DNA from: Thermoanaerobaculia bacterium | GTDB taxonomy: Bacteria; Acidobacteriota; Thermoanaerobaculia; Multivoradales; UBA5704 | Reading direction: 5' to 3' | Length of the DNA stretch: 64,000 bases | Assembly (NCBI GenBank): GCA_036264355.1 | Contig: DATARD010000047.1 | Location: 2,763-66,762 of the forward strand | Shown: positions 1 through 64,000 of the stretch, one piece after another | How the letters are laid out: each line of letters begins with the position of its first letter | Position numbering within the stretch: position 1 is the first letter of the stretch | Translations under genes and position numbers: made by a program | Notes under the pieces: model-generated | The model's input: the letters and a program-made list of their open reading frames with translations, nothing else | The model's database searches: none | Told to the model about the DNA's origin: nothing

Positions 1-2239
1 CCTCGCGCTCGATCTCCGCCGCGCTTTGAAACCGCCCCTCCATGGCCTCGATCTCGCCCAGGCTGGAGAGGGCAATCCCGTAGTAGGCGCGCTGGTTCAG
101 GCGGCTGAAGACCGCCCGCGCCGTCTCGTACCGCCCGCGGGCGGCGGTGAGCTGGCCTGCCAGGTGGAGCTGCATCCCTTCGTTGTAGGCCGCGAAGCCG
201 GCGCTCTCGGAGAAAGGGGATTTGGCGAGGAGCGCGGCGGCTTCCTCGGAGCGTTTCCGGGCCCCGGCCTCGTCGCCCTTGCGCAGCAGGACGGCGCTCC
301 AGCCGAAGAGGACTTCGACCTTCTGCGTGGAGTATCCCAGGGTCTCGTAGCGCTCGGAGGCCTCCTGGTAGAGCGTCTCGGCGGTCGTGAGGTCGAGGTT
401 GGAGTAGAGGTAGGCGCGGTTCTGGATCGTCTGCGCCACCCCCAGGAGGTCGCCGGTGCGCTCGAAGCCCTTCCGCGCGAGGCCGAGCTGCTCCTCCGCG
501 GCCGGGGTCTCGCCCGTATCCAAGAGGACTTCGCTCAGGATGAAGCGAGCCCGCGCCTCCCCCCAGATCGCGCCGATTGACCGAGCCTTGGACACGGCTC
601 GCTCCAGGCTCGCCCGGGCCCGAGGGTAACTCTGCTGGGTGAAGAGAGCCTGCCCCTCTTCGAGGTCGAGCCCGGGGTGGGCTTCGGCGCCCGGGAGCGA
701 GCGCAACTCGGCGCAGAGCCGCAGTCCGTCCGCGGCGGCTCCGGCGTTGACGAGATCTTCGGCGGCGAGGATCCCATAGCCCAGATCGTCGGGAAAGAAC
801 TCGCGGAAGAGCGCCTCCGCGCTCTGGGCCACCCCCGCTCGGTCGGAAGCGATCTTCTTCTCGATCTTTTCGAAGCGGCGCTCGTCCTCAGCCGAGAGAG
901 CGGCGGGCGTGCCCTTTGCCTGCCCGGCGAGGCGGCTGGCGGCGGCCAGGGCGGTTCCGGCCTCGGCCGGGCGGCCGAGGGCGAGGTCGGTCCGCGCGAG
1001 GTCCACGAGCACCCAGGTGTGGGGCGCGCGCTTCACGGCTTGGCCCAGGAGCTCCGCCGCGCCCCCCTGGTCCCAGCGCCGTCCCCGCTCAAGCCCCTGG
1101 AAATAGAGCTTCGCGGTCTCCGCATCGGCCGGGAAGAGGGTGCGGTAGTGCCTCGCGTCCGCGAGGTTGAGCGGCGCCGCTCCCAACCGCCGCCGGAAAG
1201 ACGTCTCGGGCGAGGACTCGCCGGCGCGGTCCGCGAGGTCGAGCCAGGCCGCCGCCTCGCCCGTCTCGCTCGCCTGGCCCGCCTTCCGGCCCTGGGCGTC
1301 GTAGAGTGCGAGGTCCAGTCGCACTGCCGTGGTGCCGCCGACCGGCGCGTAGGCGCCCGAGACGATCCAGTCGACGCCCAGGAGGCGCCGCAGCCGGGCG
1401 AGGTCGGCGGCCGGGACCTCGGACCGGGGTGGGAGGAGCAGGTCGGATTCGCCGGGCACCACTGTCTCGCGGTCGGCAGCACGCACCGCCCCTCCCGCGC
1501 CCAGCCTGGCGCTTACCGCCTCGGCGAGGGCGCCCCCCAGCCAGTCCAGGTCCCTGTTGGCAGAGCGGTTGGCGAAGTCGAGCACGGCGACCGAGGGGCG
1601 CGGCAGGGGGACCTTGGCCTTCCAGGGGGAGGCGGCGGCCGCGGCCGGGTGGCGCCGCGCGCTCGCCGCCCGAAAGGATCGCCAGCCATAGACGCCGCCG
1701 GCGACGACCGCCGCCACGGCGAGCCCCAAGGCGGCGAAGCGGAGGACATGCCGCCAGGGGATGGGCGCGCGCGGCACCACAGGCTTGGGCAGCCCGGCCG
1801 GCTCGACCGCCGCGACGCGGATCCCCTCCACCAGGCGGTCCATCGCCTCGCGGGTGATGCCCTTCTTCCGCAGGTCGATCCAGGAGAGGCGCTCGAGGAA
1901 GGGTGGGGGCTCGAAGTCGGCGGCCACCCCGGGCAGGATGACGGGGATGATCCGCGTCCTCCGGACGTGGAACGCCTGCCTTTCGGTCTCGTGCCACTCG
2001 CCCATCCCCGCCGGCCCGACGAAGAAGGCCGCCGACCGCGCCTGCCGGATCACCGTCTCGATCTCGGTCAGCCAGACGCTGCCGCTCGGCATCTTCCAGT
2101 CGGCCCAGACCTTGAGGCCGCTCTTCTCCAAGGCGCGGGCGATCCGCTGGACCGCTGCGCGGTCCCGGCTGTTGTAGCTGAGGAAGACATCGTAACCGGC
2201 GTCCTCCTCCCCGGACACCCTGGAGCCGCTCTCGGCCAC
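1..2239 (-). CDS. TIR-domain transmembrane receptor-like protein (TIR, one TM helix, TolB-N-like periplasmic domain, TPR repeats). The C-terminus runs off the window start.
   Basis: Reverse-strand translation from GTG at 2239 is open to position 1, with RBS gcaGGAGGctagaGTG upstream. The N-terminus has TIR box 1 (YDVFLSYNSRD) and a WHETE segment with a candidate catalytic Glu. A hydrophobic helix (HVLRFAALGLAVAAVVAGGVYGW) follows. Next comes SVAVLDFANRS...VDWIVSGAY...VRLDLALYDAQG, typical of the TolB-N-like periplasmic module, and the rest is TPR-like repeats. The ORF is absent from the supplied track because it has no stop within the window. The listed + ORF 677..2317 is its antisense shadow. 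Confidence 0.72.
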   Translation of the reverse strand, partial: MAESGSRVSGEEDAGYDVFLSYNSRDRAAVQRIARALEKSGLKVWADWKMPSGSVWLTEIETVIRQARSAAFFVGPAGMGEWHETERQAFHVRRTRIIPVILPGVAADFEPPPFLERLSWIDLRKKGITREAMDRLVEGIRVAAVEPAGLPKPVVPRAPIPWRHVLRFAALGLAVAAVVAGGVYGWRSFRAASARRHPAAAAASPWKAKVPLPRPSVAVLDFANRSANRDLDWLGGALAEAVSARLGAGGAVRAADRETVVPGESDLLLPPRSEVPAADLARLRRLLGVDWIVSGAYAPVGGTTAVRLDLALYDAQGRKAGQASETGEAAAWLDLADRAGESSPETSFRRRLGAAPLNLADARHYRTLFPADAETAKLYFQGLERGRRWDQGGAAELLGQAVKRAPHTWVLVDLARTDLALGRPAEAGTALAAASRLAGQAKGTPAALSAEDERRFEKIEKKIASDRAGVAQSAEALFREFFPDDLGYGILAAEDLVNAGAAADGLRLCAELRSLPGAEAHPGLDLEEGQALFTQQSYPRARASLERAVSKARSIGAIWGEARARFILSEVLLDTGETPAAEEQLGLARKGFERTGDLLGVAQTIQNRAYLYSNLDLTTAETLYQEASERYETLGYSTQKVEVLFGWSAVLLRKGDEAGARKRSEEAAALLAKSPFSESAGFAAYNEGMQLHLAGQLTAARGRYETARAVFSRLNQRAYYGIALSSLGEIEAMEGRFQSAAEIERE

Positions 2240-2338
2240 TCTAGCCTCCTGCGAGAGAGAAGAGGGCCTCAGTATACAGGGACCTGTTTATTTTCGTGCC
2301 GAGATAGCGTATACTAAGTAAATCCGCTAAGAGTCCTG

Positions 2339-2350
2339 CTGACAGGTCAG
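2339..2350. promoter_or_regulatory. Palindrome ctgacaggtcag inside the AT-richer divergent intergenic region (2240-2412) between the TIR gene and the Kelch/peptidase gene. Possible operator.
   Basis: The surrounding region has locally lower GC, a tatact/ttattttcg stretch and 5-bp inverted arms. It sits between divergent starts at 2239 (-) and 2413 (+). The + gene carries RBS AGGAGGG before its ATG. Confidence 0.25.
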
Positions 2351-2412
2351 ATCTCCTCGCTCGTCACTCCTCGCACCAGGGCGCCAGACGGACCTTCGAC
2401 AGGAGGGTTTCC

Positions 2413-5400
2413 ATGAGGCGATCGTGGCTCGCTGTGCTGGTGGCCGGAGGGTTGGCCCTGGGGGCGGTGGGGAGGGCGGAGGCGGGGTGGTCGACGTCCC
2501 CGAATGTGCATCTCCTTACGCCCAGGGAGGTGCATACCTCAACGCTCTTGCTTTCCGGCAAGGTTCTTGTGACGGGCGGCATAACGCGTCTCCAGGGTTT
2601 GAGGCTCGCGTCGACCTCGGCCGCCGAGGTGTTCGACCCGCTTTCCGGAACTTGGACCTACACTGGGTCTTTGATCGAATCACGTGCCGAACATACCGCC
2701 ACGCTACTGCGCTCTGGCAAGGTTCTGGTAGTTGGCGGCGCGAACGTAACTCCTGGACAGCAGAACAGCGCTCTGGCCTCGGCTGAGATCTTTGACCCCG
2801 CCATGGGGGTCTTCCGCTCCACGGGGAGCCTCTCCACGGCAAGAGCCCAGCATACTGCAACCCTCCTATCGGACGGCAAGGTCCTCGTCGTCGGGGGAAA
2901 TGACGTTTCAGCGATTACGAACCCGAAGAATGTGACGAGCGCCGAGCTCTATGATCCCATCAGCGAAACCTGGAGCACTGTTCCTCTGCTTCCGAGCATC
3001 GGCGGCACGCATACCGCCACGCTGCTCCCCGCTACCCTCGCCGGGGAAGGCAGGGTGTTGGTCGCGAGCTCAGTCGCCAACAACGATCCGAAGATGGAAA
3101 TGTATACCTACAATCCGAATACAGGCGACTGGAAGCTCACCCGTTTTTCGCTCCAACTCCAACAGGTCGACACTGCCATTCTCCTCCCATCATCCCCTAC
3201 CTCAGGTCCCAAGGTGCTGCTGGTGGGAGGTACCAAGTCAGAGATATGGGACCCTCAGAGTTACAGGGAAGCAGCCGTAGTCGACCACAGTTATCAGAGC
3301 TCGACGGCAACGTTGCTGCCGTCTGGAAAAGTGATCTTCACCGGCTTCTCAGAAGGCCACACCGGTAACGAGCTCTATGATCCATCGTCTTCTGTATGGA
3401 CAACTCCGCCAGATTACTCAGGAGCTCTGCAAGGCAGAGCTGCCACCCTCCTGCCTGCGGGCGGTGCTTTGGTGACAGGAGGCGATTACGGCGACGGTGT
3501 TGCGATTTACGAACAGCCGAACGGGAGCTGGAGCTACCCTGTGGTCAGCAGCCCGACGGCTGATCTCTCGATAACGTTCCCGAGCCTCCTGGCTTCCGGT
3601 AAAGCGATCGCCCTCACGGTCGACGGCTCCAGTGCCAAAATCGGAGTCTTGATCTTCGATGAAGCAAGCGAAACCTGGAGCTCGGGCGCCAATGCTCCAC
3701 AGGGACTTCGCGGACCCAATGTCCGGCAGAGCCTGCTATTGCCATCCGGCAAGTTACTGGTCATAACCAACTCGCATGCGTGGACCTACAGTGGAACTGA
3801 GGACGCTTGGACCGATGCATACGACTCCGCAGATTTTGAGAGCTTCACGTTACTCCTATCTGGCAAGGTACTTGAGATTCCCGCCGGTTCATTGAAAAGC
3901 AGCCTCCTCGACCCTCTTACAGGCAACACGCAGAGCACCGGCTCAACTCACCTCGCACGAGCCAACCCGGCCGCGACCATCGTGCTCTCTGGCAAGGTGC
4001 TCATTACGGGGGGGGCGCTTTTCGCTACCGATGACAGTGTCGAGACCTATGATCCTGAGACCGCAGAGTGGGTGACGACAGGGAGGCTCCAGAACAAGAG
4101 GCTCGATCCGACTGTCACCTTGCTTCCCTCCGGCAAGGTGCTGGTACTCGGTGGGGGCGATGGCCAAAGCTTGCCTGCCGAGATTTATGATCCCACTACG
4201 GGCACCTCCTCTTCGATCGCTTCACCTTCACCTCCGATACAAGGATCCACGCTGGCCACGGTCCTGCCTTCTGGCAAAGTCTTCGTGACGTATGACGGTG
4301 GAATAGGGATGTACAATCCCACAACCGGGGCGTGGGAATCCGTCCCGGCGATGAGCCGATTCACGATCCGCTCTCAGGTTCTCCTGGGCTCTGGAAAGGT
4401 GCTAGCCCTCGGCAGCACCGCGGGTGAGATCGCAATCTATGACCCCAACCCCCAGGCTATACCGAGCCGTACCTCTATCACGTCGATCACGACATCAACC
4501 ACGACTCCACTCCCATCTCAAGCAGCGCCAGTCCTCACGTATCACGATCCCTTAGTCCTCGAGGGAATCGGCTTCCGTGGAGCGTCTGAGGCGACTCATG
4601 GAGCGACCAACAGTTCTGCGGTCGACTTCCCACTGGTCCAGTTGCGCAGCGTGGACGGCCGGATAGTCCGCTTTCTAGCCGCCACCCAGTCCGATTTCTC
4701 TGACACCAAGGTGACCTTGAACGATCTGCCACCCGGGAGCCTGGACCCGGGTTTTCATCTACTCTCCGTCATTGTCGCCGGCGAAACGAGCGATCCAGTG
4801 ACGGTCCAGGTCGATTGCCGCGTGGGCGCTGAGGCGCCAGTACAACAAGGCTCAAGAATTACCTTCGGAGACTCGGCAACCTTCACCGCCAACTGTGCCG
4901 GAGCGGAACACTATCAGTGGAAGAAGGATGGCTCCGATCTCGTAGGGGCGACGGGACCGTCCTATACCACTCCGCCTATCACCGCCGCGGACTTGGGCTC
5001 CAATTATTCGGTCGTCTGCCGGTCGAGCTGCGATGACGTACAGAATACGGCGCCTTCCGCCTCCATACCTCTGGCCGTCACCGACGATACGGCTCCCGCG
5101 GCGGCCGTCCTCTCCCCCAATGGCGGCGAGATCTGGGTGCTGTCGAGCGCCTCCCAGACCAATACGCAGACCCTCACTTGGTCGATGTCCGACAACGGTC
5201 TGATCTGCAAGCTCGTCGTCAATCTTCTCGCCGTGGACGCGAACGGTAAAGTCCAAACGACCATCCTCCTTCATTCGGAGGATAAGGGGACTGCCTGCTC
5301 GTTCTCGAACCAGGTGACGACGACCTTCTTGACGTACACCGTTCAGACCACGTTACCCGCTGCGCAGGGCCTTTTCTACAAGATCGAGATCGACGTCACC

Positions 5401-8400
5401 GACCAGGCCGACCATACGACGGTGGCACAGAGCACGAATCCTTTCTACATGGTCAACCCGGCGACGAGCGATTCGGTGCGGACCCTGATCTTGAGCAACC
5501 TGAAGCAGATGCGGCTCGCGGACGCCGACGCGTCGCGCCTCACCGCCAGCCTCTCCGACCTCGCCAACTTCGCCAACGCTCCGGGAGTGTGGTTCGACCT
5601 CCGCGGGAGCACCGTGGACAAGCATCTGCTCGACGCCTGGGGGAGCTGCCAGAGCTCCACACCTCCGACGTGTGACGCCGCGACGGCCAACGCTCTCGTC
5701 TCCGCGATCCGCGGCTACATCGGCGAGATCCTGCAGGCTTATCCCAAGCTCCGCTACGTGGTCCTCGTGGGCGACGACCGCGCCATTCCCTTCGCGCGCG
5801 TCAAGGACGGGACGACCGGGCCTGCCGAGCAGGACTATGTTCCCGCGAACCTCACGGACGGGAGCACCGTCGGCTCGGCCCTGGAGAAGAACTTCTACCT
5901 GAGCGACGACGTCGTCGTCTCGCACAGCGGGGAACCCTTCCCAGAGGACGGCGTGGATCCCGTGTCCGGCGCGTTCCTCCCCGACCTCGCGGTCGGCCGC
6001 CTGGTCGAGACGCCCGAGGAGATCATCCAGACGATCACCAACTTCATCCAGCAGAACGGGGTGCTCGACCTCACCCAGACCCCGAGCCCCAAGGTCCTCG
6101 TCACCGGGTACGACTTCCTGCTCGACTCGGCGCGGGCGATCGCCAACGACTGGGACGCCGTGGACAGCGGTCTCCTCGGGGCCGACTGGACCGCGGAGAA
6201 ACTGAAAGCGAAGCTGGCCAACGATCACCGGCTCTTTTTTCTGAACGGTCATGCGGCGCACTTCGCGGAAGGGGTACCGGGGACGAGCGACGCCAATATC
6301 CCGGGCCTGTCGGCGGCGGACATCGCGAGTCTGCCGGCGCCCGGCTTGAACGGTGGGGTCGTCTTCGCCGTCGGGTGCCATGGAGGGCTCACGGTCCCGG
6401 GGTCCACGGACGACAACAGTGCGGACCACTCCTTGGACCTTCCCCAGACCTTCCTCCGCGAGGGGGCCGTCGCCTATGTCGCGAACTCGGGCTTCGGCTG
6501 GGGGTTGCAGGACGGGATCGGGTACTCCGAGCGGTTGATCCAGCTCCTGTCCGACCAGATGCGGTCCGGCGGCACGATTGCGGTCGGCGACGCGGTCCGC
6601 GCCGCCAAGCTGAGCTACTTCCTCCAGCGCTTGGCGGCGGACAGCGCCTACGACCAGAAGGTGCTCTTCGAATGGACGCTCTTCGGCCTGCCGATGTACG
6701 CCGTGAAGACAGGGATCGCCGCGAAGAGCGCCTCCTCCTGGAGCCTCCCGCCCCGCAAGGAGGTTCCGGCGGTCGAGCACCTCGGCCCAGTCACCGTGAC
6801 GCGGCGCCCCGCCACCCCGACGGCCAACGCGGTCCCGCCCCGCTTCCTGACCCAGCTCGACCTCGCGTTCGACTTCAGCGGAGGGAGCGTGTACAAGAAG
6901 CACAATGCCGCGGGGAACGACGTCACGGACTCGGGCTGCCCGCAGGATGCCAACGGCTGCTACTACACCCTGAACGGGCTCAGCACCGGGGCGGCCGGCC
7001 TGCCGATCCTTCCCTATTTCGTCTACGACTCGCGCCTCTCCGGGACGAGCCAGCATGGGGTTCTCTGGCTTGGGGGGAGCTACGTCGAGGAGACGGGGTG
7101 GAAGCCGGTCGTTGCCCAGCTCATCTCGAACAGCGGCGCTCAGACCTCCGGCGGCTCTCTGCCCTATCCTCTCCAGCCCCATCCGGTGTCCCAGGGCCGT
7201 CCGCGGCCCACGGGCGCCAACGCCTGCCCGGCGTCCGACCTCGATCCCCAAAGCCTGGTCGTGGTCACCGGAGAGATCGCGAGCATGGGCACCCGGCACC
7301 GGCGTTTCGACCATTTCAACGCCGAGATTCTCTACTACAACAACAACGACAGCCGGGAAAACTGCCAGCAGGAAGGGCCCGGCATCGCGGCCCCGGTCCA
7401 GCCGTACCACCAGGTGAACGGGTCCACCGTGACCTGGAGCGTCCCCGTCACCGCGGCGGGGGGCGCCGACGTCTGGCGGGTCCTCGTCCTCTACGACCTT
7501 GGCCCCGACTCCCAGGGAAGAGGAGCCTGGGCTCCGCTCGAGCTCGCGCCGGACGGCAGCGGCAACTGGACCGGTAGCCTCACTCTGCCCGCCGGAAGGG
7601 GACTCTCCTATCTGATCGAGGCGGTCAGCACGCATGGCAACGTTGGCTGGCTGGCGAGCGGCATCGAGGGCGTCTCCATCCCCACGCCGACGGCGGTGGG
7701 CGCGCCGCCCACCCCGACGATCGCCTCCCCTCTGCCCACCGACACCTTCGGCGTCGGCGACACGGTCGTCCTTCAGGGGAGCGCCGTCGACGCGCAGGGC
7801 GGGGCGCTTCCGGACAGTGCTCTCTCCTGGACTGTCCTCCTGCACCAGGGGAGCCAGGTGCAGACGGTCTTCGGCCCGGCCTCGGGGGCGAGTGTCTCCT
7901 TCACCGCGCCGCCGCCGGCGAGCTTCGCCGCGGCCGTGGACGGCTATTTGGAGATTCAGCTCAAGGCGACCGACGCCATGGGGCAGTCGAACACCGTCAG
8001 CCAGCGGCTCGATCCCGCCCGGGTCGCCCTGACCTTCGCCACCCAGCCAGCGGGCCTGACCCTGACGATCAACGGCGCCGCCATGGTGGCGCCGCAGAGC
8101 GTCACCTCCTGGCGGGGCTACCCGATCGACCTTGCGGCGTCCACGCAGAGCGGAGCCGGCGGGCAGCGCTACGCCTTCCAATCCTGGTCGGACGGCGGAG
8201 GCTGGAGCCACACCCTGGTGACCCCGGCCGCCCCGGCGACCGACACCGCCGTCTTCCTGCTCTCGCAGACGACCGGCCCCCTGTCCTTCTTCACCGTGCT
8301 GCCCTGCCGGGTGATCGACACGCGCCTTCCTCTGGGTCCGATGGGCAGCCCGTCCCTGAGCGCCGGCCAGGTTCGGTACTTCACTCTCCCCGGGGTCTGC

Positions 8401-8652
8401 AAGGTCCCGCAAACGGCGCGCGCGGTGGCGGTCAACGTCACCATCGTCAACCCGACTGGCACCGGCTATCTCACCATCCATCCGGCGGACCAGCCGGCGG
8501 CGCTGACCAGCGTCCTCAACTTCACGCCGGGGATGGTGCGGGCGAACAACGCCATCCTCTACCTGGGGGAAACCGGCACCTTCGCGGTGACCTTCGTCGG
8601 TTCGCCGGGGACGGTTGATTTCGTCGTGGATCTCGTGGGCTTCTTCGAGTGA
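2413..8652 (+). CDS. Giant secreted protein with an N-terminal Kelch-type beta-propeller, a central clan-CD (gingipain/C25-like, caspase-fold) cysteine peptidase domain, Ig-like spacer regions and an uncharacterised C-terminal domain.
   Basis: The ORF is 2079 aa with RBS AGGAGGG and signal peptide MRRSWLAVLVAGGLALGAVGRAEA. The N-terminal third contains more than ten repeats of HTATLLxSGKVLVxGG (Kelch / galactose-oxidase type). The peptidase-like core has VVLVGDDRAIPF, a His motif FFLNGHAAHF and a Cys motif VFAVGCHGG. The C-terminal ~120 aa carries PCRVIDTR...NPTGTGYLTIHP...VDLVGFFE. The large minus ORF 5353..8931 is an antisense shadow. Confidence 0.8.
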   Translation: MRRSWLAVLVAGGLALGAVGRAEAGWSTSPNVHLLTPREVHTSTLLLSGKVLVTGGITRLQGLRLASTSAAEVFDPLSGTWTYTGSLIESRAEHTATLLRSGKVLVVGGANVTPGQQNSALASAEIFDPAMGVFRSTGSLSTARAQHTATLLSDGKVLVVGGNDVSAITNPKNVTSAELYDPISETWSTVPLLPSIGGTHTATLLPATLAGEGRVLVASSVANNDPKMEMYTYNPNTGDWKLTRFSLQLQQVDTAILLPSSPTSGPKVLLVGGTKSEIWDPQSYREAAVVDHSYQSSTATLLPSGKVIFTGFSEGHTGNELYDPSSSVWTTPPDYSGALQGRAATLLPAGGALVTGGDYGDGVAIYEQPNGSWSYPVVSSPTADLSITFPSLLASGKAIALTVDGSSAKIGVLIFDEASETWSSGANAPQGLRGPNVRQSLLLPSGKLLVITNSHAWTYSGTEDAWTDAYDSADFESFTLLLSGKVLEIPAGSLKSSLLDPLTGNTQSTGSTHLARANPAATIVLSGKVLITGGALFATDDSVETYDPETAEWVTTGRLQNKRLDPTVTLLPSGKVLVLGGGDGQSLPAEIYDPTTGTSSSIASPSPPIQGSTLATVLPSGKVFVTYDGGIGMYNPTTGAWESVPAMSRFTIRSQVLLGSGKVLALGSTAGEIAIYDPNPQAIPSRTSITSITTSTTTPLPSQAAPVLTYHDPLVLEGIGFRGASEATHGATNSSAVDFPLVQLRSVDGRIVRFLAATQSDFSDTKVTLNDLPPGSLDPGFHLLSVIVAGETSDPVTVQVDCRVGAEAPVQQGSRITFGDSATFTANCAGAEHYQWKKDGSDLVGATGPSYTTPPITAADLGSNYSVVCRSSCDDVQNTAPSASIPLAVTDDTAPAAAVLSPNGGEIWVLSSASQTNTQTLTWSMSDNGLICKLVVNLLAVDANGKVQTTILLHSEDKGTACSFSNQVTTTFLTYTVQTTLPAAQGLFYKIEIDVTDQADHTTVAQSTNPFYMVNPATSDSVRTLILSNLKQMRLADADASRLTASLSDLANFANAPGVWFDLRGSTVDKHLLDAWGSCQSSTPPTCDAATANALVSAIRGYIGEILQAYPKLRYVVLVGDDRAIPFARVKDGTTGPAEQDYVPANLTDGSTVGSALEKNFYLSDDVVVSHSGEPFPEDGVDPVSGAFLPDLAVGRLVETPEEIIQTITNFIQQNGVLDLTQTPSPKVLVTGYDFLLDSARAIANDWDAVDSGLLGADWTAEKLKAKLANDHRLFFLNGHAAHFAEGVPGTSDANIPGLSAADIASLPAPGLNGGVVFAVGCHGGLTVPGSTDDNSADHSLDLPQTFLREGAVAYVANSGFGWGLQDGIGYSERLIQLLSDQMRSGGTIAVGDAVRAAKLSYFLQRLAADSAYDQKVLFEWTLFGLPMYAVKTGIAAKSASSWSLPPRKEVPAVEHLGPVTVTRRPATPTANAVPPRFLTQLDLAFDFSGGSVYKKHNAAGNDVTDSGCPQDANGCYYTLNGLSTGAAGLPILPYFVYDSRLSGTSQHGVLWLGGSYVEETGWKPVVAQLISNSGAQTSGGSLPYPLQPHPVSQGRPRPTGANACPASDLDPQSLVVVTGEIASMGTRHRRFDHFNAEILYYNNNDSRENCQQEGPGIAAPVQPYHQVNGSTVTWSVPVTAAGGADVWRVLVLYDLGPDSQGRGAWAPLELAPDGSGNWTGSLTLPAGRGLSYLIEAVSTHGNVGWLASGIEGVSIPTPTAVGAPPTPTIASPLPTDTFGVGDTVVLQGSAVDAQGGALPDSALSWTVLLHQGSQVQTVFGPASGASVSFTAPPPASFAAAVDGYLEIQLKATDAMGQSNTVSQRLDPARVALTFATQPAGLTLTINGAAMVAPQSVTSWRGYPIDLAASTQSGAGGQRYAFQSWSDGGGWSHTLVTPAAPATDTAVFLLSQTTGPLSFFTVLPCRVIDTRLPLGPMGSPSLSAGQVRYFTLPGVCKVPQTARAVAVNVTIVNPTGTGYLTIHPADQPAALTSVLNFTPGMVRANNAILYLGETGTFAVTFVGSPGTVDFVVDLVGFFE

Positions 8653-8710
8653 GCTGGAATCCAGGTGCCACCCGGGGGCGACCCTGGCCCGCGTGATATA
8701 TGCTCTCGGC

Positions 8711-11161
8711 ATGAGCATGAGCGGATGGAAGCAGATGCTGCGAAGACTGGTGCGGGAGCCCGGCTTCTCGACCATCACTGTGCTGACCCTGGCCCTCGCC
8801 CTGGCGGCGGTGGTCACGTTGTTCACCCTGGTCAACGCCGTGCTGCTGCGCCAGTTGCCGTACCCGGGGTCCGCCCGCCTGGTGGAGGTCAGCCACGCCG
8901 TCCCGGGCCTCAAGATCGATAAGCTGGACATGTCGACGCGGCTGTATCTCCATTACCTGGAGCGCAGCAAGACCCTCGCCGGAATCGCCCTCTGGAACAG
9001 CGCCGACTTCACCCTCACCGGCGACCAGGAGCCGGTTCGCATGCCCGGGGCGGTGGTCACTCCCTCCACGTTCCGCATCCTGGGGGTCAAGCCGGAGCTC
9101 GGCCGGGCCTTCAGCGAAGAAGAAGGACGGCCCGGCGGCACCTCGGTGGTGATCCTCAGCCATGACCTGTGGCAGAGCCGCTATGGGAGCGATGCCGACA
9201 TCCTCGGCCGGACGCTCCAGGTCAACGGCACGCCGCGCCAGGTGGTGGGAGTGATGCCGGCCGGCTTCGGCTTCCCCAGCCCCACGACCGAGCTGTGGGT
9301 GCCGCGGATGCTCGATCCCAGCAAGGCACGGCTGGGCTACTTCCAGGATCACGCCATCGCCCGCATCCGCAGCCAGGTCACGCTCGAGGCGGCACAGACC
9401 GAGCTCGTGCAGCTCACCCGCGACCTGGTGGGCGCCTTCCCGGACGAGGAGGCGGCGAAGCCGCTCCAGGACGGGGGCTTTCGTCCGATGCTCAAGACCC
9501 TCCTGGAGAACGCCGTCGGCCAGGTGCGGCCGGTGCTGTGGACGCTGCTTGCCGCGGCCGGGCTGATCCTCGCCATCGCCTGCGCCAACGTCGCCAATCT
9601 GTTCCTGGTGCGCTTCGAAGAGCGCTCCGGCGAGCTGGCGGTCCGCGGCGCCCTGGGGGCGAGCCGCGGCCGGCTGGTGGGTGGGCTCTTCGCCGAGGGG
9701 CTGGCTCTCGCTGTCCTCGCCGGTGGGGTGGCCGTGGTCCTGGCCTGGGGGACCTTGCGCCTGGTGGTCCGGTTCGGCGCGGGCACGGTGCCGCGTCTGC
9801 ACGAGGTGGGCATCGACGCCGTGGCGGTGCTGTTCACCTTCGGCGCGGCGCTCCTGGCGGCGGTCCTGGCGTGTCTCTTGCCGGCCTTGCGAGCGAGCCG
9901 CATCGACCTCGCGGACGTGGGGCGCGACGGCGGCCGCGCCTCCGCCGGCCTCGAACGGCACCGCCTGCGCTATGCCCTGGTGGCGGCCCAGGTCGCCTTG
10001 GGGATCGTGCTGCTGGTGGCTTGCGGGCTGGTGGTGCGGAGCCTCCTGGCCTTGCAGAAGGTCGATCCCGGGTTCAGGACGAGCGGCGCGACGACCTTCC
10101 AACTGTTCCTGCCGGCCGCGACGTATCCTGATGCGCAAGCCCGGGTGCGCTTCGTGGAGAAGACCCTGGACGGGCTGGCGGCGCTGCCGGGGGTCAGGGC
10201 GGTGGGCCTGGCCAGCTACCTGCCGCTGTCCGACGACCCGAGCGGCTCCGCGTTCGTGGTGGAGGAGCTCCCCCTGGGGCCGGGAGAGGTGCCGCCGTTC
10301 TTGATGGAGACGAACGTCAGCGCCGGCTACTTCGCCGCCCTGGGCATCCCGCTCCTGGAAGGACGGACCTTCGAGCCCGACGACTACCGCAATCGCCTGG
10401 GTCACATCGTGATCAGCCAATCGGTGGCTCGCCGCTACTGGCCGAAGGGCAGCGCGCTGGGCAAGCGGATGAAGTCGTGGTCGCCGAAGGCGGAACAGAA
10501 GGGCTGGTACACGGTGGTCGGGGTGGTGGGCGACGTGCGTCTGAAGGGCCTCGACCAGGAGCCGGTGGACCTGGTCTACGAGCCCCTCCTGGGTCTCGCC
10601 GACGGCAGCAAGGACCTCCGTTCCAGTCTCTCCTTCGTGGTCGCGAGCAGCCTGCCGGCGGCGTCTCTGACACCGTCCCTGCGCAATATCGTACACGGCG
10701 CCGACCCCAACCTGCCGATCACCCAGGTGCGGACGGTGGACAGCCTGGTGCACGACTCCTGGGCCCGCATGGCGTTCACCGTCACGGTGCTGCTGCTGGC
10801 GTCGCTGATGGCGCTGGTGATCGCGGCGGTGGGGCTCTATGGGGTGGTGTCGTACCTCGTGACCCGGCGCACCCGGGAGCTCGGCATCCGCATGGCCCTG
10901 GGGGCCGACGGCGGCCGCATTCGCCGGCTGGTCCTCGGTCATGGGCTTCTGGTCGCCGGCCTCGGCATCCTCGCCGGCGTGCTTCTGGCTTTGGCTTCCA
11001 CCCGGCTGCTGGCGTCGCTGCTGTTCCAGGTGGGGAGCCGGGATCCGCTGACGTTTGTTCTCGCGGCCCTGGTGCTTCTCCTGGTCGCTGCCGCGGCCTC
11101 TTACTTGCCTGCCGCACGTGCTGCCCGCACGGCTCCTGCCGAGGCTTTGCGCTCGACGTAG
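8711..11161 (+). CDS. ADOP-family duplicated ABC permease (MacB-like periplasmic domain plus FtsX, repeated twice).
   Basis: The protein has two FtsX-type four-helix modules and N-terminal MacB-like periplasmic core motifs (LRQLPYPGSARLVEV, VLSHDLWQSRYGSDADILGRTLQVNG). No ATPase gene is adjacent (orphan permease). The track ORF starts at 8615 inside the upstream gene, so I prefer the ATG at 8711. Confidence 0.8.
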   Translation: MSMSGWKQMLRRLVREPGFSTITVLTLALALAAVVTLFTLVNAVLLRQLPYPGSARLVEVSHAVPGLKIDKLDMSTRLYLHYLERSKTLAGIALWNSADFTLTGDQEPVRMPGAVVTPSTFRILGVKPELGRAFSEEEGRPGGTSVVILSHDLWQSRYGSDADILGRTLQVNGTPRQVVGVMPAGFGFPSPTTELWVPRMLDPSKARLGYFQDHAIARIRSQVTLEAAQTELVQLTRDLVGAFPDEEAAKPLQDGGFRPMLKTLLENAVGQVRPVLWTLLAAAGLILAIACANVANLFLVRFEERSGELAVRGALGASRGRLVGGLFAEGLALAVLAGGVAVVLAWGTLRLVVRFGAGTVPRLHEVGIDAVAVLFTFGAALLAAVLACLLPALRASRIDLADVGRDGGRASAGLERHRLRYALVAAQVALGIVLLVACGLVVRSLLALQKVDPGFRTSGATTFQLFLPAATYPDAQARVRFVEKTLDGLAALPGVRAVGLASYLPLSDDPSGSAFVVEELPLGPGEVPPFLMETNVSAGYFAALGIPLLEGRTFEPDDYRNRLGHIVISQSVARRYWPKGSALGKRMKSWSPKAEQKGWYTVVGVVGDVRLKGLDQEPVDLVYEPLLGLADGSKDLRSSLSFVVASSLPAASLTPSLRNIVHGADPNLPITQVRTVDSLVHDSWARMAFTVTVLLLASLMALVIAAVGLYGVVSYLVTRRTRELGIRMALGADGGRIRRLVLGHGLLVAGLGILAGVLLALASTRLLASLLFQVGSRDPLTFVLAALVLLLVAAAASYLPAARAARTAPAEALRST

Positions 11162-11178
11162 GGGGCGGCCCAGGGATC

Positions 11179-13233
11179 ATGAAGCTCGACACCGAATTCA
11201 TACAGTTGCCCTGGCGCTTCGACGCCGGACGGTTGGCCGCCGAGGTGGCGGCGCTCCCCGAGGAGGCCTGGCGCCCGCACCCCCAGGGGCATCCCGGCAA
11301 TTCGGCGCTGCCGCTGGTGGCGGCCGGCGGCGACCCGGCCAACGACGCCACCAAGGGGCCGATGCGGCCGACGCCGCACCTCGCGCGCCTCCCCTGCCTG
11401 CGCCAGGCGCTCGCCGCCTTCGGCACCGTCCTCGGCCGCACTCGCCTGATGCGGCTCGACGGCGACGCCGAGGCGACGCTCCATACCGACACCAACTATT
11501 ACTGGTTCGAGCGCGTGCGCATCCACCTGCCGCTGGTCACCGACCCGGCGGTGCGCTTCCTCTGCGGCGCGCGTGAGCTCCACATGGCGGCGGGCGAGGT
11601 GTGGATCTTCGACACCTGGCAGACCCACAACGTGGTGAGCCCGAACCCCACCCGCCGCATCCACCTGGTGGCCGACAGCGTCGGCTCTGCCTCGTTCTGG
11701 GCCGCGGTGGCCCGCGGCCGGCGGCCGTTCGCGGCGGACGGGCCGGCGGCCTTCGAGCCGCGCTTCGTCCCCTTCGACCCCGCCGCCGAGCCGGAGCTCG
11801 CCTTCGAGACGGTCAACCAGCCGGTGGTGATGTCGCCCTGGGAGCAGGGCGAGGTCCTGCGCTTCGTCCGCCGCGAGCTCGCGGCCGGGGACAACCCGCG
11901 GCCGCTGGCCGGCGAGCTCACCGTCCTGCTCGCCGAATTCGCGCGGGCCTGGCGGGCCCTGTGGGCGGCACACGGCGCCGCGCCCGACGGCTGGCCGGCC
12001 TTCCGCGAGCGCCTCGACCGCCTGGCGGCGGGGCTTGTCCGCTTCGAGGGGCAGTTGCGGCTCGCCAGCGGCTCCGAGGCGGTCGAGATCGTCCGCCAGC
12101 TCGCCATCCGCCCGGCCTTGAACCCGGAGCTCGCGCCGCCGGCCGTGGCGCCGGTGGCCGGGCCGGCCGGCCAGGCCGGCGACGATCCTGGCGCCTTCCG
12201 CACCGTCTATTCCCCGGGCTTCGCCGGCATCCTGGAAGGGCTCGGCGTCTCGCTCCTGGTGTCGACCTACCAGAGCGGCCGCCTGATTGCCGTCCGCGCG
12301 GACGGCCAGGGCGGCTTGAACACCCACCTCCGCGCCTTCCCGAGCCCGATGGGGATCGCGGTGACGCCGGCCGGTTTCATCCTGGGCACCGAGCGCCACG
12401 TCTGGGAGCTCGCCAACCAGCCGGAGGTGGGGAAAAAGCTCCAGCCGCACGGCAAGCACGACGCCTGCTACCTGCTGCGCAAGGTGCACGTCACCGGCGA
12501 CATCCGGGTGCACGAGCTGGCGGTGGGGCAGGACGGCCTCTTGATGATCAACACCCGCTTCTCCTGCCTGGCCGGCCTCGATGCCGACAACAGCTTCGTG
12601 CCGCGCTGGCGGCCGCCGTTCGTGACCGCCCTCTCGCCCGACGACCGCTGTCACCTGAACGGCCTCGCGATGATCGACGGCCGGCCCCGCTTCGTCACCG
12701 CCCTGGGCGCCACCGACACGCCACTGGGGTGGCGGGAGGGGAGGGCCGACGGCGGCGTGCTGGTCGACGTGCCGAGCGGCGAGATCCTGCTCTCGGGGCT
12801 CTCGGTGCCGCACTCGCCGCGCTGGTATGGCGGCCGGCTGTGGGTGCTCGAATCCGGCAAGGGGGAGGTCGGGGTGGCCGACCTCGACCACGGCCGGGTC
12901 GAGTGCCTGGCCCGGCTCCCCGGCTTTACCCGCGGCCTGGCCTTCGCCGGCCGCTACGCCTTCGTCGGGCTGTCCCAGGTCCGCGAGTCGAACCTCTTCG
13001 TCGGGCTGCCGCTTGCCGAGCGCGCCGACGAGTTGCGCTGCGGCGTCTGGGTGCTCGATCTCGGCAGCGGCACGCTCGCCGCCTTCCTGCGCTTCGAGGG
13101 GCTGGTGCAGGAGATCTTCGACCTCCAGATCCTCCCTGCCCGCTATCCCGAGATCGTCGAGCCCGACTCCGACCTGCTGGCCGACGCCTTCACCCTGCCG
13201 GCGGCGCCGCTGGCCGAGGTGGCGCCGGGGTAG
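11179..13233 (+). CDS. Fusion protein: Asp/Asn beta-hydroxylase-like cupin domain plus a TIGR03032/DUF4915-like domain.
   Basis: The N-terminal half carries HTDTNYYWFERVRIHLPLVTD...GEVWIFDTWQTHNV (2-His cupin). The C-terminal half carries GFAGILEGLGVSLLVSTYQSGRLI...RWYGGRLWVLESGKG, a motif-rich uncharacterised family. The track ORF 10477.. is an upstream over-extension. The start is set at ATG 11179, 17 bp after the permease stop. Confidence 0.65.
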   Translation: MKLDTEFIQLPWRFDAGRLAAEVAALPEEAWRPHPQGHPGNSALPLVAAGGDPANDATKGPMRPTPHLARLPCLRQALAAFGTVLGRTRLMRLDGDAEATLHTDTNYYWFERVRIHLPLVTDPAVRFLCGARELHMAAGEVWIFDTWQTHNVVSPNPTRRIHLVADSVGSASFWAAVARGRRPFAADGPAAFEPRFVPFDPAAEPELAFETVNQPVVMSPWEQGEVLRFVRRELAAGDNPRPLAGELTVLLAEFARAWRALWAAHGAAPDGWPAFRERLDRLAAGLVRFEGQLRLASGSEAVEIVRQLAIRPALNPELAPPAVAPVAGPAGQAGDDPGAFRTVYSPGFAGILEGLGVSLLVSTYQSGRLIAVRADGQGGLNTHLRAFPSPMGIAVTPAGFILGTERHVWELANQPEVGKKLQPHGKHDACYLLRKVHVTGDIRVHELAVGQDGLLMINTRFSCLAGLDADNSFVPRWRPPFVTALSPDDRCHLNGLAMIDGRPRFVTALGATDTPLGWREGRADGGVLVDVPSGEILLSGLSVPHSPRWYGGRLWVLESGKGEVGVADLDHGRVECLARLPGFTRGLAFAGRYAFVGLSQVRESNLFVGLPLAERADELRCGVWVLDLGSGTLAAFLRFEGLVQEIFDLQILPARYPEIVEPDSDLLADAFTLPAAPLAEVAPG

Positions 13234-13304
13234 GAGAACGTCCGGGCCCGAGGCTCCGGTCGGCACCCTTGCCGCCGGCCGGAGCCGCAGGTCATTGCCG
13301 GTGA

Positions 13305-13826
13305 TCAGATGCTCAGGTTGGGGACGATTTCATGCAAGGGCTTGACCGCGCCGAGCTGCCGCAGCAGGCCGAGGCTGTCCATCTCCAGCCAGCCGGCAGT
13401 GAGGGTGCCCTCCACCGGCCCACTCACGGCGAGGCCGTTGACAGTGCCGGTCGGCACCGGCTCGCCGTGCGGGCCGGTGTAGAGGCCGATGGCGGAGAGG
13501 GTGACGTAGTTGCCGGTCGGCTGGATGCCGAGGAACGGGCCGGTGTGCTGGCCGCGCAGGGTCCAGCGGATGGTGACCTCGGCTGCACCGCTCGCGGTCT
13601 CGGCGCCGAAGAGGTCGTTGACCTCCAGCTCGAAGCCGGGGAAGCCCTGGTGGAATTCGCGTGAGAACTGCTTGATACCCTCGGGGCCCGGCGCGAAGCC
13701 CGGGAAGGGGTACTGGAAGCGGAAGTCCTCGGTCAGGATCTCGTCCGCGAGGTCATAGTTGCCGTCACGGAAAACCTGTGTGAACAACTTCTCGACTGCC
13801 TGGGTGCTCGCCTGAACATTGGCCAT
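13305..13826 (-). CDS. SnoaL-like (NTF2-fold, ester-cyclase family) protein, paralog 1.
   Basis: 173 aa beginning MANVQASTQAVEKLFTQVFRDGNYDLADEILTEDFRFQYPFPGF, about 88% identical to paralog 2. Confidence 0.75.
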   Translation of the reverse strand: MANVQASTQAVEKLFTQVFRDGNYDLADEILTEDFRFQYPFPGFAPGPEGIKQFSREFHQGFPGFELEVNDLFGAETASGAAEVTIRWTLRGQHTGPFLGIQPTGNYVTLSAIGLYTGPHGEPVPTGTVNGLAVSGPVEGTLTAGWLEMDSLGLLRQLGAVKPLHEIVPNLSI

Positions 13827-13868
13827 GTCGCCTGCTCCTTCAGAGAACAGCGTTTCTCGAAAAGGCCC

Positions 13869-13883
13869 CCCTCACGCTGAGGG
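13869..13883. promoter_or_regulatory. Conserved leader hairpin ccctca-cgc-tgaggg upstream of SnoaL paralog 1 (repeated at 15909-15921 and 16483-16497).
   Basis: A perfect 6-bp stem with a 3-nt loop lies about 15-25 nt upstream of each SnoaL start. It is embedded in the conserved motif aacagcgtttcNcgaaaaNgNcc. Loop bases vary (cgc/cac) while the stem is preserved. Confidence 0.4.
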
Positions 13884-13964
13884 ACGCCTCGATCCACGGA
13901 ATTGGCAATGAGAGATTCGTGACCATAAAGGTATCGTTCATGGTAAGCGCGACCCGGGTGCGGG

Positions 13965-15335
13965 TCAAGACAGCTCGCCGGCGGCCAGATTCCGCAGTGT
14001 GCTGAGCGACGGCACGAAGGCGTAGACCGCTCCCGCGGCGTGGACGTGGCGCTGGATGGACAGGGTCTGGCGGCCGTGCAGGGGGCAGCGCAGCGTGACC
14101 GGGGCGGCGTCTTCGCCGATCAGGGGGTCGGGCCCGTCGTCGGCTTCGAAGAAGTCGGGGTCGTGGGCCCAGCCGCGCAGCAGGAACTCGAATTGCTGCT
14201 CGATGCTCGCCATGAACGAGTTCATCAGGAGGCCGCGCTCGACGTCGGGGCCGAAGCCGGGGCCGGCCTCGGGATCGTAGACCGGGCCGAACGGCACGGC
14301 GCGCCGGATCAAACGGTGCCACTCGCGGTCGACCACCAGGTTGGAGCGCGGGTACATCTTGCGGATGTGGGAAAAACGCGGCGTCTTGTGGCCGAGCGGA
14401 TCGTCTTCGTAGTCGAAGGCGGCACCCGGCGCAGCGCCGTTATCCACCTCGGGAGAGTGTGACAGGGGAGCGCCGCTCGGCCAGCGGCCGATCAGCCGGG
14501 CCGCCAACTCGTCGGTCGACATCGGCACCCCGCGGCCGGCCAGCTCGGTGCTCGCCGCGGCCAACTGGGCGCGCCAGCCCGGCACGTCCTGCTGGAGACG
14601 CTTGAAGACCTGGAAGGTGCCGTCGTGCATCCACGCCGGACAGGCGATGGGCGGACCCAGGCCGCCGGCGCCGTGGCGCGGGTGGCCGAGGACGAACTCC
14701 CCGGCCGGGGTCAGCCGGCGCTCCGGCTCCCCTTCCGCCGGATCGTCGTGGCCGAGCACCGCCGGCTGCGAGATGCCGTCGCGGAAGCCGAAGTGCTCGC
14801 GGCCGGCCATGGCTCCGGGGAGCAAGCCGCCACGCTCCATGTGCACGACGTCGACCCCGTCGATCCCGTCGCGGGCGAGCCGCCTCTCTTCTTCGAGGGC
14901 TTCCTCGAGACGCTCCAACGAAGTCGAAGCCAGGGTGATGAGGACATCGACGGGCGCCTGGCCCGGACCGCCGAAAGCCCAGCGCTCCGGCGCCCCGGGG
15001 CCGCGGTCACGCAGCTTGCCGGCGCGGGCGGCGGGGCCCTGGCGGAATGCCTCGAAGGCTTCCAGGCCGGCGAGCGCCGCGGGCGAAAGCCGGCCCAGCC
15101 CGCGATAGGAAAGACCGAGGCTCCGGTAGACGGCAGACTCACCGGCGACCGGAGCCGTGTTCACCTGCGCCGTGGCGGTGATCCCGGAGAGCACCCGCCG
15201 CAGCCAGCGGCGGGCACCTCCGGGGTCAGCCAAGGAGAGCATCAGGAAGGCCTGATGCTCTTCGGGAAATGGCGCCAGGACGTTGCCCTGGATCTCCTCC
15301 GAGGCGCGTAGGGGCGCCGCCGCGACGCAGGTCAT
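13965..15335 (-). CDS. DyP-type (dye-decolorizing) heme peroxidase.
   Basis: 456 aa with the DyP GxxDG motif (EHFGFRDGISQPAV) and the overall DyP-family length and pattern. It is flanked on both sides by SnoaL-like paralogs on the same strand. Confidence 0.75.
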   Translation of the reverse strand: MTCVAAAPLRASEEIQGNVLAPFPEEHQAFLMLSLADPGGARRWLRRVLSGITATAQVNTAPVAGESAVYRSLGLSYRGLGRLSPAALAGLEAFEAFRQGPAARAGKLRDRGPGAPERWAFGGPGQAPVDVLITLASTSLERLEEALEEERRLARDGIDGVDVVHMERGGLLPGAMAGREHFGFRDGISQPAVLGHDDPAEGEPERRLTPAGEFVLGHPRHGAGGLGPPIACPAWMHDGTFQVFKRLQQDVPGWRAQLAAASTELAGRGVPMSTDELAARLIGRWPSGAPLSHSPEVDNGAAPGAAFDYEDDPLGHKTPRFSHIRKMYPRSNLVVDREWHRLIRRAVPFGPVYDPEAGPGFGPDVERGLLMNSFMASIEQQFEFLLRGWAHDPDFFEADDGPDPLIGEDAAPVTLRCPLHGRQTLSIQRHVHAAGAVYAFVPSLSTLRNLAAGELS

Positions 15336-15343
15336 GCCGGCGA

Positions 15344-15853
15344 TCAGTAGCGCAGGTTGGGGACGACTTCCTGCAAGGGCTTGACCGCGCCGAGCTGCTG
15401 CAGCAGGCCGAGGCTGTCCATCTCCAGCCAGCCGGCACTGAGGGTGCCCTCCGCCGCCGTCCCAGTGGCGAGTTGGTCAACCGGCGGCTTTTGGCCGGGG
15501 CCGGTGTAGATGCCGATGGCGGAGACGGTCACGTAGTTGCCGGTCGGCTGGATGCCGAGGAACGGGCCGGTGTGCTGGCCGCGCAGGGTCCAGCGGATGG
15601 TGACCTCGGCTTCACCGCTCGCGGTCTCGGTGCCGAAAAGGTCGTTGACCTCCACCTCGAAGCCGGGGAATCCCTGGTTAAATTCGCGCGAGAACTGCTT
15701 GATGCCCTCGGGGCCCGGCGCGAAGCCCGGGAAGGGGTACTGGAAGCGGAAGTCCTCGGTCAGGATCTTGTCCGCGAGGTCGTAGTTGCCGTCACGGAAA
15801 ACCTGCGTAAACAACGCCTCGACTGCCTGGGTGCTCGCCTGAACATTGGCCAT
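15344..15853 (-). CDS. SnoaL-like (NTF2-fold) protein, paralog 2.
   Basis: 169 aa beginning MANVQASTQAVEALFTQVFRDGNYDLADKILTEDFRFQYPFPGF. Its stop lies 9 bp from the DyP start. Confidence 0.75.
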   Translation of the reverse strand: MANVQASTQAVEALFTQVFRDGNYDLADKILTEDFRFQYPFPGFAPGPEGIKQFSREFNQGFPGFEVEVNDLFGTETASGEAEVTIRWTLRGQHTGPFLGIQPTGNYVTVSAIGIYTGPGQKPPVDQLATGTAAEGTLSAGWLEMDSLGLLQQLGAVKPLQEVVPNLRY

Positions 15854-15936
15854 GTCGCCTGCTCCTTCTTTAGATAACTAGGTAACAGCGTTTCCCGAAA
15901 AAGACCTTCCTCACGCTGAGGGACGCCCCCAGCGAT

Positions 15937-16442
15937 CAGTAGCGCAGGTTGGGGACGACTTCCTGCAAGGGCTTGACCGCGCCCAACTGCTGCAGCAGGC
16001 CGAGGGTGTCCATCTCCAGCCAGCCGGAACTGAGGGAGCCCTCCGCCGCCGTCCCCGTCCCAGGGGTGGTCGGCTAGGTCGGCGGATGGCCCTTGTAGAT
16101 GCCGATGGCGGAGACGGTGACGTAGTTGCCGGTCGGCTGGATGCCGAGGAACGGGCCGGTGTGCTGGCCGCGCAGAGTCCAGCGGATGGAGACCTCGGCT
16201 TCACCGCTCAGGGTCTCGGTGCCGAAGAGGTCGTTGACCTCCACCTCGAAGCCGGGGAAGGCCTGGTGGAATTCGCGGGAAAACTGCTTGATGCCCTCGG
16301 GGCCCGGCGCGAAGCCCGGGAAGGGGTACTGGAAGCGGAAGTCCTCGGTCAGGATTTCGTCCGCGAGGTCGTAGTTGCCGTCACGGAAGACCTGCGTGAA
16401 CAACTTCTCGACTGCCTGGGTGCTCGCCCGAACATTATCCAT
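15937..16442 (-). pseudogene. SnoaL-like paralog 3, interrupted by an in-frame TAG.
   Basis: A homologous start (MDNVRASTQAVEKLFTQ) lies at 16442. The reading frame then hits TAG at 16071-16073 (…SAIGIYKGHPPT*). The same frame continues after the stop with the conserved C-terminus (…GTAAEGSLSSGWLEMDTLGLLQQLGAVKPLQEVVPNLRY*). The track ORF 16074..16511 carries a spurious N-terminal extension. Confidence 0.65.
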
Positions 16443-16575
16443 GTCGCCTGCTCCTTTAGGTAACAGCGTTTCGAAAAGACCCCCCTCACACTGAGGGACG
16501 TCTCGATTCACGGGGGCGGCGTAAGAAATTCATGATCGTCAATGTAACGTATGGTAAGCGCGGCCCGGCCGCGGG

Positions 16576-18432
16576 TCAAGAGAGCGGCGCCACCGGCTCG
16601 CGCAGATCCTGGAACTGGTGTTGACAAAGCCGGGCGTAGAGGCCGTCCTGGGCCATGAGCTCCTCGTGGCGGCCGAGCTCGACGATGCGGCCGCGGTCGA
16701 GGATGGCGATGCGGTGGGCGATGCGGACCGTGCTCAGCCGGTGGGCGACGACGATCGCGGTGCGGCCGGCCAGCAGCCGCTCGAGGGCCTCCTGCACCAG
16801 GTGCTCGCTCTCGCTGTCGAGGGCGGAGGTGGCCTCGTCCAGAAGCAGCATGCGCGGGTCCTTGAGCAGGGCGCGGGCGATCGCCAGGCGCTGGCGCTGG
16901 CCGCCGCTCAGCTTGGTGGCCCGCTCGCCGACCACCGTGTCGTAGCCCTCCGGCAGCTCGGTGATGAAGGCGTGGGCGTTGGCCGCCCGGGCCGCCGCGA
17001 TCATCTCCTCTTCGCTCGCCTCGAGCCGGCCGTAGAGGATGTTCTCGCGCACCGTGCCGCCGAAGAGATGCGTTTCCTGGGGCACGAGGGCGATCTGCCG
17101 CCGCAGGCTCGCGAGGCTCACCGTGCGGAGGTCGACGCCGTCGATCAGCACCCGGCCCGCGGTGGGATCGTAGAAGCGCGGCACCAGGTTGACCAGGGTG
17201 GTCTTGCCGGCCCCGCTGGGGCCCACCACGGCGAGGATCTCGCCCGGCTCGATCTCCAGGGAGACCTCGGCCAGCACCGGCGCCATCGTGACGCCGGGGG
17301 CCGGGGCGGCATAGGCGAAGCTCACCCGCTCGAAGGTCAGGCGGCCGGCCATGAGGGGCAGGTCGGGGGCGCCGGGCAGCTCGACCACGTCGGTCCGGGT
17401 ATCGAGCAGCTCGAGCAGCCGCAGCGACGAGCCCACTGCCTGCTGCAGCCGGCTCCACAGCCCGCCGAACCAGTTGATGGCGCCGCCCATCATCGAAGTG
17501 AGGATGATGAAGGTCACGAGCTGCCCCGGGCTGAGCTTGCCCGCCAGCACCTGCTTGCCGCCGAACCAGATGATCAGCACCGTGCAGGTGAAAAACATCG
17601 CCGAGAGGAGCGGCCCGAAGGTCACCTCCAGGTACAGCCGGCGGAGCGCGAGGGTGAAGAGCTGGTGCAGCCGCGCCTTGAAGCGCCCGGCCTCGTACTC
17701 CTCGCGGACGAAGGAGCGCACGATGCGGATGCCGCTCAACGACTCCTCCAGCACCGTGGTCACGTCGGCGACCACGTCGGTCAGGTCCTGGGACAGTTTG
17801 CGCAGGGACCGGCCGAGGATCACCGAGGTGATCGACACGGTGGGCACCAGCAGCACCATCAGGAGGGTCAGGCGCCATTCGAGATAGAGGATCACCACCA
17901 GCGAGCCGAAAAAGGTGAACACCTGCTGCAGCAGCCCGGCGACGTCGGCGGTGAACACGCTGCGGATGTTCGTGACGTCGTTCATCACCCGCGACACCAG
18001 CTCGCCGGTGCGGCGCTGGCTGAAGAACGACAGCGACTGGGTCTGCAGGTGCTCGTAGAGCTCCTGGCGCAGGTCGATGGTCAGGCGCACGCCGACGAAG
18101 CTCAGGAGGTAGCCCACCAGCAGTGAGGTGCCGCTCTGCAGGAGGTAGATGGCGATGAGGGCGAGGGTCACCCGGGTCAGCAGGCTGGGATCGCCGCCGG
18201 GCACGATGGAGTCGACCAGGAAGCTCCAGGCGAGGGGGCCGGCCAGGCTCAGGGCGCCCCCGACGAGCACCCCCAGGAGGGCCAGGAGCAGCCGCCGGCG
18301 GTAGGGCCGGACAAAGACGAACAGCCGCCTCAGGGGCGCGAGACTGCTCGCCATGCGCCCCCCGCGCAGGTTGGCGAGGAGGGTCATGAGGCCGCCGATG
18401 GTGGGTTGCGCGCTATCCAGGGGTGTGGCCAT
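16576..18432 (-). CDS. ABC exporter with fused transmembrane and ATP-binding domains (MsbA/type-I exporter family).
   Basis: Six-TM N-terminal half, then Walker A GPSGAGKTT, signature LSGGQRQRLAIARALL and Walker B LLLDEATSALD. It lies directly upstream of, and on the same strand as, the SnoaL/DyP cluster. Confidence 0.85.
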   Translation of the reverse strand: MATPLDSAQPTIGGLMTLLANLRGGRMASSLAPLRRLFVFVRPYRRRLLLALLGVLVGGALSLAGPLAWSFLVDSIVPGGDPSLLTRVTLALIAIYLLQSGTSLLVGYLLSFVGVRLTIDLRQELYEHLQTQSLSFFSQRRTGELVSRVMNDVTNIRSVFTADVAGLLQQVFTFFGSLVVILYLEWRLTLLMVLLVPTVSITSVILGRSLRKLSQDLTDVVADVTTVLEESLSGIRIVRSFVREEYEAGRFKARLHQLFTLALRRLYLEVTFGPLLSAMFFTCTVLIIWFGGKQVLAGKLSPGQLVTFIILTSMMGGAINWFGGLWSRLQQAVGSSLRLLELLDTRTDVVELPGAPDLPLMAGRLTFERVSFAYAAPAPGVTMAPVLAEVSLEIEPGEILAVVGPSGAGKTTLVNLVPRFYDPTAGRVLIDGVDLRTVSLASLRRQIALVPQETHLFGGTVRENILYGRLEASEEEMIAAARAANAHAFITELPEGYDTVVGERATKLSGGQRQRLAIARALLKDPRMLLLDEATSALDSESEHLVQEALERLLAGRTAIVVAHRLSTVRIAHRIAILDRGRIVELGRHEELMAQDGLYARLCQHQFQDLREPVAPLS

Positions 18433-18526
18433 CGACGTCTTCTGCCCGAACCTTGAACCGATGTAAAACGGTCGGAGTCTACATCAGAGAGTCCCGAGAG
18501 GGTAGAGCCGACGGCGGCGGGCTCCG

Positions 18527-18751
18527 TCAAAGCGGACGGCGCACTTGTTTCTTCTCCCACTCCTGGCGATGCTGGTTGGCCTCCGCCAACGAGCGGAACT
18601 TGCGGACGCCGGGCTCGAACCTCCAGGGGTGGAGCGCGAAGCTCAGCTCGGTCAGCTCACACGCGATGCGGAGGTTGTCCGGATCGAGCGGCCGAAGCGG
18701 CCGGACTCCGGGCATGTCCGTCACCGAGCGGTACTTGCGGATCGGCATCAT
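18527..18751 (-). CDS. Small hypothetical protein (74 aa), overlapping the upstream nucleotidyltransferase gene by 4 nt.
   Basis: An ATGA overlap with the 18748..19224 gene suggests a two-gene module. There is no recognisable HEPN Rx4-6H motif. It may be a TA/Abi partner. Confidence 0.35.
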   Translation of the reverse strand: MMPIRKYRSVTDMPGVRPLRPLDPDNLRIACELTELSFALHPWRFEPGVRKFRSLAEANQHRQEWEKKQVRRPL

Positions 18752-19224
18752 TCGTCTCCCAGATCGAAGGCTTCACGAATCCGGGCGGCATCGGCGCGGT
18801 CTTGTGGTCGCACCGTGTCTTTCTTCATACGGTAGAGCATCTTTGGATTGGCGACCTGGACGAGCAGATCTCCCAACTCGATCTCGTCGCAATTGGTGGC
18901 GAGATCCTGCCACGTAAAGGCCTCTCCGAGCCGGGTGAGGATGTCCATCGAGTAGTGGCCGTGCGGAGGGGTATATTCCACGGCCGGATAGTCTCCGGCC
19001 AACTCCCCGGGATCGATCTGATCGACGTTCGGGTCGTTGAACAGGCCGCGGAGCGCCCGCTTGAGGGCCTCCAGATTCTCGATCTTCGGGGAGACGAACA
19101 GGTCGAGGTCGTGGGTCGCGCGGGGAAGACCTTGGGCTGCCATTGCCATCGAGCCGATGACCACGAAGTCAACGTGCTCGCGCACGAGCGCGGCGAGAAT
19201 CGCCTTGGCCTCCTCCAAAGTCAC
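18748..19224 (-). CDS. Minimal nucleotidyltransferase-fold protein (Pol-beta superfamily, MNT/AbiEii-like).
   Basis: The GS...hDhDLhV motif (VIGSMAMAAQGLPRATHDLDLFV) marks it as a Pol-beta-type NTase. Its 158 aa length and coupling to a small downstream ORF are typical of toxin-antitoxin or abortive-infection modules. Confidence 0.55.
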   Translation of the reverse strand: MTLEEAKAILAALVREHVDFVVIGSMAMAAQGLPRATHDLDLFVSPKIENLEALKRALRGLFNDPNVDQIDPGELAGDYPAVEYTPPHGHYSMDILTRLGEAFTWQDLATNCDEIELGDLLVQVANPKMLYRMKKDTVRPQDRADAARIREAFDLGDE

Positions 19225-19278
19225 GCTTGCACTCTATCATCCTATCATCCGGGCCGGCTGTAAGCCCCGACGCGCGGA

Positions 19279-22095
19279 GTGCTAGACTCTCCGTATTCCA
19301 TGACGAACGGAATCCTCGCCCTCCTCCAGACGGCGCAAGCGACACCGGCGGCGACCCCCTCCGGCATCTGGGCGAGCAATGGGGACAAGATCATCGTCGC
19401 CGTTGTCACCACCGTTATCACCACCGTCGTAGTCCTTATCCTGTCCGAGTCCATCAAGGCACTGCTGAAAAAGATCGGGAGCTGGATCGAGACCGCTTTC
19501 GCCGGTCTCGGCTGGCGTTTCCGCAAGCGCTACCTGGCGGCGCTGGCCGACGGCCACCGCTGGCTCAAGCTGATCGGCGTCTACAGCTCGACGAATCTCC
19601 ATGCGCCGCGATTGCAGGAGGTATACGTCTCTCTCCGCCTGGCTGCTGCCAAGGGGGATGACGGACCGCGCTTCGCCTGGAACGACGTCTTGGCGCCGGA
19701 GGAGAAGCGGCTGGTGATCCTGGGTAGCCCTGGTGCCGGCAAGTCGACGCTTCTCGATTATCTGGTGCTCGTTTTCACCGGCGCCGTGCGGCATCCGCTG
19801 CGCGAGCGGTTGGGCGGCCCGTTCCCCCTGATCGCCCGTCTCCGCGAGTTGGGGAGCGAAGGGGCGGAGTCGCTGACCGCCTTGCTGGCGAAGACCGCGC
19901 CTCTCAAGCAGATCCCGGCCGGCTATCCGGAACGGTGGCTGAAGCGCGGCGGCTGCATCGTCCTCCTCGACGGCCTCGACGAGGTGTTGGACGAATCGCG
20001 CCACGTCCGGGCCGTCCGGGAGATCGAGAGCCTGGTCGGCGACTATCCGGAGAACGTCTACGTGGTGACCTGCCGGGTGGCCGGCTGGCGCAATCAGCTC
20101 CCGGGGTTCCGCACCTGGGAGATCCAACCGTTCACCGGAGACGACATCCGCAAGTTCCTCGGCGTCTGGTACCGCGAGGTGCTGCGCACGCAGGCGGTCA
20201 ATCTCCTGGGTGTCTCGCCGAAACTGGACCAGATGCAGGAGGCAGAGCGGACCGCGTTTGAAGAAGCCGGCCGGCGTGTGGAGGCTCTGTGGCAGTCGCT
20301 CTCCGGCAACGAGGGCCTGCTGCGGATCGCTTCGACGCCGCTCCTCCTGTCGCTGATGGCCTTCGTCCACTATCACAAGGTCGACCTTCCCAAGGGGCGA
20401 GCCCGGCTGTACGGGGATTGCGTGGAGATTCTTCTCGATCTCTGGGACCGGAAGGACAAGCGGCTGGAGCTTCCCGAGGTCACGCTCAAAGAGAAGAGGA
20501 TGGTGCTCGAAGCCATCGCCTTCCACTATCTGAAGGAGGATCTTCTAGAAGCGGACCTGCCGATGCTCGCCGGGCTGGTCCAGCCTGTCCTCCCAAAGAT
20601 CAAAGTCCAGATCACGGCGGAGAACCTGCTCCAGCAGATCTGGAAGCGCTCCGGCATCCTGCAGGAGCAGCGCCTTGGTTTCTACGGCTTCGCCCACCGC
20701 GCGCTGCACGACTACCTGGCCGCCGCTTGCGTGGTGGAGCACGAGCGCGACGCGCTGCTTCTGGAACGGGCCGGCGAGGAGCGCTGGCGGGAGGTGATCC
20801 TGATCGCCGCCGGCCTCGCCCCCGCGGGCCGTGCGGCGCGGCTGGTGGAGTCCCTCCTCGCCCGCGGTGGCGAGTCCGGAGCGGAACTGGAGATGGCGGG
20901 CCTGACCCTCGCCGAAGACGTTCAGCTCGGCGACGATCTGCGGGCCGAGGTGAAGAAGCGGCTGCTCGACCGGCTCACGAAGGAAGAGGCCGCGGGGCCG
21001 TTCCGGCGGTTGGCCAGCGCGCTGGTGACCGCGGATCTGGAGGCGGCGCGACAGTGGATGGAGGATGTGCTGCGCGGGCGCGATCCGGAGCGGCAGAAGC
21101 GGGTTCTGGCGCTTTTGCCGGAGCTGGGCGAGACGCAGTCCAAGCCGATGGCGTCTCTGCTTGTGCGGCTGATTGGGGAGGAGACAGGCGAAGCAGGGAT
21201 CAGAGCTCAAGCGGCACAGGTTTTGGCGGGCATCCGATTTTCGCCCGATGCCGAGACTTGGCGGGTACTGGAGTCGGCGCAGCAGGGGGCACCGGCTCTG
21301 AGGAGGGCTGCCGCGTGGGCCTGGTGCGAGCTCGGGCGGGCGGTGGATTTCGGTTTGGTCAAGGTGCCAGCCGGAGAGTTCTTGATGGGCAGTAGGGAAG
21401 GAGATGTCCATTCGGAGGAGAAGCCGCAGCACCCCCTCTATCTGCCGGACTTCTATATTGGGAAAGCTCCGGTGACGGTTGAGGCGTTCCGCAATTTTCT
21501 CAGGCAGAGCGGGCACCCGCTGGAAGATCAGGCGGACTTCGACCGGTGGAACAAGCACACCGATCACCCTGTCGTCGGAGTGAGCTGGCACGATGCTTTG
21601 GCGTTCGCCGGCTGGCAGGGCTACGTCTTGCCGAGCGAGGCGGAGTGGGAAAAGGCGGCGCGGGGAACCGACGGCCGGCAGTACCCTTGGGGCAACGAGT
21701 GGAAGGCTGAATGCGCGAATACTTCTGAATACTGGGGTACAGAAGGCGGGAGGCGGCTTCCTTGGGCGGCCCTGTTACCGCGGAAAGGCCATTCGACGAC
21801 GACGCCTGTTGGAAGATTCTCGCCGCAAGGGGATTCTCCTTACAACTGCGTGGACATGGCGGGGAACGTGTGGGAGTTGACGCGGAGCTGTTTTTCCACC
21901 TACCCATACGATTCCTTGGACGGCCGTGAAGATCTGGAAGCATCGGCGCAAGCCGCCCGTGTGATACGCGGCGGCGCGTTCGCCTACACATCGAGGTACG
22001 TCCGTTGTGCCTTCCGGTACGTGTCCAGCCAGGACGGCGGGAACGTCTTCGTAGGATTCCGGGTTGTGTTGTACCCATTCCGCTCTGATATCTGA
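19279..22095 (+). CDS. Membrane-anchored STAND NTPase with an N-terminal TM helix, a NACHT domain, HEAT-like repeats and a C-terminal FGE-sulfatase (SUMF1/EgtB-like) domain.
   Basis: TM segment IIVAVVTTVITTVVVLIL, Walker A GSPGAGKST, Walker B CIVLLDGLDEV and the NACHT-typical TCRVAGW motif. HEAT/ARM-like helical repeats follow (residues ~550-680). The C-terminal ~250 aa (VKVPAGEFLMGS...HPVVGVSWHDALAFAGW...RVIRGGAF) match the formylglycine-generating-enzyme fold. The start could alternatively be the ATG for MTNGIL about 21 nt downstream. Confidence 0.8.
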   Translation: MLDSPYSMTNGILALLQTAQATPAATPSGIWASNGDKIIVAVVTTVITTVVVLILSESIKALLKKIGSWIETAFAGLGWRFRKRYLAALADGHRWLKLIGVYSSTNLHAPRLQEVYVSLRLAAAKGDDGPRFAWNDVLAPEEKRLVILGSPGAGKSTLLDYLVLVFTGAVRHPLRERLGGPFPLIARLRELGSEGAESLTALLAKTAPLKQIPAGYPERWLKRGGCIVLLDGLDEVLDESRHVRAVREIESLVGDYPENVYVVTCRVAGWRNQLPGFRTWEIQPFTGDDIRKFLGVWYREVLRTQAVNLLGVSPKLDQMQEAERTAFEEAGRRVEALWQSLSGNEGLLRIASTPLLLSLMAFVHYHKVDLPKGRARLYGDCVEILLDLWDRKDKRLELPEVTLKEKRMVLEAIAFHYLKEDLLEADLPMLAGLVQPVLPKIKVQITAENLLQQIWKRSGILQEQRLGFYGFAHRALHDYLAAACVVEHERDALLLERAGEERWREVILIAAGLAPAGRAARLVESLLARGGESGAELEMAGLTLAEDVQLGDDLRAEVKKRLLDRLTKEEAAGPFRRLASALVTADLEAARQWMEDVLRGRDPERQKRVLALLPELGETQSKPMASLLVRLIGEETGEAGIRAQAAQVLAGIRFSPDAETWRVLESAQQGAPALRRAAAWAWCELGRAVDFGLVKVPAGEFLMGSREGDVHSEEKPQHPLYLPDFYIGKAPVTVEAFRNFLRQSGHPLEDQADFDRWNKHTDHPVVGVSWHDALAFAGWQGYVLPSEAEWEKAARGTDGRQYPWGNEWKAECANTSEYWGTEGGRRLPWAALLPRKGHSTTTPVGRFSPQGDSPYNCVDMAGNVWELTRSCFSTYPYDSLDGREDLEASAQAARVIRGGAFAYTSRYVRCAFRYVSSQDGGNVFVGFRVVLYPFRSDI

Positions 22096-22213
22096 AACCT
22101 CGGTCTCTGAATCTGTGGGCCTCTGTTTCTTTTCTTGAAGAAGGGGGAGTCCAGGGGGGGCCCCCTCTGGAGGGTGCTGCGGCCACTCCGGCGCCTTGGG
22201 CCTCAAACCCGAC

Positions 22214-22418
22214 GGGCCAGAGAGTCTCTGGGCGGCCGAAAAGACTTGCCGAGCCGTCGAGAGAGTCGCTGGGCGGAGGAAATGCCTTCACGGACCATCG
22301 AGAGAGGCTCTGGACTGAGGAAATGCCTTCACGGACCGTCGAGAGACTCTCTCGGCCGAGGAAATGGTTTGACGAGCCGTCGAGAGAGTCTCTGGCCGCG
22401 GCAGTGACTCTCCCGACG
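22214..22418. repeat. Five imperfect tandem copies of a 41-bp unit, each with an inverted-repeat core (gagagWSTCTCTgg), followed by strong hairpins (e.g. cttcggcc-gttt-ggccgaag, about 22472-22491).
   Basis: The units are cgtcgagagagtcgctgggcggaggaaatgccttcacggac and variants. They lie in the 570-bp intergenic gap between the NACHT gene and the Uma2 gene. A GC hairpin right after the NACHT stop (about 22150-22175) looks like a terminator. Confidence 0.6.
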
Positions 22419-22666
22419 CGCTCGCCGGGCAACGATCGGGACGAGAAGAGGCTCTGGAGCGGCAAAGTGCGGCTTCGGCCGTTTGGCCGAAGAAGGGCGG
22501 CCACGCAGGGTGCCTTCGGCATCCTGCGGACCGCCCCTACGAGGGCAGGGCAAGGCGGGGACCTGCCGAGCCCTGAACCCCATGGTAGACTCATTCCGCG
22601 GGAAAGCGGACCCCGGTGGCTGGTTGGCGCCACTTCGTGGTGTCCGGAGGAGAAGGCAGGTATCCT

Positions 22667-23362
22667 ATGGCCGCATTACCGCTCCAGCACGAGATCGACT
22701 ATCCGGAATCCGACGGGAGGCCCTTGGGAGAGACCGACTGGCACCGCGAGGAGATCCTCGACTTGATCTATGCCCTGCAGGAGCGCTACCGGGATGCTCC
22801 TGACGTCTATGTCTCGGGTAACCTCTTTGTCTATTACGTCCAGGGGGACCCTTCGAAGTGCGTCTGCCCGGACGTCTTCCTTGTCCAGGGTGTTGCCAAG
22901 GAGAAGAGGCCGGTCTACAAGCTCTGGGAGGAGGGCAAGGGGCCGTCCCTGGTGATCGAGATGGCGTCGAAGACGACTTGGGAAGAGGATCTGGAGGCGA
23001 AGAAGACGAAGTATGCCCGCATCGGTGTGCTGGAGTACTTCCTGTTCGATCCTCTGGATCAGTACCTGCATCCGCGCCTGCAGGGATTTCGCATGGTGGG
23101 TGGACGCTACCTCTCGATTCCGGCAGCGGCCGACGGTTCGCTGGTCAGCCAGGTGACCGGTCTGAAGCTGTCGCTCGAAGGCATGAGACTGCGCTTGGTG
23201 GATCTGGCGAGCGGCGAGCCTCTGTTGTGGACCACCGAGGAAGCGGATGCCCGCAAAGCGGCCGAAGCAGCCCGGGAGGCCGCCGAAGCCAAAGCCCGAG
23301 CGGCGGAGGAAGAGATTCTCCGGCTGCGCCGTGCGCTCGGCGAGCGCCGTTCCACGAGTTGA
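22667..23362 (+). CDS. Uma2-family (DUF820/PD-(D/E)xK) putative endonuclease.
   Basis: Uma2 motifs: YPESDGRPLGETDWH, PDVFLVQGV, PSLVIEMASKTT, KYARIGVLEYFLFDP and GGRYLSIP. RBS GGAGGAG upstream of ATG 22667. The track start at 22616 is a likely over-extension. Confidence 0.75.
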   Translation: MAALPLQHEIDYPESDGRPLGETDWHREEILDLIYALQERYRDAPDVYVSGNLFVYYVQGDPSKCVCPDVFLVQGVAKEKRPVYKLWEEGKGPSLVIEMASKTTWEEDLEAKKTKYARIGVLEYFLFDPLDQYLHPRLQGFRMVGGRYLSIPAAADGSLVSQVTGLKLSLEGMRLRLVDLASGEPLLWTTEEADARKAAEAAREAAEAKARAAEEEILRLRRALGERRSTS

Positions 23363-23493
23363 CAGCCCCTCTCCCTCCTCCTATACTCGAAGGCCCGAGT
23401 TCTCAAAGACTTAAAGCCAGAACTCGAACCCCCCACGCTCGTGGGGCGACCGGGCGCGTGCGCCTGGAATCCATGCCAAGGAGGTAGTTTGTA

Positions 23494-25245
23494 ATGCCGG
23501 CGAGTAAAGAACAGGACCTGCCGACGTTGACGGCCGAGTCCGACGACGACGAGCAGCTCAGTGCGGAGGCTTACAAAAAGCTGCTCGATCTGTATGACGA
23601 CAGCATGCGCAATCTCACCGAGGGTGAGATCGTGCCCGGACGGGTGATCGGCATCACGGCGAACTCCGTCATCGTGGACGTGGGCTACAAGTCGGAGGGG
23701 CTGGTCCCCATCGACGAGTTCATGGACCGTGACGGATCACTGCAGGTCAAGGAAGGCGACGAAGTCGATGTCCTCCTCGAGAAGACCGAGGACCTCGAGG
23801 GACACGTCCTCCTCTCGTTCACCAAGGCTCAGCGCATGCGCCGCTGGACCGAGGTGGAGAAGGCATACAAGGACGGCCGCATCATCAAGGGGCGCGTCAC
23901 CGACCGGATCAAGGGCGGCCTGACGGTGGACGTCGGGTTGCGCGCCTTCCTGCCCGGTTCGCTGGTCGACATCAAGCCGGTGAAGAACCTCGAGTCGCTG
24001 CGTGGCCAGGAGTTGGAGTTCAAGGTCATCAGCCTCGACCGCCGGCGCAACAACATCGTCCTCTCCCGCAAGGCCGTGCTCGAAACCGAGCTGGTCAAGA
24101 AGAAGGCCGAGACGCTGAAGCGGCTGGAGGAGGGGGCCCGGCTCAAGGGCGTGGTCAAGAACATCACCGACTACGGCGTGTTCATCGACCTCGGCGGCAT
24201 CGACGGCCTGCTGCACATCACCGACATCTCCTGGGGCCGCGTCAATCATCCCTCCGAGCACTTCACGGTGGGCGACGAGGTCGAGGTGGTCGTGCTCAAG
24301 TTCGATCCCGAGACCGAGCGTGTCTCCCTGGGCTACAAGCAGAAGAGCGACGATCCCTGGACGCTGGTCGACAAGAAGTACCCCATCGGCTCGCGGGTCA
24401 AGGGCCGGGTGGTGTCGCTGGTCGACTACGGCGCGTTCGTCGAGATCGAGGAGGGCGTCGAGGGTCTCATCCACGTCAGCGAGATGTCGTGGACCAAGAA
24501 GGTCGTCAACCCCGCCAAGATCCTCGAAGTGGGCGACGAAGTGGAGGCGATCGTCTCCGAGCTGGACATGGACCAGCGCCGCATCTCCCTGTCGCTCCGC
24601 CAGACCGAGCGCAACCCGTGGGAAGAGCTGGAGGACACCCATCCCGAGGGGAGCATCATCGAAGGCAAGGTGCGCAACCTCACCGAGTTCGGCGCCTTTG
24701 TGGAGATCACGGACGGCATCGACGGCCTCATCCACGTCTCCGACATGAGCTGGACGAAGCGGGTCAAGCATCCCAGCGAGATCCTCAAGAAGGGCGATGT
24801 GGTGCGCGCCCGGATCACCAACATCGACGTCGAGAACCAGCGCGTCTCCCTGTCGATCAAGGAGTTCATGCCCAACGAGTGGCAGGACTTCGCCGACCAC
24901 CACCACGTCGGCGACGCCCTGGAAGGCCGCGTCGTCAACGTGACCGACTTCGGGCTGTTCATCGACATCTACAACGGTCTCGAGGGCCTCGCCCACATCA
25001 GCGAGATCGAGCTGGCGGCCGGCAGCAAGCTGGAAGACCACTACAAGGTCGGAGACTGGGTGCGCACCCGCATCCTGCGCATCGAGGAGGAGGAGAAGAA
25101 GGTCGGCCTCTCCATGCGTGGCGTCGGCCAGCCTTCCGAGGCGGAGCTCGCCGAGCTCCAGGCAGCCTACGAAGCGCGGATGGGCAGCATCGAGCCGCGG
25201 CCCAAGAAGCGCGACGCGCAGGACGAGACCGAAGAGCAGCAGTAG
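23494..25245 (+). CDS. rpsA: 30S ribosomal protein S1 (six S1 domains).
   Basis: RBS AGGAGG before the ATG. Repeated S1 (OB) domains carry G.V..i.d.G.FV.l motifs, and the C-terminus is acidic. Total length 583 aa. Confidence 0.9.
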   Translation: MPASKEQDLPTLTAESDDDEQLSAEAYKKLLDLYDDSMRNLTEGEIVPGRVIGITANSVIVDVGYKSEGLVPIDEFMDRDGSLQVKEGDEVDVLLEKTEDLEGHVLLSFTKAQRMRRWTEVEKAYKDGRIIKGRVTDRIKGGLTVDVGLRAFLPGSLVDIKPVKNLESLRGQELEFKVISLDRRRNNIVLSRKAVLETELVKKKAETLKRLEEGARLKGVVKNITDYGVFIDLGGIDGLLHITDISWGRVNHPSEHFTVGDEVEVVVLKFDPETERVSLGYKQKSDDPWTLVDKKYPIGSRVKGRVVSLVDYGAFVEIEEGVEGLIHVSEMSWTKKVVNPAKILEVGDEVEAIVSELDMDQRRISLSLRQTERNPWEELEDTHPEGSIIEGKVRNLTEFGAFVEITDGIDGLIHVSDMSWTKRVKHPSEILKKGDVVRARITNIDVENQRVSLSIKEFMPNEWQDFADHHHVGDALEGRVVNVTDFGLFIDIYNGLEGLAHISEIELAAGSKLEDHYKVGDWVRTRILRIEEEEKKVGLSMRGVGQPSEAELAELQAAYEARMGSIEPRPKKRDAQDETEEQQ

Positions 25246-25283
25246 ACGAAGACGGACCACAGGCCGTTGTCGACCTAGGGTCG

Positions 25284-25307
25284 GGCGGGCTCCGGGCGGA
25301 GCCCGCC
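25284..25307 (+). terminator. GC-rich hairpin (ggcgggctcc-gggc-ggagcccgcc) 40 nt after the rpsA stop. Candidate terminator or attenuator.
   Basis: Perfect 10-bp stem with a 4-nt loop. No U-tract follows, which is common in high-GC genomes. Confidence 0.4.
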
Positions 25308-25332
25308 TCTCCCGTTGAGAAAGGGGTGGGAG

Positions 25333-25641
25333 ATGGCGTCGTCCCTGATCAAAGACGGCATGACCAAGGCGGAGCTGGTGGAGGAGGTCGCCCGCACCAC
25401 GCAGCTCACCAAGAAGCACGCGGAGATCATCGTCAACACGGTGTTCGACAGCATCGTCAGCTCGCTCAAGGACGGTGAGAAGATCGAGCTGCGCGGTTTC
25501 GGCAGCTTCCGTATCCGCCACCGCGGTGCGCGCACCGGCCGCAATCCGAAGACCGGCGACAAGGTCAAGGTGCCGCCGAAGCGGATTCCGTACTTCAAGC
25601 CGGGCAAGGAGCTGCGGGAGCTCCTCAACGATCAGTGCTGA
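25333..25641 (+). CDS. ihfB: HU/IHF-family DNA-binding protein, probably the integration host factor beta subunit.
   Basis: TKAELVEEVA..., then LRGFGSFRIRHRGARTGRNPKTGDKVKVPPKRIPYFKPGK, the HU/IHF arm. The rpsA-ihfB synteny is classical. Three candidate starts exist (25315 TTG, 25333 ATG, 25360 ATG), so the start is uncertain. Confidence 0.6.
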   Translation: MASSLIKDGMTKAELVEEVARTTQLTKKHAEIIVNTVFDSIVSSLKDGEKIELRGFGSFRIRHRGARTGRNPKTGDKVKVPPKRIPYFKPGKELRELLNDQC

Positions 25642-25668
25642 GCGGCTGGCGCTCTCCGACAGGCCCGG

Positions 25669-26157
25669 ATGGATACACTGTTTACTCCCTGGAGGTACTC
25701 GGACATCACCCAGAGCGTGCCGGATTCCGAGTGTTTCTTCTGCGCCGCCGGGAAGGATCCGGATCATCCGGACGGGCTGGTGGTGCATACCGCCCGGCAT
25801 CACCTGGTGATGCTGAACCTCCATCCCTACTCCAGCGGGCATCTCATGGTGGTCCCCTTCGACCATGTGAGCGATCCGCAGGACAGCCCCGCGGAGGCAC
25901 AGGCGGAGCTCTGGCCGCTGGTCCTCAAAAGCCAGCGGATTCTCACCCGGGCCTACGCGCCGCAGGGCTTCAACCTGGGGATGAACCTGGGCAAGCCGGC
26001 GGGCGCGGGGGTGCCCGGACATTTCCATTTCCACCTGGTGCCGCGATGGGCCGGTGATACCAATTTCATGACCGTGCTGGCGGAGGTCCGTCTGGTTCCC
26101 GAGGACCTGCGCCAGTCCCGCGAGCGCCTGCGGGCGCTCTTTTTGCAGGAGGACTGA
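25669..26157 (+). CDS. HIT-family (histidine triad) nucleotide hydrolase/transferase.
   Basis: The H-x-H-x-H-xx triad is present (GHFHFHLVPRW). It also has the HIT-like N-terminal Cys/His cluster (CFFCAAG). Confidence 0.7.
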   Translation: MDTLFTPWRYSDITQSVPDSECFFCAAGKDPDHPDGLVVHTARHHLVMLNLHPYSSGHLMVVPFDHVSDPQDSPAEAQAELWPLVLKSQRILTRAYAPQGFNLGMNLGKPAGAGVPGHFHFHLVPRWAGDTNFMTVLAEVRLVPEDLRQSRERLRALFLQED

Positions 26158-26571
26158 TTGGCGGATACCGCGAGCAACGAGACCAAGCCGGCGCCGGCTC
26201 TCCCCCGGGTGGGGAATCCGGTGGTGGCGGTGGTCGCCGCTCTTCTCATCCCGGGCCTCGGGCACGTCTATCTGCGGCGCTGGCGCCGCGGCCTGGCGTT
26301 CCTCGTGCTGGTGGCCGTGTCGCTGTGGGTGGGCTGCGCGCTCAAGGGCAATCTCTACCAGCGCGAGCCGAACGATCCGCTGTCCATCCTGGCGACGCTC
26401 GGCGCCATGGGGATGGGCATTTCCTACGTCCTGCTCCGTATGATGGGCTATGCGGGAGACATCCTGTCCGCCGGGTACGAATACGGCACCGCGTTCCTGC
26501 TCACCGCGGGGCTGATGAACTGGCTGCTGGTGCTGGACGCCTGGGACATCTCCCGCGGCAAGAAAGAGTGA
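26158..26571 (+). CDS. TM2-domain-like small membrane protein.
   Basis: The IPGLGHVYLRRWRRGLAFLV motif matches the TM2 GxxGxHxFY(L)G signature. Three or four predicted TM helices. Confidence 0.4.
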   Translation: MADTASNETKPAPALPRVGNPVVAVVAALLIPGLGHVYLRRWRRGLAFLVLVAVSLWVGCALKGNLYQREPNDPLSILATLGAMGMGISYVLLRMMGYAGDILSAGYEYGTAFLLTAGLMNWLLVLDAWDISRGKKE

Positions 26572-26591
26572 CCCTCCAAGGGAAAAAACCA

Positions 26592-26786
26592 ATGCTCAGT
26601 CATTTCTTCCTGATGGTGCTCTACGCCTTCCTGGTGAGTGTCTTTTTCACCCTGCTGTGGCGGCGCCGGCGCCGGGAGCAGGTCAAGCTGTTCCTGCAAC
26701 TGTTCCTCGGCATGGTGGGCGGGGGACTGCTGGTGGCCTGGTTGATGTACCCGTTCCCGCCGGGCCCGCCCGCGCCGATCCCATGA
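26592..26786 (+). CDS. Small hypothetical membrane protein (64 aa, two TM helices).
   Basis: Hydrophobic, with an RRRRR stop-transfer segment. It overlaps the lpxB start by 4 nt. The track's upstream extension (26325) is unlikely. Confidence 0.35.
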   Translation: MLSHFFLMVLYAFLVSVFFTLLWRRRRREQVKLFLQLFLGMVGGGLLVAWLMYPFPPGPPAPIP

Positions 26787-27937
26787 GCCCGCGCTCCCAG
26801 GAGCTCCTGGTCGTGGCCGGCGAGGCGTCGGGCGACCTTCACGGCGCCCGCCTGGTTTCGGAGCTGCACCGCCTGATCCCGGGGCTGTCGGTCTTCGGGC
26901 TCGGCGGCGACGAGCTGCGCGCGGCCGGTCTCGATCCGGTGGCGCACAGCGCCGAGATCTCGGTGGTGGGGATCACCGAGGTGCTGCGCATCCTCAAGCG
27001 GGCGCGCGAGGTGTTCGCTCTGCTCCTCGCCGAGGTGGACCGCCGCCGTCCGGCCGCCGCGGTGCTGATCGATTTTCCGGACTTCAACCTGCGCCTCGCC
27101 AAGGAGCTCAAGAAGCGCGGGGTGCCGGTGGTCTACTACATCAGCCCGCAGGTGTGGGCCTGGCGCCGCGGCCGGGTGAAGACGATCGCGCAGGTGGTCG
27201 ACCGCATGCTGGTGCTCTTCCCGTTCGAGGTCGATTTCTACCGCCGCTTCGGCGTCGACGTCGTGCACGTCGGCCATCCGCTGGTCGACGAGGTGCCGCA
27301 GCTCCCGAGCGCCTGGGAGCGCGGCGAGCCGAGCCGTGAGCCCTACCGCATCTCCCTGCTCCCCGGCTCGCGGGTGAGCGAGGTGGAGGCGTTGCTGCCG
27401 GTGATGCTGCGGGCGGCGGGGAGGCTGGCCGCCGATCTGCCGGTCGAGATCCTCCTGATCCGCGCGCCCACCGTCCCTCTGGAGATGCTGGAAGAAGAGA
27501 TCGAGCTCTCCAATCTGCCGGTGCGCATTGTCGGCGATGCTGCCGAGAACCGATTCGCCGCCATCGCCGACTCCCACCTCGCCCTCTGCGCCTCGGGCAC
27601 CGCGACCCTGGAGGTCGGGCTGCTCGGCACGCCGATGGTGATGCTCTACCGCCTGGGCCGCTGGACCTATCTGGTCGCCAAGCTCCTGGTGCATCTCCCC
27701 TATGTCAGCCTGGTGAACCTGGTGCTCGGGCGCAAGGTGGTGCCGGAACTGGTCCAGGGCGCCGCGAGCCCCGAGCGGATCGCGCTCGAAGCCGAGCAGA
27801 TCCTGCTCGACGAGCGGGAGCGCGACGCCATGCGGGAGGCGCTGGCCGAGGTGCGCGGCCGGCTGGGCAGCGGCGGCGCCAGCCGGCGGGCCGCCTGCGC
27901 AGTGGCGGAGCTGCTGCGCGGCGAGGCGGCGGCGTGA
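26783..27937 (+). CDS. lpxB: Lipid-A-disaccharide synthase.
   Basis: LLVVAGEASGDLHGARLVSEL, IDFPDFNLRLAKELKK and YYISPQVWAWRRGRVKTI match the LpxB (GT19) hallmark segments. Confidence 0.88.
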   Translation: MSPRSQELLVVAGEASGDLHGARLVSELHRLIPGLSVFGLGGDELRAAGLDPVAHSAEISVVGITEVLRILKRAREVFALLLAEVDRRRPAAAVLIDFPDFNLRLAKELKKRGVPVVYYISPQVWAWRRGRVKTIAQVVDRMLVLFPFEVDFYRRFGVDVVHVGHPLVDEVPQLPSAWERGEPSREPYRISLLPGSRVSEVEALLPVMLRAAGRLAADLPVEILLIRAPTVPLEMLEEEIELSNLPVRIVGDAAENRFAAIADSHLALCASGTATLEVGLLGTPMVMLYRLGRWTYLVAKLLVHLPYVSLVNLVLGRKVVPELVQGAASPERIALEAEQILLDERERDAMREALAEVRGRLGSGGASRRAACAVAELLRGEAAA

Positions 27938-29829
27938 GCACGGGCCTGACCACGTTCTTCTGGCGCTATATGCGGAGGTACGCCGGCTGGGCGATCCTGG
28001 CGACGGCGGGCATCCTCGTCTATGCCGCCGCCACCGCCGCGACGCTCTACCTGATCAAGCCGATCTTCGGCGAGGTCCTCCTCTCCGATCAGACGCCGAG
28101 CATGCTCGGCGGCTTCGGGGTCACCCCCGCAGCGGCGCAGAAAGCGAAGCCGGCGGCTCTCCCGGAGACCGGCGCCCTGGCGGCGGTCAAGCGGCGCCTC
28201 GACCTGGCGGGCTCGATCGACCGCGGCTACGAATCGTTGAAACGGCACCTCGGCGTCGATCGCGACAACGTGGTCTACTTCGTGCCGTTCCTCTTCGTGG
28301 TGGTGTTCATCCTCCGCTGCCTGGCCGATTTCGTCTCCGGCTATGCCTTCCAGCACATCGGCCTCGGCGTCACCACCGACATCCGCAACGACCTCTACCG
28401 CCACATCCTCGACCAGTCCAGCCGTTTCCATGCGCAACACCCATCGGGAGAGCTGGTGGCGCGGGTGATCAACGACGTGGCGTTGATGCAGAACGCCGTG
28501 GCGAACCGGCTGCTCGACCTGTTCCAGCAGTCGATCACCCTGCTCGTGCTGCTGCTCCTGCTGCTGTCGACCAACTTCAAGCTGGCGGTCATCTCGCTGG
28601 TGCTGGCGCCGGTGCTGGTCTATCCGATCGTCCGCTTTGGCAAGGGGATGCGGCGTACCAGCCACCGCAGCCAGGAGCGGATGGCGGACCTGGCGAGCCT
28701 GATGACCGAGGGCATCCGCGGCCACCGGGTGGTCAAGGCGTTCGGCATGGAGGAGTTCGAGCTGACCCGCTTCGGCGACGCCACGCGGCGCCACCTGCGG
28801 GTCAACCTGTGGGCGCAGATGCTGGCCAACGCGGCCGGTCCGGTGGTCGAGTCGCTGGCGGTGATCGGCGCCGCGGCGCTGCTCATCTTCGCCGGCAAGT
28901 CGATCCGCGCGGGCGACTTGAACGTGCCGGCGCTGATGCAGTTCCTGACCACGCTGCTGACCATGTACGACCCGATCCGCAAGCTGAACAAAGTCAATCT
29001 GATCCTGCAGGAGGCCATGGCCGCGGGCCAGCGGGTGTCGCGCCTGATCAACGCGCCGAACGACATCGACGAGCGGCCCGGGGCGGGGACGCTCGACGGG
29101 GTGCGGGAGCGCATCTCCTACGAGCGGGTGGGCTTCGGCTACGACGACCGCCAGGTGCTGCGCGAGGTGGAGCTGACCATCCGCGCCGGGGAGATCGTGG
29201 CGGTGGTGGGGCCGTCGGGGGCCGGCAAATCGACCCTGGTCAACCTGTTGCCGCGCTTCTTCGATCCCGACTCCGGGCGCATCACGATCGACGGCGTGGA
29301 CATCCGCGACCTGACGCTCAAGAGCCTGCGCGCGCTGATCGGTATCGTCACCCAGGACACGGTGCTGTTCAACGACACGGTGCGCAACAACATCGCCTAC
29401 GGCCGCTCGGACCTCCCCTTCGAGCGGGTGCGCGAGGCCGCGGCGGCGGCCTACGCGGACGAGTTCATCATGGAGCTGCCGCACGGCTACGACACGGTGA
29501 TTGGCGAGTCGGGGCTGCGCCTCTCCGGCGGCCAGCGGCAGCGCCTGGCGATCGCCCGCGCCCTGCTCAAGAACGCGCCCATCCTGATCCTCGACGAGGC
29601 GACCTCGCACCTCGACACGCATTCGGAGGCGCTGGTCCAGAAGGCGCTCTACAATCTGATGCAGGGCCGCTCGACACTGGTCATTGCGCACCGTCTGTCG
29701 ACCATCGTCAAGGCCGACCGCATCCTGGTGATGGACAGCGGCCGCATCGTAGAGGAGGGGTCGCACAAGCAGCTCCTCGCTCTCGGCGGCTCCTACAAGA
29801 GGCTCTACGATCTCCAGTTCCGTGCCTGA
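27934..29829 (+). CDS. msbA: MsbA-like lipid A/lipid export ABC transporter (fused TMD-NBD).
   Basis: Six TM helices, then Walker A GPSGAGKST, signature LSGGQRQRLAIARALLKNAP and Walker B ILILDEATSHLD. It overlaps lpxB by 4 nt (ATGA). Function is inferred from the lpxB context. Confidence 0.75.
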   Translation: MSTGLTTFFWRYMRRYAGWAILATAGILVYAAATAATLYLIKPIFGEVLLSDQTPSMLGGFGVTPAAAQKAKPAALPETGALAAVKRRLDLAGSIDRGYESLKRHLGVDRDNVVYFVPFLFVVVFILRCLADFVSGYAFQHIGLGVTTDIRNDLYRHILDQSSRFHAQHPSGELVARVINDVALMQNAVANRLLDLFQQSITLLVLLLLLLSTNFKLAVISLVLAPVLVYPIVRFGKGMRRTSHRSQERMADLASLMTEGIRGHRVVKAFGMEEFELTRFGDATRRHLRVNLWAQMLANAAGPVVESLAVIGAAALLIFAGKSIRAGDLNVPALMQFLTTLLTMYDPIRKLNKVNLILQEAMAAGQRVSRLINAPNDIDERPGAGTLDGVRERISYERVGFGYDDRQVLREVELTIRAGEIVAVVGPSGAGKSTLVNLLPRFFDPDSGRITIDGVDIRDLTLKSLRALIGIVTQDTVLFNDTVRNNIAYGRSDLPFERVREAAAAAYADEFIMELPHGYDTVIGESGLRLSGGQRQRLAIARALLKNAPILILDEATSHLDTHSEALVQKALYNLMQGRSTLVIAHRLSTIVKADRILVMDSGRIVEEGSHKQLLALGGSYKRLYDLQFRA

Positions 29830-30469
29830 GCCCGCCGGCCGCACCGCGGTCCTCTCGTTCCTTGCCGCGGGCTTCATCCGCGCCTTGCGCGCCACGGTCC
29901 GCCTGCGGCATCACGGCGATGCCGCGGTCCGCGCCATGGAGACGCGCGGCGAGCATTTCATCCTCGCCTTCTGGCACCGGCATCTGTTGCTGATGCCGTA
30001 CGCCTACCGCGGCCGGCGTATCTCCGTCCTGGTGAGCCAGAGCCGGGACGGCGAGCTGATCGCGCGCACCGTGGCCCGTTTCGGCATCGACGCCAGCCGC
30101 GGCTCGAGCAGCCGCGGCGGCGCCCAGGGGATGCGGTCGCTGTTGCGCAAGGCCGCGGAGGGGTACGACCTGGCGTTTACGCCGGACGGCCCGCGCGGCC
30201 CGGCGGAGGTCGTGCAGCCGGGGGTGATCCTGGCCGCCGCGGCGACCGGCTGGCCGGTGCAGCCGGTGGCCCTGGCCGCCACGCGCTGCAAGCGCCTGCG
30301 GTCGTGGGACCGGTTCGTCGTCCCGTTCCCCCTCTCTACGGTGCACTTCGTGTATGGAGAGCCGCTCACGGTGGCGCGCCGGACCGACCCCGCGGAGGGG
30401 GCGGCGGCGCTGGCCGGGCGGCTCGCGGCGGCGGAGACCGAGGCGGAGCGTCTTGCCGGGAATCGTTGA
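29822..30469 (+). CDS. DUF374-family lysophospholipid acyltransferase-like protein.
   Basis: GEHFILAFWHRHLLLMPYAYRG and the family length (~215 aa). It is a typical neighbour of lpxB/msbA/kdtA. It overlaps the msbA stop. Confidence 0.7.
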   Translation: MPEPAGRTAVLSFLAAGFIRALRATVRLRHHGDAAVRAMETRGEHFILAFWHRHLLLMPYAYRGRRISVLVSQSRDGELIARTVARFGIDASRGSSSRGGAQGMRSLLRKAAEGYDLAFTPDGPRGPAEVVQPGVILAAAATGWPVQPVALAATRCKRLRSWDRFVVPFPLSTVHFVYGEPLTVARRTDPAEGAAALAGRLAAAETEAERLAGNR

Positions 30470-30481
30470 AAGGACAAGCGT

Positions 30482-31360
30482 ATGCGCAGCATGACGGGAT
30501 ATGGAGAGGCCGCGGGCGAAAACGCTCGCTATGCGGTATCGGTGAGCCTCAAGGCGGTGAACCACCGTTTCCTCGACTTGCAGATCCGGCTCAGCGACGA
30601 GCTGCGGGCGAGCGAGGGGCCGCTGCGCGACCTCCTCGGCCGCGAGATCGGGCGCGGCCGGGTCGAGGCGCGGGTGGACGTCCGGCCGCTGGTCGACCGG
30701 GAGGCGTCGGTGCGCGTGCATCTGGGCATCGTGCGCGCCGCGCATACGGCGGTGCGCCAGCTCGTGGAGGCGGGCCTGGTGGAGAGCGGCCTGGCGGCGG
30801 GGGACCTCCTCCGCCTGCCCGAGGCGTTCCGGGTCGAGCTGCCGGCGGATAGCTGGGACGAGGAGGACGCCGACCTGCTCCTGCGCGTCGCCCAGAAAGC
30901 GGCGGCACAACTGGTGGCGGGGCGCGAGACCGAAGGAGCGAGCCTGGCGGCGATCCTCGACGAGCGGGTGCGCGGCCTGGAGGAAGTCGTCACGCGTCTC
31001 GACGCCCTGCGCGGCGGCGTCCGCGAAGAGCTGGCCGCCTCGCTGCGCCGCCGCCTCGAGGAGCTGCTGGGCAGTCAGGCCATCGACCCCGGCCGCCTCG
31101 CCCAGGAGGTGGCCCTCCTGGTGGACCGCAGCGACGTGAGCGAAGAGATCGACCGCCTGCGCTCGCACCTGGAGCACTTCCGCGGCGTCACGCGCGAAAC
31201 TGTCCCCACCGGCAAGCGCCTCGACTTCCTGGCCAAGGAGATCTTCCGCGAGCTCAACACCCTGGGCTCGAAGTGCCGCAACGCGGAGATGACCCGCGGC
31301 GTCCTCGACGGCAAGGTGCTCTGCGAGCAGCTCCGCGAGCAGGTGCAGAACGTGGAGTAG
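30482..31360 (+). CDS. yicC: YicC/YloC-family protein.
   Basis: N-terminal MRSMTGYGEA, a C-terminal coiled coil and DUF1732-like region (EEIDRLRSHLEHF), about 292 aa. Confidence 0.8.
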   Translation: MRSMTGYGEAAGENARYAVSVSLKAVNHRFLDLQIRLSDELRASEGPLRDLLGREIGRGRVEARVDVRPLVDREASVRVHLGIVRAAHTAVRQLVEAGLVESGLAAGDLLRLPEAFRVELPADSWDEEDADLLLRVAQKAAAQLVAGRETEGASLAAILDERVRGLEEVVTRLDALRGGVREELAASLRRRLEELLGSQAIDPGRLAQEVALLVDRSDVSEEIDRLRSHLEHFRGVTRETVPTGKRLDFLAKEIFRELNTLGSKCRNAEMTRGVLDGKVLCEQLREQVQNVE

Positions 31361-31386
31361 GGGGGCCGTCCGTGGCCTCCGCGCCC

Positions 31387-31498
31387 CGGGTTGAAACCCT
31401 GGGCTACGTGCCTGCGCCCACGGGCGCCTCCCCCGACCCGCCGGGTGGGTGGTGGTGTCGCCAGGAGGGCGAAGGCACATAGCCCAGGGTTTTAACCC
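31387..31498. repeat. Structured inverted-repeat element: 25-bp arms (gggttgaaaccctgggctacgtgcc / ggcacatagcccagggttttaaccc) 62 nt apart, with internal hairpins.
   Basis: Near-perfect inverted arms. Each arm is itself palindromic (ccaggg..ccctgg), and a central hairpin gcgccc-ac-gggcgc lies between them. The element sits in the 237-bp gap between yicC and gmk. Confidence 0.5.
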
Positions 31499-31597
31499 TG
31501 GGTGGGGTGGAGCGCCTTTGACTTTGACAGCCCGGTGACGCCTTTGTGATACTCTCCGCCGCGGCAGTCCCCCCTGACACTTCCCGGGAGTCCGTGC

Positions 31598-32266
31598 ATG
31601 CAACGTGGTGAGCTGTTCATCCTGTCCGCGCCGTCGGGAGCGGGCAAGACCACCCTCATCCAGAGCCTCATCAAGCGGGGCAAAGCCGATCTCGGCGGCT
31701 TCGGAGGCCTGGCCTTCTCGGTCAGCCACACCACCCGTTCCCCGCGCCAGGGAGAGACCGACGGCAAGGACTACCACTTCGTCGCCCCCGCGGCGTTCCA
31801 GACGATGATCGCCGAAGACCGGTTCCTCGAATGGGCCGAGGTGCATGGCAACTTCTATGGCACGTCCTACGACGAGGTCATGCCCCGCGTGGAGGCCGGC
31901 ACCGACGTCCTGCTCGACATCGACGTCCAAGGCGCCGAACGGGTGATGGCGCGCTACCCGCAGGCGCACAGCATCTTCATCATGCCGCCCAGCTACGAAG
32001 CGCTGGAGGAGCGCCTGCGTGGGCGCGGCCTCGACCGACCCGAGCAGATCGCCCGCCGCCTCGCGGTATCCATCGGCGAGATCAGCCGTTACGAACGGTA
32101 TCATTATGTTATCATCAATGACGACGCGGACCGGGCGTGCGAGGCGTTGGCGGCGATCATCCTGGAGAAGCGTTACCGGCAGGAGCGCATGCTCGGCCGG
32201 GTGCAGGAAATCCTCAGGAATTTTCCGGACCGGGGCGCATTGCCACCCAGTTCTAGAGTCACGTAG
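31598..32266 (+). CDS. gmk: Guanylate kinase.
   Basis: P-loop SAPSGAGKTT, SVSHTTRSPRQGETDGKDYHFV and a conserved C-terminal half. Confidence 0.9.
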   Translation: MQRGELFILSAPSGAGKTTLIQSLIKRGKADLGGFGGLAFSVSHTTRSPRQGETDGKDYHFVAPAAFQTMIAEDRFLEWAEVHGNFYGTSYDEVMPRVEAGTDVLLDIDVQGAERVMARYPQAHSIFIMPPSYEALEERLRGRGLDRPEQIARRLAVSIGEISRYERYHYVIINDDADRACEALAAIILEKRYRQERMLGRVQEILRNFPDRGALPPSSRVT

Positions 32267-32319
32267 AGTCACCCCATTGGGCGTCGCAGGGCTCGCGCCG
32301 CCAAGGAGAACGTTCGACC

Positions 32320-32562
32320 ATGGATGAGAAGCGTATCGTCGACAGCAAGTTCCGCTTCGTGCTGGTGGCATCCCACCGGGCGGAGCAGTTGATGCGTGGC
32401 GCCCGCCCGAAGGTGGAGGCCGGCAAGCGCAAGCCGACCCGGATCGCCATGGAAGAGGTCAACCACAGCCTGGTGGACTGGGGCTATGGTCCGCCGCCCG
32501 AGGAGACGCCGGCGCAAGAAGGCGAAGAGCAGGCGGCCGGCGCCGCCTCCGAAGTCCACTGA
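32320..32562 (+). CDS. rpoZ: DNA-directed RNA polymerase omega subunit.
   Basis: DSKFRFVLVASHRAEQLMRGARP. The gmk-rpoZ synteny fits. 80 aa. Confidence 0.85.
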   Translation: MDEKRIVDSKFRFVLVASHRAEQLMRGARPKVEAGKRKPTRIAMEEVNHSLVDWGYGPPPEETPAQEGEEQAAGAASEVH

Positions 32563-32603
32563 ATCACAACGCGCGCAACGTTTCACGCTCCTCAAGACAA
32601 CGC

Positions 32604-33848
32604 ATGAGTCGCAGCCTGCGCGTCCTGCTCGGCGTCACCGGCGGCATCGCCGCGTACAAGTCGGCGGAGATGGTGCGCCGGCTGCGCAGCCGTGGCCATC
32701 GGGTCCGTTGCGCGCTGACCCGCGGTGCCACTGCGTTCGTGACGCCGCTGACCCTGGAGGTGCTCTCCGGCCATCCCGTCTGGCAGGAGGAGTACCTCAC
32801 CGCCTCCGTTGACTCCGCTGGCTCCGACGGTGGCGAGGAGGAGCACATCACCGCCGCCGCGTGGGCGGAGGTGCTCTGCGTGGCGCCGGCGACGGCCCAT
32901 ACCCTGGCGCGTCTCGCCCTCGGGCTCGCCGACGACTTCCTCACCACGACCGCCCTCGCGTTCACCGGTCCCGTGGTCGTCGCTCCGGCCATGCACACCG
33001 CCATGTGGGAGAAGGCCGCGATCCAGCAGCACGTCGAGACGCTGCGGGCGCGCGGCGTCTGGCTGGCCGGTCCGGTGGAAGGGCCTCTCGCCTCTGGCGA
33101 AACGGGAATGGGACGGATGGCCGATCCGGAAGCGATCGTGGCGGCGGTCGAGGGAGCGGCGGGAGCCGGTCCGCTCGCCGGGCTCTCCGTCCTGGTCACC
33201 GCCGGCCCCACGTTCGAGCCGATCGACCCTGTCCGTTTCCTCGGCAACCGCTCCAGCGGCCGGATGGGATTCTCGCTGGCCGCCGCGGCGGCGCGCCGCG
33301 GCGGCCGGGTGGTGCTCATCTCCGGGCCGGTCCATCTGCCGACCCCGCCCGGCGTCGAACGGATCGATGTCACCACGGCGCGAGAGATGGAGCAGGCCGT
33401 CCAGGCCCGCGCGGGAGAGGCCGATCTGGTGATCATGACCGCCGCCGTCGCCGATTTCCGGCCGCTCCATCCGGCTCCCGCCAAGATCAAGAAAGAGCGC
33501 GGCTTGCCGGTCATCGAGCTGGGGCTCAACCCGGACATCCTGGGCGGCCTCCGGGCCGCGGCGCCGCGCGCGGTGACGGTGGGCTTCGCGGCGGAGACCG
33601 AAGACCTGGAGCAGAACGCCCGCGCCAAGCTGGAGCGCAAGGGGGTCGACTTCCTGGTCGCCAACGACGTGTCGCGCAAGGACATCGCCTTCGACAGCCT
33701 GGCCAACGAGGTGACCGTCTTCCGCCGCGACGGCGAGCCTGTCTTCTTCCCGCGGCGCCCGAAGTCGGAGCTGGCGGGGGCGCTCCTGGACCTGTTCGCG
33801 GTTACACTGACTGAGCGTGCGACGTCCCCTGACACCAGCCCTCGCTGA
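32604..33848 (+). CDS. coaBC: Bifunctional phosphopantothenoylcysteine decarboxylase / phosphopantothenate-cysteine ligase.
   Basis: The flavoprotein N-terminal domain (LLGVTGGIAAYKSAEMVRRL) is followed by the CoaB domain (LVTAGPTFEPIDPVRFLGNRSSGRMG). 414 aa. Confidence 0.9.
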   Translation: MSRSLRVLLGVTGGIAAYKSAEMVRRLRSRGHRVRCALTRGATAFVTPLTLEVLSGHPVWQEEYLTASVDSAGSDGGEEEHITAAAWAEVLCVAPATAHTLARLALGLADDFLTTTALAFTGPVVVAPAMHTAMWEKAAIQQHVETLRARGVWLAGPVEGPLASGETGMGRMADPEAIVAAVEGAAGAGPLAGLSVLVTAGPTFEPIDPVRFLGNRSSGRMGFSLAAAAARRGGRVVLISGPVHLPTPPGVERIDVTTAREMEQAVQARAGEADLVIMTAAVADFRPLHPAPAKIKKERGLPVIELGLNPDILGGLRAAAPRAVTVGFAAETEDLEQNARAKLERKGVDFLVANDVSRKDIAFDSLANEVTVFRRDGEPVFFPRRPKSELAGALLDLFAVTLTERATSPDTSPR

Positions 33849-34560
33849 GCTGCTCGCCTATCTCGGCGAGATCGGCTATGGCGATATCTACGTGCGTGCC
33901 GCCGCGCACGCGGCGCCGGATCTGGTCGTTCCCGCCGCGCCGTCCCCCGTCCAGCCAGTCCAGCCTGTCCAGCGGGCGTCCGCCAAGACGCCGGACGCCG
34001 AGGAACGGGCGGCGCAACTCGCCGCGCTCGCCGCGACGGTGGCGGGCTGCACCCGCTGCCGGCTCTCCGAAGGGCGCAACAAGGTCGTCTTCGGCAGCGG
34101 CAATCCGAACGCCGAGCTGATGCTGATCGGCGAAGGGCCCGGGGCCGAAGAGGACCGCCAGGGTCTCCCCTTCGTCGGGCCGGCCGGCGAGCTGCTGACC
34201 AAGATCATCCAGGCCATCGACCTGCAGCGCGACGACATCTATATCGCCAACGTGGTCAAGTGCCGCCCCCCGGGCAACCGCGATCCGCAGCCCGACGAGG
34301 TCGCGGCCTGCCGTGGTTTCCTCGAAAAGCAGATCGCCCTCGTCCAGCCGCGGGTGATTGTGGCCCTGGGAAAAGTCGCCGCCCAGACCCTGCTCGGCAA
34401 CGAGAGCCCGATCGGCCAGATGCGTGGCCGCTGGTACCGTATCCACGGGGTGCCGGCCATGGTGACCTATCATCCGGCCGCCCTGTTGCGCAACCAGGCG
34501 CTGAAACGCCCCACCTGGGAAGACATGCAGCAGGTGCGCGATCGCTTGCGCAGCGGTTGA
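33817..34560 (+). CDS. Uracil-DNA glycosylase, family 4.
   Basis: GCTRCRL, LMLIGEGPGAEEDRQGLPFVGPAGELL and VVKCRPPGNRDP match UDG family 4 (4Fe-4S type). It overlaps the coaBC end by 32 nt. Confidence 0.8.
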   Translation: MRRPLTPALAELLAYLGEIGYGDIYVRAAAHAAPDLVVPAAPSPVQPVQPVQRASAKTPDAEERAAQLAALAATVAGCTRCRLSEGRNKVVFGSGNPNAELMLIGEGPGAEEDRQGLPFVGPAGELLTKIIQAIDLQRDDIYIANVVKCRPPGNRDPQPDEVAACRGFLEKQIALVQPRVIVALGKVAAQTLLGNESPIGQMRGRWYRIHGVPAMVTYHPAALLRNQALKRPTWEDMQQVRDRLRSG

Positions 34561-34650
34561 TGACGCATTGCGGTCCAGCGCGAAGAAGCTGGACAGTCCC
34601 GACATTCGGTGCTAACTTTGACTTAGAATCCAATGTTTTTTGGTCGTTGA

Positions 34651-35229
34651 ATGTCTACCCCGGAACAGCCAGAGCCCGCGGTCTCCTTCGACGACTTTCT
34701 GAAAAAAGTCGAGCCGAAGCTCAAGCGCATCCTCGTTCTGTACCGGATCCCGGCGGAAGACTCCGAGGACTTGCTGCAACAGACCCTGCTGAATCTCCTC
34801 TATCAATGGGAGCGGGTCCGCGATCCCGAGTGGTGGCTTCTTGGCACTCTCAAGCGCCATTGCCTCATGTACTGGCGGACCCATCGGCGACGGATCTACT
34901 CCGCGGTGGATTCGACCATCCTGGAATGGCTCTCGGAGCCGGTCGCCCCGTCGCAGGAGCAGACCGATTTCCTCTCCGATCTGGAGAGCATGATCGGCCG
35001 CCTGCCCACGCGCTGCCGCTCGCTGTTGCAACTCCGCTTCCGTTACGGCTATGAAACGCCCGAGGTGGCGAAGCGCCTGGGCTACCGCGCTTCCAGCATC
35101 GGCAAGATCACCAACAGGTGCCTCGATGCGCTGAGCCGCGAGATGCTGCTCGAGGGCCTGGCCGAGGAAACGCCTGACACCGTCGAGGCCGACGAGGCTG
35201 AAGCCGCCCAGTGCGGCAAGGGGAAATGA
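34651..35229 (+). CDS. ECF-type RNA polymerase sigma factor.
   Basis: Sigma-70 region 2 (DSEDLLQQTLLNLLYQW) and region 4 HTH (EVAKRLGYRASSIGKITNRCLDALS). 192 aa. Confidence 0.8.
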   Translation: MSTPEQPEPAVSFDDFLKKVEPKLKRILVLYRIPAEDSEDLLQQTLLNLLYQWERVRDPEWWLLGTLKRHCLMYWRTHRRRIYSAVDSTILEWLSEPVAPSQEQTDFLSDLESMIGRLPTRCRSLLQLRFRYGYETPEVAKRLGYRASSIGKITNRCLDALSREMLLEGLAEETPDTVEADEAEAAQCGKGK

Positions 35230-36806
35230 TCGAAACCACCCATCTGTCGAGGCTCCTGCAGCGGATTGAGCATCTGGACACACCCCTGGTGCAGATCTGG
35301 GGCTGGCCGGGGAGCGGCAAGGCGGCGCTCCTCGCCGCCTTCCTCGCGGTGCACGAGGGTGAGGCCGTGGGGCTTTCAGCGGACGAGCTGAATGATTCGC
35401 TGCACAAGTCAGAGACCTTCTGGCCGAAGGCGGCGCGCTGGCTGGTGGTCCTGGGAGTCCCGGAGGACGACCGGCTGCGCCAGGTGGCCCGGCGCTTGCG
35501 GCCCGGACAGCACCTGCTCTTTGCCGGCGAGCGCCGGGCCGCCTGCCTCGACGAGCTTCCGGGGTCCATCATCGCGCCGCAGGAGCTGCTGCCGGAGCCG
35601 GGCGAGATCTCCTCCCTCTGGCACCTCCTGACCGGCGAAACGCCGAGCCCGGACGCGGTCGAGAGCCTCCACGCGGCGAGCGACGGCTGGTACCGGCCGC
35701 TGCGGCTGGCTCTCGAAGCGACCGGGGGAGGCGGCCTCGACGCGGCGACGCCGGAGCAGCTCCTCGCGATCAAACCGGTCCGTGCCTTTCTCCGTCACGA
35801 GGTGCTGGCGACTTTCCCGCCCGCCGCGCTCGACGCGCTCCTCGCCGCGCCCGCCGAGCGCGTGGACGTGGGGCTCGGCCAGGAGGGCTGGCGCCTGCTC
35901 GACGAGCGCGGCCTGTGGGTCGAAGGTGAGGAGCGCGATCGCATGCCGCGTCTGCTCACCGCCTCTCTCAGCCACGAGCGGCGGCGGCGCGGCGCGGCGG
36001 CCACCCCAGCCGCTTCATCGATCGTGGTCCAGGAGCCAGCCGCCGCACCCGTCTATGCCCTCGGCTTCCTCGGCGCCCCTTTCGCCCGGCGGCGCGACGG
36101 CGACGGCGAGCGCGATCTCGACTGCCGGCTCCGGCGCTCCTTCCAGGTGCTGGCCTACCTCGGCTCGACACCCCGTCTGGAAGCGGGCCGCGAAGAGCTC
36201 ATCGAGGCGGTGTGGCCCACCGAGGGGGACCGCACCATCGAACGCAACTTCCATCCCACCCTGAGCCATCTCCGGCGCGCCCTGGAAGCCGGACGGAAGG
36301 ACGACGCACAGCCGCTCCTCTTCCGTACCGGCGTCTACCGGCTCAATCCTGAGATGATCTGGGAGATCGACACCGTGGAGCTCGCGGCGCTGGTGGAGAA
36401 GGGGAAGAAGCTCGCCGGCCAGGGCGACCTCGAAGCGGCCGCGGCCACCTGGCGCCGCGCCTGGACCCTGTACCGCGGCCCCTTCCTGCCCGGACATTAC
36501 GAACCGTGGGTCACGGCGCGGCGCGAGTCGTATCAGCGGCAGCAGCTCGAGATGCTGCGCGAGCTGGGCGATCTCTATCTCCGCCTGCAACGCACCGAGG
36601 AAGCCATGGACGCCTACCGCTCCATCCTCGTCGAAGACCCGCTCCAGGAGCGCGTCCATGTGGCGCTCATGCAGGTCTATGGCGAGCAGGGCAGGCGTGA
36701 CATGGTACGCCGGCAGTACGACCGCCTGTGCACCCTTCTCCTCGAAGAGCTGGGCGTCGAGCCGGCTGGCGAGACCACAGACGAATATCATCGCCTCATG
36801 AGTTAG
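35226..36806 (+). CDS. Regulator with a P-loop NTPase-like N-terminus, an OmpR-type winged helix and a BTAD (SARP/AfsR-like) domain.
   Basis: Walker-A-like GWPGSGKAALLAAF. The wHTH region runs from VLAYLGSTPRLEAGREELIEAVWP to RLN, and the C-terminal BTAD/TPR-like helices follow. It overlaps the sigma-factor stop (ATGA). RBS aagggga. Confidence 0.65.
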   Translation: MIETTHLSRLLQRIEHLDTPLVQIWGWPGSGKAALLAAFLAVHEGEAVGLSADELNDSLHKSETFWPKAARWLVVLGVPEDDRLRQVARRLRPGQHLLFAGERRAACLDELPGSIIAPQELLPEPGEISSLWHLLTGETPSPDAVESLHAASDGWYRPLRLALEATGGGGLDAATPEQLLAIKPVRAFLRHEVLATFPPAALDALLAAPAERVDVGLGQEGWRLLDERGLWVEGEERDRMPRLLTASLSHERRRRGAAATPAASSIVVQEPAAAPVYALGFLGAPFARRRDGDGERDLDCRLRRSFQVLAYLGSTPRLEAGREELIEAVWPTEGDRTIERNFHPTLSHLRRALEAGRKDDAQPLLFRTGVYRLNPEMIWEIDTVELAALVEKGKKLAGQGDLEAAAATWRRAWTLYRGPFLPGHYEPWVTARRESYQRQQLEMLRELGDLYLRLQRTEEAMDAYRSILVEDPLQERVHVALMQVYGEQGRRDMVRRQYDRLCTLLLEELGVEPAGETTDEYHRLMS

Positions 36807-36836
36807 ATCGAGCTGGACCGAGCCGGAAAGGACGGG

Positions 36837-38174
36837 ATGCGCGAACGACAGGACGTGATTCTCGGCGGTGGCCTCTCGGGGATGACCGCCGCCTACACCT
36901 TGCAGCAGGCCGGGGAGCACCACTGGCAGCTCTACGAGAAGGAAGACCGGGTCGGCGGCCTCGCCCGCTCGACCGCCGTCGACGGCTACCTCTTCGACTT
37001 CGGTCCGCACATCCTCTTCACCATCGACGCCGAGATGGAGGCGCTGATCCGCGAGCTGCTGGGAGAGAACTTCCATGCCCAGGAGCGGCAGGCGTTCATC
37101 TACCATCACGCCTACGACCTCTACACCCGCTTCCCCTTCCAGGCCCACCTCCACGGTCTGCCCGTGCCGCTGGTCCGCGAGTGCCTGGTTGAGCTGGTGC
37201 GGGCGGTGCAGCGCTTCGCGCGCGGCGACTTCGCGCCGAAGAACTACGAGGAGTGGATGCGCGGCGTCTTCGGCAACGGCATCGCCGACCGGCTGATGAT
37301 CCCCTACGCGCGCAAGATCTGGACGGTCGAGCCGCACGAGATGGAATTCAGTTGGGTCGGCCGCAGGGTGCCCGAGCCGGACTTCGAGCGCATCATCGCC
37401 GGAGCCCTCTCGGGAGACGTGGACCAGGTCGGCGCGACCTCCTATTTCTGGTATCCGAAAAAGGGCGCCATCGAGCCCCTCCCGCGAGCCCTGGGAGCAA
37501 GGCTGGGCAACGTGCATCTCGGGAGGAGGGCGGAGCGCATCGAGCTGCCGCAGAAGCAGATCGTCTTCGCCGGCGGCGAGGTCGTCCCCTTCGACCACCT
37601 CCTCTTCTCGCTGCCGCTACCCTCGATCCCGAAGTTCTTCACCGGTGTCCCCCCCGAGGTCGAGCGCGCCTGCCGCCGCCTGCGCTACCAGGGGATCTAC
37701 TGCATCAACCTCGGCATCGACCGTCCCGACGTCTCGGACAAGCACTGGGTCTACTTCTACGAAGACCCGTTCCCCTTCCACCGCCTCTCCTTCCCGGCGA
37801 CCTTCAGCCCCGACACCGTGCCGCCTGGGAAAAGCTCCATCGCCACCGAGGTCGCCTTCTCGGACCGCCGGCCGCTCGACCGCGACACCGCGGTGGAGAA
37901 GACCATCGAAGGGCTCAAGCTGGCGAAGATCCTGCGGCCGGACGACCGCATCGAGCTGGTGCACACCGAAGAGATCTCGCCCGCCTACATCATCTACGAC
38001 CTCGACCACGCGCGGAACGTGTCCATCATCCGCGCCTGGCTGCACGAGCACAACATCTGGAACATCGGCCGCTTCGGGGAGTGGCAATACTTCAACATGG
38101 ACCATTCCATGCGCAGCGGCCGGACCGCGGCCCTGGAGATTCTGCGGAAGAGGCGGGAGGTGGAGCAAGAGTAG
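36837..38174 (+). CDS. FAD/NAD(P)-binding oxidoreductase (amine-oxidase / protoporphyrinogen-oxidase / UDP-galactopyranose-mutase-like fold).
   Basis: The dinucleotide-binding motif ILGGGLSGMTAAYTL is followed by LYEKEDRVGGLARS and DGYLFDFGPHILF. 445 aa. Confidence 0.65.
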   Translation: MRERQDVILGGGLSGMTAAYTLQQAGEHHWQLYEKEDRVGGLARSTAVDGYLFDFGPHILFTIDAEMEALIRELLGENFHAQERQAFIYHHAYDLYTRFPFQAHLHGLPVPLVRECLVELVRAVQRFARGDFAPKNYEEWMRGVFGNGIADRLMIPYARKIWTVEPHEMEFSWVGRRVPEPDFERIIAGALSGDVDQVGATSYFWYPKKGAIEPLPRALGARLGNVHLGRRAERIELPQKQIVFAGGEVVPFDHLLFSLPLPSIPKFFTGVPPEVERACRRLRYQGIYCINLGIDRPDVSDKHWVYFYEDPFPFHRLSFPATFSPDTVPPGKSSIATEVAFSDRRPLDRDTAVEKTIEGLKLAKILRPDDRIELVHTEEISPAYIIYDLDHARNVSIIRAWLHEHNIWNIGRFGEWQYFNMDHSMRSGRTAALEILRKRREVEQE

Positions 38175-38403
38175 CGGGTGATCCGTCAGCCTCGACGGGT
38201 CATTCGTCAGCGTTGACGGATCATTCGTCAGCGCCAACCGGTCATCCGCCAGCTCTGACGGATGACCCGTCAGCGTCAACCGCTTATCCGTCAGCCCTGA
38301 CGGATGACCCGTCAGGGTCAACCAGTGATCCGTCAGCTCTGACGAGCAGCTCGTCAGAGTCGACCTGTGATCCGTCAACCCTGACGGATGATCCGTAACG
38401 GGT
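38175..38403. repeat. REP-like array of about 11 copies of a 21-bp unit (42-bp super-period). It forms six consecutive stem-loops, e.g. ctgacgg-atgac-ccgtcag and ctgacgag-cag-ctcgtcag.
   Basis: The units match gtcatYcgtcagcNctgacggatga. The array lies exactly between convergent gene ends (38174 + stop, 38425 - stop). Track ORFs across it (37253..38398 +, 37617..38378 -) are heptad-repeat translation artefacts. Confidence 0.7.
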
Positions 38404-38424
38404 TCTTCGGGCGGTTCTCAGGTC

Positions 38425-39051
38425 TCAGGCATCACCGAGAATGGCGGCCACCGCCAGCTCGAGGTCCGGAAAGGCCAGGGAAGACACCCTGTCTCCAGAG
38501 CGGAAGGTCCGCATCTCCTGATACCCGGTCGCCGCCGGACCGCGGTGAATCTCGATGCATGCGTCCCGGAGGCGGACGAGCCAGGCTTCGGGAATCCCGG
38601 CCTGCGCATAGAGAGGGAGCTTGATGTTACGGTCGTAATCGGCACTCGAGTCAGCGACCTCAATGATGAGAAGGACGTCGGCCGGTGCGGGGAGAAGGCC
38701 TCGATAGCGGTCTTCCCGGAAACGCAGGATTGCGAGGTCGGGCTGAGGCTCCTGGCCGTCCGCGACTTGCACAGAGTTCTGCACGGACAGGTTTGCCCGG
38801 CGCCGCAGCCCCACTGAAAGCTCCTCCTGCAAGAAAATGACGCATCCGATGTGCCGGCTTCCAATAGGCCCCATCCGCACGATCTCCCCTGTGATCAGCT
38901 CTACCCTCTCATCCTCGGCGAGGACGCCGGCCTCGGCCATCGCATGGTACTCGGCGGTCGTGAACCGCCGCCTGGCCGGAACCGCCTGCGGTGTTGCGGC
39001 CGGGTCGGACAGAACGAGAGCCTCAGCGACGGAAGGATGCTCGGCAATCAT
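38425..39051 (-). CDS. Uma2-family (DUF820) putative endonuclease, second copy.
   Basis: FTTAEYHAMAEAGVL, RVELITGEIV, PDLAILRF, ADVLLIIEVADSSADYDRNIKLPLYAQAGIPEAWLVRL. The likely start is ATG 39051 (MIAEHPS). The track start at 39222 is over-extended. Confidence 0.75.
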   Translation of the reverse strand: MIAEHPSVAEALVLSDPAATPQAVPARRRFTTAEYHAMAEAGVLAEDERVELITGEIVRMGPIGSRHIGCVIFLQEELSVGLRRRANLSVQNSVQVADGQEPQPDLAILRFREDRYRGLLPAPADVLLIIEVADSSADYDRNIKLPLYAQAGIPEAWLVRLRDACIEIHRGPAATGYQEMRTFRSGDRVSSLAFPDLELAVAAILGDA

Positions 39052-39095
39052 GCTTGGATAATACCAAAGACTTCCTTGCCTGCGAGCCGACAGGT

Positions 39096-39350
39096 TCAGG
39101 CCGCCCGTTCCTCGTTCTGGATGAGAACCGTCGGCCGCTCGGCCTTCGGCGGCACCGGCAGCCCCTGCTCTTGCAGGAGCTCGACATGCTCCTTCATCCC
39201 CCATCTGGCCTGATAGAGGCAATCCTCAACGGAATGGCCGATGCCCGTGAATCCGACCAGGTCGGGAGAGTAGAACCCGAAGAAATTTGGGTCCTCGGTG
39301 GCTTCGATGACCAGAGAGTAGCCGAGATCGAGCATCGCGACTCCTTTCAC
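39096..39350 (-). CDS. hicB: HicB-family antitoxin.
   Basis: 84 aa with an RNase-H-like HicB N-domain (YSLVIEATEDPNFFGFYSPDLVGFTGIGHSVEDCLYQARWGMKEHVELL). It overlaps hicA by 4 nt. Confidence 0.75.
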   Translation of the reverse strand: MKGVAMLDLGYSLVIEATEDPNFFGFYSPDLVGFTGIGHSVEDCLYQARWGMKEHVELLQEQGLPVPPKAERPTVLIQNEERAA

Positions 39351-39538
39351 TTCCTGCGAATGCCGGCCGCCTTGAGGATGGCCTGGCAGGTGCCAACTGG
39401 AACTTCACGCGATCCGTGGAAGTCCACTCGGACCAGGGCGCCGAGACCGGGCTTGCCGTAATAGCGGACCGAGCCTTTGTGTTTGACGAGTCTCAATCCG
39501 TCGGCTTCCAGCAGCCGGACCAGCTCGCTGAACTTCAT
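39347..39538 (-). CDS. hicA: HicA-family mRNA interferase toxin.
   Basis: 63 aa: MKFSELVRLLEADGLRLVKHKGSVRYYGKP...DFHGSREVPVGTCQAILKAAGI, the canonical HicA (YcfA) dsRBD-like fold sequence. Confidence 0.8.
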   Translation of the reverse strand: MKFSELVRLLEADGLRLVKHKGSVRYYGKPGLGALVRVDFHGSREVPVGTCQAILKAAGIRRK

Positions 39539-39754
39539 CGCGTCGACCGGCCGGTTGGAGTCGTCACAGCGCGGATCGTAGCACGGCAGAACGACGGAGC
39601 CGGATCAGGTGCGCTCGCGAAGCACCTCATCGTCCAGGTTGAGAGCGGTCTGCATCGATCTGCCTCCGATGCGAACCATAGGCGTGCAATCGGCCTGCAT
39701 TGGCACGTCTTCGGTTCAGAGCCTCCATGACCTACGCCTGAAGTACAATTCGAT

Positions 39755-40921
39755 ATGCTCCAACTCCGCATCAAGCAGCAACCCTTGGGGGACGGTCGCC
39801 ACCGGGTGGACCTCGATCTCACTGGTGACGGTGCTCCGCGCGCGGCGACCTGTACGTTCCCGTTCCATCTCTCGCCGCAGGATGAAGAGGGGATGCGCTG
39901 GTATCTGGAGGATTTCCTTCAATATCCCCAGGCACCGGCGCCGATGATCGCGCGGCGGATCGAGGGGCGGATTGCGGAGATGGGGACGGAGCTGTTCAAG
40001 GCGGTGTTCCAGGCCAACAACGACGCCCGGAAGATCTGGAGTCGCGTGGAGGAGCGGCTACCGGAAACACGTATCGAGATCATCTCGGGTGTGACCGAGG
40101 CGGCCACGATTCCCTGGGAGCTGCTCCGGGAGCCAGAGGCTGACATTGTCTTGGCCCTCACCGCCCATTCGTTCGTGCGCGCACAGCCCAACACAGCCCG
40201 CGCGCCTCAGCTACCGGCCAATGAAGAAGGGAAAAAGATCCGTATCCTTCTGGTCATCTGCCGGCCGCGGGGAGCCCAGGATGTACCGTTCCGTTCGGTA
40301 GCGAGCCGGCTGATCAGGGGGCTTGGCGCGGCGAATAGAGAAGCCTATGACTTGGACGTCCTGAGGCCGCCTACCTTCGAGCAGCTTGGGCGGGTGCTCC
40401 GACAGGCGCAGATCGCGGGCCAGCCGTATCACGTGGTCCACTTCGATGGCCACGGCGCTTACATGGAGGTCAAGGAGCCTGGTGCGCTCGGAGCTCTCTT
40501 GGGACATCTCACTTCGATCGTCCTTGCCGCACCGCGCGCCGGCAAGCGCGGTTTTCTCTGGTTCGAGAACCCGCAGCTCCAAGGCAACGGCGAACTGGTG
40601 GACGGCACCTCGCTGGGCCAGTTCCTCGCGGCGACGGGGGTGCCCGTTATCATGTGCTCGCAGCAGAGCGATTGCGTCGAGCTCGTCGCCGGGCTGGACG
40701 CGCTCGACGGCGAGGCCCTGCGACTGGCCCTCCGCCACAGCATCAAGGAACGAAATCGTCGGAATCGAGCACAGCCGCGGCGACGTGTGCGTATTTGTTC
40801 GTCGAGATGTCTGTGGAGTCCGAATGAGCCCTGCCGGAAAGAGCCCGGAGCGCTGCGAGCGGCTTCCGGGTCTTCGGGACGCCTGGATGCTCCGCGACGT
40901 CAAGAGCATCCAGCTCAATGA
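39755..40921 (+). CDS. CHAT-domain (caspase-like clan CD peptidase) protein. The conserved part ends near 40745, and the ORF tail beyond that is doubtful.
   Basis: CHAT hallmarks: IPWELL motif, KIRILLVICRP, a His motif YHVVHFDGHGAY and a Cys region GVPVIMCSQQSD. After about aa 330 the translation turns Arg-rich and overlaps a better minus-strand ORF, so the true C-terminus is probably near 40745. Alternatively the gene is truncated. Confidence 0.55.
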   Translation: MLQLRIKQQPLGDGRHRVDLDLTGDGAPRAATCTFPFHLSPQDEEGMRWYLEDFLQYPQAPAPMIARRIEGRIAEMGTELFKAVFQANNDARKIWSRVEERLPETRIEIISGVTEAATIPWELLREPEADIVLALTAHSFVRAQPNTARAPQLPANEEGKKIRILLVICRPRGAQDVPFRSVASRLIRGLGAANREAYDLDVLRPPTFEQLGRVLRQAQIAGQPYHVVHFDGHGAYMEVKEPGALGALLGHLTSIVLAAPRAGKRGFLWFENPQLQGNGELVDGTSLGQFLAATGVPVIMCSQQSDCVELVAGLDALDGEALRLALRHSIKERNRRNRAQPRRRVRICSSRCLWSPNEPCRKEPGALRAASGSSGRLDAPRRQEHPAQ

Positions 40922-40988
40922 TGAGCCGACGGCGCTCATCGGAAGAGAGCGTCCGAGCTGTGTCCAGGATGGCGGTCAGCTTGTCCAT
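40743..40988 (-). CDS. Small protein resembling a putative addiction-module antidote component (TIGR02574-like).
   Basis: MDKLTAILDTARTLSSDERRRLIIELDALD fits the L..L..ER..L...L..SL pattern of that family. No toxin partner was identified. It overlaps the doubtful tail of the CHAT ORF. Confidence 0.35.
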   Translation of the reverse strand: MDKLTAILDTARTLSSDERRRLIIELDALDVAEHPGVPKTRKPLAALRALSGRAHSDSTDISTNKYAHVAAAVLDSDDFVP

Positions 40989-41065
40989 GGCTGTCTGATA
41001 TTCTAGCGCATCGCCGCAATTCGTCCAGACTGCCCCCACCCGATCCCCTGCTACAATCCCCGCCG

Positions 41066-42061
41066 ATGAGCCCACAGCCGACTCCACTCCCGCGCCCCGT
41101 CCCGCCGCCCGCCCATGATCCCGCGGCGGAGGTGGACGTGACGGTGCTCGTGCCGGTGCTGGATGAGGCGGGGACGGTGCGCGAGCTGGCGTCGCGGGTG
41201 GCGGCGGTGCTCGATGGGATTGGACGGAGCTTCGAGATCGTCTTTGTCGATGACGGCTCGCGGGATGGCACGCCGGACCGGGTGCGTGAGGCTCGCGAGG
41301 CCGATCCGCGGGTCAAGCTGGTGCGGTTGCGCCGCAACTTCGGGAAGGCGGCGGCGCTTTCGGCCGGCTTCGACCAGGCGCGCGGGCGCATCGTCATCAC
41401 CATGGACGGCGACCTTCAGGACGATCCCGAGGAGATCCCGCGGTTTCTTGAGGCGTTGGACGGCCGCGATCTGGATCTCGTGTCCGGCTGGAAGCAGCAC
41501 CGCCAGGATCCGGCTTCGAAGCGGCTGCCGTCTCTTCTGTTCAACTGGGTGACGCGGCGGGTGGCAGGCGTCGATCTCCACGACTTCAACTGCGGCTTCA
41601 AGGCGTACCGCCGCGAGGTGCTGGAGCAGATCTCGATCTATGGCGAGCTGCATCGCTACATTCCGGTGCTGGCCAGCCGCCGCGGCTTCAGCGTCGGCGA
41701 GATTCCGGTCAATCATCATCCGCGCCAGTACGGCACCAGCAAGTACGGATGGGACCGCCTCTACAAGGGGCTCCTCGATCTCATCACCGTCCTCTTCATC
41801 ACCCGCTACACCCGCCGGCCGCTCCACCTGTTCGGCGCCGTCGGGCTCAGCTTTTTGGGGCTCGGCTTCGGCATCAACCTCTATCTGGCGATCCTCTGGA
41901 TGAGCGGCGAGCATCTGTCGAACCGGCCGCTGCTCCTCTTGGGCGTCCTTCTGATGCTGCTCGGCATCCAGGTGCTGACCACCGGCCTGCTCGGCGAGAT
42001 GATCACCTTCAAGAACTTCCGGCGGCCCGACAGCTATTCGGTCAAAGAACGGCTGGAGTGA
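41066..42061 (+). CDS. GT2-family glycosyltransferase (polyprenyl-phosphate sugar transferase type, DPM1/ArnC-like) with a C-terminal membrane anchor.
   Basis: LVPVLDEAG, FEIVFVDDGSRDGT, VITMDGDLQDDPEEIP and two C-terminal TM helices. Confidence 0.8.
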   Translation: MSPQPTPLPRPVPPPAHDPAAEVDVTVLVPVLDEAGTVRELASRVAAVLDGIGRSFEIVFVDDGSRDGTPDRVREAREADPRVKLVRLRRNFGKAAALSAGFDQARGRIVITMDGDLQDDPEEIPRFLEALDGRDLDLVSGWKQHRQDPASKRLPSLLFNWVTRRVAGVDLHDFNCGFKAYRREVLEQISIYGELHRYIPVLASRRGFSVGEIPVNHHPRQYGTSKYGWDRLYKGLLDLITVLFITRYTRRPLHLFGAVGLSFLGLGFGINLYLAILWMSGEHLSNRPLLLLGVLLMLLGIQVLTTGLLGEMITFKNFRRPDSYSVKERLE

Positions 42062-42176
42062 GCTTCTGGCGCTGGAGCTGCTTTTCCTCACCCAGACGTT
42101 CCCTCGCTTCGCCGGCGACACCGCCGGGCCGTTCATCCGCGATCTGGCCCTGGGACTGGTCCGCGGCGGCGACCGG

Positions 42177-43289
42177 GTGACCGTGCTCGCTCCTCACGCT
42201 GAAGGGCTGGCCGGAGCCTGGATGGAGGGGGGCGTCGAGGTGGCGACTTTCCGCTATGCGCCGGAACGCTGGGAGGTGCTCGGCTATGGCCGCACTCTCG
42301 AAGCGGACGAGCGGGTGAAGGGGCGGGCTGCTCTGGCGACGCCGCTCTACGCTCTCGCGTTGCGCCGCGCGATCCGCCACGCTCTCGCCCGGCGCCGCTA
42401 CGACCTGGTGCATGCGCATTGGATCGTTCCCAACGGGGTGATCGCGGCTGGGGTGGGAAAAGTTCCTCTCGCCATTGGTCTGCATGGCAGCGATGTTTTT
42501 CTGGCCGAGAAGTCGGGAGTGCGACACCTGGCGCGGCGCGCTCTACGGCGGGCGCGCCTTCTCACCGGCTGCTCGCCCGAGCTGGTGGACCGCATGCTGG
42601 CGCTCGGGTTTCCGGCCGAGCGGTCGCGGGTCATCCCCTACGGCGTCGACGTAACGGCGTTCTCTCCGACTGCAGGGAGGCGGGCGATCTGGCGGACGAA
42701 GCTGGGGATTCCCGAGGAGGCGCCGCTGATCCTCGGCGTCGGCCGGATGGCCACCAAGAAGGGGTTCCACGTGCTGCTGGAGGTGCTGCCGGCGCTTCTG
42801 GCCGCGCATCCGGAGGCACACGTGGTGCTGGCCGGCGGCGGCGATCTGCTGGATCGTTTCACCGCCCTGGCCGGATCGGCCGAGCTGGCGGGCCGCCTGC
42901 ATCTGCCCGGCTCCTTGTTGCGCGACACCTTGCCCGATCTGTATCGGGCCGCCGATCTTTTTGTGCTGCCGGCGGTACACGATGCCAAGGGGAACGTGGA
43001 CGGCCTGCCCAATGTCATCCTGGAGGCGATGGCAAGCGGCCTGCCGGTGGTCGCTTCGGGGATTTCGGGCATACCGCTTGCTGTGGAAGATGGGCGGACA
43101 GGGCTCCTGGTTGCGGAAAAAGAGCCGCAGGCGCTGCTGGCTGCGCTCCGGCGGTTGTTGCAGGCTCCGGGCGAGGCGCGGGAGATGGGGGAGCGGGGGC
43201 GGCGGAGGGCGGTTGCGGAGCTGACCTGGGACGCTGTGGCGGCGCGCTATCGCGAAGGCTATGTGATGGCCTTGTCCATGCGGGGTTGA
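42177..43289 (+). CDS. GT4-family (GT-B) glycosyltransferase. Its homology extends upstream to about 42066, where there is no canonical start codon.
   Basis: Core motifs (GLHGSDVF, ILGVGRMATKKGFHVLLE, LPNVILEAMASGLPVVAS). The first in-frame GTG is at 42177, but the GT4-type N-terminus LALELLFLTQTFPRFAGDTAGPFIRDLALGLVRGGDRVTVLA is encoded in the same frame from 42066. That stretch has only CTG/ATT candidate starts after the frame stop at 42000-42002. Confidence 0.7.
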   Translation: MTVLAPHAEGLAGAWMEGGVEVATFRYAPERWEVLGYGRTLEADERVKGRAALATPLYALALRRAIRHALARRRYDLVHAHWIVPNGVIAAGVGKVPLAIGLHGSDVFLAEKSGVRHLARRALRRARLLTGCSPELVDRMLALGFPAERSRVIPYGVDVTAFSPTAGRRAIWRTKLGIPEEAPLILGVGRMATKKGFHVLLEVLPALLAAHPEAHVVLAGGGDLLDRFTALAGSAELAGRLHLPGSLLRDTLPDLYRAADLFVLPAVHDAKGNVDGLPNVILEAMASGLPVVASGISGIPLAVEDGRTGLLVAEKEPQALLAALRRLLQAPGEAREMGERGRRRAVAELTWDAVAARYREGYVMALSMRG

Positions 43290-43358
43290 TTCCATATACT
43301 TCAGGTAACCCTTCAGCCTTTCGTGGCTGCAGACGAGGATCTTCTTCTGAGCACGGCC

Positions 43359-43706
43359 ATGGCGCCCAAGACGAGAGCTTCTCACCCCGGCAAGACCAAG
43401 GCGGACCTGGTCGACGTGGTCTACGACCGTCATGGCGGGTTGACCAAGGATGAGGCGGCGGAGATCGTCGACGCCATCCTCCATACCGTCAAGAGCTCCC
43501 TCGGCCGCGGGCAGACGGTGCGGATCAAGAACTTCGGAACCTTCGAGATCACCGCCCGGCCGGGCCGGGTCGGGGTCAATCCGGTGAGCGGCGAGAAGAT
43601 CTTCATCCAGCCGCACAAGGGGTTGAGCTTCCGGCCGTCGCGCAAGCTCAAGGACGAAATCACGGTCGTCAAGAACGTAGGCCGTCCACGCAAGGAGCGC
43701 GAGTAA
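43359..43706 (+). CDS. ihfA: Integration host factor alpha-like (HU/IHF family) with an N-terminal basic extension.
   Basis: MAPKTRASHPGKTKADLVD..., then the IHF/HU fold (RIKNFGTFEITARPGRVGVNPVSGEKIFIQPHKGLSFRPSRKL). Confidence 0.65.
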   Translation: MAPKTRASHPGKTKADLVDVVYDRHGGLTKDEAAEIVDAILHTVKSSLGRGQTVRIKNFGTFEITARPGRVGVNPVSGEKIFIQPHKGLSFRPSRKLKDEITVVKNVGRPRKERE

Positions 43707-43712
43707 AGCCAC

Positions 43713-44273
43713 ATGGTGGGCAAGGTCAAGGTCCAGAAGCGTCTGTATTACAAGATCGGGGAGGCCTGCAAGGCCCTCGGCATCCAGCCCTACGTGCTGC
43801 GCTACTGGGAGACCGAGTTCCCGGCCCTGGCGCCGAGCAAGAGCCGGTCCGGCCAGCGCGTCTACAGCCAGAAAGAGCTGGAGATCATCCGGCGGATCAA
43901 GGAGCTGCTGTACGACGAGGGCTACACGATCGCCGGCGCGAAGAAGAAGCTTGAGACGGAGCTTGCCAACGGCTCGCTGGGCGAGGGGGACGACGAGTCG
44001 GCGGTCGTCCAGGCAGGTCCCGAGGAGGAACCGGAAGCTCCGGAAGCTCCGGCGGCGGTTCCCGCACCGTCGCCTGCCGCACCGCGGCGAACCCGGCCGC
44101 AGGCGGTGAAGCCCCCTGCGGCGCCCGCGGTGGTGGCTGCGGCGAGCGTGGAAGCCCCCGAGAGCCCCGCCAGCGACGCCGAGGAGCGCCTCCTGAATCT
44201 CCGGTCGGCTGTCGCGAAGGCCCTGAGCGAAGCGCGGGACCTGCTCGCGCTGCTCGACGCCAAGGCTCCCTGA
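43713..44273 (+). CDS. MerR-family transcriptional regulator.
   Basis: N-terminal MerR HTH (YYKIGEACKALGIQPYVLRYWETEFPAL...QRVYSQKELEIIRRIKELL) and an Ala/Pro-rich C-terminus. Confidence 0.75.
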   Translation: MVGKVKVQKRLYYKIGEACKALGIQPYVLRYWETEFPALAPSKSRSGQRVYSQKELEIIRRIKELLYDEGYTIAGAKKKLETELANGSLGEGDDESAVVQAGPEEEPEAPEAPAAVPAPSPAAPRRTRPQAVKPPAAPAVVAAASVEAPESPASDAEERLLNLRSAVAKALSEARDLLALLDAKAP

Positions 44274-44291
44274 AGAGTTAAACTCGCGCTC

Positions 44292-45455
44292 ATGAGAGCG
44301 CTCCTCAGCACACCCCTCACCCTTTGCCTCCTGCTCTCCTGCGCGCCGTCCGGGAACGGCGCCGCGCGGCCGGCGATCTCCCACAGCCGGCTGCCGCTCA
44401 ATCTGATCCACCTCCCTCCCGGCTTCAAGATCGACGTCTACGCCGACGATCTTCCCAACGCGCGCCAGATGGCCTTGTCGCCGCAAGGCATTCTCTACGT
44501 CGGCTCCCTCGGTGCGGGCAAGGTCTATGCCGTGGTGGACAGCGACAAGGACGGCCGGGCGGACAAGATCTACACCGTCGCGAGCGGCCTCAAGCTGCCG
44601 AGCGGGCTCGCCTGGCGCGACGGCGCGCTGTACATCGGAGCGGTGTCGAAGATCGTGCGCCTGCCGGGGATCGACGCCAGGCTCGCCAATCCGCCGGCTC
44701 CCGAAACGGTGTCCGAGGCGTTCCCGAAGGATGAGCATCACGGCTGGAAGTTCCTCGGCTTCGGACCGGACGGCAAGCTCTACGTGCCGGTGGGCGCACC
44801 GTGCAACCTGTGCGACGAGGACAACCCGATCTACGCCTCAATCACCCGCATCGCGATCGACCGCGAGGGCAAGGCGTCGGCGCCCGAGATCTACGCCCGC
44901 GGCGTGCGCAACACGGTGGGCTTCGACTGGCATCCGCAGACGCATGAGCTGTGGTTCACCGACAACGGCCGCGACATGCTCGGCGACGACATGCCGCCGG
45001 ACGAGCTGAACCGTGCGCCGAAGGCGGGCCTCCACTTCGGGTTCCCGTACTGCCACGGCGGCGACATCGCCGATCCCAAGTTTGGCGCCGGCCATCCGTG
45101 CAGCAAGTACCAGCCGCCGGTCCAGAAGCTCGGCCCGCACGTGGCGTCGATCGGCATGCGCTTCTACACCGGAACGATGTTCCCGGCCGAGTACCGCAAT
45201 CAGGTCTTCATTGCCGAGCACGGCTCATGGAACCGCAGCACACCGATCGGCTACCGGGTCACCGTCGTCAAGCTGGACGCGCAGGGCAAGGCGGTCTCCT
45301 ACCAGCCGTTCGCCGAGGGCTGGCTGCAGCATGGAGATGCCTGGGGACGGCCGGCCGATGTGCTGGTGATGCCCGACGGCGCGCTCCTCGTCTCGGACGA
45401 TCACGCCGGGGTGGTCTACCGCATCACCTATGCGGCGCCGCACAAGGCCGGGTGA
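44292..45455 (+). CDS. PQQ-dependent soluble sugar/aldose dehydrogenase (sorbosone-dehydrogenase-like beta-propeller), secreted.
   Basis: Signal peptide, then PQGILYVGSLGAGKVY, GFDWHPQTHELWFTDNGRDMLGDDMPPDELN and ADVLVMPDGALLVSDDHAGVVYRI. Confidence 0.75.
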   Translation: MRALLSTPLTLCLLLSCAPSGNGAARPAISHSRLPLNLIHLPPGFKIDVYADDLPNARQMALSPQGILYVGSLGAGKVYAVVDSDKDGRADKIYTVASGLKLPSGLAWRDGALYIGAVSKIVRLPGIDARLANPPAPETVSEAFPKDEHHGWKFLGFGPDGKLYVPVGAPCNLCDEDNPIYASITRIAIDREGKASAPEIYARGVRNTVGFDWHPQTHELWFTDNGRDMLGDDMPPDELNRAPKAGLHFGFPYCHGGDIADPKFGAGHPCSKYQPPVQKLGPHVASIGMRFYTGTMFPAEYRNQVFIAEHGSWNRSTPIGYRVTVVKLDAQGKAVSYQPFAEGWLQHGDAWGRPADVLVMPDGALLVSDDHAGVVYRITYAAPHKAG

Positions 45456-45545
45456 ATCTTCGCCCTCCAGCGGGCGAAGAAAAGATCGGGATGGCGGTAC
45501 ACAGTGTGATAGGCTGTCGCGCATCGACAAGACGGGGGTGAAAGA

Positions 45546-45959
45546 GTGGATCAGGAGCTGAGGGCCTATCTGGAGGAGCGGGAAGCCAGGATGGAAACTC
45601 GGATGGACGAGCGGTTCGCCCGAGTGGACGAGCGGTTCACCCGGATGGACGAGCGGTTCGAGAGAGTGGAGACCGAAACCCGCCAGACCAGGGTTCTTGT
45701 GGAAGGTCTGCACGACACCGTCCGCCTGCTCGCCGAGGGGGTGATCGGCACCGGTGAGCGGATCGATGCTCTTCGCGAGGAGACCACGGGGAGGCTCGAA
45801 GAGATTAAGGGCTCTGTCGACATGATCCACAAGATCCTGGTCCCCCGCGTGAATAGCCTGGAAAACCGCGTGAAGATCCTGGAGGACAGAGCGGAGCGGG
45901 AGAACCGGGATGTCCTCGAGGTCATCCGCGAGAAATTCGGCCTCCGCCGTCAGGCCTGA
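45546..45959 (+). CDS. Coiled-coil protein with tandem 8-aa repeats (MDERFARV/DERFTRM/DERFERV).
   Basis: 137 aa, heptad- and octad-rich, of unknown function. It resembles the DUF1640-type ARFxxVD repeat proteins. Confidence 0.4.
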   Translation: MDQELRAYLEEREARMETRMDERFARVDERFTRMDERFERVETETRQTRVLVEGLHDTVRLLAEGVIGTGERIDALREETTGRLEEIKGSVDMIHKILVPRVNSLENRVKILEDRAERENRDVLEVIREKFGLRRQA

Positions 45960-46966
45960 TACCCAAGCTTCCGCTTCACTCCCACCGTCGCCTCGTCGTT
46001 CCCCTCGATGCTCAACTTCTCCCGGTCGGCGCCGCGCCCGGCCGGGTAGAAGCTCTCTCGATACATCGGGTAGCACTCGCTGCGCAGATGCCCCAGCGTC
46101 TGATGGCCACGGCGGGTGGCCCTCTCGTGGCGCAGGGCGCCGACGTCGAGCGGGCCGACGACGATCTTCTCCCCCGGACCGGGATCGGCCTGCGCCAGGA
46201 TCCGTCCTTCGAAATCGACGATCATGCTGCCGCCCGGCCAGGAGAAGGGGGGATAGTGGGAGAGGCTCGCCGCCTGGTTCGACGCCACCACGTAGGCGAT
46301 GTTTTCGAGCGCCCGGCAGCGGTTCACCACCGTCCACCAGTCCATCGGCGCGGTCGCCCCCCAGGGGTCCATGTAGGCCGAGACGCGGATCAGCACCTCG
46401 GCGCCGTTGGCGGTCAGTTGGCGAAGCGTCTCCGGGAACAGCCAGTCGTAGCAGATCGCCACCCCCAGCTTGCCGATCGGCGTGTCGACGACCGGGAACA
46501 TCTCCTCGTCGTAGCCGGGGAGGTCGTGCGGGCTGGCGTGGACCTCCCAGGGAATCCAGGGATTGACCTTGCGGTATTTCGAAAGGATGCCGTCCGGCCC
46601 GATCAGGCAGGTGGTGTTGAAGACGGCGCCGGGATATTTCTCGTCGCTTTCGAGGAACGTTCCGGTCTGGATCCAGATTCCGAGCTCCTTCGCTTTCGCG
46701 ATATAGCGTTCGGTGTGCTCGTTGGGGATCGGCACCGCCAGCTTGTCGAGCAGCTCGCGGGCGGTGGGATAGACCGGAGCGGCATGCGCGAACTCGGGAA
46801 AGACGACGAGCTTGACGGGCAGGAAAGGTGCATAGCCTCCCACGGCATGATCGATCATGTTGATCATCCGGTCCACGTGCGCTTTGATTCCGGAACGATG
46901 GCCCGGGTTTCCGAAATCGACCTGGCAGGCCGCCGCCGCATAACGAAGTTTTTCTTCACCGCTCAT
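45950..46966 (-). CDS. Carbon-nitrogen hydrolase of the aliphatic amidase/formamidase (AmiE/AmiF) branch.
   Basis: E-K-C triad context: LVVFPEFA (Glu), KYRKVNPWIP (Lys), GVAICYDWLFPE (Cys). About 338 aa, matching AmiE/AmiF size. Confidence 0.75.
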   Translation of the reverse strand: MSGEEKLRYAAAACQVDFGNPGHRSGIKAHVDRMINMIDHAVGGYAPFLPVKLVVFPEFAHAAPVYPTARELLDKLAVPIPNEHTERYIAKAKELGIWIQTGTFLESDEKYPGAVFNTTCLIGPDGILSKYRKVNPWIPWEVHASPHDLPGYDEEMFPVVDTPIGKLGVAICYDWLFPETLRQLTANGAEVLIRVSAYMDPWGATAPMDWWTVVNRCRALENIAYVVASNQAASLSHYPPFSWPGGSMIVDFEGRILAQADPGPGEKIVVGPLDVGALRHERATRRGHQTLGHLRSECYPMYRESFYPAGRGADREKLSIEGNDEATVGVKRKLGYQA

Positions 46967-47079
46967 GAACAGGGATTCTAACCCCAGGTGATGGTGTAAC
47001 GGAGCCCTCGGCTCCGGCGCCTGTCAAAAGGGGGCCGAGCTATCCGCCGCCGGTCGGCGGGAGTAGAATCGACGAGGCG

Positions 47080-48705
47080 ATGGAAGGTTCAGCATCAAAG
47101 CCGGCACGTTGGATCGTTGTAGGACGGGGCGATCGTGTGGGCCGGCTCCTGCTGGAGCGCCTGGGGGAGCGGGCTCGTTTCATTCCGGACAGCGGCGGGT
47201 TTGACGACTTTGCTGCCGAGCTGGAGGCTCCCGGGACGGAGGCGATCGTCTATCGACCCCCGCTTCGCAGCGATCAAGCGGATCGTCCTGACCTGGCGGC
47301 TGCGGAGGTGTTCTTGCAGGCGTTCGCTCGGGCTGCGAAAGCTCCGGCCCGTCTCGTTCTCCTGTCGAGCGCCGCCGCGATCGATCCCAGCCATCACAAT
47401 ATTGGCTATCTCACCGAGGAGCACCGGTCGCCGGGGCGCAATCCGATCGCGCGCGCCTGGCTCGATTTCGAGGCTCTCGCCGCGGCTCGCCTGCCGGGAA
47501 TGGAACAAATTGTGCTGCGCCCGGCGCCGGTGATCTCGCACGACGGAAACAACTTCTTCGCGCGCTTGCTGCGCAGCCGGATTGCCATGGTGCCGGCAGG
47601 CTACGATCCTTCCCTCCAACTGCTCAGTGGCGAAGACCTCGCCGGAGCGGTGCTCTGCGCGCTGGAGCGTGGAGCCGGCCGGCCGGGGCTCTATCACGTG
47701 GCGCCGGCCGGCGCCATGCCGGTCCGCGGAGCGCTCCGTCTGGCGGGAGTCCGGCGTGTGGCCTTTCCCCGCTGGGGTGCCCAGCTCGACTATCTTCGCC
47801 ACAACTGGACCGTCTCGGGCGGCAAGATCGCCGACGAGCTCGGTTTCAAGCCGATGAAGACGAGCGCCGAGGCTCTGCTCGACACATTGGACGTCACCGC
47901 TGCTCCCTGTCCGAGCTTCGATCCCTACGGACTCGACACCGGCTATATCGCCGCGTATTCGCGCACGCTGTTCCATTTTCTCCACGACATCTACTGGCGG
48001 ATCGAGCACGAAGGGCTGGAGAACGTGCCACGGCAGGGACCGGCCGTTCTCACCGGCGTGCACCGCGGCTTCATGCCGTGGGACGGCGTCATGGCGCTCC
48101 ATCTGCTGCGCCGGGAGATCGGCCGCATCCCGCGTTTTCTGATCCATCCCTGTCTGATCAAGTTTCCGTTCCTGGCCAACTACATGACCAAGCTGGGCGG
48201 CCTTCTCGCCTGCCAGGAGAACGCCGACTGGGTGCTCGGCCAGGGCGAGATCCTCGGCATGTTTCCGGAGGGGATCCATGGCGCCTTCACGATGTACCGC
48301 GACGCCTACCGGTTGGGCCGTTTCGGCCGCGACGAATACGTCAAGATGGCGTTGCGCAACCGGGCGCCGATCGTTCCCTTCGTGACCGTGGGAAGCGCCG
48401 AGACCTATCCGATCCTGGCCCGGATCAATTCGCGCCTGGTGCGGCGGGTGGCCGAATGGCCGTACCTGCCGATCACTCCGACGTTTCCACTGCCCGGATT
48501 TCCACTCCCGTCGAAGTGGCACACCTGGTTCCTCGAGCCGATCCCTGTGCAGACGATGCATCCGCCGGAGGCCGCGGACGATCCGGCGGTGGTGCGGGCG
48601 CTGAGCGCCATGGTCCGCGCACGGATGGAGGCGGCGATCCAGGACATGCTGGCGCGCCGCAAGTCGGTATTCTTCGGCTCGATTTTCAAGGAAGCGACGC
48701 TGTGA
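47080..48705 (+). CDS. Fusion protein with an N-terminal NAD(P)-binding epimerase/dehydratase-like (atypical SDR) domain and a C-terminal PlsC-type acyltransferase.
   Basis: C-terminal HxxxxD (GVHRGFMPWDG) and FPEG (GMFPEGIHG) acyltransferase motifs. The N-terminal 270 aa has a Rossmann-like WIVVGRGDRVG and an SDR-like architecture. Confidence 0.65.
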   Translation: MEGSASKPARWIVVGRGDRVGRLLLERLGERARFIPDSGGFDDFAAELEAPGTEAIVYRPPLRSDQADRPDLAAAEVFLQAFARAAKAPARLVLLSSAAAIDPSHHNIGYLTEEHRSPGRNPIARAWLDFEALAAARLPGMEQIVLRPAPVISHDGNNFFARLLRSRIAMVPAGYDPSLQLLSGEDLAGAVLCALERGAGRPGLYHVAPAGAMPVRGALRLAGVRRVAFPRWGAQLDYLRHNWTVSGGKIADELGFKPMKTSAEALLDTLDVTAAPCPSFDPYGLDTGYIAAYSRTLFHFLHDIYWRIEHEGLENVPRQGPAVLTGVHRGFMPWDGVMALHLLRREIGRIPRFLIHPCLIKFPFLANYMTKLGGLLACQENADWVLGQGEILGMFPEGIHGAFTMYRDAYRLGRFGRDEYVKMALRNRAPIVPFVTVGSAETYPILARINSRLVRRVAEWPYLPITPTFPLPGFPLPSKWHTWFLEPIPVQTMHPPEAADDPAVVRALSAMVRARMEAAIQDMLARRKSVFFGSIFKEATL

Positions 48706-51059
48706 GGCCGGCCCGTCTGGTGTGTGGCGCCCTGCTCGCCATGATTCTGATCGCTGCCGCTCCGGCGGACCGCTGGTTCGAAGACGTCACCGCGCGCGCC
48801 GGTCTGGCGCACAAGCACTCCAATCGCGTCTTCCACAATCCCTACGCCGCGATCATGGCGGGCTACACGGCGCTCGGCGCCGCGGCGGCGGTGGCCGACT
48901 ACGACGGCGACGGCTATGAGGACCTCTTCGTCACCGACTCCGCGGAGAACGGCAAGAACCACCTCTACCACAATGATTTCGGAAAGACCGGCAAGCTGAC
49001 CTTTACCGACGTCGCGGCCGAAGCCGGCGTGGCCGACGGCAACGACGCCGAGAACGCCTCGGCCGATGCGCTCTGGTTTGACTACGACAACGACGGCCGG
49101 CCCGATCTGCTGCTCGTCCGCTTCGGCCACAACAAGCTCTACCACAACCTGGGCAACGGCAAGTTCCGCGACGTCACCCGCGAGGCCGGCCTCGACCGCT
49201 ATCTGAACGCGATCACCGCCATCGCCTTCGACTACGACCGCGACGGGCATGTCGATCTCTTCGTCGGCTCCTATTTCCAGCCGATCAACATTTTCCATCC
49301 CGACACGCCGCGCTTCTTTCCGGAAAGCTTCGAGACCGCCAACAACGGCGGCGGCGTCACCGTCTTCCACAACAACGGCAACGGCACCTTCACGGATGTC
49401 ACGGAGAAGGTGGGCATCCACGTCTCGGGCTGGACCCTCGACCTCGGGCACGGCGACGCGGACAACGACGGCGACGACGACCTTTACATCGCCTGCGATT
49501 TCGGCACCGACCGGTTCTTCCTCAACAATGGGAACGGTACCTTCACCGACCGTACGAAAGAGGTGATCGGCATCGACACCAAGAAGGGGATGAACGCCGA
49601 GTGGGGGGATTACGACAACGACGGCTGGCTCGACGTCTTCGTCACCAATATCACCGATGACTACCTGCGCGAGGGGAATTTTCTCTGGCGCAACAATGGA
49701 AATGGGAACGGGGGAAACCTGACGTTCTCCGACGTGGCGGCGGAGACGGGGGTGCGCGATACAGGATGGGGATGGGCCGGTAAATTCTTCGACTATGACA
49801 ACGACGGCTGGCTCGATCTCTACGTCGTCAACGGCTGGGTGTCGGCCGGACCGCAGAGCTACGTTCCCGACATCTTCGAGATGATCGTCCGCCCCGGAGT
49901 GGACTTTACCGACGCGCGCAACTGGCCGCCGATGGGCGGCAAGAGCCTCTCCGGGTACCAGAAGAAAAAACTCTTCCACAACCTTGGCGGCGTGTTCAAG
50001 GACGAGGCCGCGCGGCACGGGCTCGACTCGACGCGCGACGGCCGCGGTATTGCCGTGGCCGATTTCGACAACGACGGCCGGCTCGATCTGTTCGTGACCA
50101 ATGCGAACGCCGAGCCGTTCCTGTACCACAACATCGCTCCTGCCGCGCATTGGGCCGGTTTCGTCCTCGAGGGCCGCGCCTCCAACCGCGACGCGATCGG
50201 CGCCCAGTTGCGGCTCACCGCCGGCGGGCGGACCCTGCTGCGGTTCGTCGACGGCGGCAACGGCTTCGCCAGCCAGAGCACCCGGCGGGCCTATTTCGGA
50301 TTGGGAGCGACTGACCGCGCCGACCGCCTGGAGATCCGCTGGCCGTCGGGACGGCGGCAGGTGATCGAAAAACCACCCGTCGATCGCATCGTGCGGATCG
50401 TCGAGGGCGAGGCATCCCTCGACGATCTCGAGCGCGCGCTCGCCGCCGACCCGGACAGCCTGCGCGCCGCCAGCGAATACCGCATGGCGGTGATCAAGAC
50501 GAACGCTTACGATCGCTCGATCCCGTTCTTTGAGAAGCTGGTGGCGGATCATCCGCAGTCGGCGCATGCCTGGCTCAATTACGGCTACGCCATCGTCGAC
50601 AAGATTCCGGCCGCGGGCTCGATCACCCAGGTGATTCTGGCCAACAACGCGCTCAAGCAGTTCTCGAAATCGATCGAGCTGGAGCGGAGCTGGCTCGCCC
50701 TCTACACGCGCGGTAACAGCTATCTCTATTGGCCCAAGGTGTTCGGCCGCGCGCCGCTGGGCGTCGCGGATCTCGAAGAGGCGGTGGGGCTCGTGCGCAA
50801 GGAGGCGCAGGAGGCGAAAAAGCTCAAGCGGGTCTACGCCCGCTCGTTCGTGGCGTTAGGCGACGCCTACTGGAAGACCGAGCAGCCGGAGAGAGCACGG
50901 GCGGCCTGGGAGGAAGGATTGAAGCTCTTCCCCGGCGACGCGCAGCTCCAGGCTCGCCTGGCTCACGAAGGGGACGAGCTGACCGCCTATATCGACGATC
51001 AGCTCGATCCCAACAAGCGGGTGGACACCGATCTCAAACCGCTGCTGGACGGGGATTGA
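48702..51059 (+). CDS. Secreted FG-GAP/VCBS-repeat protein with an ASPIC/UnbV domain and C-terminal TPR (CRTAC1-like paralog 1).
   Basis: A GTG start overlaps the upstream stop (GTGA). Signal peptide MRPARLVCGALLAMILIAAAPA. Repeated Ca-binding DxDxDG loops (DYDGDGYEDLFV, DYDNDGRPDLLL). ASPIC/UnbV core GGNGFASQSTRRAYFGLG...LEIRWPSGRRQ, then TPR helices. The track start at 48078 is over-extended. Confidence 0.75.
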   Translation: MRPARLVCGALLAMILIAAAPADRWFEDVTARAGLAHKHSNRVFHNPYAAIMAGYTALGAAAAVADYDGDGYEDLFVTDSAENGKNHLYHNDFGKTGKLTFTDVAAEAGVADGNDAENASADALWFDYDNDGRPDLLLVRFGHNKLYHNLGNGKFRDVTREAGLDRYLNAITAIAFDYDRDGHVDLFVGSYFQPINIFHPDTPRFFPESFETANNGGGVTVFHNNGNGTFTDVTEKVGIHVSGWTLDLGHGDADNDGDDDLYIACDFGTDRFFLNNGNGTFTDRTKEVIGIDTKKGMNAEWGDYDNDGWLDVFVTNITDDYLREGNFLWRNNGNGNGGNLTFSDVAAETGVRDTGWGWAGKFFDYDNDGWLDLYVVNGWVSAGPQSYVPDIFEMIVRPGVDFTDARNWPPMGGKSLSGYQKKKLFHNLGGVFKDEAARHGLDSTRDGRGIAVADFDNDGRLDLFVTNANAEPFLYHNIAPAAHWAGFVLEGRASNRDAIGAQLRLTAGGRTLLRFVDGGNGFASQSTRRAYFGLGATDRADRLEIRWPSGRRQVIEKPPVDRIVRIVEGEASLDDLERALAADPDSLRAASEYRMAVIKTNAYDRSIPFFEKLVADHPQSAHAWLNYGYAIVDKIPAAGSITQVILANNALKQFSKSIELERSWLALYTRGNSYLYWPKVFGRAPLGVADLEEAVGLVRKEAQEAKKLKRVYARSFVALGDAYWKTEQPERARAAWEEGLKLFPGDAQLQARLAHEGDELTAYIDDQLDPNKRVDTDLKPLLDGD

Positions 51060-52783
51060 TGGTGCGCCGTTTCGTACTGGCGGCCCTGGCTCTTTTCGCG
51101 GCGTCTCTCGCTGTCGCGGCGCCGATCCGTTTCGAGGAGATCGGCGAGAAAGCTGGCGCGCGTTTCGTGCACCACACCCACAAGTTCACCGGCAAGAACG
51201 CCGACGTGCTCGGCATGTTCACCTCCGGCGGTGCCGCGGTCGCGGTGGGCGATTTCGACGGCGACGGCGATGACGATCTGTTCATCACCGACTCCGGCAC
51301 CGGCCGCACCAGCCATCTGCTGCGGAACAACTTCGCCGAGACCGGCAAGCTCACGTTCACCGACGTCACCGCCGAGGCTGGGGTGGGAGGCGGCAACGAT
51401 CCGCATTCGATCGTCTCCGACGCCATCTGGTTCGACGCCGACAACGACGGCCGGCCGGATCTCCTGGTCGCCCGTTTCGGCACGCCGATCCTCTATCACA
51501 ACGAGGGGAACGGAAAGTTCCGTGACGTCACGGCGGCCTCCGGGCTCAACAAATTCGCCAACACGATCGCCGTCATCGCCTTCGATTACGACAACGACGG
51601 CCGTCTCGATCTGCTGTTCGGCAACTATTTTCCGCCCGTCAACCTGATCGATCTCCCGACGCCGCACGTGCTGCCCAACAATCTCGACGCCGCGGACAAC
51701 GGCGGTGGCGTCACCCTGTGGCGGAACGTGACGCCGCCCGGCTCCTCGGATCTCCGTTTCGTCGACGTGACCGAGCAGGCCGGTCTGGCGAAAGACACCC
51801 AGTGGACCCTCGACGTCGGCCACGCCGACTTGAACAACGACGGCTGGCAGGACCTCTATCTGGCCGACGACTACGGCACCGATCATCTATTCATCAATCA
51901 GGGGGGCACCTTCCGCGACGTCACGAAGACGGCGGTGGGCTTCGACACCAAGAAGGGGATGAACGTCGATTTCGCCGACTACGATCACGACGGCTGGCTG
52001 GACATCTATGTCACCAACATCACCGATGAATACATGAAAGAGTGCAACATGCTCTGGCACAACAACCGGGACGGCACGTTCACCGATCTGGCCCGGGAGA
52101 GCGGCACCTGCAATACTCTCTGGGGCTGGGCCGCCAAGTTCGGCGATTTTGATGACGACGGCTGGGAGGATCTGTTCGTGGTGAACGGCCTGCGCTCGGC
52201 GGGGCCGAAGAATTATATCCCGGTGCTGCTCGACATGATCGTCACGCCGGGGATCGATTTCACTGATGTGAACAACTGGCCGCCGATCCATGACATGAGC
52301 TGGAGCGGCCATCAAAAGAAGAAGCTCTTCCGGAATCTGGGAGATCAGACCTTCAAGGAGGTGGCCGCCGAGGCCGGCGTCGCCAACGATCTCGACGGCC
52401 GGGGGATCGGCGTGGCGGACTTCGACAACGACGGCCTGCTCGATCTCTACGAGACCAATGTCGATCAGCCCTCCCTGCTCTATCATGGCGTCTCGGCGCC
52501 GCATGGACACTGGATCGAGCTGACTCTGGTGGGCACGAAGTCGAACCGCGATGCGATCGGCGCCCGTGTGACGGTGCGAGCGGGCGCCAACACCTGGATT
52601 CGAGAGGTGAACGGCGGCAACGGCTACGCGAGCCAGAGCTCGAAGCGGGTGCATGTCGGACTGGGTACCGCCACCAGGATCGATTCGCTGGTGGTGCGCT
52701 GGCCGAGCGGCCGGGTGGAAAGCTTCACGGTGCCGGTCGATAAGATTTCGACGCTCAAGGAAGGGGAGGGAACCGCAAAGTGA
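51059..52783 (+). CDS. Secreted FG-GAP/VCBS plus ASPIC/UnbV protein (CRTAC1-like paralog 2).
   Basis: The ATG overlaps the upstream TGA (tgATG). Signal peptide MVRRFVLAALALFAASLAVAA. FG-GAP loops are present, plus ASPIC/UnbV GGNGYASQSSKRVHVGLG...LVVRWPSGRVE. Confidence 0.75.
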   Translation: MVRRFVLAALALFAASLAVAAPIRFEEIGEKAGARFVHHTHKFTGKNADVLGMFTSGGAAVAVGDFDGDGDDDLFITDSGTGRTSHLLRNNFAETGKLTFTDVTAEAGVGGGNDPHSIVSDAIWFDADNDGRPDLLVARFGTPILYHNEGNGKFRDVTAASGLNKFANTIAVIAFDYDNDGRLDLLFGNYFPPVNLIDLPTPHVLPNNLDAADNGGGVTLWRNVTPPGSSDLRFVDVTEQAGLAKDTQWTLDVGHADLNNDGWQDLYLADDYGTDHLFINQGGTFRDVTKTAVGFDTKKGMNVDFADYDHDGWLDIYVTNITDEYMKECNMLWHNNRDGTFTDLARESGTCNTLWGWAAKFGDFDDDGWEDLFVVNGLRSAGPKNYIPVLLDMIVTPGIDFTDVNNWPPIHDMSWSGHQKKKLFRNLGDQTFKEVAAEAGVANDLDGRGIGVADFDNDGLLDLYETNVDQPSLLYHGVSAPHGHWIELTLVGTKSNRDAIGARVTVRAGANTWIREVNGGNGYASQSSKRVHVGLGTATRIDSLVVRWPSGRVESFTVPVDKISTLKEGEGTAK

Positions 52784-55700
52784 TCTGGCGCCTCGGGCTC
52801 ATCCTTCTTCTCCTGCCGGCCGTGCTCCTCGGAGGCGCGGAGGAGGAGCTCCTCTGGCACCATCGCAATCTCGGCAAAGCGTTCTACGAAAACCCGACAA
52901 CGCAATATGAAGCGGTTGCGGAATTCAAGCAGGCTTTGGAGCTTGCGCCGGACTCTCCCCGCGAGCGCCTCAATTACGGCCTCGCCCTGCTCAAGGCGGG
53001 CAAGGTGGAGGAGGGGATCGCCGAGCTTCAGAAGGTGCAGAAGCAGGCGCCGGAGCTGCCGCACACCTGGTTCAACCTGGGGATCGCGTTCAAAAAGGAT
53101 TCGAAGTACGACAAGGCGATCGTCCAGCTCGAAGGGATGGCTGCCCGCGTGCCCGACGAGCCGGTCACCCACTACAACCTCGGCACGCTCTACAAGCTGA
53201 CCGGCAAACCCGAGGCGTCGCTGCGGGAGTTCGAGACGGCGGCCCGCCTCGGTCCCGATCTTGCCGGTCCTCGGTTTCAGCTTTACAACGCGTATCGCCA
53301 GGCCGGCCGCGCCGAGGAGGCGGCGCAAGAGCTGGAGCGTTTCAAGGCCAACAAAGCGCGCCAGGAAGGCGCCGCCGTCCCCGAGGACCTGGAGTGGAGC
53401 TGGTACGCGGAAGTGCTGGATGACATCACGCCATGGACGGAAAAGTCCGCCGCCGGCAGGAAACCCGCGCCGAAGCTGAAGCTCACGCCCACAGAGCTGG
53501 CCCGCGGCCTCGACTCCGTCACCGCCGGCCTGGCGGTCCTCGACGCGGACGGCGACGGCGTGCCGGACCTGCTCGCCTGGTCGAAGCAGGGAATTCTCCT
53601 TTTCCGGAGCGGAACGGTGAGAATCGAGGCGACCGGTCTCGAAGAGCTGCGCAATGTCATCGCTGTCGTTCCCGGCGATTTCGACAACGACGGCCTGCCC
53701 GATCTCTGCGTGCTCAATCCGTCACCGTCGCTCTGGAAGAATACCGGCGGCGGACATTTCGCACGAGTCGCAGCCACTCTTCCGACAGGACCGTTCGCGG
53801 CGGCGATCTGGCTGGACGTGGATCATGATTACGATCTCGATCTCATTCTGCTCGGCGAGCGCTCGGCCCTGCTGCGCAACCAGGGGGCGGCCGGTTGGAG
53901 CGACGAAACCGCCCGTTTCCCGTTCGCGCGCCGCAAGGCGATCGCCGGCGTCGTGCTCGACGCTGTCTCCGACACCCAGGGGCGGGACCTCGTGGTCTCC
54001 TACGCCGACCGTCCCGGCGTCCTCTACCACGATCGCCTCGGCGGCTTCTATGTGGCGGAGGAGCTGCCCGGTCTGCCCGCGGGAGCGCGTTGGCTGACCG
54101 CCTGGGACACCGACCAGGACGGCTGGACCGATCTCGCGGCCGCCGTGCCCGCGAGGGTCCTCATGCTGCACAACCGGCGGAGCCAATGGGGCAAGCTCGA
54201 GGCGGAGGCCAGTCCCACCGCGTCCGGTCCCTTCGTCTTCGCCGACCTGACCAACCAGGGCGTAAGCGATCTGATGACTCTTCCTGGCATCGTTGCAATC
54301 ACTGCCGCGGATTTCGACGCCGACGGCCGCACCGACCTCGCCACCGTCGGAACCGACGGCATCCTGCGCCGGCTGCATAACGAAACCGTGACCGACAACC
54401 GCTGGATCTCCGTGACGCTCGAAGGAGTGAAAAATCTGAAGCTCGCTCCCGGCGCCTCCGTGGAGGTCAAGGCAGGCGCGAGCTTCCAGAAGCAGGCCTG
54501 GGCCGGGGTCCCGCTCGTTTTCGGCCTGGGGGAGAGACAGAGCGTCGACACGGTCCGCATCACCTGGCCCAATGGCCTCATTCAGAACGAAACGAAGCAG
54601 GCCGCCGGTGCGCACAAATTCAAAGAAGCGCCGCGCCTCTCCGGCTCGTGCCCGATGATCTTCACCTGGGATGGTGCCGGGTTCCGTTTCATCACCGACG
54701 TGCTCGGCGTCGCGCCGCTCGGCGCCAGCTCGGGTGACGGCAATTACTTTCCGGTGGATCATGACGAATACGTGCAGATCCCCGGCGAAGCGCTCGCCGT
54801 CAAGGACGGCAGGTACGAGGTGCGGATCACCGAAGAGCTGCGCGAGGTGTCCTATCTCGACGCGGTCCATCTGCTGGCGCTCGATCATCCGACGGACACA
54901 GAAATCTTTACCAATGACAAGTTCAAGAGCCCGCCGTTTCCCGAGTACAGGCTGTTCGGCGTGCAGCGGCGCATCTATCCCTCGGCCGCCCGCGACGGGA
55001 ACGGGAAAGATGTGCTGCCGCGACTTCTGGCGCGCGACAACACCTATCCGGACGGCTTCCGGCACAACGCCGCCGGAGTCGCCGAGCTGCATACGCTGGA
55101 TCTCGATTTCAAAGGTGCGGCGCCGGACGGCCGCGCTGTGTTGATCCTTTCGGGCTGGGTCGATTGGGCCGACGGCAGCACCTTCCTCGGCGCCGCGCAG
55201 GAATCCAAAGACGGCCTCGTCTTCCCCTATCTTCAGGTCAAGGACGCGGCCGGGCAGTGGCGCACGGTGATCGAGGACATGGGGATGCCTTCGGGCAAGC
55301 CGAAGACGATCGCTGTCGATCTGACCGGCAAGTTCCTCTCTGCCTCGCGGGAGGTGCGCATCGTCACCGGTCTCTGCGTCTATTGGGACGAGATTTTCCT
55401 CGCCGAGCAGAGCGGGCCGCCGGAGGTGATGCAGACCGAGCTCGTTCCACGGACGGCTGATTTACGCTTCCGCGGCTTCTCGCGGCCGGTGATCGATCCA
55501 GAGCGCCGCCAGCCCGAACAATTCGACTATCAGAGCTGGATGCCGGCCGGCGTGGCGGGAATGACGACCTGGAACCCCACGCCCGGCCTCTACACCCGCT
55601 ACGGCGACGTCCGCCCGCTCCTTGCCGGCGTGGACGATCTGCTGGTGATCCTGGGCTCCGGTGACGAGGTCCGCCTGACCTTCGACGCAGCGGCCCTGCC

Positions 55701-55947
55701 GCCGCTCCAAGCGGGTTGGCGCCGCGACTTCCTGCTCCTGGTCGACGGCTGGGCCAAGGACGCCGACGCCAACACCGCCTTCTCGCAGACCGTGGAGCCG
55801 CTCCCGTTCCACGGCATGTCCAGGTATCCCTATCCGCCGGAGGAGCATTTTCCAAACGACTCGATCCATACCCTCTACCGGGAGATGTACAACACCCGTC
55901 CCGCGCTGCGCCTGGTCCACCCGTTGCGCGGTCAGGAGGAGCCATGA
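52780..55947 (+). CDS. Secreted N-terminal TPR + FG-GAP + ASPIC/UnbV-like protein with a ~400-aa uncharacterised C-terminal extension (paralog 3).
   Basis: A GTG start overlaps the upstream stop. Signal peptide, then TPR helices, FG-GAP loops (DADGDGVPDLL, DFDNDGLPDL, DFDADGRTDL) and ASPIC-like GASFQKQAWAGVPLVFGLG...VRITWPNGLIQ. The novel C-terminal region starts at CPMIFTWDGAGFRF. Confidence 0.7.
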   Translation: MIWRLGLILLLLPAVLLGGAEEELLWHHRNLGKAFYENPTTQYEAVAEFKQALELAPDSPRERLNYGLALLKAGKVEEGIAELQKVQKQAPELPHTWFNLGIAFKKDSKYDKAIVQLEGMAARVPDEPVTHYNLGTLYKLTGKPEASLREFETAARLGPDLAGPRFQLYNAYRQAGRAEEAAQELERFKANKARQEGAAVPEDLEWSWYAEVLDDITPWTEKSAAGRKPAPKLKLTPTELARGLDSVTAGLAVLDADGDGVPDLLAWSKQGILLFRSGTVRIEATGLEELRNVIAVVPGDFDNDGLPDLCVLNPSPSLWKNTGGGHFARVAATLPTGPFAAAIWLDVDHDYDLDLILLGERSALLRNQGAAGWSDETARFPFARRKAIAGVVLDAVSDTQGRDLVVSYADRPGVLYHDRLGGFYVAEELPGLPAGARWLTAWDTDQDGWTDLAAAVPARVLMLHNRRSQWGKLEAEASPTASGPFVFADLTNQGVSDLMTLPGIVAITAADFDADGRTDLATVGTDGILRRLHNETVTDNRWISVTLEGVKNLKLAPGASVEVKAGASFQKQAWAGVPLVFGLGERQSVDTVRITWPNGLIQNETKQAAGAHKFKEAPRLSGSCPMIFTWDGAGFRFITDVLGVAPLGASSGDGNYFPVDHDEYVQIPGEALAVKDGRYEVRITEELREVSYLDAVHLLALDHPTDTEIFTNDKFKSPPFPEYRLFGVQRRIYPSAARDGNGKDVLPRLLARDNTYPDGFRHNAAGVAELHTLDLDFKGAAPDGRAVLILSGWVDWADGSTFLGAAQESKDGLVFPYLQVKDAAGQWRTVIEDMGMPSGKPKTIAVDLTGKFLSASREVRIVTGLCVYWDEIFLAEQSGPPEVMQTELVPRTADLRFRGFSRPVIDPERRQPEQFDYQSWMPAGVAGMTTWNPTPGLYTRYGDVRPLLAGVDDLLVILGSGDEVRLTFDAAALPPLQAGWRRDFLLLVDGWAKDADANTAFSQTVEPLPFHGMSRYPYPPEEHFPNDSIHTLYREMYNTRPALRLVHPLRGQEEP

Positions 55948-58730
55948 AGCTGACTCGATGGATCACGATTCTGTTTCTCGTGCTGCTGGTGAACACCGCC
56001 TACCTGGCGGCTTTCGCCGCGCCGACGGTGTTCTACATGGCCAACGTGCTGCTGCACCTCGTTCTCGGGGTGGCGCTGGCGATCGCCGGAGCGATCCTGC
56101 TCTGGCGGCGCCCTGAGCTGCGCACCGGTCTCACCGCAGCTATCGTCCTTTTCGGCGTCGCCCTCGCCGCCGGTCTCTGGCTGACGATCGAGGGCAATCT
56201 CCTGCAATACCGCTGGGTGCTGTGGACCCATATCGCGTCCGCCGGGCTGGGAGTCGCCGCTCTCGCCGTCTGGTCGGTGCGGCGAGCCTCTCCATCTTTC
56301 CGGCGAGCGCTCACCGCGGCCATCGCCCTGCTCGTGCTGCTGCCGGCCGGGGCAGCTCTCTGGCGGCGCAGCCATCCGAATCCGGACGACCGCATCCACA
56401 ATCCGCTGATCGTTCCCGCCTCGATGCAGGAAGAGGGCGGCGGACCGAAGTCGCCGTTCTTCCCCTCGTCGGCGAAGACCAACGTCGGCGGCATCATTCC
56501 GTCGAATTTCTTCATGGACTCGGCCACCTGCGGCGAGTGTCACAAGGACATCTATGCGCAGTGGAACAGCTCGGCGCACCACTTCGCGTCGTTCAACAAT
56601 CAGTTCTACCGCAAGTCGATCGAATACATGCAGGACACGGTCGGCCCGCAGCCGAGCAAATGGTGCGCCGGCTGCCACGATCACGCGGTGTTCTTCAACG
56701 GCCGTTTCGAGCGCCCGATCAAGCAGCAGCTCGACACTCCCGAAGCGCACGCCGGTCTCGCCTGCACCTCCTGCCATGCCATCACCCACGTGGACAGCTC
56801 GATGGGCAATGGCGGCTTCACGATCGAATATCCGCCGCTCCATGAGCTGGCCAACAGCAAGAACCCGGTGATCAAGGCGGCGGATCACTTCCTCACCTAT
56901 CTCGATCCGGAGCCGCACCGGCGGACGTTCATGAAGCCGTTCATGAGGATGGACTCGGCCGAGTTCTGCGCCTCCTGCCACAAGGTCCATCTCGACGTGC
57001 CGGTCAACTCGTACCGCTGGTTCCGCGGCTTCAACGACTATGACAACTGGCAGGCGAGCGGCGTGTCGGGGCAGGGCGCGCGTTCCTTCTATTATCCGAA
57101 GGCGACCAAGACCTGCGCCGACTGCCACATGCCGCTGGTCGATTCGCAGGACCCCGGCAACCGCGGTGGCCAGGTGCACTCGCACCGCTTCCCGGCGGCC
57201 AACACGGCGCTCGCCTTCGTCAACCACGACACCAAACAGATGGAGACGGAGGAGAAGTTTCTGCAATCGGGTTTTATCACAGTGGATCTGTTCGCCGCGT
57301 CGCCGGTGGAGGAGGGGAAGGGGGAGACGCCGATGCTGCGGCGGGCGGCCGCGGACGCCTCCGGTCCCAAGCTGATGACCACGTTTGCCGTCGGCGAGGA
57401 GGCGGAGCAGAGCGGGCCGGTGGTGATCCGGGACGTGGGGAAAGTCGCCGCGCCGCTTGACGTGGCCGGTCCCACCCTCAAGCCGGGCTCGACGGTGCGG
57501 GTCGACGCGGTGGTGCGCACGCGGACGATCGGTCACTTTTTCCCCGGCGGCACGGTGGACGCGTTCGACGTCTGGCTGGAGCTGCAGGCGAAGGACGCGA
57601 CCGGGAAAGTGATCTTCTGGAGCGGCCAGGCCGAGGACGACGGAAAGGGGCCGGTCGAGCCGGGCGCGCACTTCTACCGTTCCTACGCACTCGACGGCGA
57701 AGGAAACCCGATCAACAAGCGCAACGCCTGGCAGGCGCGCAGCGTGCTCTACACGCGGCTGATCCCGCCCGGCGCCGCCGACGTCGTGCACTACCGCATG
57801 CAGATCCCGGCCGACGCCCAGGGTCCGGTTACCCTGACCGCCAAGCTCAACTATCGCAAATTCGCCTGGTATTACACCCGGTTCGCCTATGCCGGCCAGC
57901 CGAAGCCCGGGCAGTCGCCGGAGCTGATCTCGGCCCACTTCAACAATCTCGAATACTCCTTCGACAAAGCGAACATTCCGGCCAACGTCTCGGGACAGAT
58001 CAAAGGGGAGATCCCGGATCTGCCGATCCTCGTGCTGGCCAAGGCGGAGACGACGCTGGAGCTGGGAGACGGCAAAGCCGATTGGAAGCCGGCAGTGCGC
58101 AAGGAGGATCGCGAACGGTGGAACGACTGGGGGATCGGATTGCTCCTCCAGGGCGATTTGAAGGGCGCCGAATACGCGTTCCAACGGGTGACCGAAGCCG
58201 AGCCGGGTTACGCCGACGGCTGGCTCAACGTCGCCCGCGCGCTGATCCGCGAAGGCGAGGTGGAGGCGGCCAAGCCCTACGTGCAAAAGGCCCTCGCCAT
58301 CGATCCGAGCCTGGGGCGCATCTACTTCTTCAAGGCGATGATCGAAAAAGCGGACGGGGACTACGACGCCGCGCTCGCCTCCCTGCGCACGGTGGAGTCG
58401 AAATATCCGCGCGACCGGGTGGTGCTCGATCAGATTGCGCGTATCCTATTCCTCAAGCGGCAGTACCGCGAGGCGGTGGCGGTGTTGGAGCGGGTCTGTA
58501 TGATCGATCCTGAAGATTTGCAGATGCACTATACGGCGATGCTCTGCTGGCGCGCCCTGGGTGACAGCGCGAAGGCGGCGCGCGAGGAGGCGCTGTTCCG
58601 CCGTTTCAAGGCCGAGGAGTCGTCGCAGGCGATCACCGCGAAACAGCGGATGATCAGCCCGGAGGATAACAACGAGCGGCAGCAGATCCACGACCACGAG
58701 AGCGTGCCGCTGCGGGAGAATCGATCATGA
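55944..58730 (+). CDS. Membrane-anchored pentaheme c-type cytochrome with an N-terminal five-TM domain and C-terminal TPR repeats.
   Basis: Five CxxCH motifs (CGECH, CAGCH, CTSCH, CASCH, CADCH). Five hydrophobic helices in the first ~230 aa. The C-terminal ~250 aa are TPR-like. The ATG overlaps the upstream stop (ATGA). The track start at 55716 is over-extended. Confidence 0.8.
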   Translation: MKLTRWITILFLVLLVNTAYLAAFAAPTVFYMANVLLHLVLGVALAIAGAILLWRRPELRTGLTAAIVLFGVALAAGLWLTIEGNLLQYRWVLWTHIASAGLGVAALAVWSVRRASPSFRRALTAAIALLVLLPAGAALWRRSHPNPDDRIHNPLIVPASMQEEGGGPKSPFFPSSAKTNVGGIIPSNFFMDSATCGECHKDIYAQWNSSAHHFASFNNQFYRKSIEYMQDTVGPQPSKWCAGCHDHAVFFNGRFERPIKQQLDTPEAHAGLACTSCHAITHVDSSMGNGGFTIEYPPLHELANSKNPVIKAADHFLTYLDPEPHRRTFMKPFMRMDSAEFCASCHKVHLDVPVNSYRWFRGFNDYDNWQASGVSGQGARSFYYPKATKTCADCHMPLVDSQDPGNRGGQVHSHRFPAANTALAFVNHDTKQMETEEKFLQSGFITVDLFAASPVEEGKGETPMLRRAAADASGPKLMTTFAVGEEAEQSGPVVIRDVGKVAAPLDVAGPTLKPGSTVRVDAVVRTRTIGHFFPGGTVDAFDVWLELQAKDATGKVIFWSGQAEDDGKGPVEPGAHFYRSYALDGEGNPINKRNAWQARSVLYTRLIPPGAADVVHYRMQIPADAQGPVTLTAKLNYRKFAWYYTRFAYAGQPKPGQSPELISAHFNNLEYSFDKANIPANVSGQIKGEIPDLPILVLAKAETTLELGDGKADWKPAVRKEDRERWNDWGIGLLLQGDLKGAEYAFQRVTEAEPGYADGWLNVARALIREGEVEAAKPYVQKALAIDPSLGRIYFFKAMIEKADGDYDAALASLRTVESKYPRDRVVLDQIARILFLKRQYREAVAVLERVCMIDPEDLQMHYTAMLCWRALGDSAKAAREEALFRRFKAEESSQAITAKQRMISPEDNNERQQIHDHESVPLRENRS

Positions 58731-60406
58731 AGCCTGCTCTGCCCGCTTTTTTCCTCGCCGCCTGTGGCCTGGCCGCGCTCGTGGCCCGCGGCGCGGCGCC
58801 CGCCGCCGAGAGCACTGTCCACTTTACGGACATCACAGCGTCAGCGGGTATCCGGTTCATCCACAACAGCGGCCGGGCGGGCAAGAAATATCTGCCCGAG
58901 ACGCTGGGCTCCGGCGCCGCTTTTTTCGACGCCGACGGCGACGGCTGGCTCGACATCCTGCTGATCAACGGCCGCGACTGGCAGCCCAAAGGCCGCAAAT
59001 CTCTGCCGGCGCTCTATCACAACAACCACGACGGCACGTTCACCGACGTCACCCGGGGGAGCGGCCTCGACGTCGAGCTCTACGGTCTCGGCGTCGCCAT
59101 CGCGGACTACGACAACGACGGCCGGGAGGACGTCTACATCACCGCGCTCGAAGGCGACCGTCTCTATCACAACGAGGGACATGGCAAGTTCAAGGACGTG
59201 ACCGCGTCCGCGGGGATCCGGAACGCGTCGTTCGGTACCAGCGCCGCATGGCTCGACTACGACCGCGACGGCAAGGCCGACCTGTTCGTGGCGAACTACG
59301 TGCAATGGAGCGCGGAGAAGGACCTCTGGTGCTCGCTCGACGGCGCGAGCAAGTCCTACTGCACGCCGGAGTCGTACAAGGGGAGCTCGTCGAAGCTCTA
59401 CCACAATCTCGGCAACGGCAAGTTCGAGGACGTCAGCCAGAAGGCCGGGGTGGGCGATCCGACCAGCAAGTCGCTCGGCGTCGCGGTGCTCGACGTCAAC
59501 GGCGACGGCTGGCCGGACCTCTTCGTGGCCAACGACACGCAGCCCAACAAGCTCTATATCAACCAGAAGAACGGCACGTTCTCTGAGCAGGGCTTGCAGG
59601 CCGGTGTCGCTTATGGCGAGGACGGCGTCGCGCGCGGCGCGATGGGGGTGGACGCGGCGGACTACGACCGCTCGGGCCGCCAGCACCTGCTGGTGGGCAA
59701 CTTCTCGAACGAGATGCTGGCGCTCTACCACAACGAGGGGAACGGCGTCTTCGTCGACGAGGCGCCGGCCTCGGCGGTGGGGCGGGAGAGCCTGCTGACC
59801 CTCACCTTCGGCGTGTTCTTCTTCGACTACGACCTCGACGGCCGGCCGGACATCTTCGCCGCGAACGGCCACATCGAGGAGGAGATCGGCCGCGTGCAGC
59901 CGCGGGTGCACTACCGGCAGGCGCCGCTGGTGTTCCGCAATCTGGGGGGCGGCAAGTTCGCGCCGGTGACCGCGCAGCTCGGGCCGGATCTCGCCAAGCC
60001 CATGGTGGCCCGCGGCGCGGTCTACGGCGACATCGATCACGACGGCGATCTCGACGTGCTGGTGACCACCAACGGCGGCCCGCCGCACCTCTACCGCAAC
60101 GACGGCGGCAACCGCAACCACTGGCTCTCCGTGCGCACCGTGGGGACGAAGTCGACGCGTGACGGCCTGGGAGCGGTGGTGCGGGTGACGAGCGCCCTGG
60201 GCAAGCAGTGGGGGATGGTGCGCAGCGGCTCCTCCTACTGCTCGCAGAGTGATCTCGCCCTCACTTTCGGGCTTGGCCGCGACAGCCGGGTGGCGGCGGT
60301 GGAGGTGGAGTGGCCGAGCGGCGTCCGGCAGCGCTTCGCCGATCTGCCGGTGGACCGCCTGCTCCTCATCGACGAAACGAAGGGGATCGTCGCCGGGGGG
60401 AGGTGA
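58727..60406 (+). CDS. Secreted FG-GAP/VCBS plus ASPIC/UnbV protein (CRTAC1-like paralog 4).
   Basis: ATGA overlap with the cytochrome gene. Signal peptide MKPALPAFFLAACGLAALVARGAAPA. FG-GAP loops (DADGDGWLDILL, DYDNDGREDVYI, DYDRDGKADLFV). ASPIC/UnbV core GSSYCSQSDLALTFGLG...VEVEWPSGVRQ. Confidence 0.78.
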   Translation: MKPALPAFFLAACGLAALVARGAAPAAESTVHFTDITASAGIRFIHNSGRAGKKYLPETLGSGAAFFDADGDGWLDILLINGRDWQPKGRKSLPALYHNNHDGTFTDVTRGSGLDVELYGLGVAIADYDNDGREDVYITALEGDRLYHNEGHGKFKDVTASAGIRNASFGTSAAWLDYDRDGKADLFVANYVQWSAEKDLWCSLDGASKSYCTPESYKGSSSKLYHNLGNGKFEDVSQKAGVGDPTSKSLGVAVLDVNGDGWPDLFVANDTQPNKLYINQKNGTFSEQGLQAGVAYGEDGVARGAMGVDAADYDRSGRQHLLVGNFSNEMLALYHNEGNGVFVDEAPASAVGRESLLTLTFGVFFFDYDLDGRPDIFAANGHIEEEIGRVQPRVHYRQAPLVFRNLGGGKFAPVTAQLGPDLAKPMVARGAVYGDIDHDGDLDVLVTTNGGPPHLYRNDGGNRNHWLSVRTVGTKSTRDGLGAVVRVTSALGKQWGMVRSGSSYCSQSDLALTFGLGRDSRVAAVEVEWPSGVRQRFADLPVDRLLLIDETKGIVAGGR

Positions 60407-60490
60407 TGTGTGTAACGGATGGAGACTGGCATACGCCAGAGTCAGTGAACCGGGTTGACATGAAGTCTTTGAGACCAGGAGGACGGTGAA

Positions 60491-60769
60491 ATGAACGATC
60501 AAGAAGTTTCCGCCAAGATCAAGCAGATCATCTCGAACATCGCGGGTCTCGACCCGCAGAAGATTCCCGACGGATCTTCGCTGCGCGACGATCTGAAGCT
60601 CGATTCCCTGTCGCTGCTGGAGATCGGCGTCGACGTGGACCTGGCCTTCCAGCTCAACCTTCCCGACGAGCGCTACAAGGAGATCGCGACGCTGCCGCAG
60701 ATGGTGCATCTGGTGCAGGAGCGCCGGAGTGAGATCGCGGCCGGTCAGGTCGAGGTCGTCCACCGATGA
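60491..60769 (+). CDS. Acyl carrier protein.
   Basis: 92 aa with the phosphopantetheine attachment motif DLKLDSLSLLEIGVDVD. It lies immediately upstream of a KS pair. Confidence 0.8.
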   Translation: MNDQEVSAKIKQIISNIAGLDPQKIPDGSSLRDDLKLDSLSLLEIGVDVDLAFQLNLPDERYKEIATLPQMVHLVQERRSEIAAGQVEVVHR

Positions 60770-62001
60770 GCCCATCCGGTGTGCGTGTCGCGGTGACGGG
60801 CCTCGGGCTCGTCACCCCGGTGGGCATTGGTCGCGACGAGGTGTGGCAGGGGTTGCTCGATGGGCGTAGCGGATTTGCGCCCATCGAGTCGTTCGATTCG
60901 AGCCGCTTTCCGGTCCACCTCGGCGCCGAGGTGCGGGGCTTCCACCCCGAGCTCTGGCTGCGCATCCTCGATCCCAGCCAGCTCGGCCGCGCCTCGCAGC
61001 TCGCCGCCGCCGCGGCCCGCATGGCGCTCGACGATTCCGGTATCGCCGGCATCGCCGGGATTGCCGGGATCGACGCCGCGCGGGCCGGCGTTGTCATGGG
61101 CACCACCTCCGGCGAGCCGCGCGAGGTGGAGCGCTTCGACGACCGCTACCTGGCCGGCGGGCTCGACGGGCTGGGGCCGGAATTCATCGGCCTCTATCCC
61201 TGCCACATGATCGCCGTCCACGTGGCCCGCGAGGTCGGCTTCGCGGGCCCGGTCACCATGATCCCCACCGCCTGCGCGGCCGGCAACTACGCCATCGCCC
61301 ACGCCTTCGACCTGCTCCGCGCCGGGCGCGCCGACGTCATGCTGGCCGGCGGCGCCGACGCCTTTTCGCGCATCACCTACGCCGGCTTCTCCCGCCTCGG
61401 TGCCATCGCTCCGGAAAGGTGCCAGCCGTTCGACCGCAATCGGAGGGGGATGATCCCCGGCGAGGGCGCCGGCGTGCTGGTCCTGGAGCCGCTCCCGCGT
61501 GCGCTCGCCCGCGGCGCTCGCGTCTACGCCGAGGTGGCCGGCTACGGCCTTTCCTGCGACGCGCATCACATGACCGCCGCGCATCCGGAAGGGGACGGCG
61601 CGGCGCGCGCCATGCAGCGCGCGCTCGCCGACGCCGGCATCGGCCCGGAGGACGTTTCCTACATCAGCGCGCACGGCACCGGCACGCCCACCAACGACCG
61701 CCTGGAGATCCTGGCGGTGCAGCGCGTCTTCGGCGCCGCGGCGGCGAAGACGCCGATGAGCTCCATCAAGTCGATGATCGGCCACACCATGGGCGCCGCC
61801 TCGGCCATCGAGGCGGCGGTCTGCTCGCTGGCGGTTTCGACCGGCCGCATTCCGCCCACCATGAACCTGGAGGAGCCGGACGGCGACCTCGACTACGTGC
61901 CCAACCACGCCCGCGAGCACGACGTGCGGGTGGCGATGAACAACGCCTACGCCTTCGGAGGCAACAACGCCTCGGTGATCTTTCAGCGAGCCGGAGCCTG
62001 A
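60766..62001 (+). CDS. Beta-ketoacyl-ACP synthase (KS-alpha, FabF/type-II-PKS-like, active).
   Basis: Catalytic Cys in PTACAAGNYA, His in SAHGTGTPTND, His in KSMIGHTMGAAS. ATGA overlap with the ACP gene. Contains a GIAGIAGIAGI tripeptide repeat. Confidence 0.85.
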   Translation: MSPSGVRVAVTGLGLVTPVGIGRDEVWQGLLDGRSGFAPIESFDSSRFPVHLGAEVRGFHPELWLRILDPSQLGRASQLAAAAARMALDDSGIAGIAGIAGIDAARAGVVMGTTSGEPREVERFDDRYLAGGLDGLGPEFIGLYPCHMIAVHVAREVGFAGPVTMIPTACAAGNYAIAHAFDLLRAGRADVMLAGGADAFSRITYAGFSRLGAIAPERCQPFDRNRRGMIPGEGAGVLVLEPLPRALARGARVYAEVAGYGLSCDAHHMTAAHPEGDGAARAMQRALADAGIGPEDVSYISAHGTGTPTNDRLEILAVQRVFGAAAAKTPMSSIKSMIGHTMGAASAIEAAVCSLAVSTGRIPPTMNLEEPDGDLDYVPNHAREHDVRVAMNNAYAFGGNNASVIFQRAGA

Positions 62002-62002
62002 G

Positions 62003-63232
62003 ATGCGGCGGGTCGTCATCACCGGTGCCGGTGCCCTCTCTCCCATCGCCGACTCCCCGGCGGCTCTCCACACCGCGCTGTGCGCCCAGACGAGCGCGCT
62101 CAAGGAGGTCGAGCTGTTCCCACTCGACACGGCCGGCAACGTCGCCGACCTCGGTCCCCGCCACGCCGGCGAGATCCGGCCGTTCGAGCCCAAGGACTAT
62201 CTGGGCGAACGCAACCTTCGGCCGGTGGACCGCACCGCCCGCTTGCTTCTGGTGGCCGCGCAGCAGGCGCTCGAGTCCTCCGGCTGGACCGCCGAAAAGC
62301 GTGCCGAGCGCGAGGTCGGCCTGGTTCTCGGCACCACCTTCTGCAGCGTGCGCACGATCGCCGAGTTCGACCGCCGCGCGCTGCAGCTCGGCCCCTCCTA
62401 CGCGAGCCCCATGGACTTCGCCAACAGCGTGATCAACGCCGCGGCAGGGCAGGCGGCTATCTGGCACGACCTGCGCGGCGTCAACTCGACGGTGGCGGCC
62501 GGCGAGGCCTCGGGTCTCCTCGCCTTGGCCTACGCGGCCGACCTGATCCGCGGCGGCCGTGCCGACGCGGTCCTCGCCGGCGGCGCCGAGGAGCTCTGCT
62601 TCGAATCGTTCGTCGGCCACCAGCGCGCCGGCCGCCTCGGCAGCGTCTGCACCGTGCCGTTCGACGCCCGGCGCGACGGTTTCGCGCTCGCCGAGGGAGC
62701 GGCGATGCTCTTCCTCGAAGAGGCCGAATCCGCCGCGGCCCGCGGTGCCCACGTGCTGGCCGAGATCTGCGGCTACGCCGAGTCCTTTGCCGGAGACGGG
62801 GAGGAGGCAAGCACCGCCGACTTCGCCGACGCCGTCGCCCGCGCCGTCCGCTTGGCGGTCGCCGACGCCGGCATCGTGCCGGCGGATCTGGGTGTCCTCA
62901 GTCTGTCGGCCAACGGCGGCGTGCGGTCCGACCGCGCCGAGGCGCTCGGAATCGCCGCCGCGGGCCTCGCGGACGTGCCGGCCACCGCCATCAAAGCCAT
63001 GCTCGGCGAAGCCCTCGGCGCTTCCGGAGCGTTCCAGGCCGTCGATCTCCTGGGCCTCTTCGCCGACGGTGTGCTGCCGGGCGTCCTGGGATTCCAGGCG
63101 GGCGACGACGGTTTCCCCCTCTCCGGCATCGCCGCCCAGACCCGCACCCTGGATCATCAACCGCGCTTCGGTCTGCTGCACTCGGTCGCCTGGGACGGCC
63201 AGTGCTGCGCGGTGATCCTGGAGGCAAAGTGA
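62003..63232 (+). CDS. KS-beta / chain-length-factor-like ketosynthase homolog lacking the active-site Cys and His residues.
   Basis: Thiolase-fold KS homolog. The active-site position reads STVAAGEAS (no Cys), and the HGTGT/GH motifs are absent. It begins 1 nt after the KS-alpha stop, which suggests a heterodimer partner. Confidence 0.75.
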   Translation: MRRVVITGAGALSPIADSPAALHTALCAQTSALKEVELFPLDTAGNVADLGPRHAGEIRPFEPKDYLGERNLRPVDRTARLLLVAAQQALESSGWTAEKRAEREVGLVLGTTFCSVRTIAEFDRRALQLGPSYASPMDFANSVINAAAGQAAIWHDLRGVNSTVAAGEASGLLALAYAADLIRGGRADAVLAGGAEELCFESFVGHQRAGRLGSVCTVPFDARRDGFALAEGAAMLFLEEAESAAARGAHVLAEICGYAESFAGDGEEASTADFADAVARAVRLAVADAGIVPADLGVLSLSANGGVRSDRAEALGIAAAGLADVPATAIKAMLGEALGASGAFQAVDLLGLFADGVLPGVLGFQAGDDGFPLSGIAAQTRTLDHQPRFGLLHSVAWDGQCCAVILEAK

Positions 63233-64000
63233 AGCCTCACCCCCCTGACCCCCCTCTCCCATCGCCCCCCCATCCGCCGGGAGAGGGGGGAAAAGACTCG
63301 CATGCTCACGCTTGTCTCCCCTCTCCCGGGGAAAGGGCGGGGGGAGCCGGGAGAGGGGCCGGGGGTGAGGGCGCCTTTCTCGTCCCCCGCCTGGAGCAGC
63401 AGGGGTACGGCGAAGACGACGTCGCCGCCCGCCGCCGCTGGATCGAGGAGCAGACCGGCGCCGCGTTGACCCACGTCGGCGCCTGCACGCTCCCCGGCGA
63501 GCAGATGCAGGGAAACATCGAGAATCCGGTCGGCGCCGCGCAGGTCCCGCTCGGCGTCGCCGGGCCGCTCCTCGTTCACGGCGAGCACGCCGAGGGAACC
63601 TATTACGTGCCGCTCGCCACCACCGAAGGCGCCCTGGTGCGCTCCTACGAGCGGGGGATGGTGGCGATCACCCGCTCCGGCGGCGCCACCGTCCGCATCC
63701 ACGTCGACGAGAACCGGGTGAGCCCCGTCTTCGTCTGCGCCGACGTCGCCGCCGCGGCCGACCTCGCCCGCGCGCTTCCGGGATGGATCGACGAGATCCG
63801 TGCCGCCGCCGAGTCGACCACCCGCCACGGCAAGCTGCTGCGGCTGGAGGCCCGCCCGCTCGGCCGCGAGGTCATGGTCAGCTTCTGTTTTTCGACCGGC
63901 GACGCGCACGGCATGAACATGATCGTCAAGGCCACGGACGAAGCCTGCCGCCGGCTCCTGGAGCACCAGGCTCGCGGCATGGCAACCCGCTACTACATCT
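63229..64000 (+). CDS. Class-I HMG-CoA-reductase-family catalytic domain protein. The N-terminus is P/G-rich, and the gene is partial, running off the window end.
   Basis: NIENPVGAAQVPLGVAGPLLVHGEHAEGTYYVPLATTEGALVRSYERGMVAITRSGGATVRIHVDENRVSPVFV and DAHGMNMIVKATDEAC match HMGR class I motifs (ENVIGYMPIPVGVAGPL...VPMATTEGCLVAS...DAMGMNM). The frame is open from GTG 63229, overlapping the CLF stop (GTGA), with no stop before position 64000. Confidence 0.7.
   Translation, partial: MKPHPPDPPLPSPPHPPGEGGKDSHAHACLPSPGERAGGAGRGAGGEGAFLVPRLEQQGYGEDDVAARRRWIEEQTGAALTHVGACTLPGEQMQGNIENPVGAAQVPLGVAGPLLVHGEHAEGTYYVPLATTEGALVRSYERGMVAITRSGGATVRIHVDENRVSPVFVCADVAAAADLARALPGWIDEIRAAAESTTRHGKLLRLEARPLGREVMVSFCFSTGDAHGMNMIVKATDEACRRLLEHQARGMATRYYI

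What the first reader, a model, noticed from the sequence alone, without database searches (positions are those of the whole stretch)
1..2239. Receptor-like membrane protein with a cytoplasmic TIR domain and a periplasmic TolB-N-like + TPR sensor
The topology is cytoplasmic TIR (YDVFLSYNSRD, with a WHETE Glu candidate), one TM helix, a TolB-N-like module (SVAVLDFANRS…VDWIVSGAY…) and TPR repeats. The TolB-N + TPR periplasmic module is normally wired to Ser/Thr kinases, adenylate cyclases or CadC-like wHTH outputs. A TIR output instead would make this an outside-in sensor that triggers TIR signalling or NADase activity. That is a Toll-like-receptor-style architecture, and it is rarely described in bacteria. 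The gene is easy to miss: it starts with GTG, has no stop in the window, and is masked by a 546-aa antisense ORF in the supplied track.
Basis: partly seen in the sequence, partly recalled or inferred. Interest (0 to 1): 0.62.

Follow-up and report, generated by a model that had tools for sequence, protein, structure and literature searches.

The report
Membrane receptor with TIR output, paired partner
This is a real gene for a bacterial membrane receptor whose outward-facing sensor is wired to an inward-facing TIR "immune" domain instead of the usual kinase, and it always sits beside a giant secreted Kelch-repeat/protease protein that is probably what it monitors.

Summary
The minus-strand ORF at 2239..1 is the real gene. 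It runs off the window edge; the full protein is 972 aa (NCBI HEX3526034.1, Thermoanaerobaculia MAG).

What was tested:
- **TIR domain:** Pfam TIR_2, E=2.7e-22, full-length match. The W82-x-x-x-E86 motif aligns with the same motif in NADase TIRs.
- **Membrane helix:** one strong hydrophobic helix, aa165-187.
- **Juxtamembrane domain:** a confident AF2 model matches LpoB, the TolB N-domain and PelC.
- **TPR array:** about 600 aa.
- **Sensor half:** about 30% identical to receptors that carry a Ser/Thr kinase, wHTH or cyclase instead of TIR.

New findings:
- **Conserved partner:** all 8 TIR-type loci with informative flanks have an orthologous giant (1,800-2,500 aa) secreted Kelch + Peptidase_C25 protein next door. 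Here it is at 2413-8652.
- **Output swapping:** the same giant sits beside kinase-output receptors in five other genomes, and three relatives are CHAT+TIR.
- **Rarity:** the family makes up about 9 clusters among 1.84 billion representatives. A second, unlinked TIR lineage also exists.

Best reading: a periplasmic sensor tied to the giant partner clusters the receptor, and the TIR domains assemble and cleave NAD+. NADase activity, the ligand and the physiological role are inferred, not shown. I rate it a new variant of known kinds, moderately to highly interesting.

The parts
1..2239 (-). TIR-TM-TolB-N-like-TPR receptor gene: the first 746 of 972 codons. The 3' end lies beyond the window edge.
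   Evidence: Open frame. GC3 is 0.91. 100% identical to P0001/P0234, with the full length recovered in L001.
2245..2250 (-). Shine-Dalgarno AGGAGG, 5 nt upstream of the GTG start codon (2237-2239).
   Evidence: GGAG is conserved in all four orthologous loci.
2271..2276 (-). Conserved -10-like TATACT (TGTATACTG at 2270-2278) in the divergent intergenic region.
   Evidence: Invariant block in the alignment of four intergenic regions. It is not called by the strict consensus promoter scan, so it is a motif only.
1820..2194 (-). Cytoplasmic TIR domain (aa16-140).
   Evidence: Pfam TIR_2, E=2.7e-22. The profile against PDB hits BtTIR at 2.5e-15 and AbTIR at about 1e-14. The AF2 model has pLDDT 87.8 and a TIR fold.
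1982..1984 (-). Codon for E86, the putative catalytic glutamate (W82-H-E-T-E86).
   Evidence: Aligns with the Glu of NWTEYEL, DWTNYEL, EWPQKEL and DWCWDEL in solved NADase TIRs. Invariant in A3 and A6. The W-x-x-x-E motif is kept in 13 of 14 TIR-type receptors.
1679..1747 (-). Single transmembrane helix (aa165-187, VLRFAALGLAVAAVVAGGVYGWR).
   Evidence: Kyte-Doolittle 2.12 over 19 aa, the only such segment. The position is conserved in orthologs and in kinase, wHTH and cyclase paralogs.
1205..1600 (-). Periplasmic TolB-N/LpoB/PelC-like alpha/beta domain (aa214-345).
   Evidence: AF2 pLDDT 83.7, pTM 0.78. Foldseek against PDB: LpoB 4q6l at 4.4e-7, TolB 3iax/2w8b/6pnv with TMq 0.57-0.59, plus PelC, GNA1162 and FlgT. 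Paralogs hit Pfam CsgG, FlgO, LpoB and LptE in the same region.
2..1072 (-). Periplasmic TPR array (aa390-746 in the window; it continues to aa972).
   Evidence: Pfam TPR_12, TPR_16, TPR_19 and TPR_MalT. Conserved to the C-terminus in orthologs.
2240..2412 (.). Divergent intergenic region shared with the giant neighbour (173 bp).
2413..8652 (+). Conserved partner gene: a giant (2,079 aa) secreted Kelch-repeat + Peptidase_C25 protein.
   Evidence: Pfam Kelch families and Peptidase_C25. Orthologs lie adjacent to every TIR-type receptor with informative flanks and to five kinase-type receptors.
2413..2484 (+). Sec-type signal peptide of the giant (MRRSWLAVLVAGGLALGAVGRAEA|GW).
   Evidence: Read directly from the sequence. 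An equivalent N-terminus is present in orthologs. No dedicated predictor was available.
2500..4512 (+). Kelch-repeat (beta-propeller) half of the giant. It is fast-evolving and has low GC3.
   Evidence: Kelch_1, Kelch_6 and Kelch_KLHDC2 hits. GC3 is 0.65-0.76 here against 0.90 in the rest of the gene. Identity to the L002 giant is 38-52% here against 67-83% in the C-terminal part.
5695..6696 (+). Peptidase_C25 (gingipain-like, clan CD) domain of the giant, with an invariant His1280 (6250-6252) and Cys1322 (6376-6378).
   Evidence: Pfam PF01364, E=1e-14, 55 bits against a cutoff of 23, profile positions 45-371 of 374. H1280 and C1322 are invariant in A5. Their assignment as the catalytic dyad is inferred.

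Best explanation
**What it is.** The gene encodes a single-pass (type II, N-in) inner-membrane receptor of a Thermoanaerobaculia (Acidobacteriota) bacterium. It has an N-terminal cytoplasmic TIR domain, a roughly 25-aa tether, one TM helix, a periplasmic TolB-N/LpoB/PelC-like domain, and a periplasmic TPR array of about 600 aa.

It belongs to a large chassis of receptors in which the same sensor half is fused to Ser/Thr kinase, wHTH, cyclase or no output. Here TIR takes the kinase's place.

It forms a conserved two-gene module with the adjacent giant secreted Kelch-repeat + Peptidase_C25 protein.

**Proposed mechanism (inferred).**
1. The periplasmic TPR/TolB-N-like ectodomain binds the giant protein, or a product or ligand that the giant captures or cleaves.
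2. This clusters receptor molecules in the membrane.
3. The membrane-tethered TIR domains then self-associate into the composite active site that TIR enzymes need.
4. They cleave NAD+, causing either NAD+ depletion (growth arrest or death) or production of an ADPR-derived signal.

**Shown:** the gene, the domains, the folds, the conserved Glu, homology of the sensor half to kinase, wHTH and cyclase receptors, the conserved gene pairing, and output swapping.

**Inferred:** topology, NADase activity, activation by clustering, the identity of the ligand, and the physiological role (envelope or extracellular threat sensing, or self/non-self recognition).
For: **Gene and domains.**
- ORF, start codon and coding strand.
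- TIR_2 at E=2.7e-22.
- The TIR profile hits NADase TIRs BtTIR 7uxr (2.5e-15), AbTIR, PdTIR, Cat1 and TcpB, with W-x-x-x-E aligned.
- E86 and W82 are invariant in A3 and A6, and the motif is kept in 13 of 14 TIR-type receptors, including the CHAT-fused ones.
- The AF2 TIR model (pLDDT 87.8) has a TIR fold.
- The juxtamembrane model (pLDDT 83.7) matches the periplasmic LpoB, TolB-N, PelC, GNA1162 and FlgT folds.

**Topology.**
- 58 of 62 homologs have one TM helix just before the module.
- The N-terminal partners in paralogs are all obligately cytoplasmic domains: Pkinase, Trans_reg_C and cyclase.

**Gene pairing.**
- A giant Kelch/C25 ortholog lies adjacent in L001, L002, L003, L004, L005, L006, L008 and L009, at 38-62% identity.
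- The other flanking genes are not conserved.
- Searching from the giant's side finds Pkinase-TM-TolB-N-TPR receptors adjacent in L011, L014, L015, L016 and L019.
- Generic paralogs lack the giant.

**Effector character of the TIR.**
- P0072, P0073 and P0074 fuse CHAT + TIR on the same chassis.
- The nearest non-orthologous TIRs come from NACHT-, AAA_16-, FGE-sulfatase- and WD40-TIR proteins.
- Kaur et al. 2020 (PMC7159879) treat TIR, caspase-like and FGS domains as effectors in bacterial conflict systems.

**Clustering logic (established knowledge plus inference).** Kinase, wHTH, class III cyclase, caspase-like and TIR outputs are all activated by dimerisation or oligomerisation. That suits a single-pass receptor.
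Against: - No biochemical data exist for any member.
- The conserved Glu is necessary but not sufficient for activity. The Foldseek top hits are scaffold TIRs (MyD88, MAL, TLR1) as much as enzymatic ones.
- No downstream signal-binding effector is conserved next to the gene, so a second-messenger route has no visible receiver.
- The positive-inside rule is uninformative here, because Arg and Lys occur on both sides of the TM helix (read from the sequence). No dedicated topology predictor was available.
- The pairing shows a functional link but not its direction. The receptor could sense the giant, regulate it, or help assemble or export it.
- PADLOC gives only short partial hits, and the neighbourhood is mostly housekeeping, so an anti-phage role has no contextual support.
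- One TIR-type member (P0078) lacks the canonical motif.
- A second TIR-TM-TolB-N-TPR lineage has no giant nearby.
Confidence: 0.6

Rival explanations
1. Scaffold TIR. The TIR domain is not an enzyme. It is a homotypic interaction platform, as in animal TLRs with MyD88/MAL, that recruits another cytoplasmic TIR-containing protein when the receptor is engaged.
For: The best Foldseek matches of the TIR model are MyD88, Hydra TRR-2, MAL and TLR1 TIRs. No downstream effector is encoded nearby, so signalling through a partner encoded elsewhere is possible.
Against: By sequence, the closest solved relatives are bacterial NADase TIRs. The Glu is invariant across about 35%-identical clades. No other TIR gene occurs in the 64-kb window. 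As I recall it, bacterial TIRs with this Glu that have been assayed were NAD+-consuming; Essuman et al. 2018 is cited in PMC7159879.
Confidence: 0.15
2. Envelope-assembly accessory. The periplasmic TPR + PelC/LpoB-like half is a scaffold for export, folding or anchoring of the giant Kelch/C25 protein. TPR proteins and PelC, CsgG and LpoB do this for other envelope cargos. On this reading the cytoplasmic TIR or kinase only modulates the process, or acts as a fail-safe.
For: The structural neighbours are all envelope-machinery components: LpoB, TolB, PelC, FlgT and CsgG. Adjacency to a giant secreted protein is tight.
Against: The same chassis carries wHTH, cyclase and kinase outputs, which are typical of signal transduction. 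Most chassis members have no giant neighbour. Conservation of a catalytic-type TIR, and addition of CHAT, make no obvious sense for a passive scaffold.
Confidence: 0.15
3. Abortive-infection-type anti-phage sensor. The receptor detects phage attack at the envelope, possibly through the giant acting as a decoy or receptor, and kills the cell by NAD+ depletion, as in TIR-based defence systems.
For: The TIR has a catalytic Glu. CHAT+TIR variants exist. There are weak partial PADLOC hits to ThsB and TIR models. The recognition half of the giant is fast-evolving.
Against: There is no full-length match to any PADLOC model. The locus is not in a defence island; its neighbours are MacB/ABC transporters and ribosomal protein S1. 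No Thoeris-like effector is adjacent. No known phage-defence TIR has a periplasmic sensor; literature searches found none.
Confidence: 0.08
4. Annotation artefact. The 546-aa plus-strand ORF (677..2317) is the real gene and the minus-strand reading is spurious.
For: A long open plus-strand frame exists.
Against: The plus frame has GC1 0.89 above GC3 0.74, the signature of an antisense frame in high-GC DNA, whereas the minus frame has GC3 0.91. The minus frame has strong Pfam hits and dozens of homologs.
Confidence: 0.01

Closest known systems
Single-pass receptor Ser/Thr kinases, wHTH (CadC/ToxR-style) regulators and class III cyclases with a periplasmic TolB-N-like + TPR ectodomain (JGI 'TolB-like protein', COG5616-type module)
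   Same: The sensor half is homologous: about 30% identity over 71% of the query, E down to 1e-47. There is a single TM helix directly before the module, and the overall length and order are the same. A kinase-output subset has the same giant Kelch/C25 neighbour.
   Different: The cytoplasmic output is TIR (or CHAT+TIR) instead of a kinase, DNA-binding or cyclase domain. The chassis itself appears to be experimentally uncharacterised (no relevant hits).
Bacterial NADase TIR domains (AbTIR, BtTIR, PdTIR, TcpB/BtpA, Cat1, SpbK; Thoeris ThsB)
   Same: TIR_2 family, the same fold, and the D-V-F-L-S-Y and W-x-x-x-E motifs with the Glu aligned.
   Different: Those are soluble cytoplasmic or secreted proteins, activated by filament formation, cyclic nucleotides or phage proteins. 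None is tethered to a membrane helix with a periplasmic sensor. There is no ThsA-like effector here.
Animal Toll-like receptors (and the Toll/Spaetzle protease cascade)
   Same: Solenoid-repeat ectodomain + one TM helix + cytoplasmic TIR. The extracytoplasmic partner contains a protease domain.
   Different: Opposite polarity (type II, N-terminal TIR). TPR + TolB-N-like instead of LRR. The TIR is closest to enzymatic bacterial TIRs. There is no evidence of common descent of the architecture; this is an analogy only.
Bacterial caspase/EACC2 proteins fused through TM helices to extracellular CHASE2 (Kaur et al. 2021, PMC8195603)
   Same: A death- or immunity-type effector domain is placed under the control of an extracytoplasmic sensor through TM segments. 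The CHAT+TIR relatives P0072, P0073 and P0074 carry a caspase-like domain too.
   Different: A different sensor (CHASE2 against TolB-N-like + TPR), a different effector, and no giant Kelch partner described.

Membership tests
TIR domain superfamily (Pfam TIR_2, PF13676) | Profile match above the curated threshold over the whole domain | tested here: met
   80 bits against a cutoff of 28, E=2.7e-22, profile positions 1-122 of 122.
TIR domain superfamily (Pfam TIR_2, PF13676) | Flavodoxin-like alpha/beta TIR fold | tested here: met
   AF2 pLDDT 87.8. There are 81 PDB matches at E<=1e-3, and the listed top 50 are TIR domains.
Enzymatic (NAD+-cleaving) TIR domains | Catalytic glutamate in the alphaC W-x-x-x-E motif | tested here: met
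   E86 aligns with the Glu of BtTIR, AbTIR, PdTIR and Cat1. It is invariant in A3 and A6, and the motif is kept in 13 of 14 receptors.
Enzymatic (NAD+-cleaving) TIR domains | Measured NAD+ hydrolase or cyclase activity | not testable with these tools
   Needs a biochemical assay of aa1-150 against the E86A mutant.
Enzymatic (NAD+-cleaving) TIR domains | Structure closer to enzymatic than to scaffold TIRs | tested here: inconclusive
   Foldseek ranks MyD88, MAL and TLR1 alongside TIR-STING, SPARTA, SARM1, Cat1 and AbTIR with similar scores.
[output]-TM-TolB-N-like-TPR receptor chassis | Single TM helix immediately upstream of the sensor module | tested here: met
   aa165-187, Kyte-Doolittle 2.12. 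The same holds in 58 of 62 homologs.
[output]-TM-TolB-N-like-TPR receptor chassis | TolB-N/LpoB/PelC-like alpha/beta domain after the TM helix | tested here: met
   AF2 model plus Foldseek, E 4e-7 to 1e-5, probability 1.0. The domain alone finds the paralogs at E 1e-12 to 1e-21.
[output]-TM-TolB-N-like-TPR receptor chassis | C-terminal TPR array homologous to that of kinase, wHTH and cyclase members | tested here: met
   (27-34% identity across about 750 aa).
Toll-like receptors | LRR ectodomain and type I topology with a C-terminal TIR | tested here: not met
   The ectodomain is TolB-N-like + TPR, and the TIR is N-terminal. This is an architectural analogue, not a member.
Thoeris (ThsB TIR + ThsA-type effector) | Full-length match to ThsB models and an adjacent signal-activated effector gene | tested here: not met
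   PADLOC ThsB hits cover only about 35-40 aa, with E>=7.5e-5. No effector is conserved in the flanks.
Peptidase family C25 (the partner protein) | Profile match and a His/Cys catalytic dyad | tested here: inconclusive
   Pfam 55 bits against a cutoff of 23. His1280 and Cys1322 are invariant, but no solved structure is alignable by sequence to confirm that they are the dyad.

The most novel reading that the evidence does not exclude
This would be a bacterial counterpart of a Toll pathway, built from unrelated parts. The giant secreted Kelch/C25 protein would act as an extracytoplasmic pattern-recognition and protease module, with a fast-evolving Kelch half for recognition. Its engagement or proteolytic product would be read by the TPR ectodomain of a membrane receptor, whose cytoplasmic TIR (or CHAT+TIR, or kinase in sister modules) then triggers NAD+-based suicide or signalling. 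That would be outside-in innate immunity or self/non-self recognition at the bacterial cell surface.
Probability: 0.2. Interest if true: 0.9.

Novelty: new variant of a known kind. Interest (0 to 1): 0.66.

Why it matters
All bacterial TIR systems characterised so far sense events inside the cell, such as phage proteins, cyclic nucleotides or nucleic acids. A TIR domain sitting where a receptor kinase normally sits, behind a periplasmic sensor, would show that bacteria can couple extracellular or envelope cues directly to NAD+ cleavage. Animals use the same receptor logic in TLRs, although with a non-enzymatic TIR.

The conserved pairing with one specific giant secreted protein gives a concrete hypothesis for the ligand or partner. 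The natural kinase, TIR and CHAT-TIR output swaps on the same module provide built-in comparative controls. Together these make the question experimentally approachable with a two-gene construct, even though the organisms are uncultured.

Tried and rejected
- **Direct hits for the middle domain.** Pfam, NCBIfam and PDB sequence searches of aa190-400 gave nothing significant (LptE E=0.08). The fold had to be established through an AF2 model built on a 46-sequence sub-domain alignment.
- **PADLOC.** Only short partial TIR hits, so I rejected membership in any known defence system.
- **Downstream operon partner.** The 139-aa ORF 88 bp downstream in L001 and L114 has no homolog in the other loci. 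I rejected it as part of the system.
- **Promoter and terminator scans.** The strict consensus scan found nothing. The conserved TATACT therefore remains only a motif.
- **C25 domain against PDB.** No usable sequence alignment, so the catalytic dyad stays putative.
- **Metagenome scan with the TIR-receptor alignment.** It returned mainly TIR-only or sensor-only proteins. It added no new giant-linked members, but it did reveal a second lineage (L065, L098).
- **Literature.** Searches for membrane or periplasmic-sensor TIR receptors, for the COG5616 chassis and for Kelch/C25 giants found no description. This covers only the open-access library.
- **Recent one-off fusion.** I considered and rejected this. 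The sensor halves of the TIR types form an old clade, 26-57% identical between its subclades.
- **Last context look-up.** It returned only a short contig, so the region beyond L001's left flank remains unseen.
Full report

Yes. The minus-strand frame from 2239 to the window edge is open for 746 codons. The first start codon after the in-frame TAA (2290-2288) is the GTG at 2239, with AGGAGG 5 nt upstream.

GC by codon position is 0.73/0.53/0.91 for this frame. The 546-aa antisense ORF at 677..2317 gives 0.89/0.55/0.74. So the antisense ORF is a by-product of high GC content.

An identical full-length protein is in public data, at 965 aa (JGI start) or 972 aa (NCBI HEX3526034.1). NCBI names it 'toll/interleukin-1 receptor domain-containing protein [Thermoanaerobaculia bacterium]'. 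Locus L001, from the same organism, supplies the missing 226 codons. Pipelines therefore do call the gene, but only with generic names.

**2. Domain by domain.**

*TIR domain.*
- Pfam TIR_2 matches aa18-137 over the whole profile, E=2.7e-22.
- A profile of the family's TIR domains finds the solved bacterial NADase TIRs first: BtTIR 7uxr at 2.5e-15, then AbTIR, PdTIR, Cat1 and TcpB. The motif W82-H-E-T-E86 aligns on NWTEYEL, DWTNYEL, EWPQKEL and DWCWDEL.
- W82 and E86 are invariant in a 37-sequence alignment. The motif is kept in 13 of 14 receptors of this type.
- An AF2 model (pLDDT 87.8) is a TIR fold. Foldseek ranks scaffold TIRs (MyD88, MAL, TLR1) and enzymatic ones (TIR-STING, SPARTA, SARM1, Cat1, AbTIR) about equally. 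The fold therefore does not decide enzyme versus scaffold.

*Transmembrane helix.* aa165-187 is the only strongly hydrophobic segment, with Kyte-Doolittle 2.12.

*Juxtamembrane domain.*
- aa190-400 has no direct Pfam or PDB sequence hit.
- The domain alone finds the equivalent region of kinase, wHTH and cyclase proteins at E 1e-12 to 1e-21.
- A model built on 46 such sub-domains (pLDDT 83.7, pTM 0.78) matches LpoB, the TolB N-domain, GNA1162, PelC and FlgT at Foldseek E 4e-7 to 1e-5. These are all periplasmic envelope proteins.
- Paralogs hit Pfam CsgG, FlgO, LpoB and LptE in the same place.
- 'TolB-N-like' is therefore correct as a description of the fold.

*TPR array.* The rest of the protein is TPR and is conserved to the C-terminus.

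**3. Topology (inferred).**

There is no N-terminal signal peptide, and a folded 140-aa domain precedes the single helix. In 58 of 62 homologs one helix sits just before the sensor module. The domains N-terminal to it are Pkinase, Trans_reg_C or cyclase, all of which must be cytoplasmic. The structural relatives of the juxtamembrane domain are periplasmic.

Charged residues flank the helix on both sides, so the positive-inside rule does not help. No dedicated topology predictor was available.

**4. What the surroundings add.**

*The conserved neighbour.* In the window the gene is divergent from a 2,079-aa ORF at 2413-8652. That protein has:
- a Sec-type signal peptide;
- many Kelch repeats;
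- a Peptidase_C25 domain (55 bits against a cutoff of 23) with an invariant His1280 and Cys1322.

Every TIR-type receptor locus with informative flanks has an ortholog of this giant immediately adjacent:
- L001 to L004 are divergent neighbours; the L003 and L004 giants are 41-43% identical to the window giant and L002 58%.
- L006 and L009 are convergent neighbours.
- L005 and L008 have truncated convergent neighbours. These match the giant's C-terminal parts at 41-62% identity.

The other flanking genes differ from locus to locus, and the small ORF downstream is not conserved.

*Searching from the giant's side.* A scan of 185,579 species genomes found giant orthologs in Thermoanaerobaculia, Acidobacteriota and Holophagales MAGs. 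In L011, L014, L015, L016 and L019 the neighbouring receptor carries the same TolB-N-like + TPR sensor, but with a Ser/Thr kinase in place of TIR.

*Specificity.* Generic paralogs (wHTH P0019, kinase P0013) have no giant nearby.

*Conclusion.* The unit is a giant Kelch/C25 protein plus a single-pass receptor, and the receptor's output is exchangeable.

**5. How rare is the architecture, and how old?**

An exhaustive HMMER search of 1.84 billion representatives used aa1-352 as the query. Only P0003, P0071, P0072, P0073, P0074, P0076, P0078, P0083 and P0103 span both the TIR and the TolB-N-like region.

P0072, P0073 and P0074 add a CHAT (caspase-like) domain in front of the TIR. P0072's locus has two Kelch giants, plus an ECF sigma factor and a TPR-CHAT cluster.

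In a distance tree of the sensor halves, the TIR and CHAT-TIR types form essentially one clade. They are 26-57% identical to one another and about 30% to the kinase types. L008 is the outlier. This is an old sub-lineage, not a recent accident.

The metagenome scan added no further members. It did expose a second, shorter lineage with the same order of parts: P0070 (a 41-member cluster), L065 and L098. These are 32-40% identical to each other and about 26% to the window protein. They keep W-x-x-x-E, and no giant lies in L065's flanks. TIR has therefore been placed on this kind of sensor at least twice.

**6. Mechanism.**

The outputs found on this chassis are a kinase, a wHTH domain, a class III cyclase, a caspase-like CHAT domain and TIR. 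From established knowledge of those families, all are switched on by dimerisation or higher-order assembly. A single-pass receptor can deliver exactly that.

TIR enzymes form their active site across TIR-TIR interfaces, as in SARM1, plant TNLs, the TIR-STING and AbTIR filaments, SpbK and Cat1; several of these appear among the hits. The 25-aa tether keeps the TIR at the membrane.

I therefore propose the following sequence:
1. The ectodomain engages the giant, or something the giant binds or cleaves.
2. The receptors cluster.
3. The TIR domains assemble.
4. NAD+ is cleaved.

Whether the consequence is NAD+ depletion or a messenger is open. No receiver protein is conserved nearby, which slightly favours depletion, or an effector encoded elsewhere.

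The nearest TIR relatives outside the family sit on NACHT, AAA_16, FGE-sulfatase and WD40 proteins. Kaur et al. 2020 treat TIR, caspase-like and FGS domains as effectors of conflict systems, and the CHAT+TIR fusions fit that picture. Kaur et al. 2021 also describe a caspase linked through TM helices to an extracellular CHASE2 domain. That is the nearest published precedent for a death-type effector under an extracytoplasmic sensor.

**7. The partner's odd composition.**

The Kelch half of the giant gene has GC3 of 0.65-0.76, against 0.90 for the rest of the gene and for the receptor. The same split is seen in L002 and L006.

Between the window and L002 the receptors are 79% identical. The giants, however, are 38-52% identical in the Kelch half and 67-83% in the C-terminal part.

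A fast-evolving or recombining recognition half fits a role in recognising variable targets, but I could not test that.

**8. Comparison with known systems, and novelty.**

- It is a member of the TIR_2 family and of the TolB-N-like + TPR receptor chassis.
- It is not a TLR. The polarity is opposite, and the ectodomain is TPR rather than LRR.
- It is not a Thoeris ThsB or any other PADLOC system.
- The locus is not a defence island: its neighbours are MacB/ABC transporters and ribosomal protein S1. One NACHT-FGE-sulfatase protein lies 17 kb away.
- Searches of the open literature found no description of a bacterial membrane receptor with a TIR output, of this chassis, or of Kelch/C25 giants.

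I rate it a new variant of known kinds. The parts are known. Their wiring and the conserved two-gene module are new.

**9. Verdict.**

It is extended by the conserved partner and by the output swapping.

- Confidence in the architecture is high.
- Confidence in a functional link to the giant is fairly high.
- Confidence in E86-dependent NADase activity triggered by clustering is moderate.

The overall confidence for the full mechanism is 0.6, and the interest score is 0.66.

Noticed in passing
window 2413-8652 (5' half about 2413-5400 against 3' half 5400-8652); also L002, L006: The giant Kelch/C25 gene is compositionally bipartite. The Kelch half has GC 0.58-0.62 and GC3 0.65-0.76. The C25 and C-terminal half has GC3 of about 0.90, like the rest of the genome. 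The Kelch half also diverges much faster between close relatives (38-52% against 67-83% identity). The cause is unknown; candidates are diversifying selection, repeat recombination, and exchange among paralogous giants.
   Followed up: partly
window 19279-22092 (+): A 938-aa STAND-type protein with a NACHT domain (aa145-297), a C-terminal FGE-sulfatase domain (aa693-930) and an unassigned 145-aa N-terminus. The closest non-orthologous relatives of the finding's TIR sit on NACHT- and FGE-sulfatase-containing proteins (P0059, P0061, P0064).
   Followed up: no
L006 570-5444 and 10252-20241: The CHAT-TIR receptor locus also carries an ECF sigma factor, a 261-aa gene and a 990-aa TPR-CHAT protein upstream, and two tandem Kelch giants (2,534 and 2,196 aa) downstream.
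   Followed up: no
L065 9893-12088; L098 220-2661; P0070: A second, shorter lineage of TIR-TM-TolB-N-like-TPR proteins with the IAVLPFxNLSGD-type motif. P0070's 90% cluster has 41 members, and no Kelch giant lies in L065's flanks. It is probably an independent fusion of TIR to this sensor type.
   Followed up: partly
window 2270-2278 (-) and the equivalent sites in L002, L003, L004: An invariant TGTATACTG/CTATACTG block lies 31 nt upstream of the GTG in the divergent intergenic region. It looks like a -10 element, but the consensus promoter scan did not call it.
   Followed up: partly
window 8615-11158 (+): A MacB-like permease gene (MacB_PCD + FtsX) starts about 38 nt before the giant's stop codon. 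It is not conserved next to the giants in other loci (L002 has MazE/PIN there).
   Followed up: partly
window 22616-23359 (+): A Uma2-family putative restriction-endonuclease-like protein lies just upstream of the ribosomal protein S1 gene (23494-25242).
   Followed up: no
L010 and L012 (the same MAG, SMAG_U2053): At least two giant Kelch/C25 paralogs occur in one genome, so the module is multi-copy in some Thermoanaerobaculia.
   Followed up: no

What the first reader, a model, noticed from the sequence alone, without database searches (positions are those of the whole stretch)
19279..22095. Membrane-anchored NACHT-HEAT-FGE STAND NTPase: candidate anti-phage/conflict sensor with an N-terminal TM effector
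The architecture is a single N-terminal TM helix, a NACHT NTPase (GSPGAGKST / IVLLDGLDEV), HEAT-like repeats and a C-terminal formylglycine-generating-enzyme (SUMF1-like) domain. FGE-type domains are recognised as ligand or invader sensors in bacterial STAND/NACHT conflict systems. Here there is no nuclease, TIR or protease effector. The only N-terminal module is a transmembrane segment, which suggests membrane disruption or localisation on activation. This is an Avs/bNACHT-like design with an unusual output. The gene is flanked by a TA-like NTase module on one side and a tandem-repeat array plus a Uma2 nuclease on the other, typical of defence islands.
Basis: partly seen in the sequence, partly recalled or inferred. 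Interest (0 to 1): 0.75.

Follow-up and report, generated by a model that had tools for sequence, protein, structure and literature searches.

The report
Membrane-anchored NACHT receptor, hypervariable lectin sensor
This gene encodes a membrane-tethered bacterial relative of animal NOD-like immune receptors whose "enzyme-like" tail is really a catalytically dead lectin-fold binding domain of the type that related bacteria hypermutate with a retroelement; it is a well-formed example of a class already described by computation but never tested.

Summary
ORF 19279/19300–22095 (+) encodes a 931–938-aa protein with one N-terminal hydrophobic helix, a canonical NACHT NTPase, a HEAT-like helical arm and a C-terminal FGE-sulfatase-fold domain. 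The FGE domain lacks both catalytic cysteines and there is no sulfatase nearby, so the database name "SUMF1/EgtB/PvdO nonheme iron enzyme" is misleading. This is a family of hundreds of proteins (Acidobacteriota, Chloroflexota), and several members are direct targets of diversity-generating retroelements (DGRs). In seven related loci the last ~120 nt of the gene form a variable repeat matched by a template repeat that differs mostly or only at adenines, and five of them also show Avd and/or a reverse transcriptase. The window copy has no DGR within 64 kb. Even so, its equivalent segment is the most variable part of the family and keeps the NNC codon footprint of AAC-templated mutagenesis (10/10 positions; P=0.004 given the amino acids). 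It therefore belongs to the known "antigen-receptor-type" NACHT–FGS/C-type-lectin class, which is predicted to be immune but has never been tested. The idea that the TM helix is the effector is plausible but unsupported. The "defence island" context is weak. Verdict: new member of a known kind, moderate interest.

The parts
19279..22095 (+). CDS of the TM-NACHT-HEAT-CLec(FGE-like) protein. It is 938 aa from the GTG at 19279; the probable true start is the ATG at 19300 (931 aa).
   Evidence: ORF list. 100%-identical database protein P0001 of 931 aa. Translation check. GC3 of 0.81 versus 0.88-0.96 in flanking housekeeping genes.
19300..19389 (+). Short, poorly conserved N-terminal tail (30 aa), predicted to lie outside the membrane.
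   Evidence: Family entropy about 2.2 and occupancy 0.56-0.8. pLDDT below 50. Many relatives have only about 10 residues here.
19390..19446 (+). Predicted single transmembrane/anchor helix IIVAVVTTVITTVVVLILS. It is lengthened here by a 12-bp tandem duplication at 19400-19427.
   Evidence: Kyte-Doolittle 2.8 over 19 aa. A hydrophobic run is present in 103/106 homologues (median 15 aa). K+R is enriched on the C-terminal flank in 95/103, which predicts N-out/C-in. TRF duplication. It forms part of one continuous helix 28-69 in AF2.
19447..19506 (+). Conserved basic juxtamembrane helix (ESIKALLKKIGSWIE...; family motif SEPIKALFKKIG).
   Evidence: Conserved across Acidobacteriota and Chloroflexota members.
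19711..20169 (+). NACHT nucleotide-binding domain: Walker A GSPGAGKST 19723-19749, Walker B VLLDGLDE 19960-19983, TCR sensor motif 20068-20076.
   Evidence: Pfam NACHT 40.6 bits above the 26.7 cutoff. These residues are invariant in 60 homologues. Foldseek matches to NOD2, NLRP3 and NLRC4 over about 700 columns.
20689..20724 (+). Winged-helix motif FAHRALHDYLAA with a conserved His. It corresponds to the NLR 'FxHxxFQEFLAA' ADP-contacting motif (correspondence from my own knowledge).
   Evidence: F464, A465, R467, L469, L473, A475 are invariant and H466 is at least 90% conserved. The region falls inside the NLR structural alignment.
20779..21351 (+). HEAT-like alpha-solenoid arm (about 12 helices) linking the NACHT module to the sensor domain.
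   Evidence: AF2 helices H494-H684, pLDDT mostly above 85. Pfam HEAT_2/HEAT hits at the equivalent place in homologues. The window protein itself has no Pfam hit here.
21355..22068 (+). FGE-sulfatase-fold (C-type-lectin-like) domain, catalytically dead; the predicted ligand sensor.
   Evidence: Pfam 183.7 bits. Best solved relatives are CalU17 and FGEs. The first catalytic Cys falls in a 4-residue deletion and the second is replaced by Thr, relative to 2q17/6muj/6s07.
21958..22065 (+). VR-equivalent hypervariable patch (RVIRGGAFAYTSRYVRCAFRYVSSQDGGNVFVGFRV), co-linear with the DGR variable repeats of relatives.
   Evidence: Codon-for-codon alignment to the VR/TR pairs of L010 and L025. Positional entropy of 2.3-3.1 between invariant scaffold residues, even within the clade at or above 60% identity. 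10/10 NNC codons at template-Asn positions versus 9/26 elsewhere in the segment (Fisher p=3.6e-4). P=0.004 conditional on amino acid.

Best explanation
The gene encodes a stand-alone, membrane-tethered NLR-like receptor. It belongs to a family whose C-terminal FGE-fold domain is a non-enzymatic C-type-lectin-type binding module, with a ligand-contacting patch that was written by DGR (AAC-templated, adenine-specific) mutagenesis.

Proposed working cycle:
1. One N-terminal helix anchors the protein in the cytoplasmic membrane, N-out/C-in, so the NACHT, HEAT arm and lectin domain face the cytoplasm. This is predicted from sequence.
2. At rest the NACHT is ADP-locked through the winged-helix His. 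This is inferred by homology to NOD2/NLRC4.
3. The hypervariable patch at the end of the lectin domain binds a specific, probably foreign, protein or peptide. This is inferred from DGR targeting in relatives and from the hypervariability.
4. Binding permits nucleotide exchange and NACHT oligomerisation. This is inferred by homology.
5. Oligomerisation clusters the N-terminal helices. That either perturbs the membrane directly or activates or recruits an unidentified partner, leading to growth arrest. This step is speculative.

The window copy has no DGR cassette within 64 kb. Its specificity is therefore either fixed (an orphaned target) or maintained by a DGR elsewhere in the genome.
For: - Architecture: Pfam NACHT and FGE-sulfatase; AF2 pLDDT 86; Foldseek to NOD2/NLRP3/NLRC4 and to CalU17/FGE.
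- Intact NTPase motifs are invariant in 60 homologues.
- Dead FGE site: both catalytic Cys are absent.
- DGR link: P0082 (51% identity, same architecture) is followed by RVT_1 and bAvd. Its VR/TR pair has 18/18 mismatches at TR adenines.
- Adenine-specific VR/TR pairs sit at the 3' end of the family gene in L010, L016, L019, L021, L023, L029 and L025. RT and/or Avd homologues were detected in L010, L016, L021, L025 and L029.
- These DGR-linked members carry the same TM + SEPIKAAFKKIG + NACHT N-terminus.
- The window's VR-equivalent is the family's most variable segment. It keeps NNC at 10/10 template-Asn positions.
- Across 12 copies with no local DGR, NNC is 97 observed versus 63.1 expected (z=6.9). 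For amino acids with more than two-fold degeneracy it is 44/56 versus 23.4 (z=6.1).
- Stand-alone gene: eight relatives sit in eight unrelated neighbourhoods.
- TM conservation and positive-inside bias.
- Literature: the NACHT+FGS 'antigen-receptor type' class and DGR-diversified STAND-CLec targets.
Against: - No member of the NACHT-FGS/CLec class has been tested experimentally (PMC10907252). An immune role is therefore an inference.
- PADLOC and NCBIfam defence models do not recognise the protein beyond its P-loop.
- No known defence system is adjacent in the window.
- The hydrophobic run is short (median 15 residues) in most relatives and membrane insertion is unverified.
- There is no TR, RT or Avd in the 64-kb window, so current diversification of this copy is unproven.
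- The NNC counts across copies are not phylogenetically independent.
- No ligand and no effector activity are known.
Confidence: 0.62

Rival explanations
1. It is an enzyme, as the database name says (SUMF1/EgtB/PvdO-family formylglycine-generating or sulfoxide-synthase-type enzyme), regulated by an attached NTPase.
For: Strong Pfam FGE-sulfatase hit. The NCBI/JGI names say so. Partial NCBIfam similarity to SenA/EgtB/GldK/PvdO C-terminal halves.
Against: Both catalytic cysteines of FGE are missing. All NCBIfam scores are far below their cutoffs (for example EgtB 92 versus 360) and cover only the lectin-fold half, with no DinB-type metal domain. No sulfatase gene was found among the ORFs annotated in the window. 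The would-be active-site loop is the most variable part of the family and is a DGR mutagenesis target in relatives. The best structural match, CalU17, also lacks the Cys pair.
Confidence: 0.03
2. It is a non-immune signalling STAND. The receptor senses an endogenous or environmental ligand, such as a cell-envelope or kin-recognition cue. The TM helix is only an anchor, and output goes through an unidentified partner rather than cell suicide.
For: There is no recognisable effector domain and no defence-model hit. The N-terminal module is family-specific and not shuffled like typical effectors. Defence and non-defence STAND clades are interspersed (PMC13581612). A signal-transduction role for NACHT-FGE DGR targets was the 2012 suggestion.
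Against: DGR-driven hypervariability fits an arms race or open-ended recognition better than a fixed endogenous ligand. Genomic locations are variable and next to TA modules or transposases. Tandem and multiple paralogues occur per genome. CHAT-TPR genes lie within 8 kb in two loci.
Confidence: 0.22
3. It is an orphaned or decaying DGR target: a once-diversified receptor that lost its retroelement and is now drifting, possibly non-functional.
For: No TR/RT/Avd in 64 kb. Most Acidobacteriota relatives also lack a local cassette. Several of them show partial erosion of the NNC footprint, at 6-8 of 10.
Against: The ORF is intact, with all NTPase motifs preserved, and the model is of high confidence. 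The window copy's NNC footprint (10/10) is as clean as in copies with a local VR/TR pair, L025 at 10/10 and L010 at 9/10. DGRs are known to act on remote targets (my own knowledge). About 14 kb of the contig and the rest of the genome were not visible.
Confidence: 0.3
4. It is an exported protein: the hydrophobic segment is a cleaved signal peptide and the NACHT-lectin body acts outside the cytoplasm.
For: The hydrophobic segment is N-terminal and short, at a median of 15 residues.
Against: The n-region is acidic or neutral rather than basic, and positive charges lie after the helix in 95/103 members. In the window protein 30 residues precede the segment, and 12 at the family median. No A-x-A cleavage motif follows it, and the conserved motif there is SEPIKALFKK. 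A P-loop NTPase needs cytoplasmic nucleotide (established knowledge).
Confidence: 0.03

Closest known systems
'Antigen-receptor-type' bacterial NACHT proteins with an FGS (formylglycine-generating-enzyme-sulfatase) C-terminal domain (Kibby et al., bioRxiv 10.1101/2022.07.19.500537; Kaur et al. 2020, PMC7159879)
   Same: A central NACHT with the D[GAS]hDE signature, optional HEAT repeats, and a single C-terminal FGS domain predicted to bind an invader or guarded molecule and in several cases diversified by a DGR.
   Different: That class was defined computationally. The bNACHTs tested experimentally have other sensors. The papers list enzymatic or adaptor N-terminal effectors, whereas this family has only a conserved single hydrophobic helix. 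I could not place the window protein in one of their numbered clades.
DGR-diversified STAND-CLec targets of multicellular bacteria, e.g. Thiohalocapsa PB-PSB1 DGR 3 NACHT targets (Doré et al. 2024, PMC10907252)
   Same: NACHT plus a C-terminal C-type-lectin/FGE domain carrying the VR. The Thiohalocapsa locus was recovered by my own search (L044), with two VRs and one TR. Its targets start with 1-2 TM-like segments. Chloroflexota members of the window's family have the same target-RT-Avd-TR layout.
   Different: Only about 24% identity to the window protein. The window copy has no DGR within 64 kb. The host is a Thermoanaerobaculia MAG, a group I do not know to be multicellular.
Eukaryotic NLRs (NOD2, NLRP3, NLRC4) and bacterial Avs/bNACHT anti-phage STANDs
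   Same: NBD-HD-WHD fold with a conserved WHD histidine (Foldseek E about 1e-11 to 1e-12 over about 700 columns). Tripartite N-terminal output / NTPase / C-terminal sensor logic.
   Different: 13-15% identity. The sensor is a lectin fold behind a short HEAT arm rather than LRR/TPR. There is no CARD/PYD/nuclease/TIR output domain. PADLOC and NCBIfam models match only the P-loop stretch, far below any cutoff.
Genuine formylglycine-generating enzymes (human SUMF1; S. coelicolor 2q17; T. curvata 6s07) and CalU17 (7ml6)
   Same: Same fold (TM-score normalised to target about 0.65) and recognisable sequence similarity (E 1e-23 to 1e-33).
   Different: The copper-binding Cys pair is absent. The domain is fused to a NACHT, and the equivalent of the active-site loop is hypervariable.
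Membrane-acting immune NTPases and oligomerisation-driven helix pores (plant ZAR1 resistosome; TM effectors of some Avs; Tmn/YobI and KAP NTPases, PMC13001434)
   Same: The concept is the same: an NTPase switch at the membrane whose oligomerisation could convert N-terminal helices into a membrane lesion. Pore-forming effectors are reported for some bacterial STANDs.
   Different: No homology was shown. Tmn has two TM helices inserted in the P-loop domain and KAP has four. Here a single, constitutively hydrophobic helix precedes the NACHT. The ZAR1 comparison is from my own knowledge and was not tested.

Membership tests
NACHT clade of STAND NTPases | Profile match to the NACHT domain above the curated threshold | tested here: met
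   PF05729, 40.6 bits versus a cutoff of 26.7, residues 145-297.
NACHT clade of STAND NTPases | Walker A GxxxxGK[ST] and the NACHT-specific Walker B signature D[GAS]hDE | tested here: met
   GSPGAGKST and LLDGLDE. These are invariant across 60 homologues. The signature is as defined in Kibby et al..
NACHT clade of STAND NTPases | C-terminal helical and winged-helix extension of the AAA+ core, as in NLRs | tested here: met
   The AF2 model aligns with NOD2/NLRP3/NLRC4 over about 570-760 columns at probability 1.00. The FAHRALHDYLAA motif is conserved.
Formylglycine-generating enzyme (SUMF1/FGE), catalytic | FGE-sulfatase fold | tested here: met
   PF03781, 183.7 bits. Foldseek to 2q17/6s07/1y1e.
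Formylglycine-generating enzyme (SUMF1/FGE), catalytic | Pair of catalytic, copper-binding cysteines (LCHDSYC loop) | tested here: not met
   In the alignment to 2q17, 6muj and 6s07 the first Cys falls in a 4-residue deletion and the second aligns to Thr.
Formylglycine-generating enzyme (SUMF1/FGE), catalytic | Genomic association with a sulfatase substrate | tested here: not met
   No sulfatase among the window ORFs that I annotated, nor in the eight homologue neighbourhoods.
EgtB/OvoA/SenA sulfoxide or selenoxide synthases | Full-length match including the N-terminal DinB-like metal-binding domain, above the NCBIfam cutoff | tested here: not met
   SenA 93.5 versus 420 and EgtB 92.2 versus 360. 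Only the C-terminal lectin-fold part of each profile is matched.
DGR variable (target) protein | C-type-lectin/FGE-fold domain with the variable region at its C-terminal end | tested here: met
   The segment 21958-22065 is co-linear with confirmed VRs of family members and is hypervariable at interspersed positions.
DGR variable (target) protein | A cognate template repeat differing from the VR only at adenines | tested here: not met
   No similar repeat is present in the 64-kb window and a self-BLAST screen was negative. Family members L010, L016, L019, L021, L023, L029 and L025 do meet this feature. The rest of the genome could not be searched.
DGR variable (target) protein | DGR reverse transcriptase and accessory Avd nearby | tested here: not met
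   tblastn with the L010 RT and Avd found nothing in the window. Hits were found in L010, L016, L021, L025 and L029.
DGR variable (target) protein | Mutational footprint of AAC-templated mutagenesis (NNC codons at variable positions) | tested here: met
   10/10 NNC versus 9/26 elsewhere in the segment (p=3.6e-4). P=0.004 conditional on amino acid.
Validated anti-phage STAND systems (Avs1-21, tested bNACHTs, EruA) | Match to a defence-system profile (PADLOC / NCBIfam) | tested here: not met
   Only P-loop-length matches were found: mad8 at E=1.9e-4 over 33 aa, and EruA at 39 bits versus 1000 over 27 aa.
Validated anti-phage STAND systems (Avs1-21, tested bNACHTs, EruA) | Demonstrated protection against phage, dependent on the NTPase and effector | not testable with these tools
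   This needs an experiment. The literature states that CLec-type STAND sensors are uncharacterised.
Single-pass membrane protein (N-out/C-in anchor) | Hydrophobic helix long enough to span the bilayer, with positive-inside charge bias | tested here: inconclusive
   The window copy has 19 uncharged residues (KD 2.8), but the family median is 15. K+R is enriched on the C-terminal flank in 95/103. No dedicated topology predictor was available.

The most novel reading that the evidence does not exclude
The window copy is a live adaptive receptor. Its lectin patch would be rewritten in trans by a DGR located elsewhere in the Thermoanaerobaculia genome; its NNC footprint is as clean as in copies with a local VR/TR pair. 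On ligand binding, the NACHT ring would bundle the conserved N-terminal helices into a membrane lesion. That would make it a bacterial, resistosome-like pore coupled to a hypermutating antigen sensor in a single polypeptide.
Probability: 0.12. Interest if true: 0.8.

Novelty: new member of a known kind. Interest (0 to 1): 0.4.

Why it matters
NACHT receptors with FGE/C-type-lectin sensors are the proposed bacterial analogue of an adaptive antigen receptor: an NLR-type switch coupled to a DGR-hypermutated binding site. Nobody has yet shown what they bind or what they do. This family is compact (about 930 aa), encoded by a single gene and highly conserved outside the variable patch. It gives a confident structure model, and it occurs both with and without an adjacent DGR. 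Those features make it a practical entry point for experiments on ligand specificity and on whether one membrane helix can serve as the output. The result also corrects a misleading database name ("nonheme iron enzyme") that is propagated over hundreds of proteins.

Tried and rejected
1. I looked for a template repeat for the gene's 3' end in the window by blastn-short and blastn against all 64 kb and by a self-BLAST adenine-bias screen. Neither found one.
2. tblastn with the L010 RT and Avd against the window found nothing.
3. A metagenome scan with a pattern anchored on the invariant scaffold flanking the VR, meant to catch a remote TR or population variants, gave 0 hits, not even the gene itself. 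The follow-up protein scan added only one close full-length relative.
4. I tried to read the ~14 kb of the source contig outside the window through edge genes. One gene was found only on a 1.4-kb contig and the other was not on record.
5. PADLOC and NCBIfam searches of the protein and its neighbours gave no defence family. The only result was a weak PDC-S03 candidate hit for Uma2.
6. An Rfam search of 18000-24000 for the 41-bp array found nothing.
7. A viral-contig scan showed the family is not phage-borne; the only hit was one 28%-identity NACHT-only match.
8. I considered and rejected paralogy with the other large low-GC3 ORFs in the window. They are Kelch/C25-peptidase and FG-GAP/ASPIC/TPR proteins.
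9. I considered the N-terminal module as a portable effector cassette. An exhaustive search found it only on this family, plus two NACHT-HEAT variants without an FGE domain.


Full report
OBSERVATION

The window contains a 938-codon ORF at 19279-22095 (+) starting from a GTG. An identical protein is already in public databases as a 931-aa product starting at the ATG at 19300. It comes from a Thermoanaerobaculia metagenome-assembled genome and is named "SUMF1/EgtB/PvdO family nonheme iron enzyme".

Pfam places a NACHT domain at residues 145-297 (40.6 bits, cutoff 26.7). It places an FGE-sulfatase domain at 693-930 (183.7 bits, cutoff 23.3). The Walker A motif (GSPGAGKST) is present. So are the NACHT-type Walker B (LLDGLDE, matching the D[GAS]hDE signature quoted), a TCR sensor motif and a winged-helix FAHRALHDYLAA motif. 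All of these are invariant or nearly so in a 60-sequence family alignment.

AlphaFold2 run on that alignment gives a confident model (mean pLDDT 86, pTM 0.82). The model has:
- a disordered 27-residue tail;
- one uninterrupted helix at residues 28-69;
- an alpha/beta NTPase core followed by helical and winged-helix modules;
- about 12 stacked helices at residues 494-684;
- a mixed alpha/beta C-terminal domain.

Foldseek matches the C-terminal domain to CalU17 and to formylglycine-generating enzymes. It matches the central ~700 residues to NOD2, NLRP3 and NLRC4. The "HEAT-like" label gets no Pfam support in this protein itself, but homologues score for HEAT_2/HEAT at the equivalent place.

THE N-TERMINAL HELIX

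The segment IIVAVVTTVITTVVVLILS (19390-19446) is 19 uncharged residues long with Kyte-Doolittle 2.8. It is followed by a basic stretch, ESIKALLKKIG.

The arrangement is a family trait. A hydrophobic run is present in 103 of 106 full-length homologues, followed by the motif SEPIKALFKKIG. Lys+Arg counts are higher on the C-terminal flank in 95 of 103. By the positive-inside rule this predicts N-out/C-in, which puts the NTPase in the cytoplasm where it must be.

Two cautions apply. First, the run has a median of only 15 residues in the family. The window copy is longer only because of a 12-bp tandem duplication at 19400-19427. Second, no dedicated topology predictor was available. Membrane anchoring is therefore likely but not shown.

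An exhaustive HMMER search of 1.84 billion representatives with residues 24-135 alone found just 61 hits. These are essentially this family, fragments of it, and two longer NACHT-HEAT proteins without an FGE domain. The module is thus family-specific. It is not one of the promiscuous effector cassettes that shuffle among STAND proteins.

THE FGE-LIKE DOMAIN IS NOT AN ENZYME

Alignment to the S. coelicolor and T. curvata enzymes shows two changes. The first catalytic cysteine of the LCHDSYC loop falls in a 4-residue deletion, and the second aligns to threonine. The best solved relative, CalU17, also lacks the pair.

NCBIfam models for EgtB, SenA, OvoA, PvdO and GldK match only the lectin-fold half and score far below their cutoffs. 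No sulfatase gene was found among the window ORFs I annotated or in eight homologue neighbourhoods (21-23, 35-37, 70, 71).

WHAT THE FAMILY IS

The word-index search returned 688 proteins with E ≤ 1e-5. Nearly all of the 120 best are NACHT+FGE proteins of 900-950 aa. A scan of one genome per species found full-length members in Thermoanaerobaculia, Holophagales and other Acidobacteriota. It also found them in Chloroflexota/Anaerolineae, sometimes with several copies per genome (three loci from one Holophagales MAG) or in tandem (L006).

Close homologues at 63-81% identity lie in entirely different neighbourhoods, so there is no conserved partner gene. Two things do recur beside the gene:
- small toxin-antitoxin pairs: PIN/PhdYeFM, DUF433/DUF5615, BrnT/BrnA, and a lone HicA toxin about 7 kb away in L010;
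- occasionally CHAT-TPR proteins or a transposase.

THE DECISIVE CONTEXT: DGR TARGETING

The Anaerolineales homologue P0082 (51% identity, 96% coverage, same architecture) is followed directly by a reverse transcriptase (RVT_1) and a bAvd gene. The last 122 nt of its coding sequence match a repeat downstream of Avd at 85% identity. All 18 mismatches lie at adenines of the downstream copy. That is the signature of a diversity-generating retroelement (DGR), with a variable repeat (VR) in the gene and a template repeat (TR) outside it.

A systematic screen found VR/TR pairs biased to TR adenines (84-100% of mismatches) at the 3' end of the family gene in L010, L016, L019, L021, L023 and L029, all Chloroflexota. 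It found another in L025, an Acidobacteriota genome. RT and/or Avd homologues were detected in L010, L016, L021, L025 and L029. The DGR-linked members have the same TM + SEPIKAAFKKIG + NACHT N-terminus as the window protein.

The same search recovered the Thiohalocapsa PB-PSB1 locus studied by Doré et al. It has two VRs and one TR, and its targets also begin with one or two TM-like segments.

THE WINDOW COPY

There is no TR, RT or Avd anywhere in the 64 kb. Nevertheless, the segment 21958-22065 (RVIRGGAFAYTSRYVRCAFRYVSSQDGGNVFVGFRV) aligns codon-for-codon with the confirmed VRs and TRs.

In the family alignment this segment alternates invariant scaffold residues (R, GG, RC, R, GFRV) with positions of entropy 2.3-3.1. 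This holds even within the clade at or above 60% identity, where the NACHT averages 0.54.

DGR templates encode variable positions as AAC, so mutagenised codons keep a third-position C. I took the ten positions where the independent TRs of L010 and L025 both carry AAY:
- The window has NNC at 10 of 10, against 9 of 26 in the rest of the segment (Fisher p=3.6e-4). Third-position C is 0.37 gene-wide.
- Two-fold degenerate amino acids inflate this test, so I repeated it conditional on the amino acid, using each gene's own codon usage. The window gives P=0.004.
- Across 12 copies with no local DGR, NNC is 97 observed versus 63.1 expected (z=6.9).
- For amino acids with more than two-fold degeneracy only, it is 44 of 56 versus 23.4 (z=6.1).

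The copies are not phylogenetically independent, but the amino acids at these positions differ between them while the third base persists. The patch has therefore been written by DGR-type mutagenesis. Whether this continues through a remote DGR, or whether this is an orphaned target, cannot be decided from 64 kb. Attempts to find a TR or variants in metagenomes, or to read beyond the window, failed.

GENOMIC SETTING

The gene has GC3 of 0.81. It sits with an AbiEii-like nucleotidyltransferase (18748-19224, GC3 0.77), an overlapping 74-codon ORF and a Uma2 endonuclease-like gene (22616-23362, GC3 0.76). Together they form a pocket of about 4.7 kb between an ABC exporter and rpsA-HU-HIT-lpxB-msbA, all with GC3 of 0.82-0.96.

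PADLOC finds no system here, only a weak candidate-family hit for Uma2. "Accessory islet with TA-like genes" is a fair description. "Typical defence island" is an overstatement.

MECHANISM

Shown:
- the domain order;
- intact NTPase motifs;
- NLR-like fold;
- dead FGE site;
- a family-conserved hydrophobic N-terminus with positive-inside bias;
- stand-alone genetics;
- DGR targeting of the C-terminal patch in relatives;
- a DGR footprint in this copy.

Inferred by homology: ADP-locked autoinhibition through the winged-helix His, and ligand-induced oligomerisation.

Inferred from DGR logic: the variable patch is the ligand-binding surface, and the ligand is probably foreign and variable.

Speculative: the output. 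With no enzymatic or adaptor domain, the simplest idea is that oligomerisation bundles the N-terminal helices and damages the membrane. This would be analogous to helix-funnel resistosomes or to the pore-forming effectors reported for some bacterial STANDs. Recruitment of an unlinked partner is equally open.

COMPARISON WITH KNOWN SYSTEMS

- NACHT+FGS(+HEAT) proteins are one of the two "antigen-receptor-type" C-terminal classes of bacterial NACHT proteins.
- FGE-like DGR targets fused to NACHT were noted in 2012.
- DGR-diversified STAND-CLec proteins were analysed in depth in 2024, with the explicit statement that they have not been characterised experimentally.
- FGE-sulfatase sensors appear again in the 2026 STAND survey.

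The window protein passes the NACHT membership tests and fails those for catalytic FGE and EgtB-type enzymes. For DGR-target membership it meets the structural and footprint features but not the requirement for a local TR and RT. It is not recognised by any curated defence model.

VERDICT

This is a real, well-formed member of a known but untested class. The novelty is that of a new member. The family-wide single-helix N-terminus and the DGR footprint without a local DGR are its points of interest. Interest 0.4.

Noticed in passing
window 22213-22395: A 41-bp tandem array (x4.3, about 80% matches) lies in the 520-bp gap between the NACHT-FGE stop and Uma2. Each unit carries a palindromic core (CCGTCGAGAGAGTCTCTGG). 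All 7 matches in the 64 kb fall inside the array (0.07 expected). There is no Rfam hit, it is not CRISPR-like, and it is not a DGR template. Its function is unknown.
   Followed up: partly
window 19400-19427: A 12-bp tandem duplication (CCGTTATCACCA x2.3) inside the TM-coding segment adds four residues (TTVI/TTVV). It lengthens the hydrophobic run to 19 aa, versus 15 in the closest homologues.
   Followed up: partly
window 18527-19224 (-): A 158-aa AbiEii-like nucleotidyltransferase (Pfam 31.4 bits) overlaps by 4 nt a downstream 74-codon ORF that has no family hit. This may be a small TA-like pair transcribed divergently from the NACHT gene. Neither PADLOC nor NCBIfam recognises either ORF.
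   Followed up: partly
window 22616-23362 (+): A Uma2-family putative endonuclease (58.6 bits) gives weak hits to the PADLOC candidate family PDC-S03 (E=7e-10). Its low GC3 (0.76) resembles that of the NACHT gene.
   Followed up: no
window 13305-16511 (-): Three SnoaL-like paralogues (13305-13826, 15344-15853, 16074-16511) surround a DyP-type peroxidase-like gene (13965-15335). The third copy looks truncated at its C-terminus.
   Followed up: no
window 2413-8652 (+): A 2079-aa protein has N-terminal Kelch repeats and a Peptidase_C25 (gingipain-like) domain, followed by a MacB/FtsX-type permease at 8615-11161.
   Followed up: no
window 48078-51059, 52780-55947, 58727-60406 (+): Three FG-GAP / ASPIC-UnbV repeat proteins, two of them with TPR repeats, are clustered in the right half of the window.
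   Followed up: no
L025 6800-14300 (Acidobacteriota MAG contig_7017): This DGR locus has the layout target-Avd-TR-RT followed by a second NACHT-type gene. The upstream target and the RT appear split by frameshifts. About 16% of VR/TR mismatches are not at adenines. This suggests either assembly errors or a decaying DGR.
   Followed up: partly
L006 8001-13873: Two family paralogues (P0081, P0116) sit in tandem with a 4-nt overlap, inserted among CO-dehydrogenase/xanthine-dehydrogenase accessory genes (XdhC, CoxE-VWA, AAA_5). The second copy has an aberrant, extended C-terminal region in the alignment.
   Followed up: no
L007 / L099: CHAT-TPR (caspase-like) proteins lie within 8 kb of the family gene in two unrelated loci. 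L007 also has an AAA_21 + DUF4276 gene pair nearby. These may be a loose association with other conflict-type genes.
   Followed up: no

What the first reader, a model, noticed from the sequence alone, without database searches (positions are those of the whole stretch)
47080..60406. Tightly translationally coupled six-gene operon: SDR-PlsC acyltransferase, four secreted FG-GAP/ASPIC (CRTAC1-like) paralogs and a membrane pentaheme cytochrome
Every junction overlaps start and stop (GTGA, tgATG, GTGA, ATGA, ATGA). This implies stoichiometric co-expression of an NAD(P)-binding/PlsC-type acyltransferase fusion, three integrin-like Ca-binding beta-propeller + ASPIC/UnbV proteins (one with N-terminal TPR and a novel 400-aa C-domain), a five-TM, five-heme c-type cytochrome with C-terminal TPR, and a fourth ASPIC protein. 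ASPIC/UnbV proteins are abundant but functionally unknown. Their obligate coupling to a periplasm-facing multiheme cytochrome and a lipid acyltransferase suggests an extracytoplasmic redox/lipid-modification complex that is not described. The operon appears to continue, after an 84-bp gap, into ACP-KS-CLF-HMGR genes.
Basis: partly seen in the sequence, partly recalled or inferred. Interest (0 to 1): 0.72.

Follow-up and report, generated by a model that had tools for sequence, protein, structure and literature searches.

The report
Membrane pentahaem cytochrome paired with CRTAC1-like propellers
A soil acidobacterium carries a tightly packed gene block whose conserved core, in hundreds of species, is a membrane-anchored five-haem cytochrome followed by a secreted calcium-binding propeller protein; no function is known for the pair, and here it sits inside a lipid/polyketide gene cluster.

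Summary
Six co-directional genes (47080-60406) have start/stop overlaps at all five junctions, and the domain calls are right except that the 'SDR' half of gene A is not supported. The organism is a Thermoanaerobaculia (Acidobacteriota) MAG.

Comparative data split the block into layers.
- Core: cytochrome E (5 TM helices, 5 haem c motifs, beta domain, TPR) followed by FG-GAP/ASPIC protein F. They are adjacent in 72/73 acidobacterial species loci and in 50/60 much more diverged metagenome loci. The gap is 10 nt or less in 49/77 loci.
- Accessory: D precedes E in 25/65 loci; B-C-D together in 12/60.
- Gene A belongs to the flanking ACP-KS-CLF-HMGR-flavoprotein-RPE65 lipid module, not to the propeller set. 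That module is linked to E-F only in one sublineage.

The periplasmic part of E is distantly related to T. tepidum pentahaem c552 and to the polysulfide reductase MccSep, but lacks MccSep's catalytic Sec/Cys. Two invariant TM histidines, a GHxFPGGT loop and a C-terminal HxH tail are conserved across the family and unexplained.

Most likely this is a quinone-pool-linked periplasmic redox module whose TPR platform docks the propeller proteins. The substrate is unknown. The pairing is undescribed in the searchable literature. Interest is moderate to high.

The parts
47080..48705 (+). Gene A: 541-aa cytoplasmic acyltransferase (PlsC/LPLAT-type C-terminal half; N-terminal half unassigned). It belongs evolutionarily to the flanking lipid/PKS-like module.
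   Evidence: PF01553 E=3.6e-10 at residues 307-435. N-terminal half: RmlD_sub_bind E=0.13 only and no PDB match. No hydrophobic segment. A lies next to the HMGR/amine-oxidase genes in L039, L062 and L066.
48702..51059 (+). Gene B: 785-aa secreted FG-GAP propeller + UnbV_ASPIC + C-terminal TPR domain (the TPR is a separate gene in many relatives).
   Evidence: The split version is seen in L084, and B gives two-piece tblastn hits in other loci.
51059..52783 (+). Gene C: 574-aa secreted FG-GAP propeller + UnbV_ASPIC, 53% identical to B.
52780..55947 (+). Gene D: 1055-aa secreted protein. N-terminal TPR, degenerate FG-GAP/ASPIC, then a conserved uncharacterised all-beta C-terminal region (residues ~621-1055).
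55944..58730 (+). Gene E: 928-aa cytochrome. 5 TM helices (N-in, C-out), five CXXCH haem c sites (C196, C241, C274, C342, C391), beta domain (~440-715), TPR (720-885) and a conserved tail with an HxH motif.
58727..60406 (+). Gene F: 559-aa secreted (possibly lipoprotein, LAAC motif) CRTAC1-like FG-GAP propeller + UnbV_ASPIC. It is the cognate partner of E.
   Evidence: Domains. Human CRTAC1 structure 9etn matches at E=1.7e-22. 209/559 residues are >=97% invariant in 72 species. Adjacency statistics.
60491..60757 (+). Acyl carrier protein, the first gene of the lipid/PKS-like module after an 84-nt gap.
   Evidence: PF00550 E=5e-8; sequence.
60766..63232 (+). KS (60766-62001, active-site Cys present) and a CLF-like second ketosynthase (62003-63232, no active-site Cys).
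63340..64000 (+). HMG-CoA-reductase-family gene, cut by the window end. In a 96%-identical relative it is followed by an amine-oxidase-type flavoprotein, a second FAD protein and an RPE65-family oxygenase.
   Evidence: PF00368 E=1e-47; L082 gene table.

Best explanation
The block is one transcription unit built around a conserved two-gene envelope module.

Components:
- E is an inner-membrane protein with five TM helices. Its pentahaem c domain, Ig-like beta domain and TPR domain face the periplasm.
- F, and in this lineage its paralogues B, C and D, are Sec-exported Ca2+-binding FG-GAP propellers with an ASPIC beta-sandwich.

Proposed mechanism, all steps inferred:
1. E exchanges electrons with the membrane quinone pool through its TM domain. 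Two invariant histidines near the periplasmic face are candidates for a haem b or quinol site.
2. E relays the electrons along five c haems.
3. E uses its TPR platform, and possibly its conserved HxH tail, to hold the propeller proteins. These bind the still-unknown extracytoplasmic substrate or target.

In this sublineage the module has been nested inside a type-II-PKS-like lipid/polyene cluster (A, ACP, KS, CLF, HMGR, two flavoproteins, RPE65). It may therefore act on, or depend on, that product here. That link is not a general property of the E-F pair.

Shown: gene order, overlaps, domain content, topology prediction, deep conservation of the E-F adjacency, and distant homology of E to c552/MccSep.
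Inferred: physical E-F contact, quinone coupling, direction of electron flow, and the substrate.
For: - Five junction overlaps.
- E->F adjacent on the same strand in 72/73 species loci spanning Thermoanaerobaculia, Holophagales, Bryobacterales, Vicinamibacterales and a Zixibacteria bin.
- E->F gap of <=10 nt in 49/77 loci.
- An FG-GAP/ASPIC gene directly downstream in 50/60 metagenome loci whose E-type protein is only 30-71% identical to E, and in a 38%-identical member (L089).
- E is extremely constrained: 319/928 residues are >=97% invariant, the haem domain is 83% identical across classes, and all 80 orthologues have five CXXCH.
- The positive-inside topology puts the haems in the periplasm.
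- TM His38 and His96 are invariant in the orthologues and >=90% conserved at 25-45% identity.
- The periplasmic profile hits pentahaem c552 5ze8 (E=0.002) and MccSep 9wt9 (E=0.06) collinearly over the haem and beta domains. MccSep is a five-haem cap plus Ig-like stem (bioRxiv 10.1101/2025.11.18.688581).
- TPR domains occur in three of the five exported proteins.
- A CRTAC1-type gene is also embedded between periplasmic haem-protein genes (HZS-like) in other bacteria (PMC12758564).
Against: - No redox cofactor site is known or evident in FG-GAP/ASPIC proteins.
- The AF2 model of E is unreliable in the haem region (pLDDT 54), so no haem-ligand or interface geometry is available.
- The TM domain matches no known quinol-binding or haem b family.
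- Some distant E-type genes lack any ASPIC neighbour (L085, L088, L171).
- The single apparent E-F fusion (P0426) keeps F's signal peptide, so it is probably a stop-loss or assembly indel.
- No expression or biochemical data exist.
Confidence: 0.45

Rival explanations
1. Envelope or matrix-glycan system. The propeller proteins are Ca2+-dependent binders or processors of an extracellular polymer (polysaccharide or matrix). E is mainly a TPR scaffold whose haems sense redox state or feed electrons to oxidative polymer chemistry.
For: - Distant E-type genes sit in polysaccharide clusters with glycosyltransferases, heparinase II/III, a flippase and UDP-glucose dehydrogenase (L085, L088), or overlap a GH16 gene (L086).
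- CRTAC1 is an extracellular matrix protein (established knowledge; 9etn hit).
- From my own knowledge, not tested here: PL11 rhamnogalacturonan lyases are Ca2+-binding propellers with FG-GAP-like repeats.
Against: - No CAZy-type catalytic domain was detected in B, C, D or F.
- E-F-only loci have no conserved glycan genes nearby.
- Extreme conservation of five haem sites argues for real electron transfer.
Confidence: 0.22
2. One reading: a dedicated extracytoplasmic redox/lipid-modification complex in which B-F act on the product of the A/ACP/KS/CLF/HMGR pathway.
For: - B-F lie between A and the ACP-KS-CLF-HMGR genes here and in close relatives (L082, L084).
- The D-E-F set is followed by KS-CLF-HMGR in Bryobacterales/Terriglobia loci as well (L022, L029, L033, L066, L074, L077, L080, L081), and is flanked by that module in L039 and L062.
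- Patatin-type lipase genes recur beside the module.
Against: - Most E-F pairs have no lipid genes nearby: about 10/58 close loci and 0/80 diverged loci.
- A is predicted cytoplasmic.
- No lipid-binding or lipid-modifying domain was detected in B-F.
Confidence: 0.15
3. E is a membrane-tethered polysulfide/sulfur reductase of the MccSep type, with the propellers as accessories.
For: - Weak collinear similarity to MccSep.
- Partial NCBIfam ExtKL hit, E=1.4e-7, over the first haem motif.
- Five haems plus a beta stem, as in MccSep.
Against: - The position aligned with catalytic Sec325 is an invariant Thr (GHFFPGGT).
- The periplasmic part has no cysteine outside the five CXXCH motifs, so no equivalent of the haem-ligating Cys239 exists.
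Confidence: 0.04
4. The genes are merely neighbours, packed tightly by genome compaction, with no functional relation.
For: Four-nt overlaps are common in high-GC compact genomes (established knowledge).
Against: E-F adjacency survives across several classes of Acidobacteriota (plus one Zixibacteria bin) and down to about 30% identity, while all other neighbours change.
Confidence: 0.03

Closest known systems
MccSep (ExtKL, G. sulfurreducens polysulfide reductase; PDB 9wt8/9wt9) and T. tepidum pentahaem cytochrome c552 (PDB 5ze8)
   Same: Five c-type haem motifs in an N-terminal helical region, followed by a beta-sandwich domain. There is a collinear weak sequence match that includes the GH..P.G loop (paper read).
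   Different: E carries a 5-TM N-terminal anchor, a C-terminal TPR domain and an HxH tail. It has Thr in place of the catalytic Sec/Cys and no haem-ligating Cys. MccSep is a soluble periplasmic homotetramer. E pairs with an ASPIC protein.
Human CRTAC1 / bacterial 'CRTAC1 family' (FG-GAP + UnbV_ASPIC) proteins
   Same: B, C and F have the FG-GAP propeller plus ASPIC domain and a signal peptide. F matches the CRTAC1 structure 9etn at E=1.7e-22.
   Different: No function is known for the bacterial members. Here one orthogroup (F) is locked to a multihaem cytochrome gene, and D adds TPR and a novel beta region.
HZS-like alpha / beta-gamma haem-propeller gene clusters that flank a CRTAC1-family gene in Planctomycetota, S. 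fumaroxidans and Paludibaculum (PMC12758564)
   Same: A CRTAC1-type FG-GAP gene is embedded among genes for periplasmic c-type haem proteins.
   Different: The haem proteins there are hydrazine-synthase homologues (propeller plus haem), not a TM-pentahaem-TPR protein. No homologue of them is present in this window.
Inner-membrane multihaem quinol dehydrogenases (NapC/NirT/CymA; Geobacter ImcH and CbcL)
   Same: Same general logic: a membrane-anchored multihaem c cytochrome with periplasmic haems that could link the quinone pool to periplasmic partners. This is a comparison from established knowledge.
   Different: No significant sequence match (Cytochrom_NNT E=0.051). The TM architecture is different (5 helices with a conserved His pair), and E has added Ig-like and TPR domains.
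Aryl-polyene / highly reducing type-II PKS lipid clusters (KS + CLF-like KS + ACP + LPLAT acyltransferase)
   Same: The flanking module has ACP, KS with an active-site Cys, a Cys-less second KS and a PlsC-type acyltransferase. A FabG-type KR is present in Bryobacterales versions.
   Different: It additionally has an HMG-CoA-reductase-family enzyme, two flavoproteins and an RPE65-family oxygenase. No product is known.

Membership tests
MccSep family (multihaem cytochrome c selenoprotein) | Five conserved haem c binding motifs | tested here: met
   Five CXXCH in E and in all 80 orthologues. In distant members the first motif may be CX4CH.
MccSep family (multihaem cytochrome c selenoprotein) | Conserved Sec/Cys at the U325 position | tested here: not met
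   The HMMER alignment places U325 (Ala in the mutant chain) opposite invariant T537 in GHFFPGGT.
MccSep family (multihaem cytochrome c selenoprotein) | Haem-2-ligating cysteine (C239) | tested here: not met
   All ten Cys of the periplasmic haem/beta region lie in CXXCH motifs. The only other Cys residues (852, 868) are in the TPR.
MccSep family (multihaem cytochrome c selenoprotein) | Ig-like beta-sandwich stem after the haem cap | tested here: inconclusive
   The model shows beta strands at 445-707, but pLDDT is mixed. The sequence match in this region is weak.
CRTAC1 / ASPIC-UnbV family (B, C, F) | FG-GAP propeller repeats with DxDxDG Ca2+ motifs plus a C-terminal UnbV_ASPIC domain and a secretion signal | tested here: met
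   PF13517 E<=1e-46 and PF07593 E<=5e-18 for B, C and F. N-terminal hydrophobic segment present. 9etn hit. D meets this only weakly (ASPIC E=2.5e-6, partial).
PlsC/LPLAT acyltransferases (A, C-terminal half) | PF01553 domain with HX4D (motif I) and FPEG (motif III) | tested here: inconclusive
   PF01553 E=3.6e-10, above cutoff. The sequence shows MFPEGIHG (motif III), but motif I reads HRGFMPWD (H-X6-D), read.
Short-chain dehydrogenase/reductase (A, N-terminal half) | Rossmann TGxxGxxG motif and catalytic YxxxK; significant SDR/epimerase profile match | tested here: not met
   Only RmlD_sub_bind at E=0.13, 11.8 bits against a cutoff of 27. No PDB hit. The sequence has VVGRGDRVG and no clear YxxxK.
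NapC/NirT/CymA quinol dehydrogenases | Single N-terminal TM helix plus a tetrahaem NapC/NirT domain | tested here: not met
   Five TM helices and five haems. PF03264 gives only E=0.051.
Type-II PKS / APE-like KS-CLF pair (flanking module) | KS with active-site Cys next to a paralogous KS lacking it, with a discrete ACP | tested here: met
   KS has ...PTACAAG...; CLF has ...TVAAGEASG... at the corresponding place. Pfam hits. KS and CLF are 30% identical.

The most novel reading that the evidence does not exclude
The TM-pentahaem-TPR cytochrome and its cognate CRTAC1-like propeller form a previously unrecognised, widespread periplasmic redox enzyme. The cytochrome family has about 3,200 clusters at 50% identity, and relatives are encoded in more than 570 reference genomes. 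In this reading the propeller/ASPIC protein is the substrate-binding or catalytic subunit. That would give the first biochemical role for the ASPIC/UnbV/CRTAC1 superfamily. The TM His pair and the C-terminal HxH tail would be new cofactor- or partner-binding elements.
Probability: 0.3. Interest if true: 0.8.

Novelty: new variant of a known kind. Interest (0 to 1): 0.6.

Why it matters
Acidobacteriota are among the most abundant soil bacteria and are hard to culture, and most of their conserved envelope proteins have no assigned role. ASPIC/UnbV (CRTAC1-like) proteins form large paralogous families in bacteria and have a human homologue of clinical interest, yet no bacterial member has a known function.

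This gives a concrete entry point. One ASPIC orthogroup is locked, over deep evolutionary distance and often with overlapping start and stop codons, to an exceptionally conserved membrane pentahaem cytochrome. That defines a small, testable two-protein system:
- co-purification of E and F;
- spectroscopy of E;
- deletion of either gene.

It also flags an uncharacterised cytochrome family related to the recently solved sulfur reductase MccSep but with different active-site chemistry. The nesting inside a PKS-like lipid cluster in one lineage offers a second handle on the substrate.

Tried and rejected
1. AF2 model of full-length E from a 20-sequence alignment. The haem region came out below pLDDT 50, and the Foldseek search against PDB returned only TPR proteins. 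It was not usable for fold assignment of the haem or beta domains.
3. A profile of the D C-terminal region against PDB sequences gave no hit.
4. A's N-terminal half against Pfam and PDB gave no significant hit.
5. Promoter, terminator and Rfam scans gave nothing beyond chance. These scans are weak for Acidobacteriota.
6. Literature searches for ASPIC/UnbV, CRTAC1 in bacteria, and HMGR-containing KS/CLF clusters found almost nothing relevant.
7. The apparent E-F fusion P0426 was rejected as Rosetta-stone evidence. F's signal-peptide-like segment is retained at the joint, and the contig comes from a metagenome assembly in which a 1-nt error at an overlapping junction would fuse the frames.
8. 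The small radical-SAM gene upstream of E in E-F-only loci looked like a maturase lead. By its sequence motifs (my reading, not confirmed by a family search) it looks like QueE, a housekeeping queuosine enzyme.
9. The first metagenome scan with a very diverse alignment failed for lack of conserved stretches. It was repeated with a narrower alignment.
Full report
**1. What is in the window**

The region lies in a high-GC genome (about 0.64-0.72). Protein E is 100% identical to a protein of a Thermoanaerobaculia (Acidobacteriota) MAG, annotated only as 'tetratricopeptide repeat protein'. An identical 14-kb JGI metagenome contig also exists (L001).

Six co-directional ORFs fill 47080-60406. The preceding gene (45950-46966, a CN-hydrolase) is on the other strand, so the block starts at 47080.

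- JGI's independent gene calls reproduce four of the five.
- For the A/B junction, NCBI's call in a 96%-identical relative has the 4-nt overlap. The GTG start also gives B a normal signal peptide.
- No promoter-like, terminator-like or Rfam element interrupts the block. These scans are weak evidence in this phylum.

**2. Domain content**

- B, C and F are FG-GAP propellers with a UnbV_ASPIC domain. B also has a C-terminal TPR region, which is a separate gene in many relatives.
- D has an N-terminal TPR, a degenerate propeller/ASPIC part, and then about 435 residues with no Pfam hit and no PDB sequence match.
  - A reasonably confident model of this region (pLDDT 74, pTM 0.79) is all-beta.
- E has five hydrophobic helices. 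Positively charged loops place the N-terminus inside and the haem domain in the periplasm. It has five CXXCH motifs, a beta-rich region and TPRs at 720-885.
- B, C, D and F each have one N-terminal hydrophobic segment, consistent with a signal peptide. A has none.
- A's C-terminal half is a PF01553 acyltransferase.
- The 'SDR' label for A's N-terminal half rests only on a sub-threshold hit (E=0.13), and nothing appears in PDB. I treat it as unconfirmed.

Downstream, ACP, KS, a Cys-less second KS (CLF-like) and an HMG-CoA-reductase-family gene are confirmed. In the 96%-identical relative the series continues with an amine-oxidase-type flavoprotein, a second FAD protein and an RPE65-family oxygenase.

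**3. Synteny: the block is layered**

I analysed the best 80 in detail. They come from Thermoanaerobaculia, Holophagales, Bryobacterales, Vicinamibacterales, Terriglobia and one Zixibacteria bin, with E at 67-81% identity.

Results from tblastn with all window proteins:

| Arrangement | Loci |
|---|---|
| F directly follows E on the same strand | 72 of 73 with enough flank |
| D directly precedes E | 25 of 65 |
| B, C and D all present upstream | 12 of 60 |
| KS/CLF/HMGR within 10 kb | 10-11 of 58 |

The E/F gap is 10 nt or less in 49 of 77 loci. A 4-nt overlapping start is available in many more.

ORF clustering over all loci shows that nothing else is consistently conserved around E-F.
- Some genomes carry two E-F pairs, one 'full' and one bare (L050 and L055 are from one MAG).
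- In bare loci the neighbours are unrelated, or coincidental. An example is the small radical-SAM gene just upstream, which by its sequence motifs looks like QueE (my reading, not confirmed by a family search).

To test deeper conservation I searched the periplasmic part of E against 1.84 billion representative proteins. The family has 3,221 clusters at E<=1e-3 and 825 at E<=1e-30. I then fetched 80 metagenome loci of diverged members, 30-71% identical to E.
- An FG-GAP/ASPIC gene is directly downstream on the same strand in 50 of 60 loci with at least 1.5 kb of flank.
- An FG-GAP/ASPIC gene is somewhere within 6 kb in 64 of 76.
- A D-type gene is upstream in 23 of 56.
- KS, HMGR or A homologues occur in 0 of 80.

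Individual look-ups agree.
- A 38%-identical member overlaps a 969-aa ASPIC gene.
- A 48%-identical one has a convergent ASPIC gene and a TPR gene.
- Two others instead sit in polysaccharide clusters, followed by a GT1 and an APH-like kinase.
- One is solitary.

The E-F pair is therefore the ancient unit. D is a frequent accessory. B and C are lineage-specific additions.

**4. Where gene A belongs**

In Bryobacterales/Terriglobia loci the order is ACP-KS-CLF-HMGR-(KR)-amine oxidase-...-A (L039, L066; inverted in L062). In the window's clade A sits upstream of B (L048, L082, L084). The propeller/cytochrome genes are thus nested between A and ACP.

A is therefore a component of the lipid/PKS-like module. 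It is predicted to be cytoplasmic.

The two modules are linked in two classes of Acidobacteriota despite rearrangement. That argues for some functional connection in that sublineage. Patatin-type lipase genes also recur there. The connection is not a property of E-F in general.

**5. What E is**

E is unusually constrained.
- 319 of 928 residues are at least 97% invariant in 80 species.
- The haem domain averages 83% identity.
- All orthologues keep five CXXCH motifs.

A profile of the periplasmic part finds the T. tepidum pentahaem cytochrome c552 (5ze8, E=0.002) and the G. sulfurreducens polysulfide reductase MccSep (9wt9, E=0.06). The aligned segments are collinear in the haem region, at the fifth haem motif and in the beta domain. 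MccSep is described as a five-haem helical cap on an Ig-like stem, with catalysis by Sec325 and the haem-ligating Cys239.

In E the loop aligned with Sec325 reads GHFFPGGT, with an invariant Thr at that position. There is no cysteine outside the haem motifs in the periplasmic domain. E therefore shares the fold family at best and fails the catalytic membership tests.

Three further features are conserved even among members at 25-45% identity:
- two TM histidines (His38 and His96 here), both near the periplasmic face;
- the GHxFPGGT loop;
- a C-terminal [IVFY]-H-x-H motif after the TPRs.

None of the three has a known role. The TM domain matches no Pfam family.

**6. What F is**

F orthologues form a tight orthogroup. 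209 of 559 residues are at least 97% invariant, and F is only about 32% identical to B and C. Its only solved relative is human CRTAC1 (9etn, E=1.7e-22).

The literature searched holds essentially nothing on bacterial ASPIC/UnbV function. One paper notes a CRTAC1-family gene embedded between genes for hydrazine-synthase-like periplasmic haem proteins in several non-anammox bacteria (PMC12758564). That is an independent case of this protein type keeping company with c-type cytochromes.

**7. Most likely mechanism**

I favour a periplasmic redox module (confidence about 0.45). In it, E connects the quinone pool to five periplasmic c haems through its TM domain, and its TPR platform holds F and, where present, D, C and B. 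These proteins bind the substrate or target.

- Shown: operon-like packing, periplasmic placement of all partners, deep and tight E-F linkage, conserved haem sites, and TPR domains in three of the five exported proteins.
- Inferred: physical contact, quinone coupling, direction of electron flow, and the substrate.

Rivals:
- a glycan or matrix-processing or scaffolding role (0.22);
- an MccSep-like sulfur reductase (0.04);
- coincidence (0.03).

One apparent E-F fusion protein (P0426) is not counted as evidence. It retains F's signal peptide at the joint.

**8. Verdict**

- The cytochrome-ASPIC coupling is real, ancient and, as far as I could find, undescribed.
- The six-gene 'obligate complex', the SDR call and the lipid-modification function are not established.

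I rate it a new variant of a known kind: a membrane multihaem cytochrome with a periplasmic propeller partner. The chance that it is a genuinely new enzyme system is real but unproven.

Noticed in passing
window 55944-58730 (E); family members P0241-P0390, alignment A4: All E-type proteins share three features, even at 25-45% identity. They are two TM histidines (His38 and His96 here), a GHxFPGGT loop in the beta domain, and a C-terminal [IVFY]-H-x-H motif after the TPRs (IHDHES here). None has a known role. In distant members the first haem motif may be CX4CH instead of CXXCH.
   Followed up: partly
L170 8001-12563 (P0426): A 1520-aa ORF that reads as an E-F fusion (cytochrome-TPR-FG-GAP-ASPIC). 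It keeps F's signal-peptide-like segment at the joint, so it is probably a stop-loss or an assembly indel at the overlapping junction rather than a true fusion.
   Followed up: yes
L082 17361-22784; window 63340-64000: The lipid/PKS-like module continues beyond the window. After the HMG-CoA-reductase-family enzyme come an amine-oxidase/CrtI-like flavoprotein, a second FAD protein with weak Trp-halogenase/lycopene-cyclase similarity, and an RPE65-family oxygenase. This is an unusual, apparently undescribed combination with KS/CLF/ACP.
   Followed up: partly
L022, L029, L033, L074, L081 (between F and ACP); L170 12585-13748: Patatin-type phospholipase genes recur beside the E-F module. In Bryobacterales they carry what looks, from the sequence, like an N-terminal cyclic-nucleotide-binding domain.
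   Followed up: no
L085, L088: Distant E-type cytochrome genes with no ASPIC neighbour are followed by a GT1 glycosyltransferase and an APH-like kinase. They lie inside polysaccharide-synthesis clusters with heparinase II/III, a flippase and UDP-glucose dehydrogenase.
   Followed up: no
window 2413-8652 (+): A 2079-aa protein with Kelch propeller repeats and a Peptidase_C25 (gingipain-type) domain. It lies in a stretch of lower GC (0.60-0.62, against about 0.68 elsewhere), so it may have been acquired horizontally.
   Followed up: no
window 2-2287 (-): A TIR-domain protein with C-terminal TPRs, cut by the window start. It could be a defence or signalling protein.
   Followed up: no
window 19279-22095 (+): A 938-aa protein combining a NACHT NTPase domain with a C-terminal FGE-sulfatase (formylglycine-generating-enzyme-like) domain.
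   Followed up: no
window 10477-13233 (+): A 918-aa fusion of an Asp/Arg beta-hydroxylase domain with DUF4915 (E=8.5e-123).
   Followed up: no
L083 3716-7069: Thermoanaerobaculia loci with a bare E-F pair carry, a few kb upstream, a cassette of 3-hydroxyacyl-CoA dehydrogenase, ACP, acyl-CoA dehydrogenase and a HAD-like protein. From memory this resembles methoxymalonyl-ACP (FkbH-K) biosynthesis. It is probably just local synteny.
   Followed up: no
window 44292-45455 (+), 43713-44273 (+): A GSDH-type (soluble glucose/sorbosone dehydrogenase-like) propeller gene, preceded by a MerR regulator, lies just upstream of the divergent promoter region. No link to the block was seen in relatives.
   Followed up: partly
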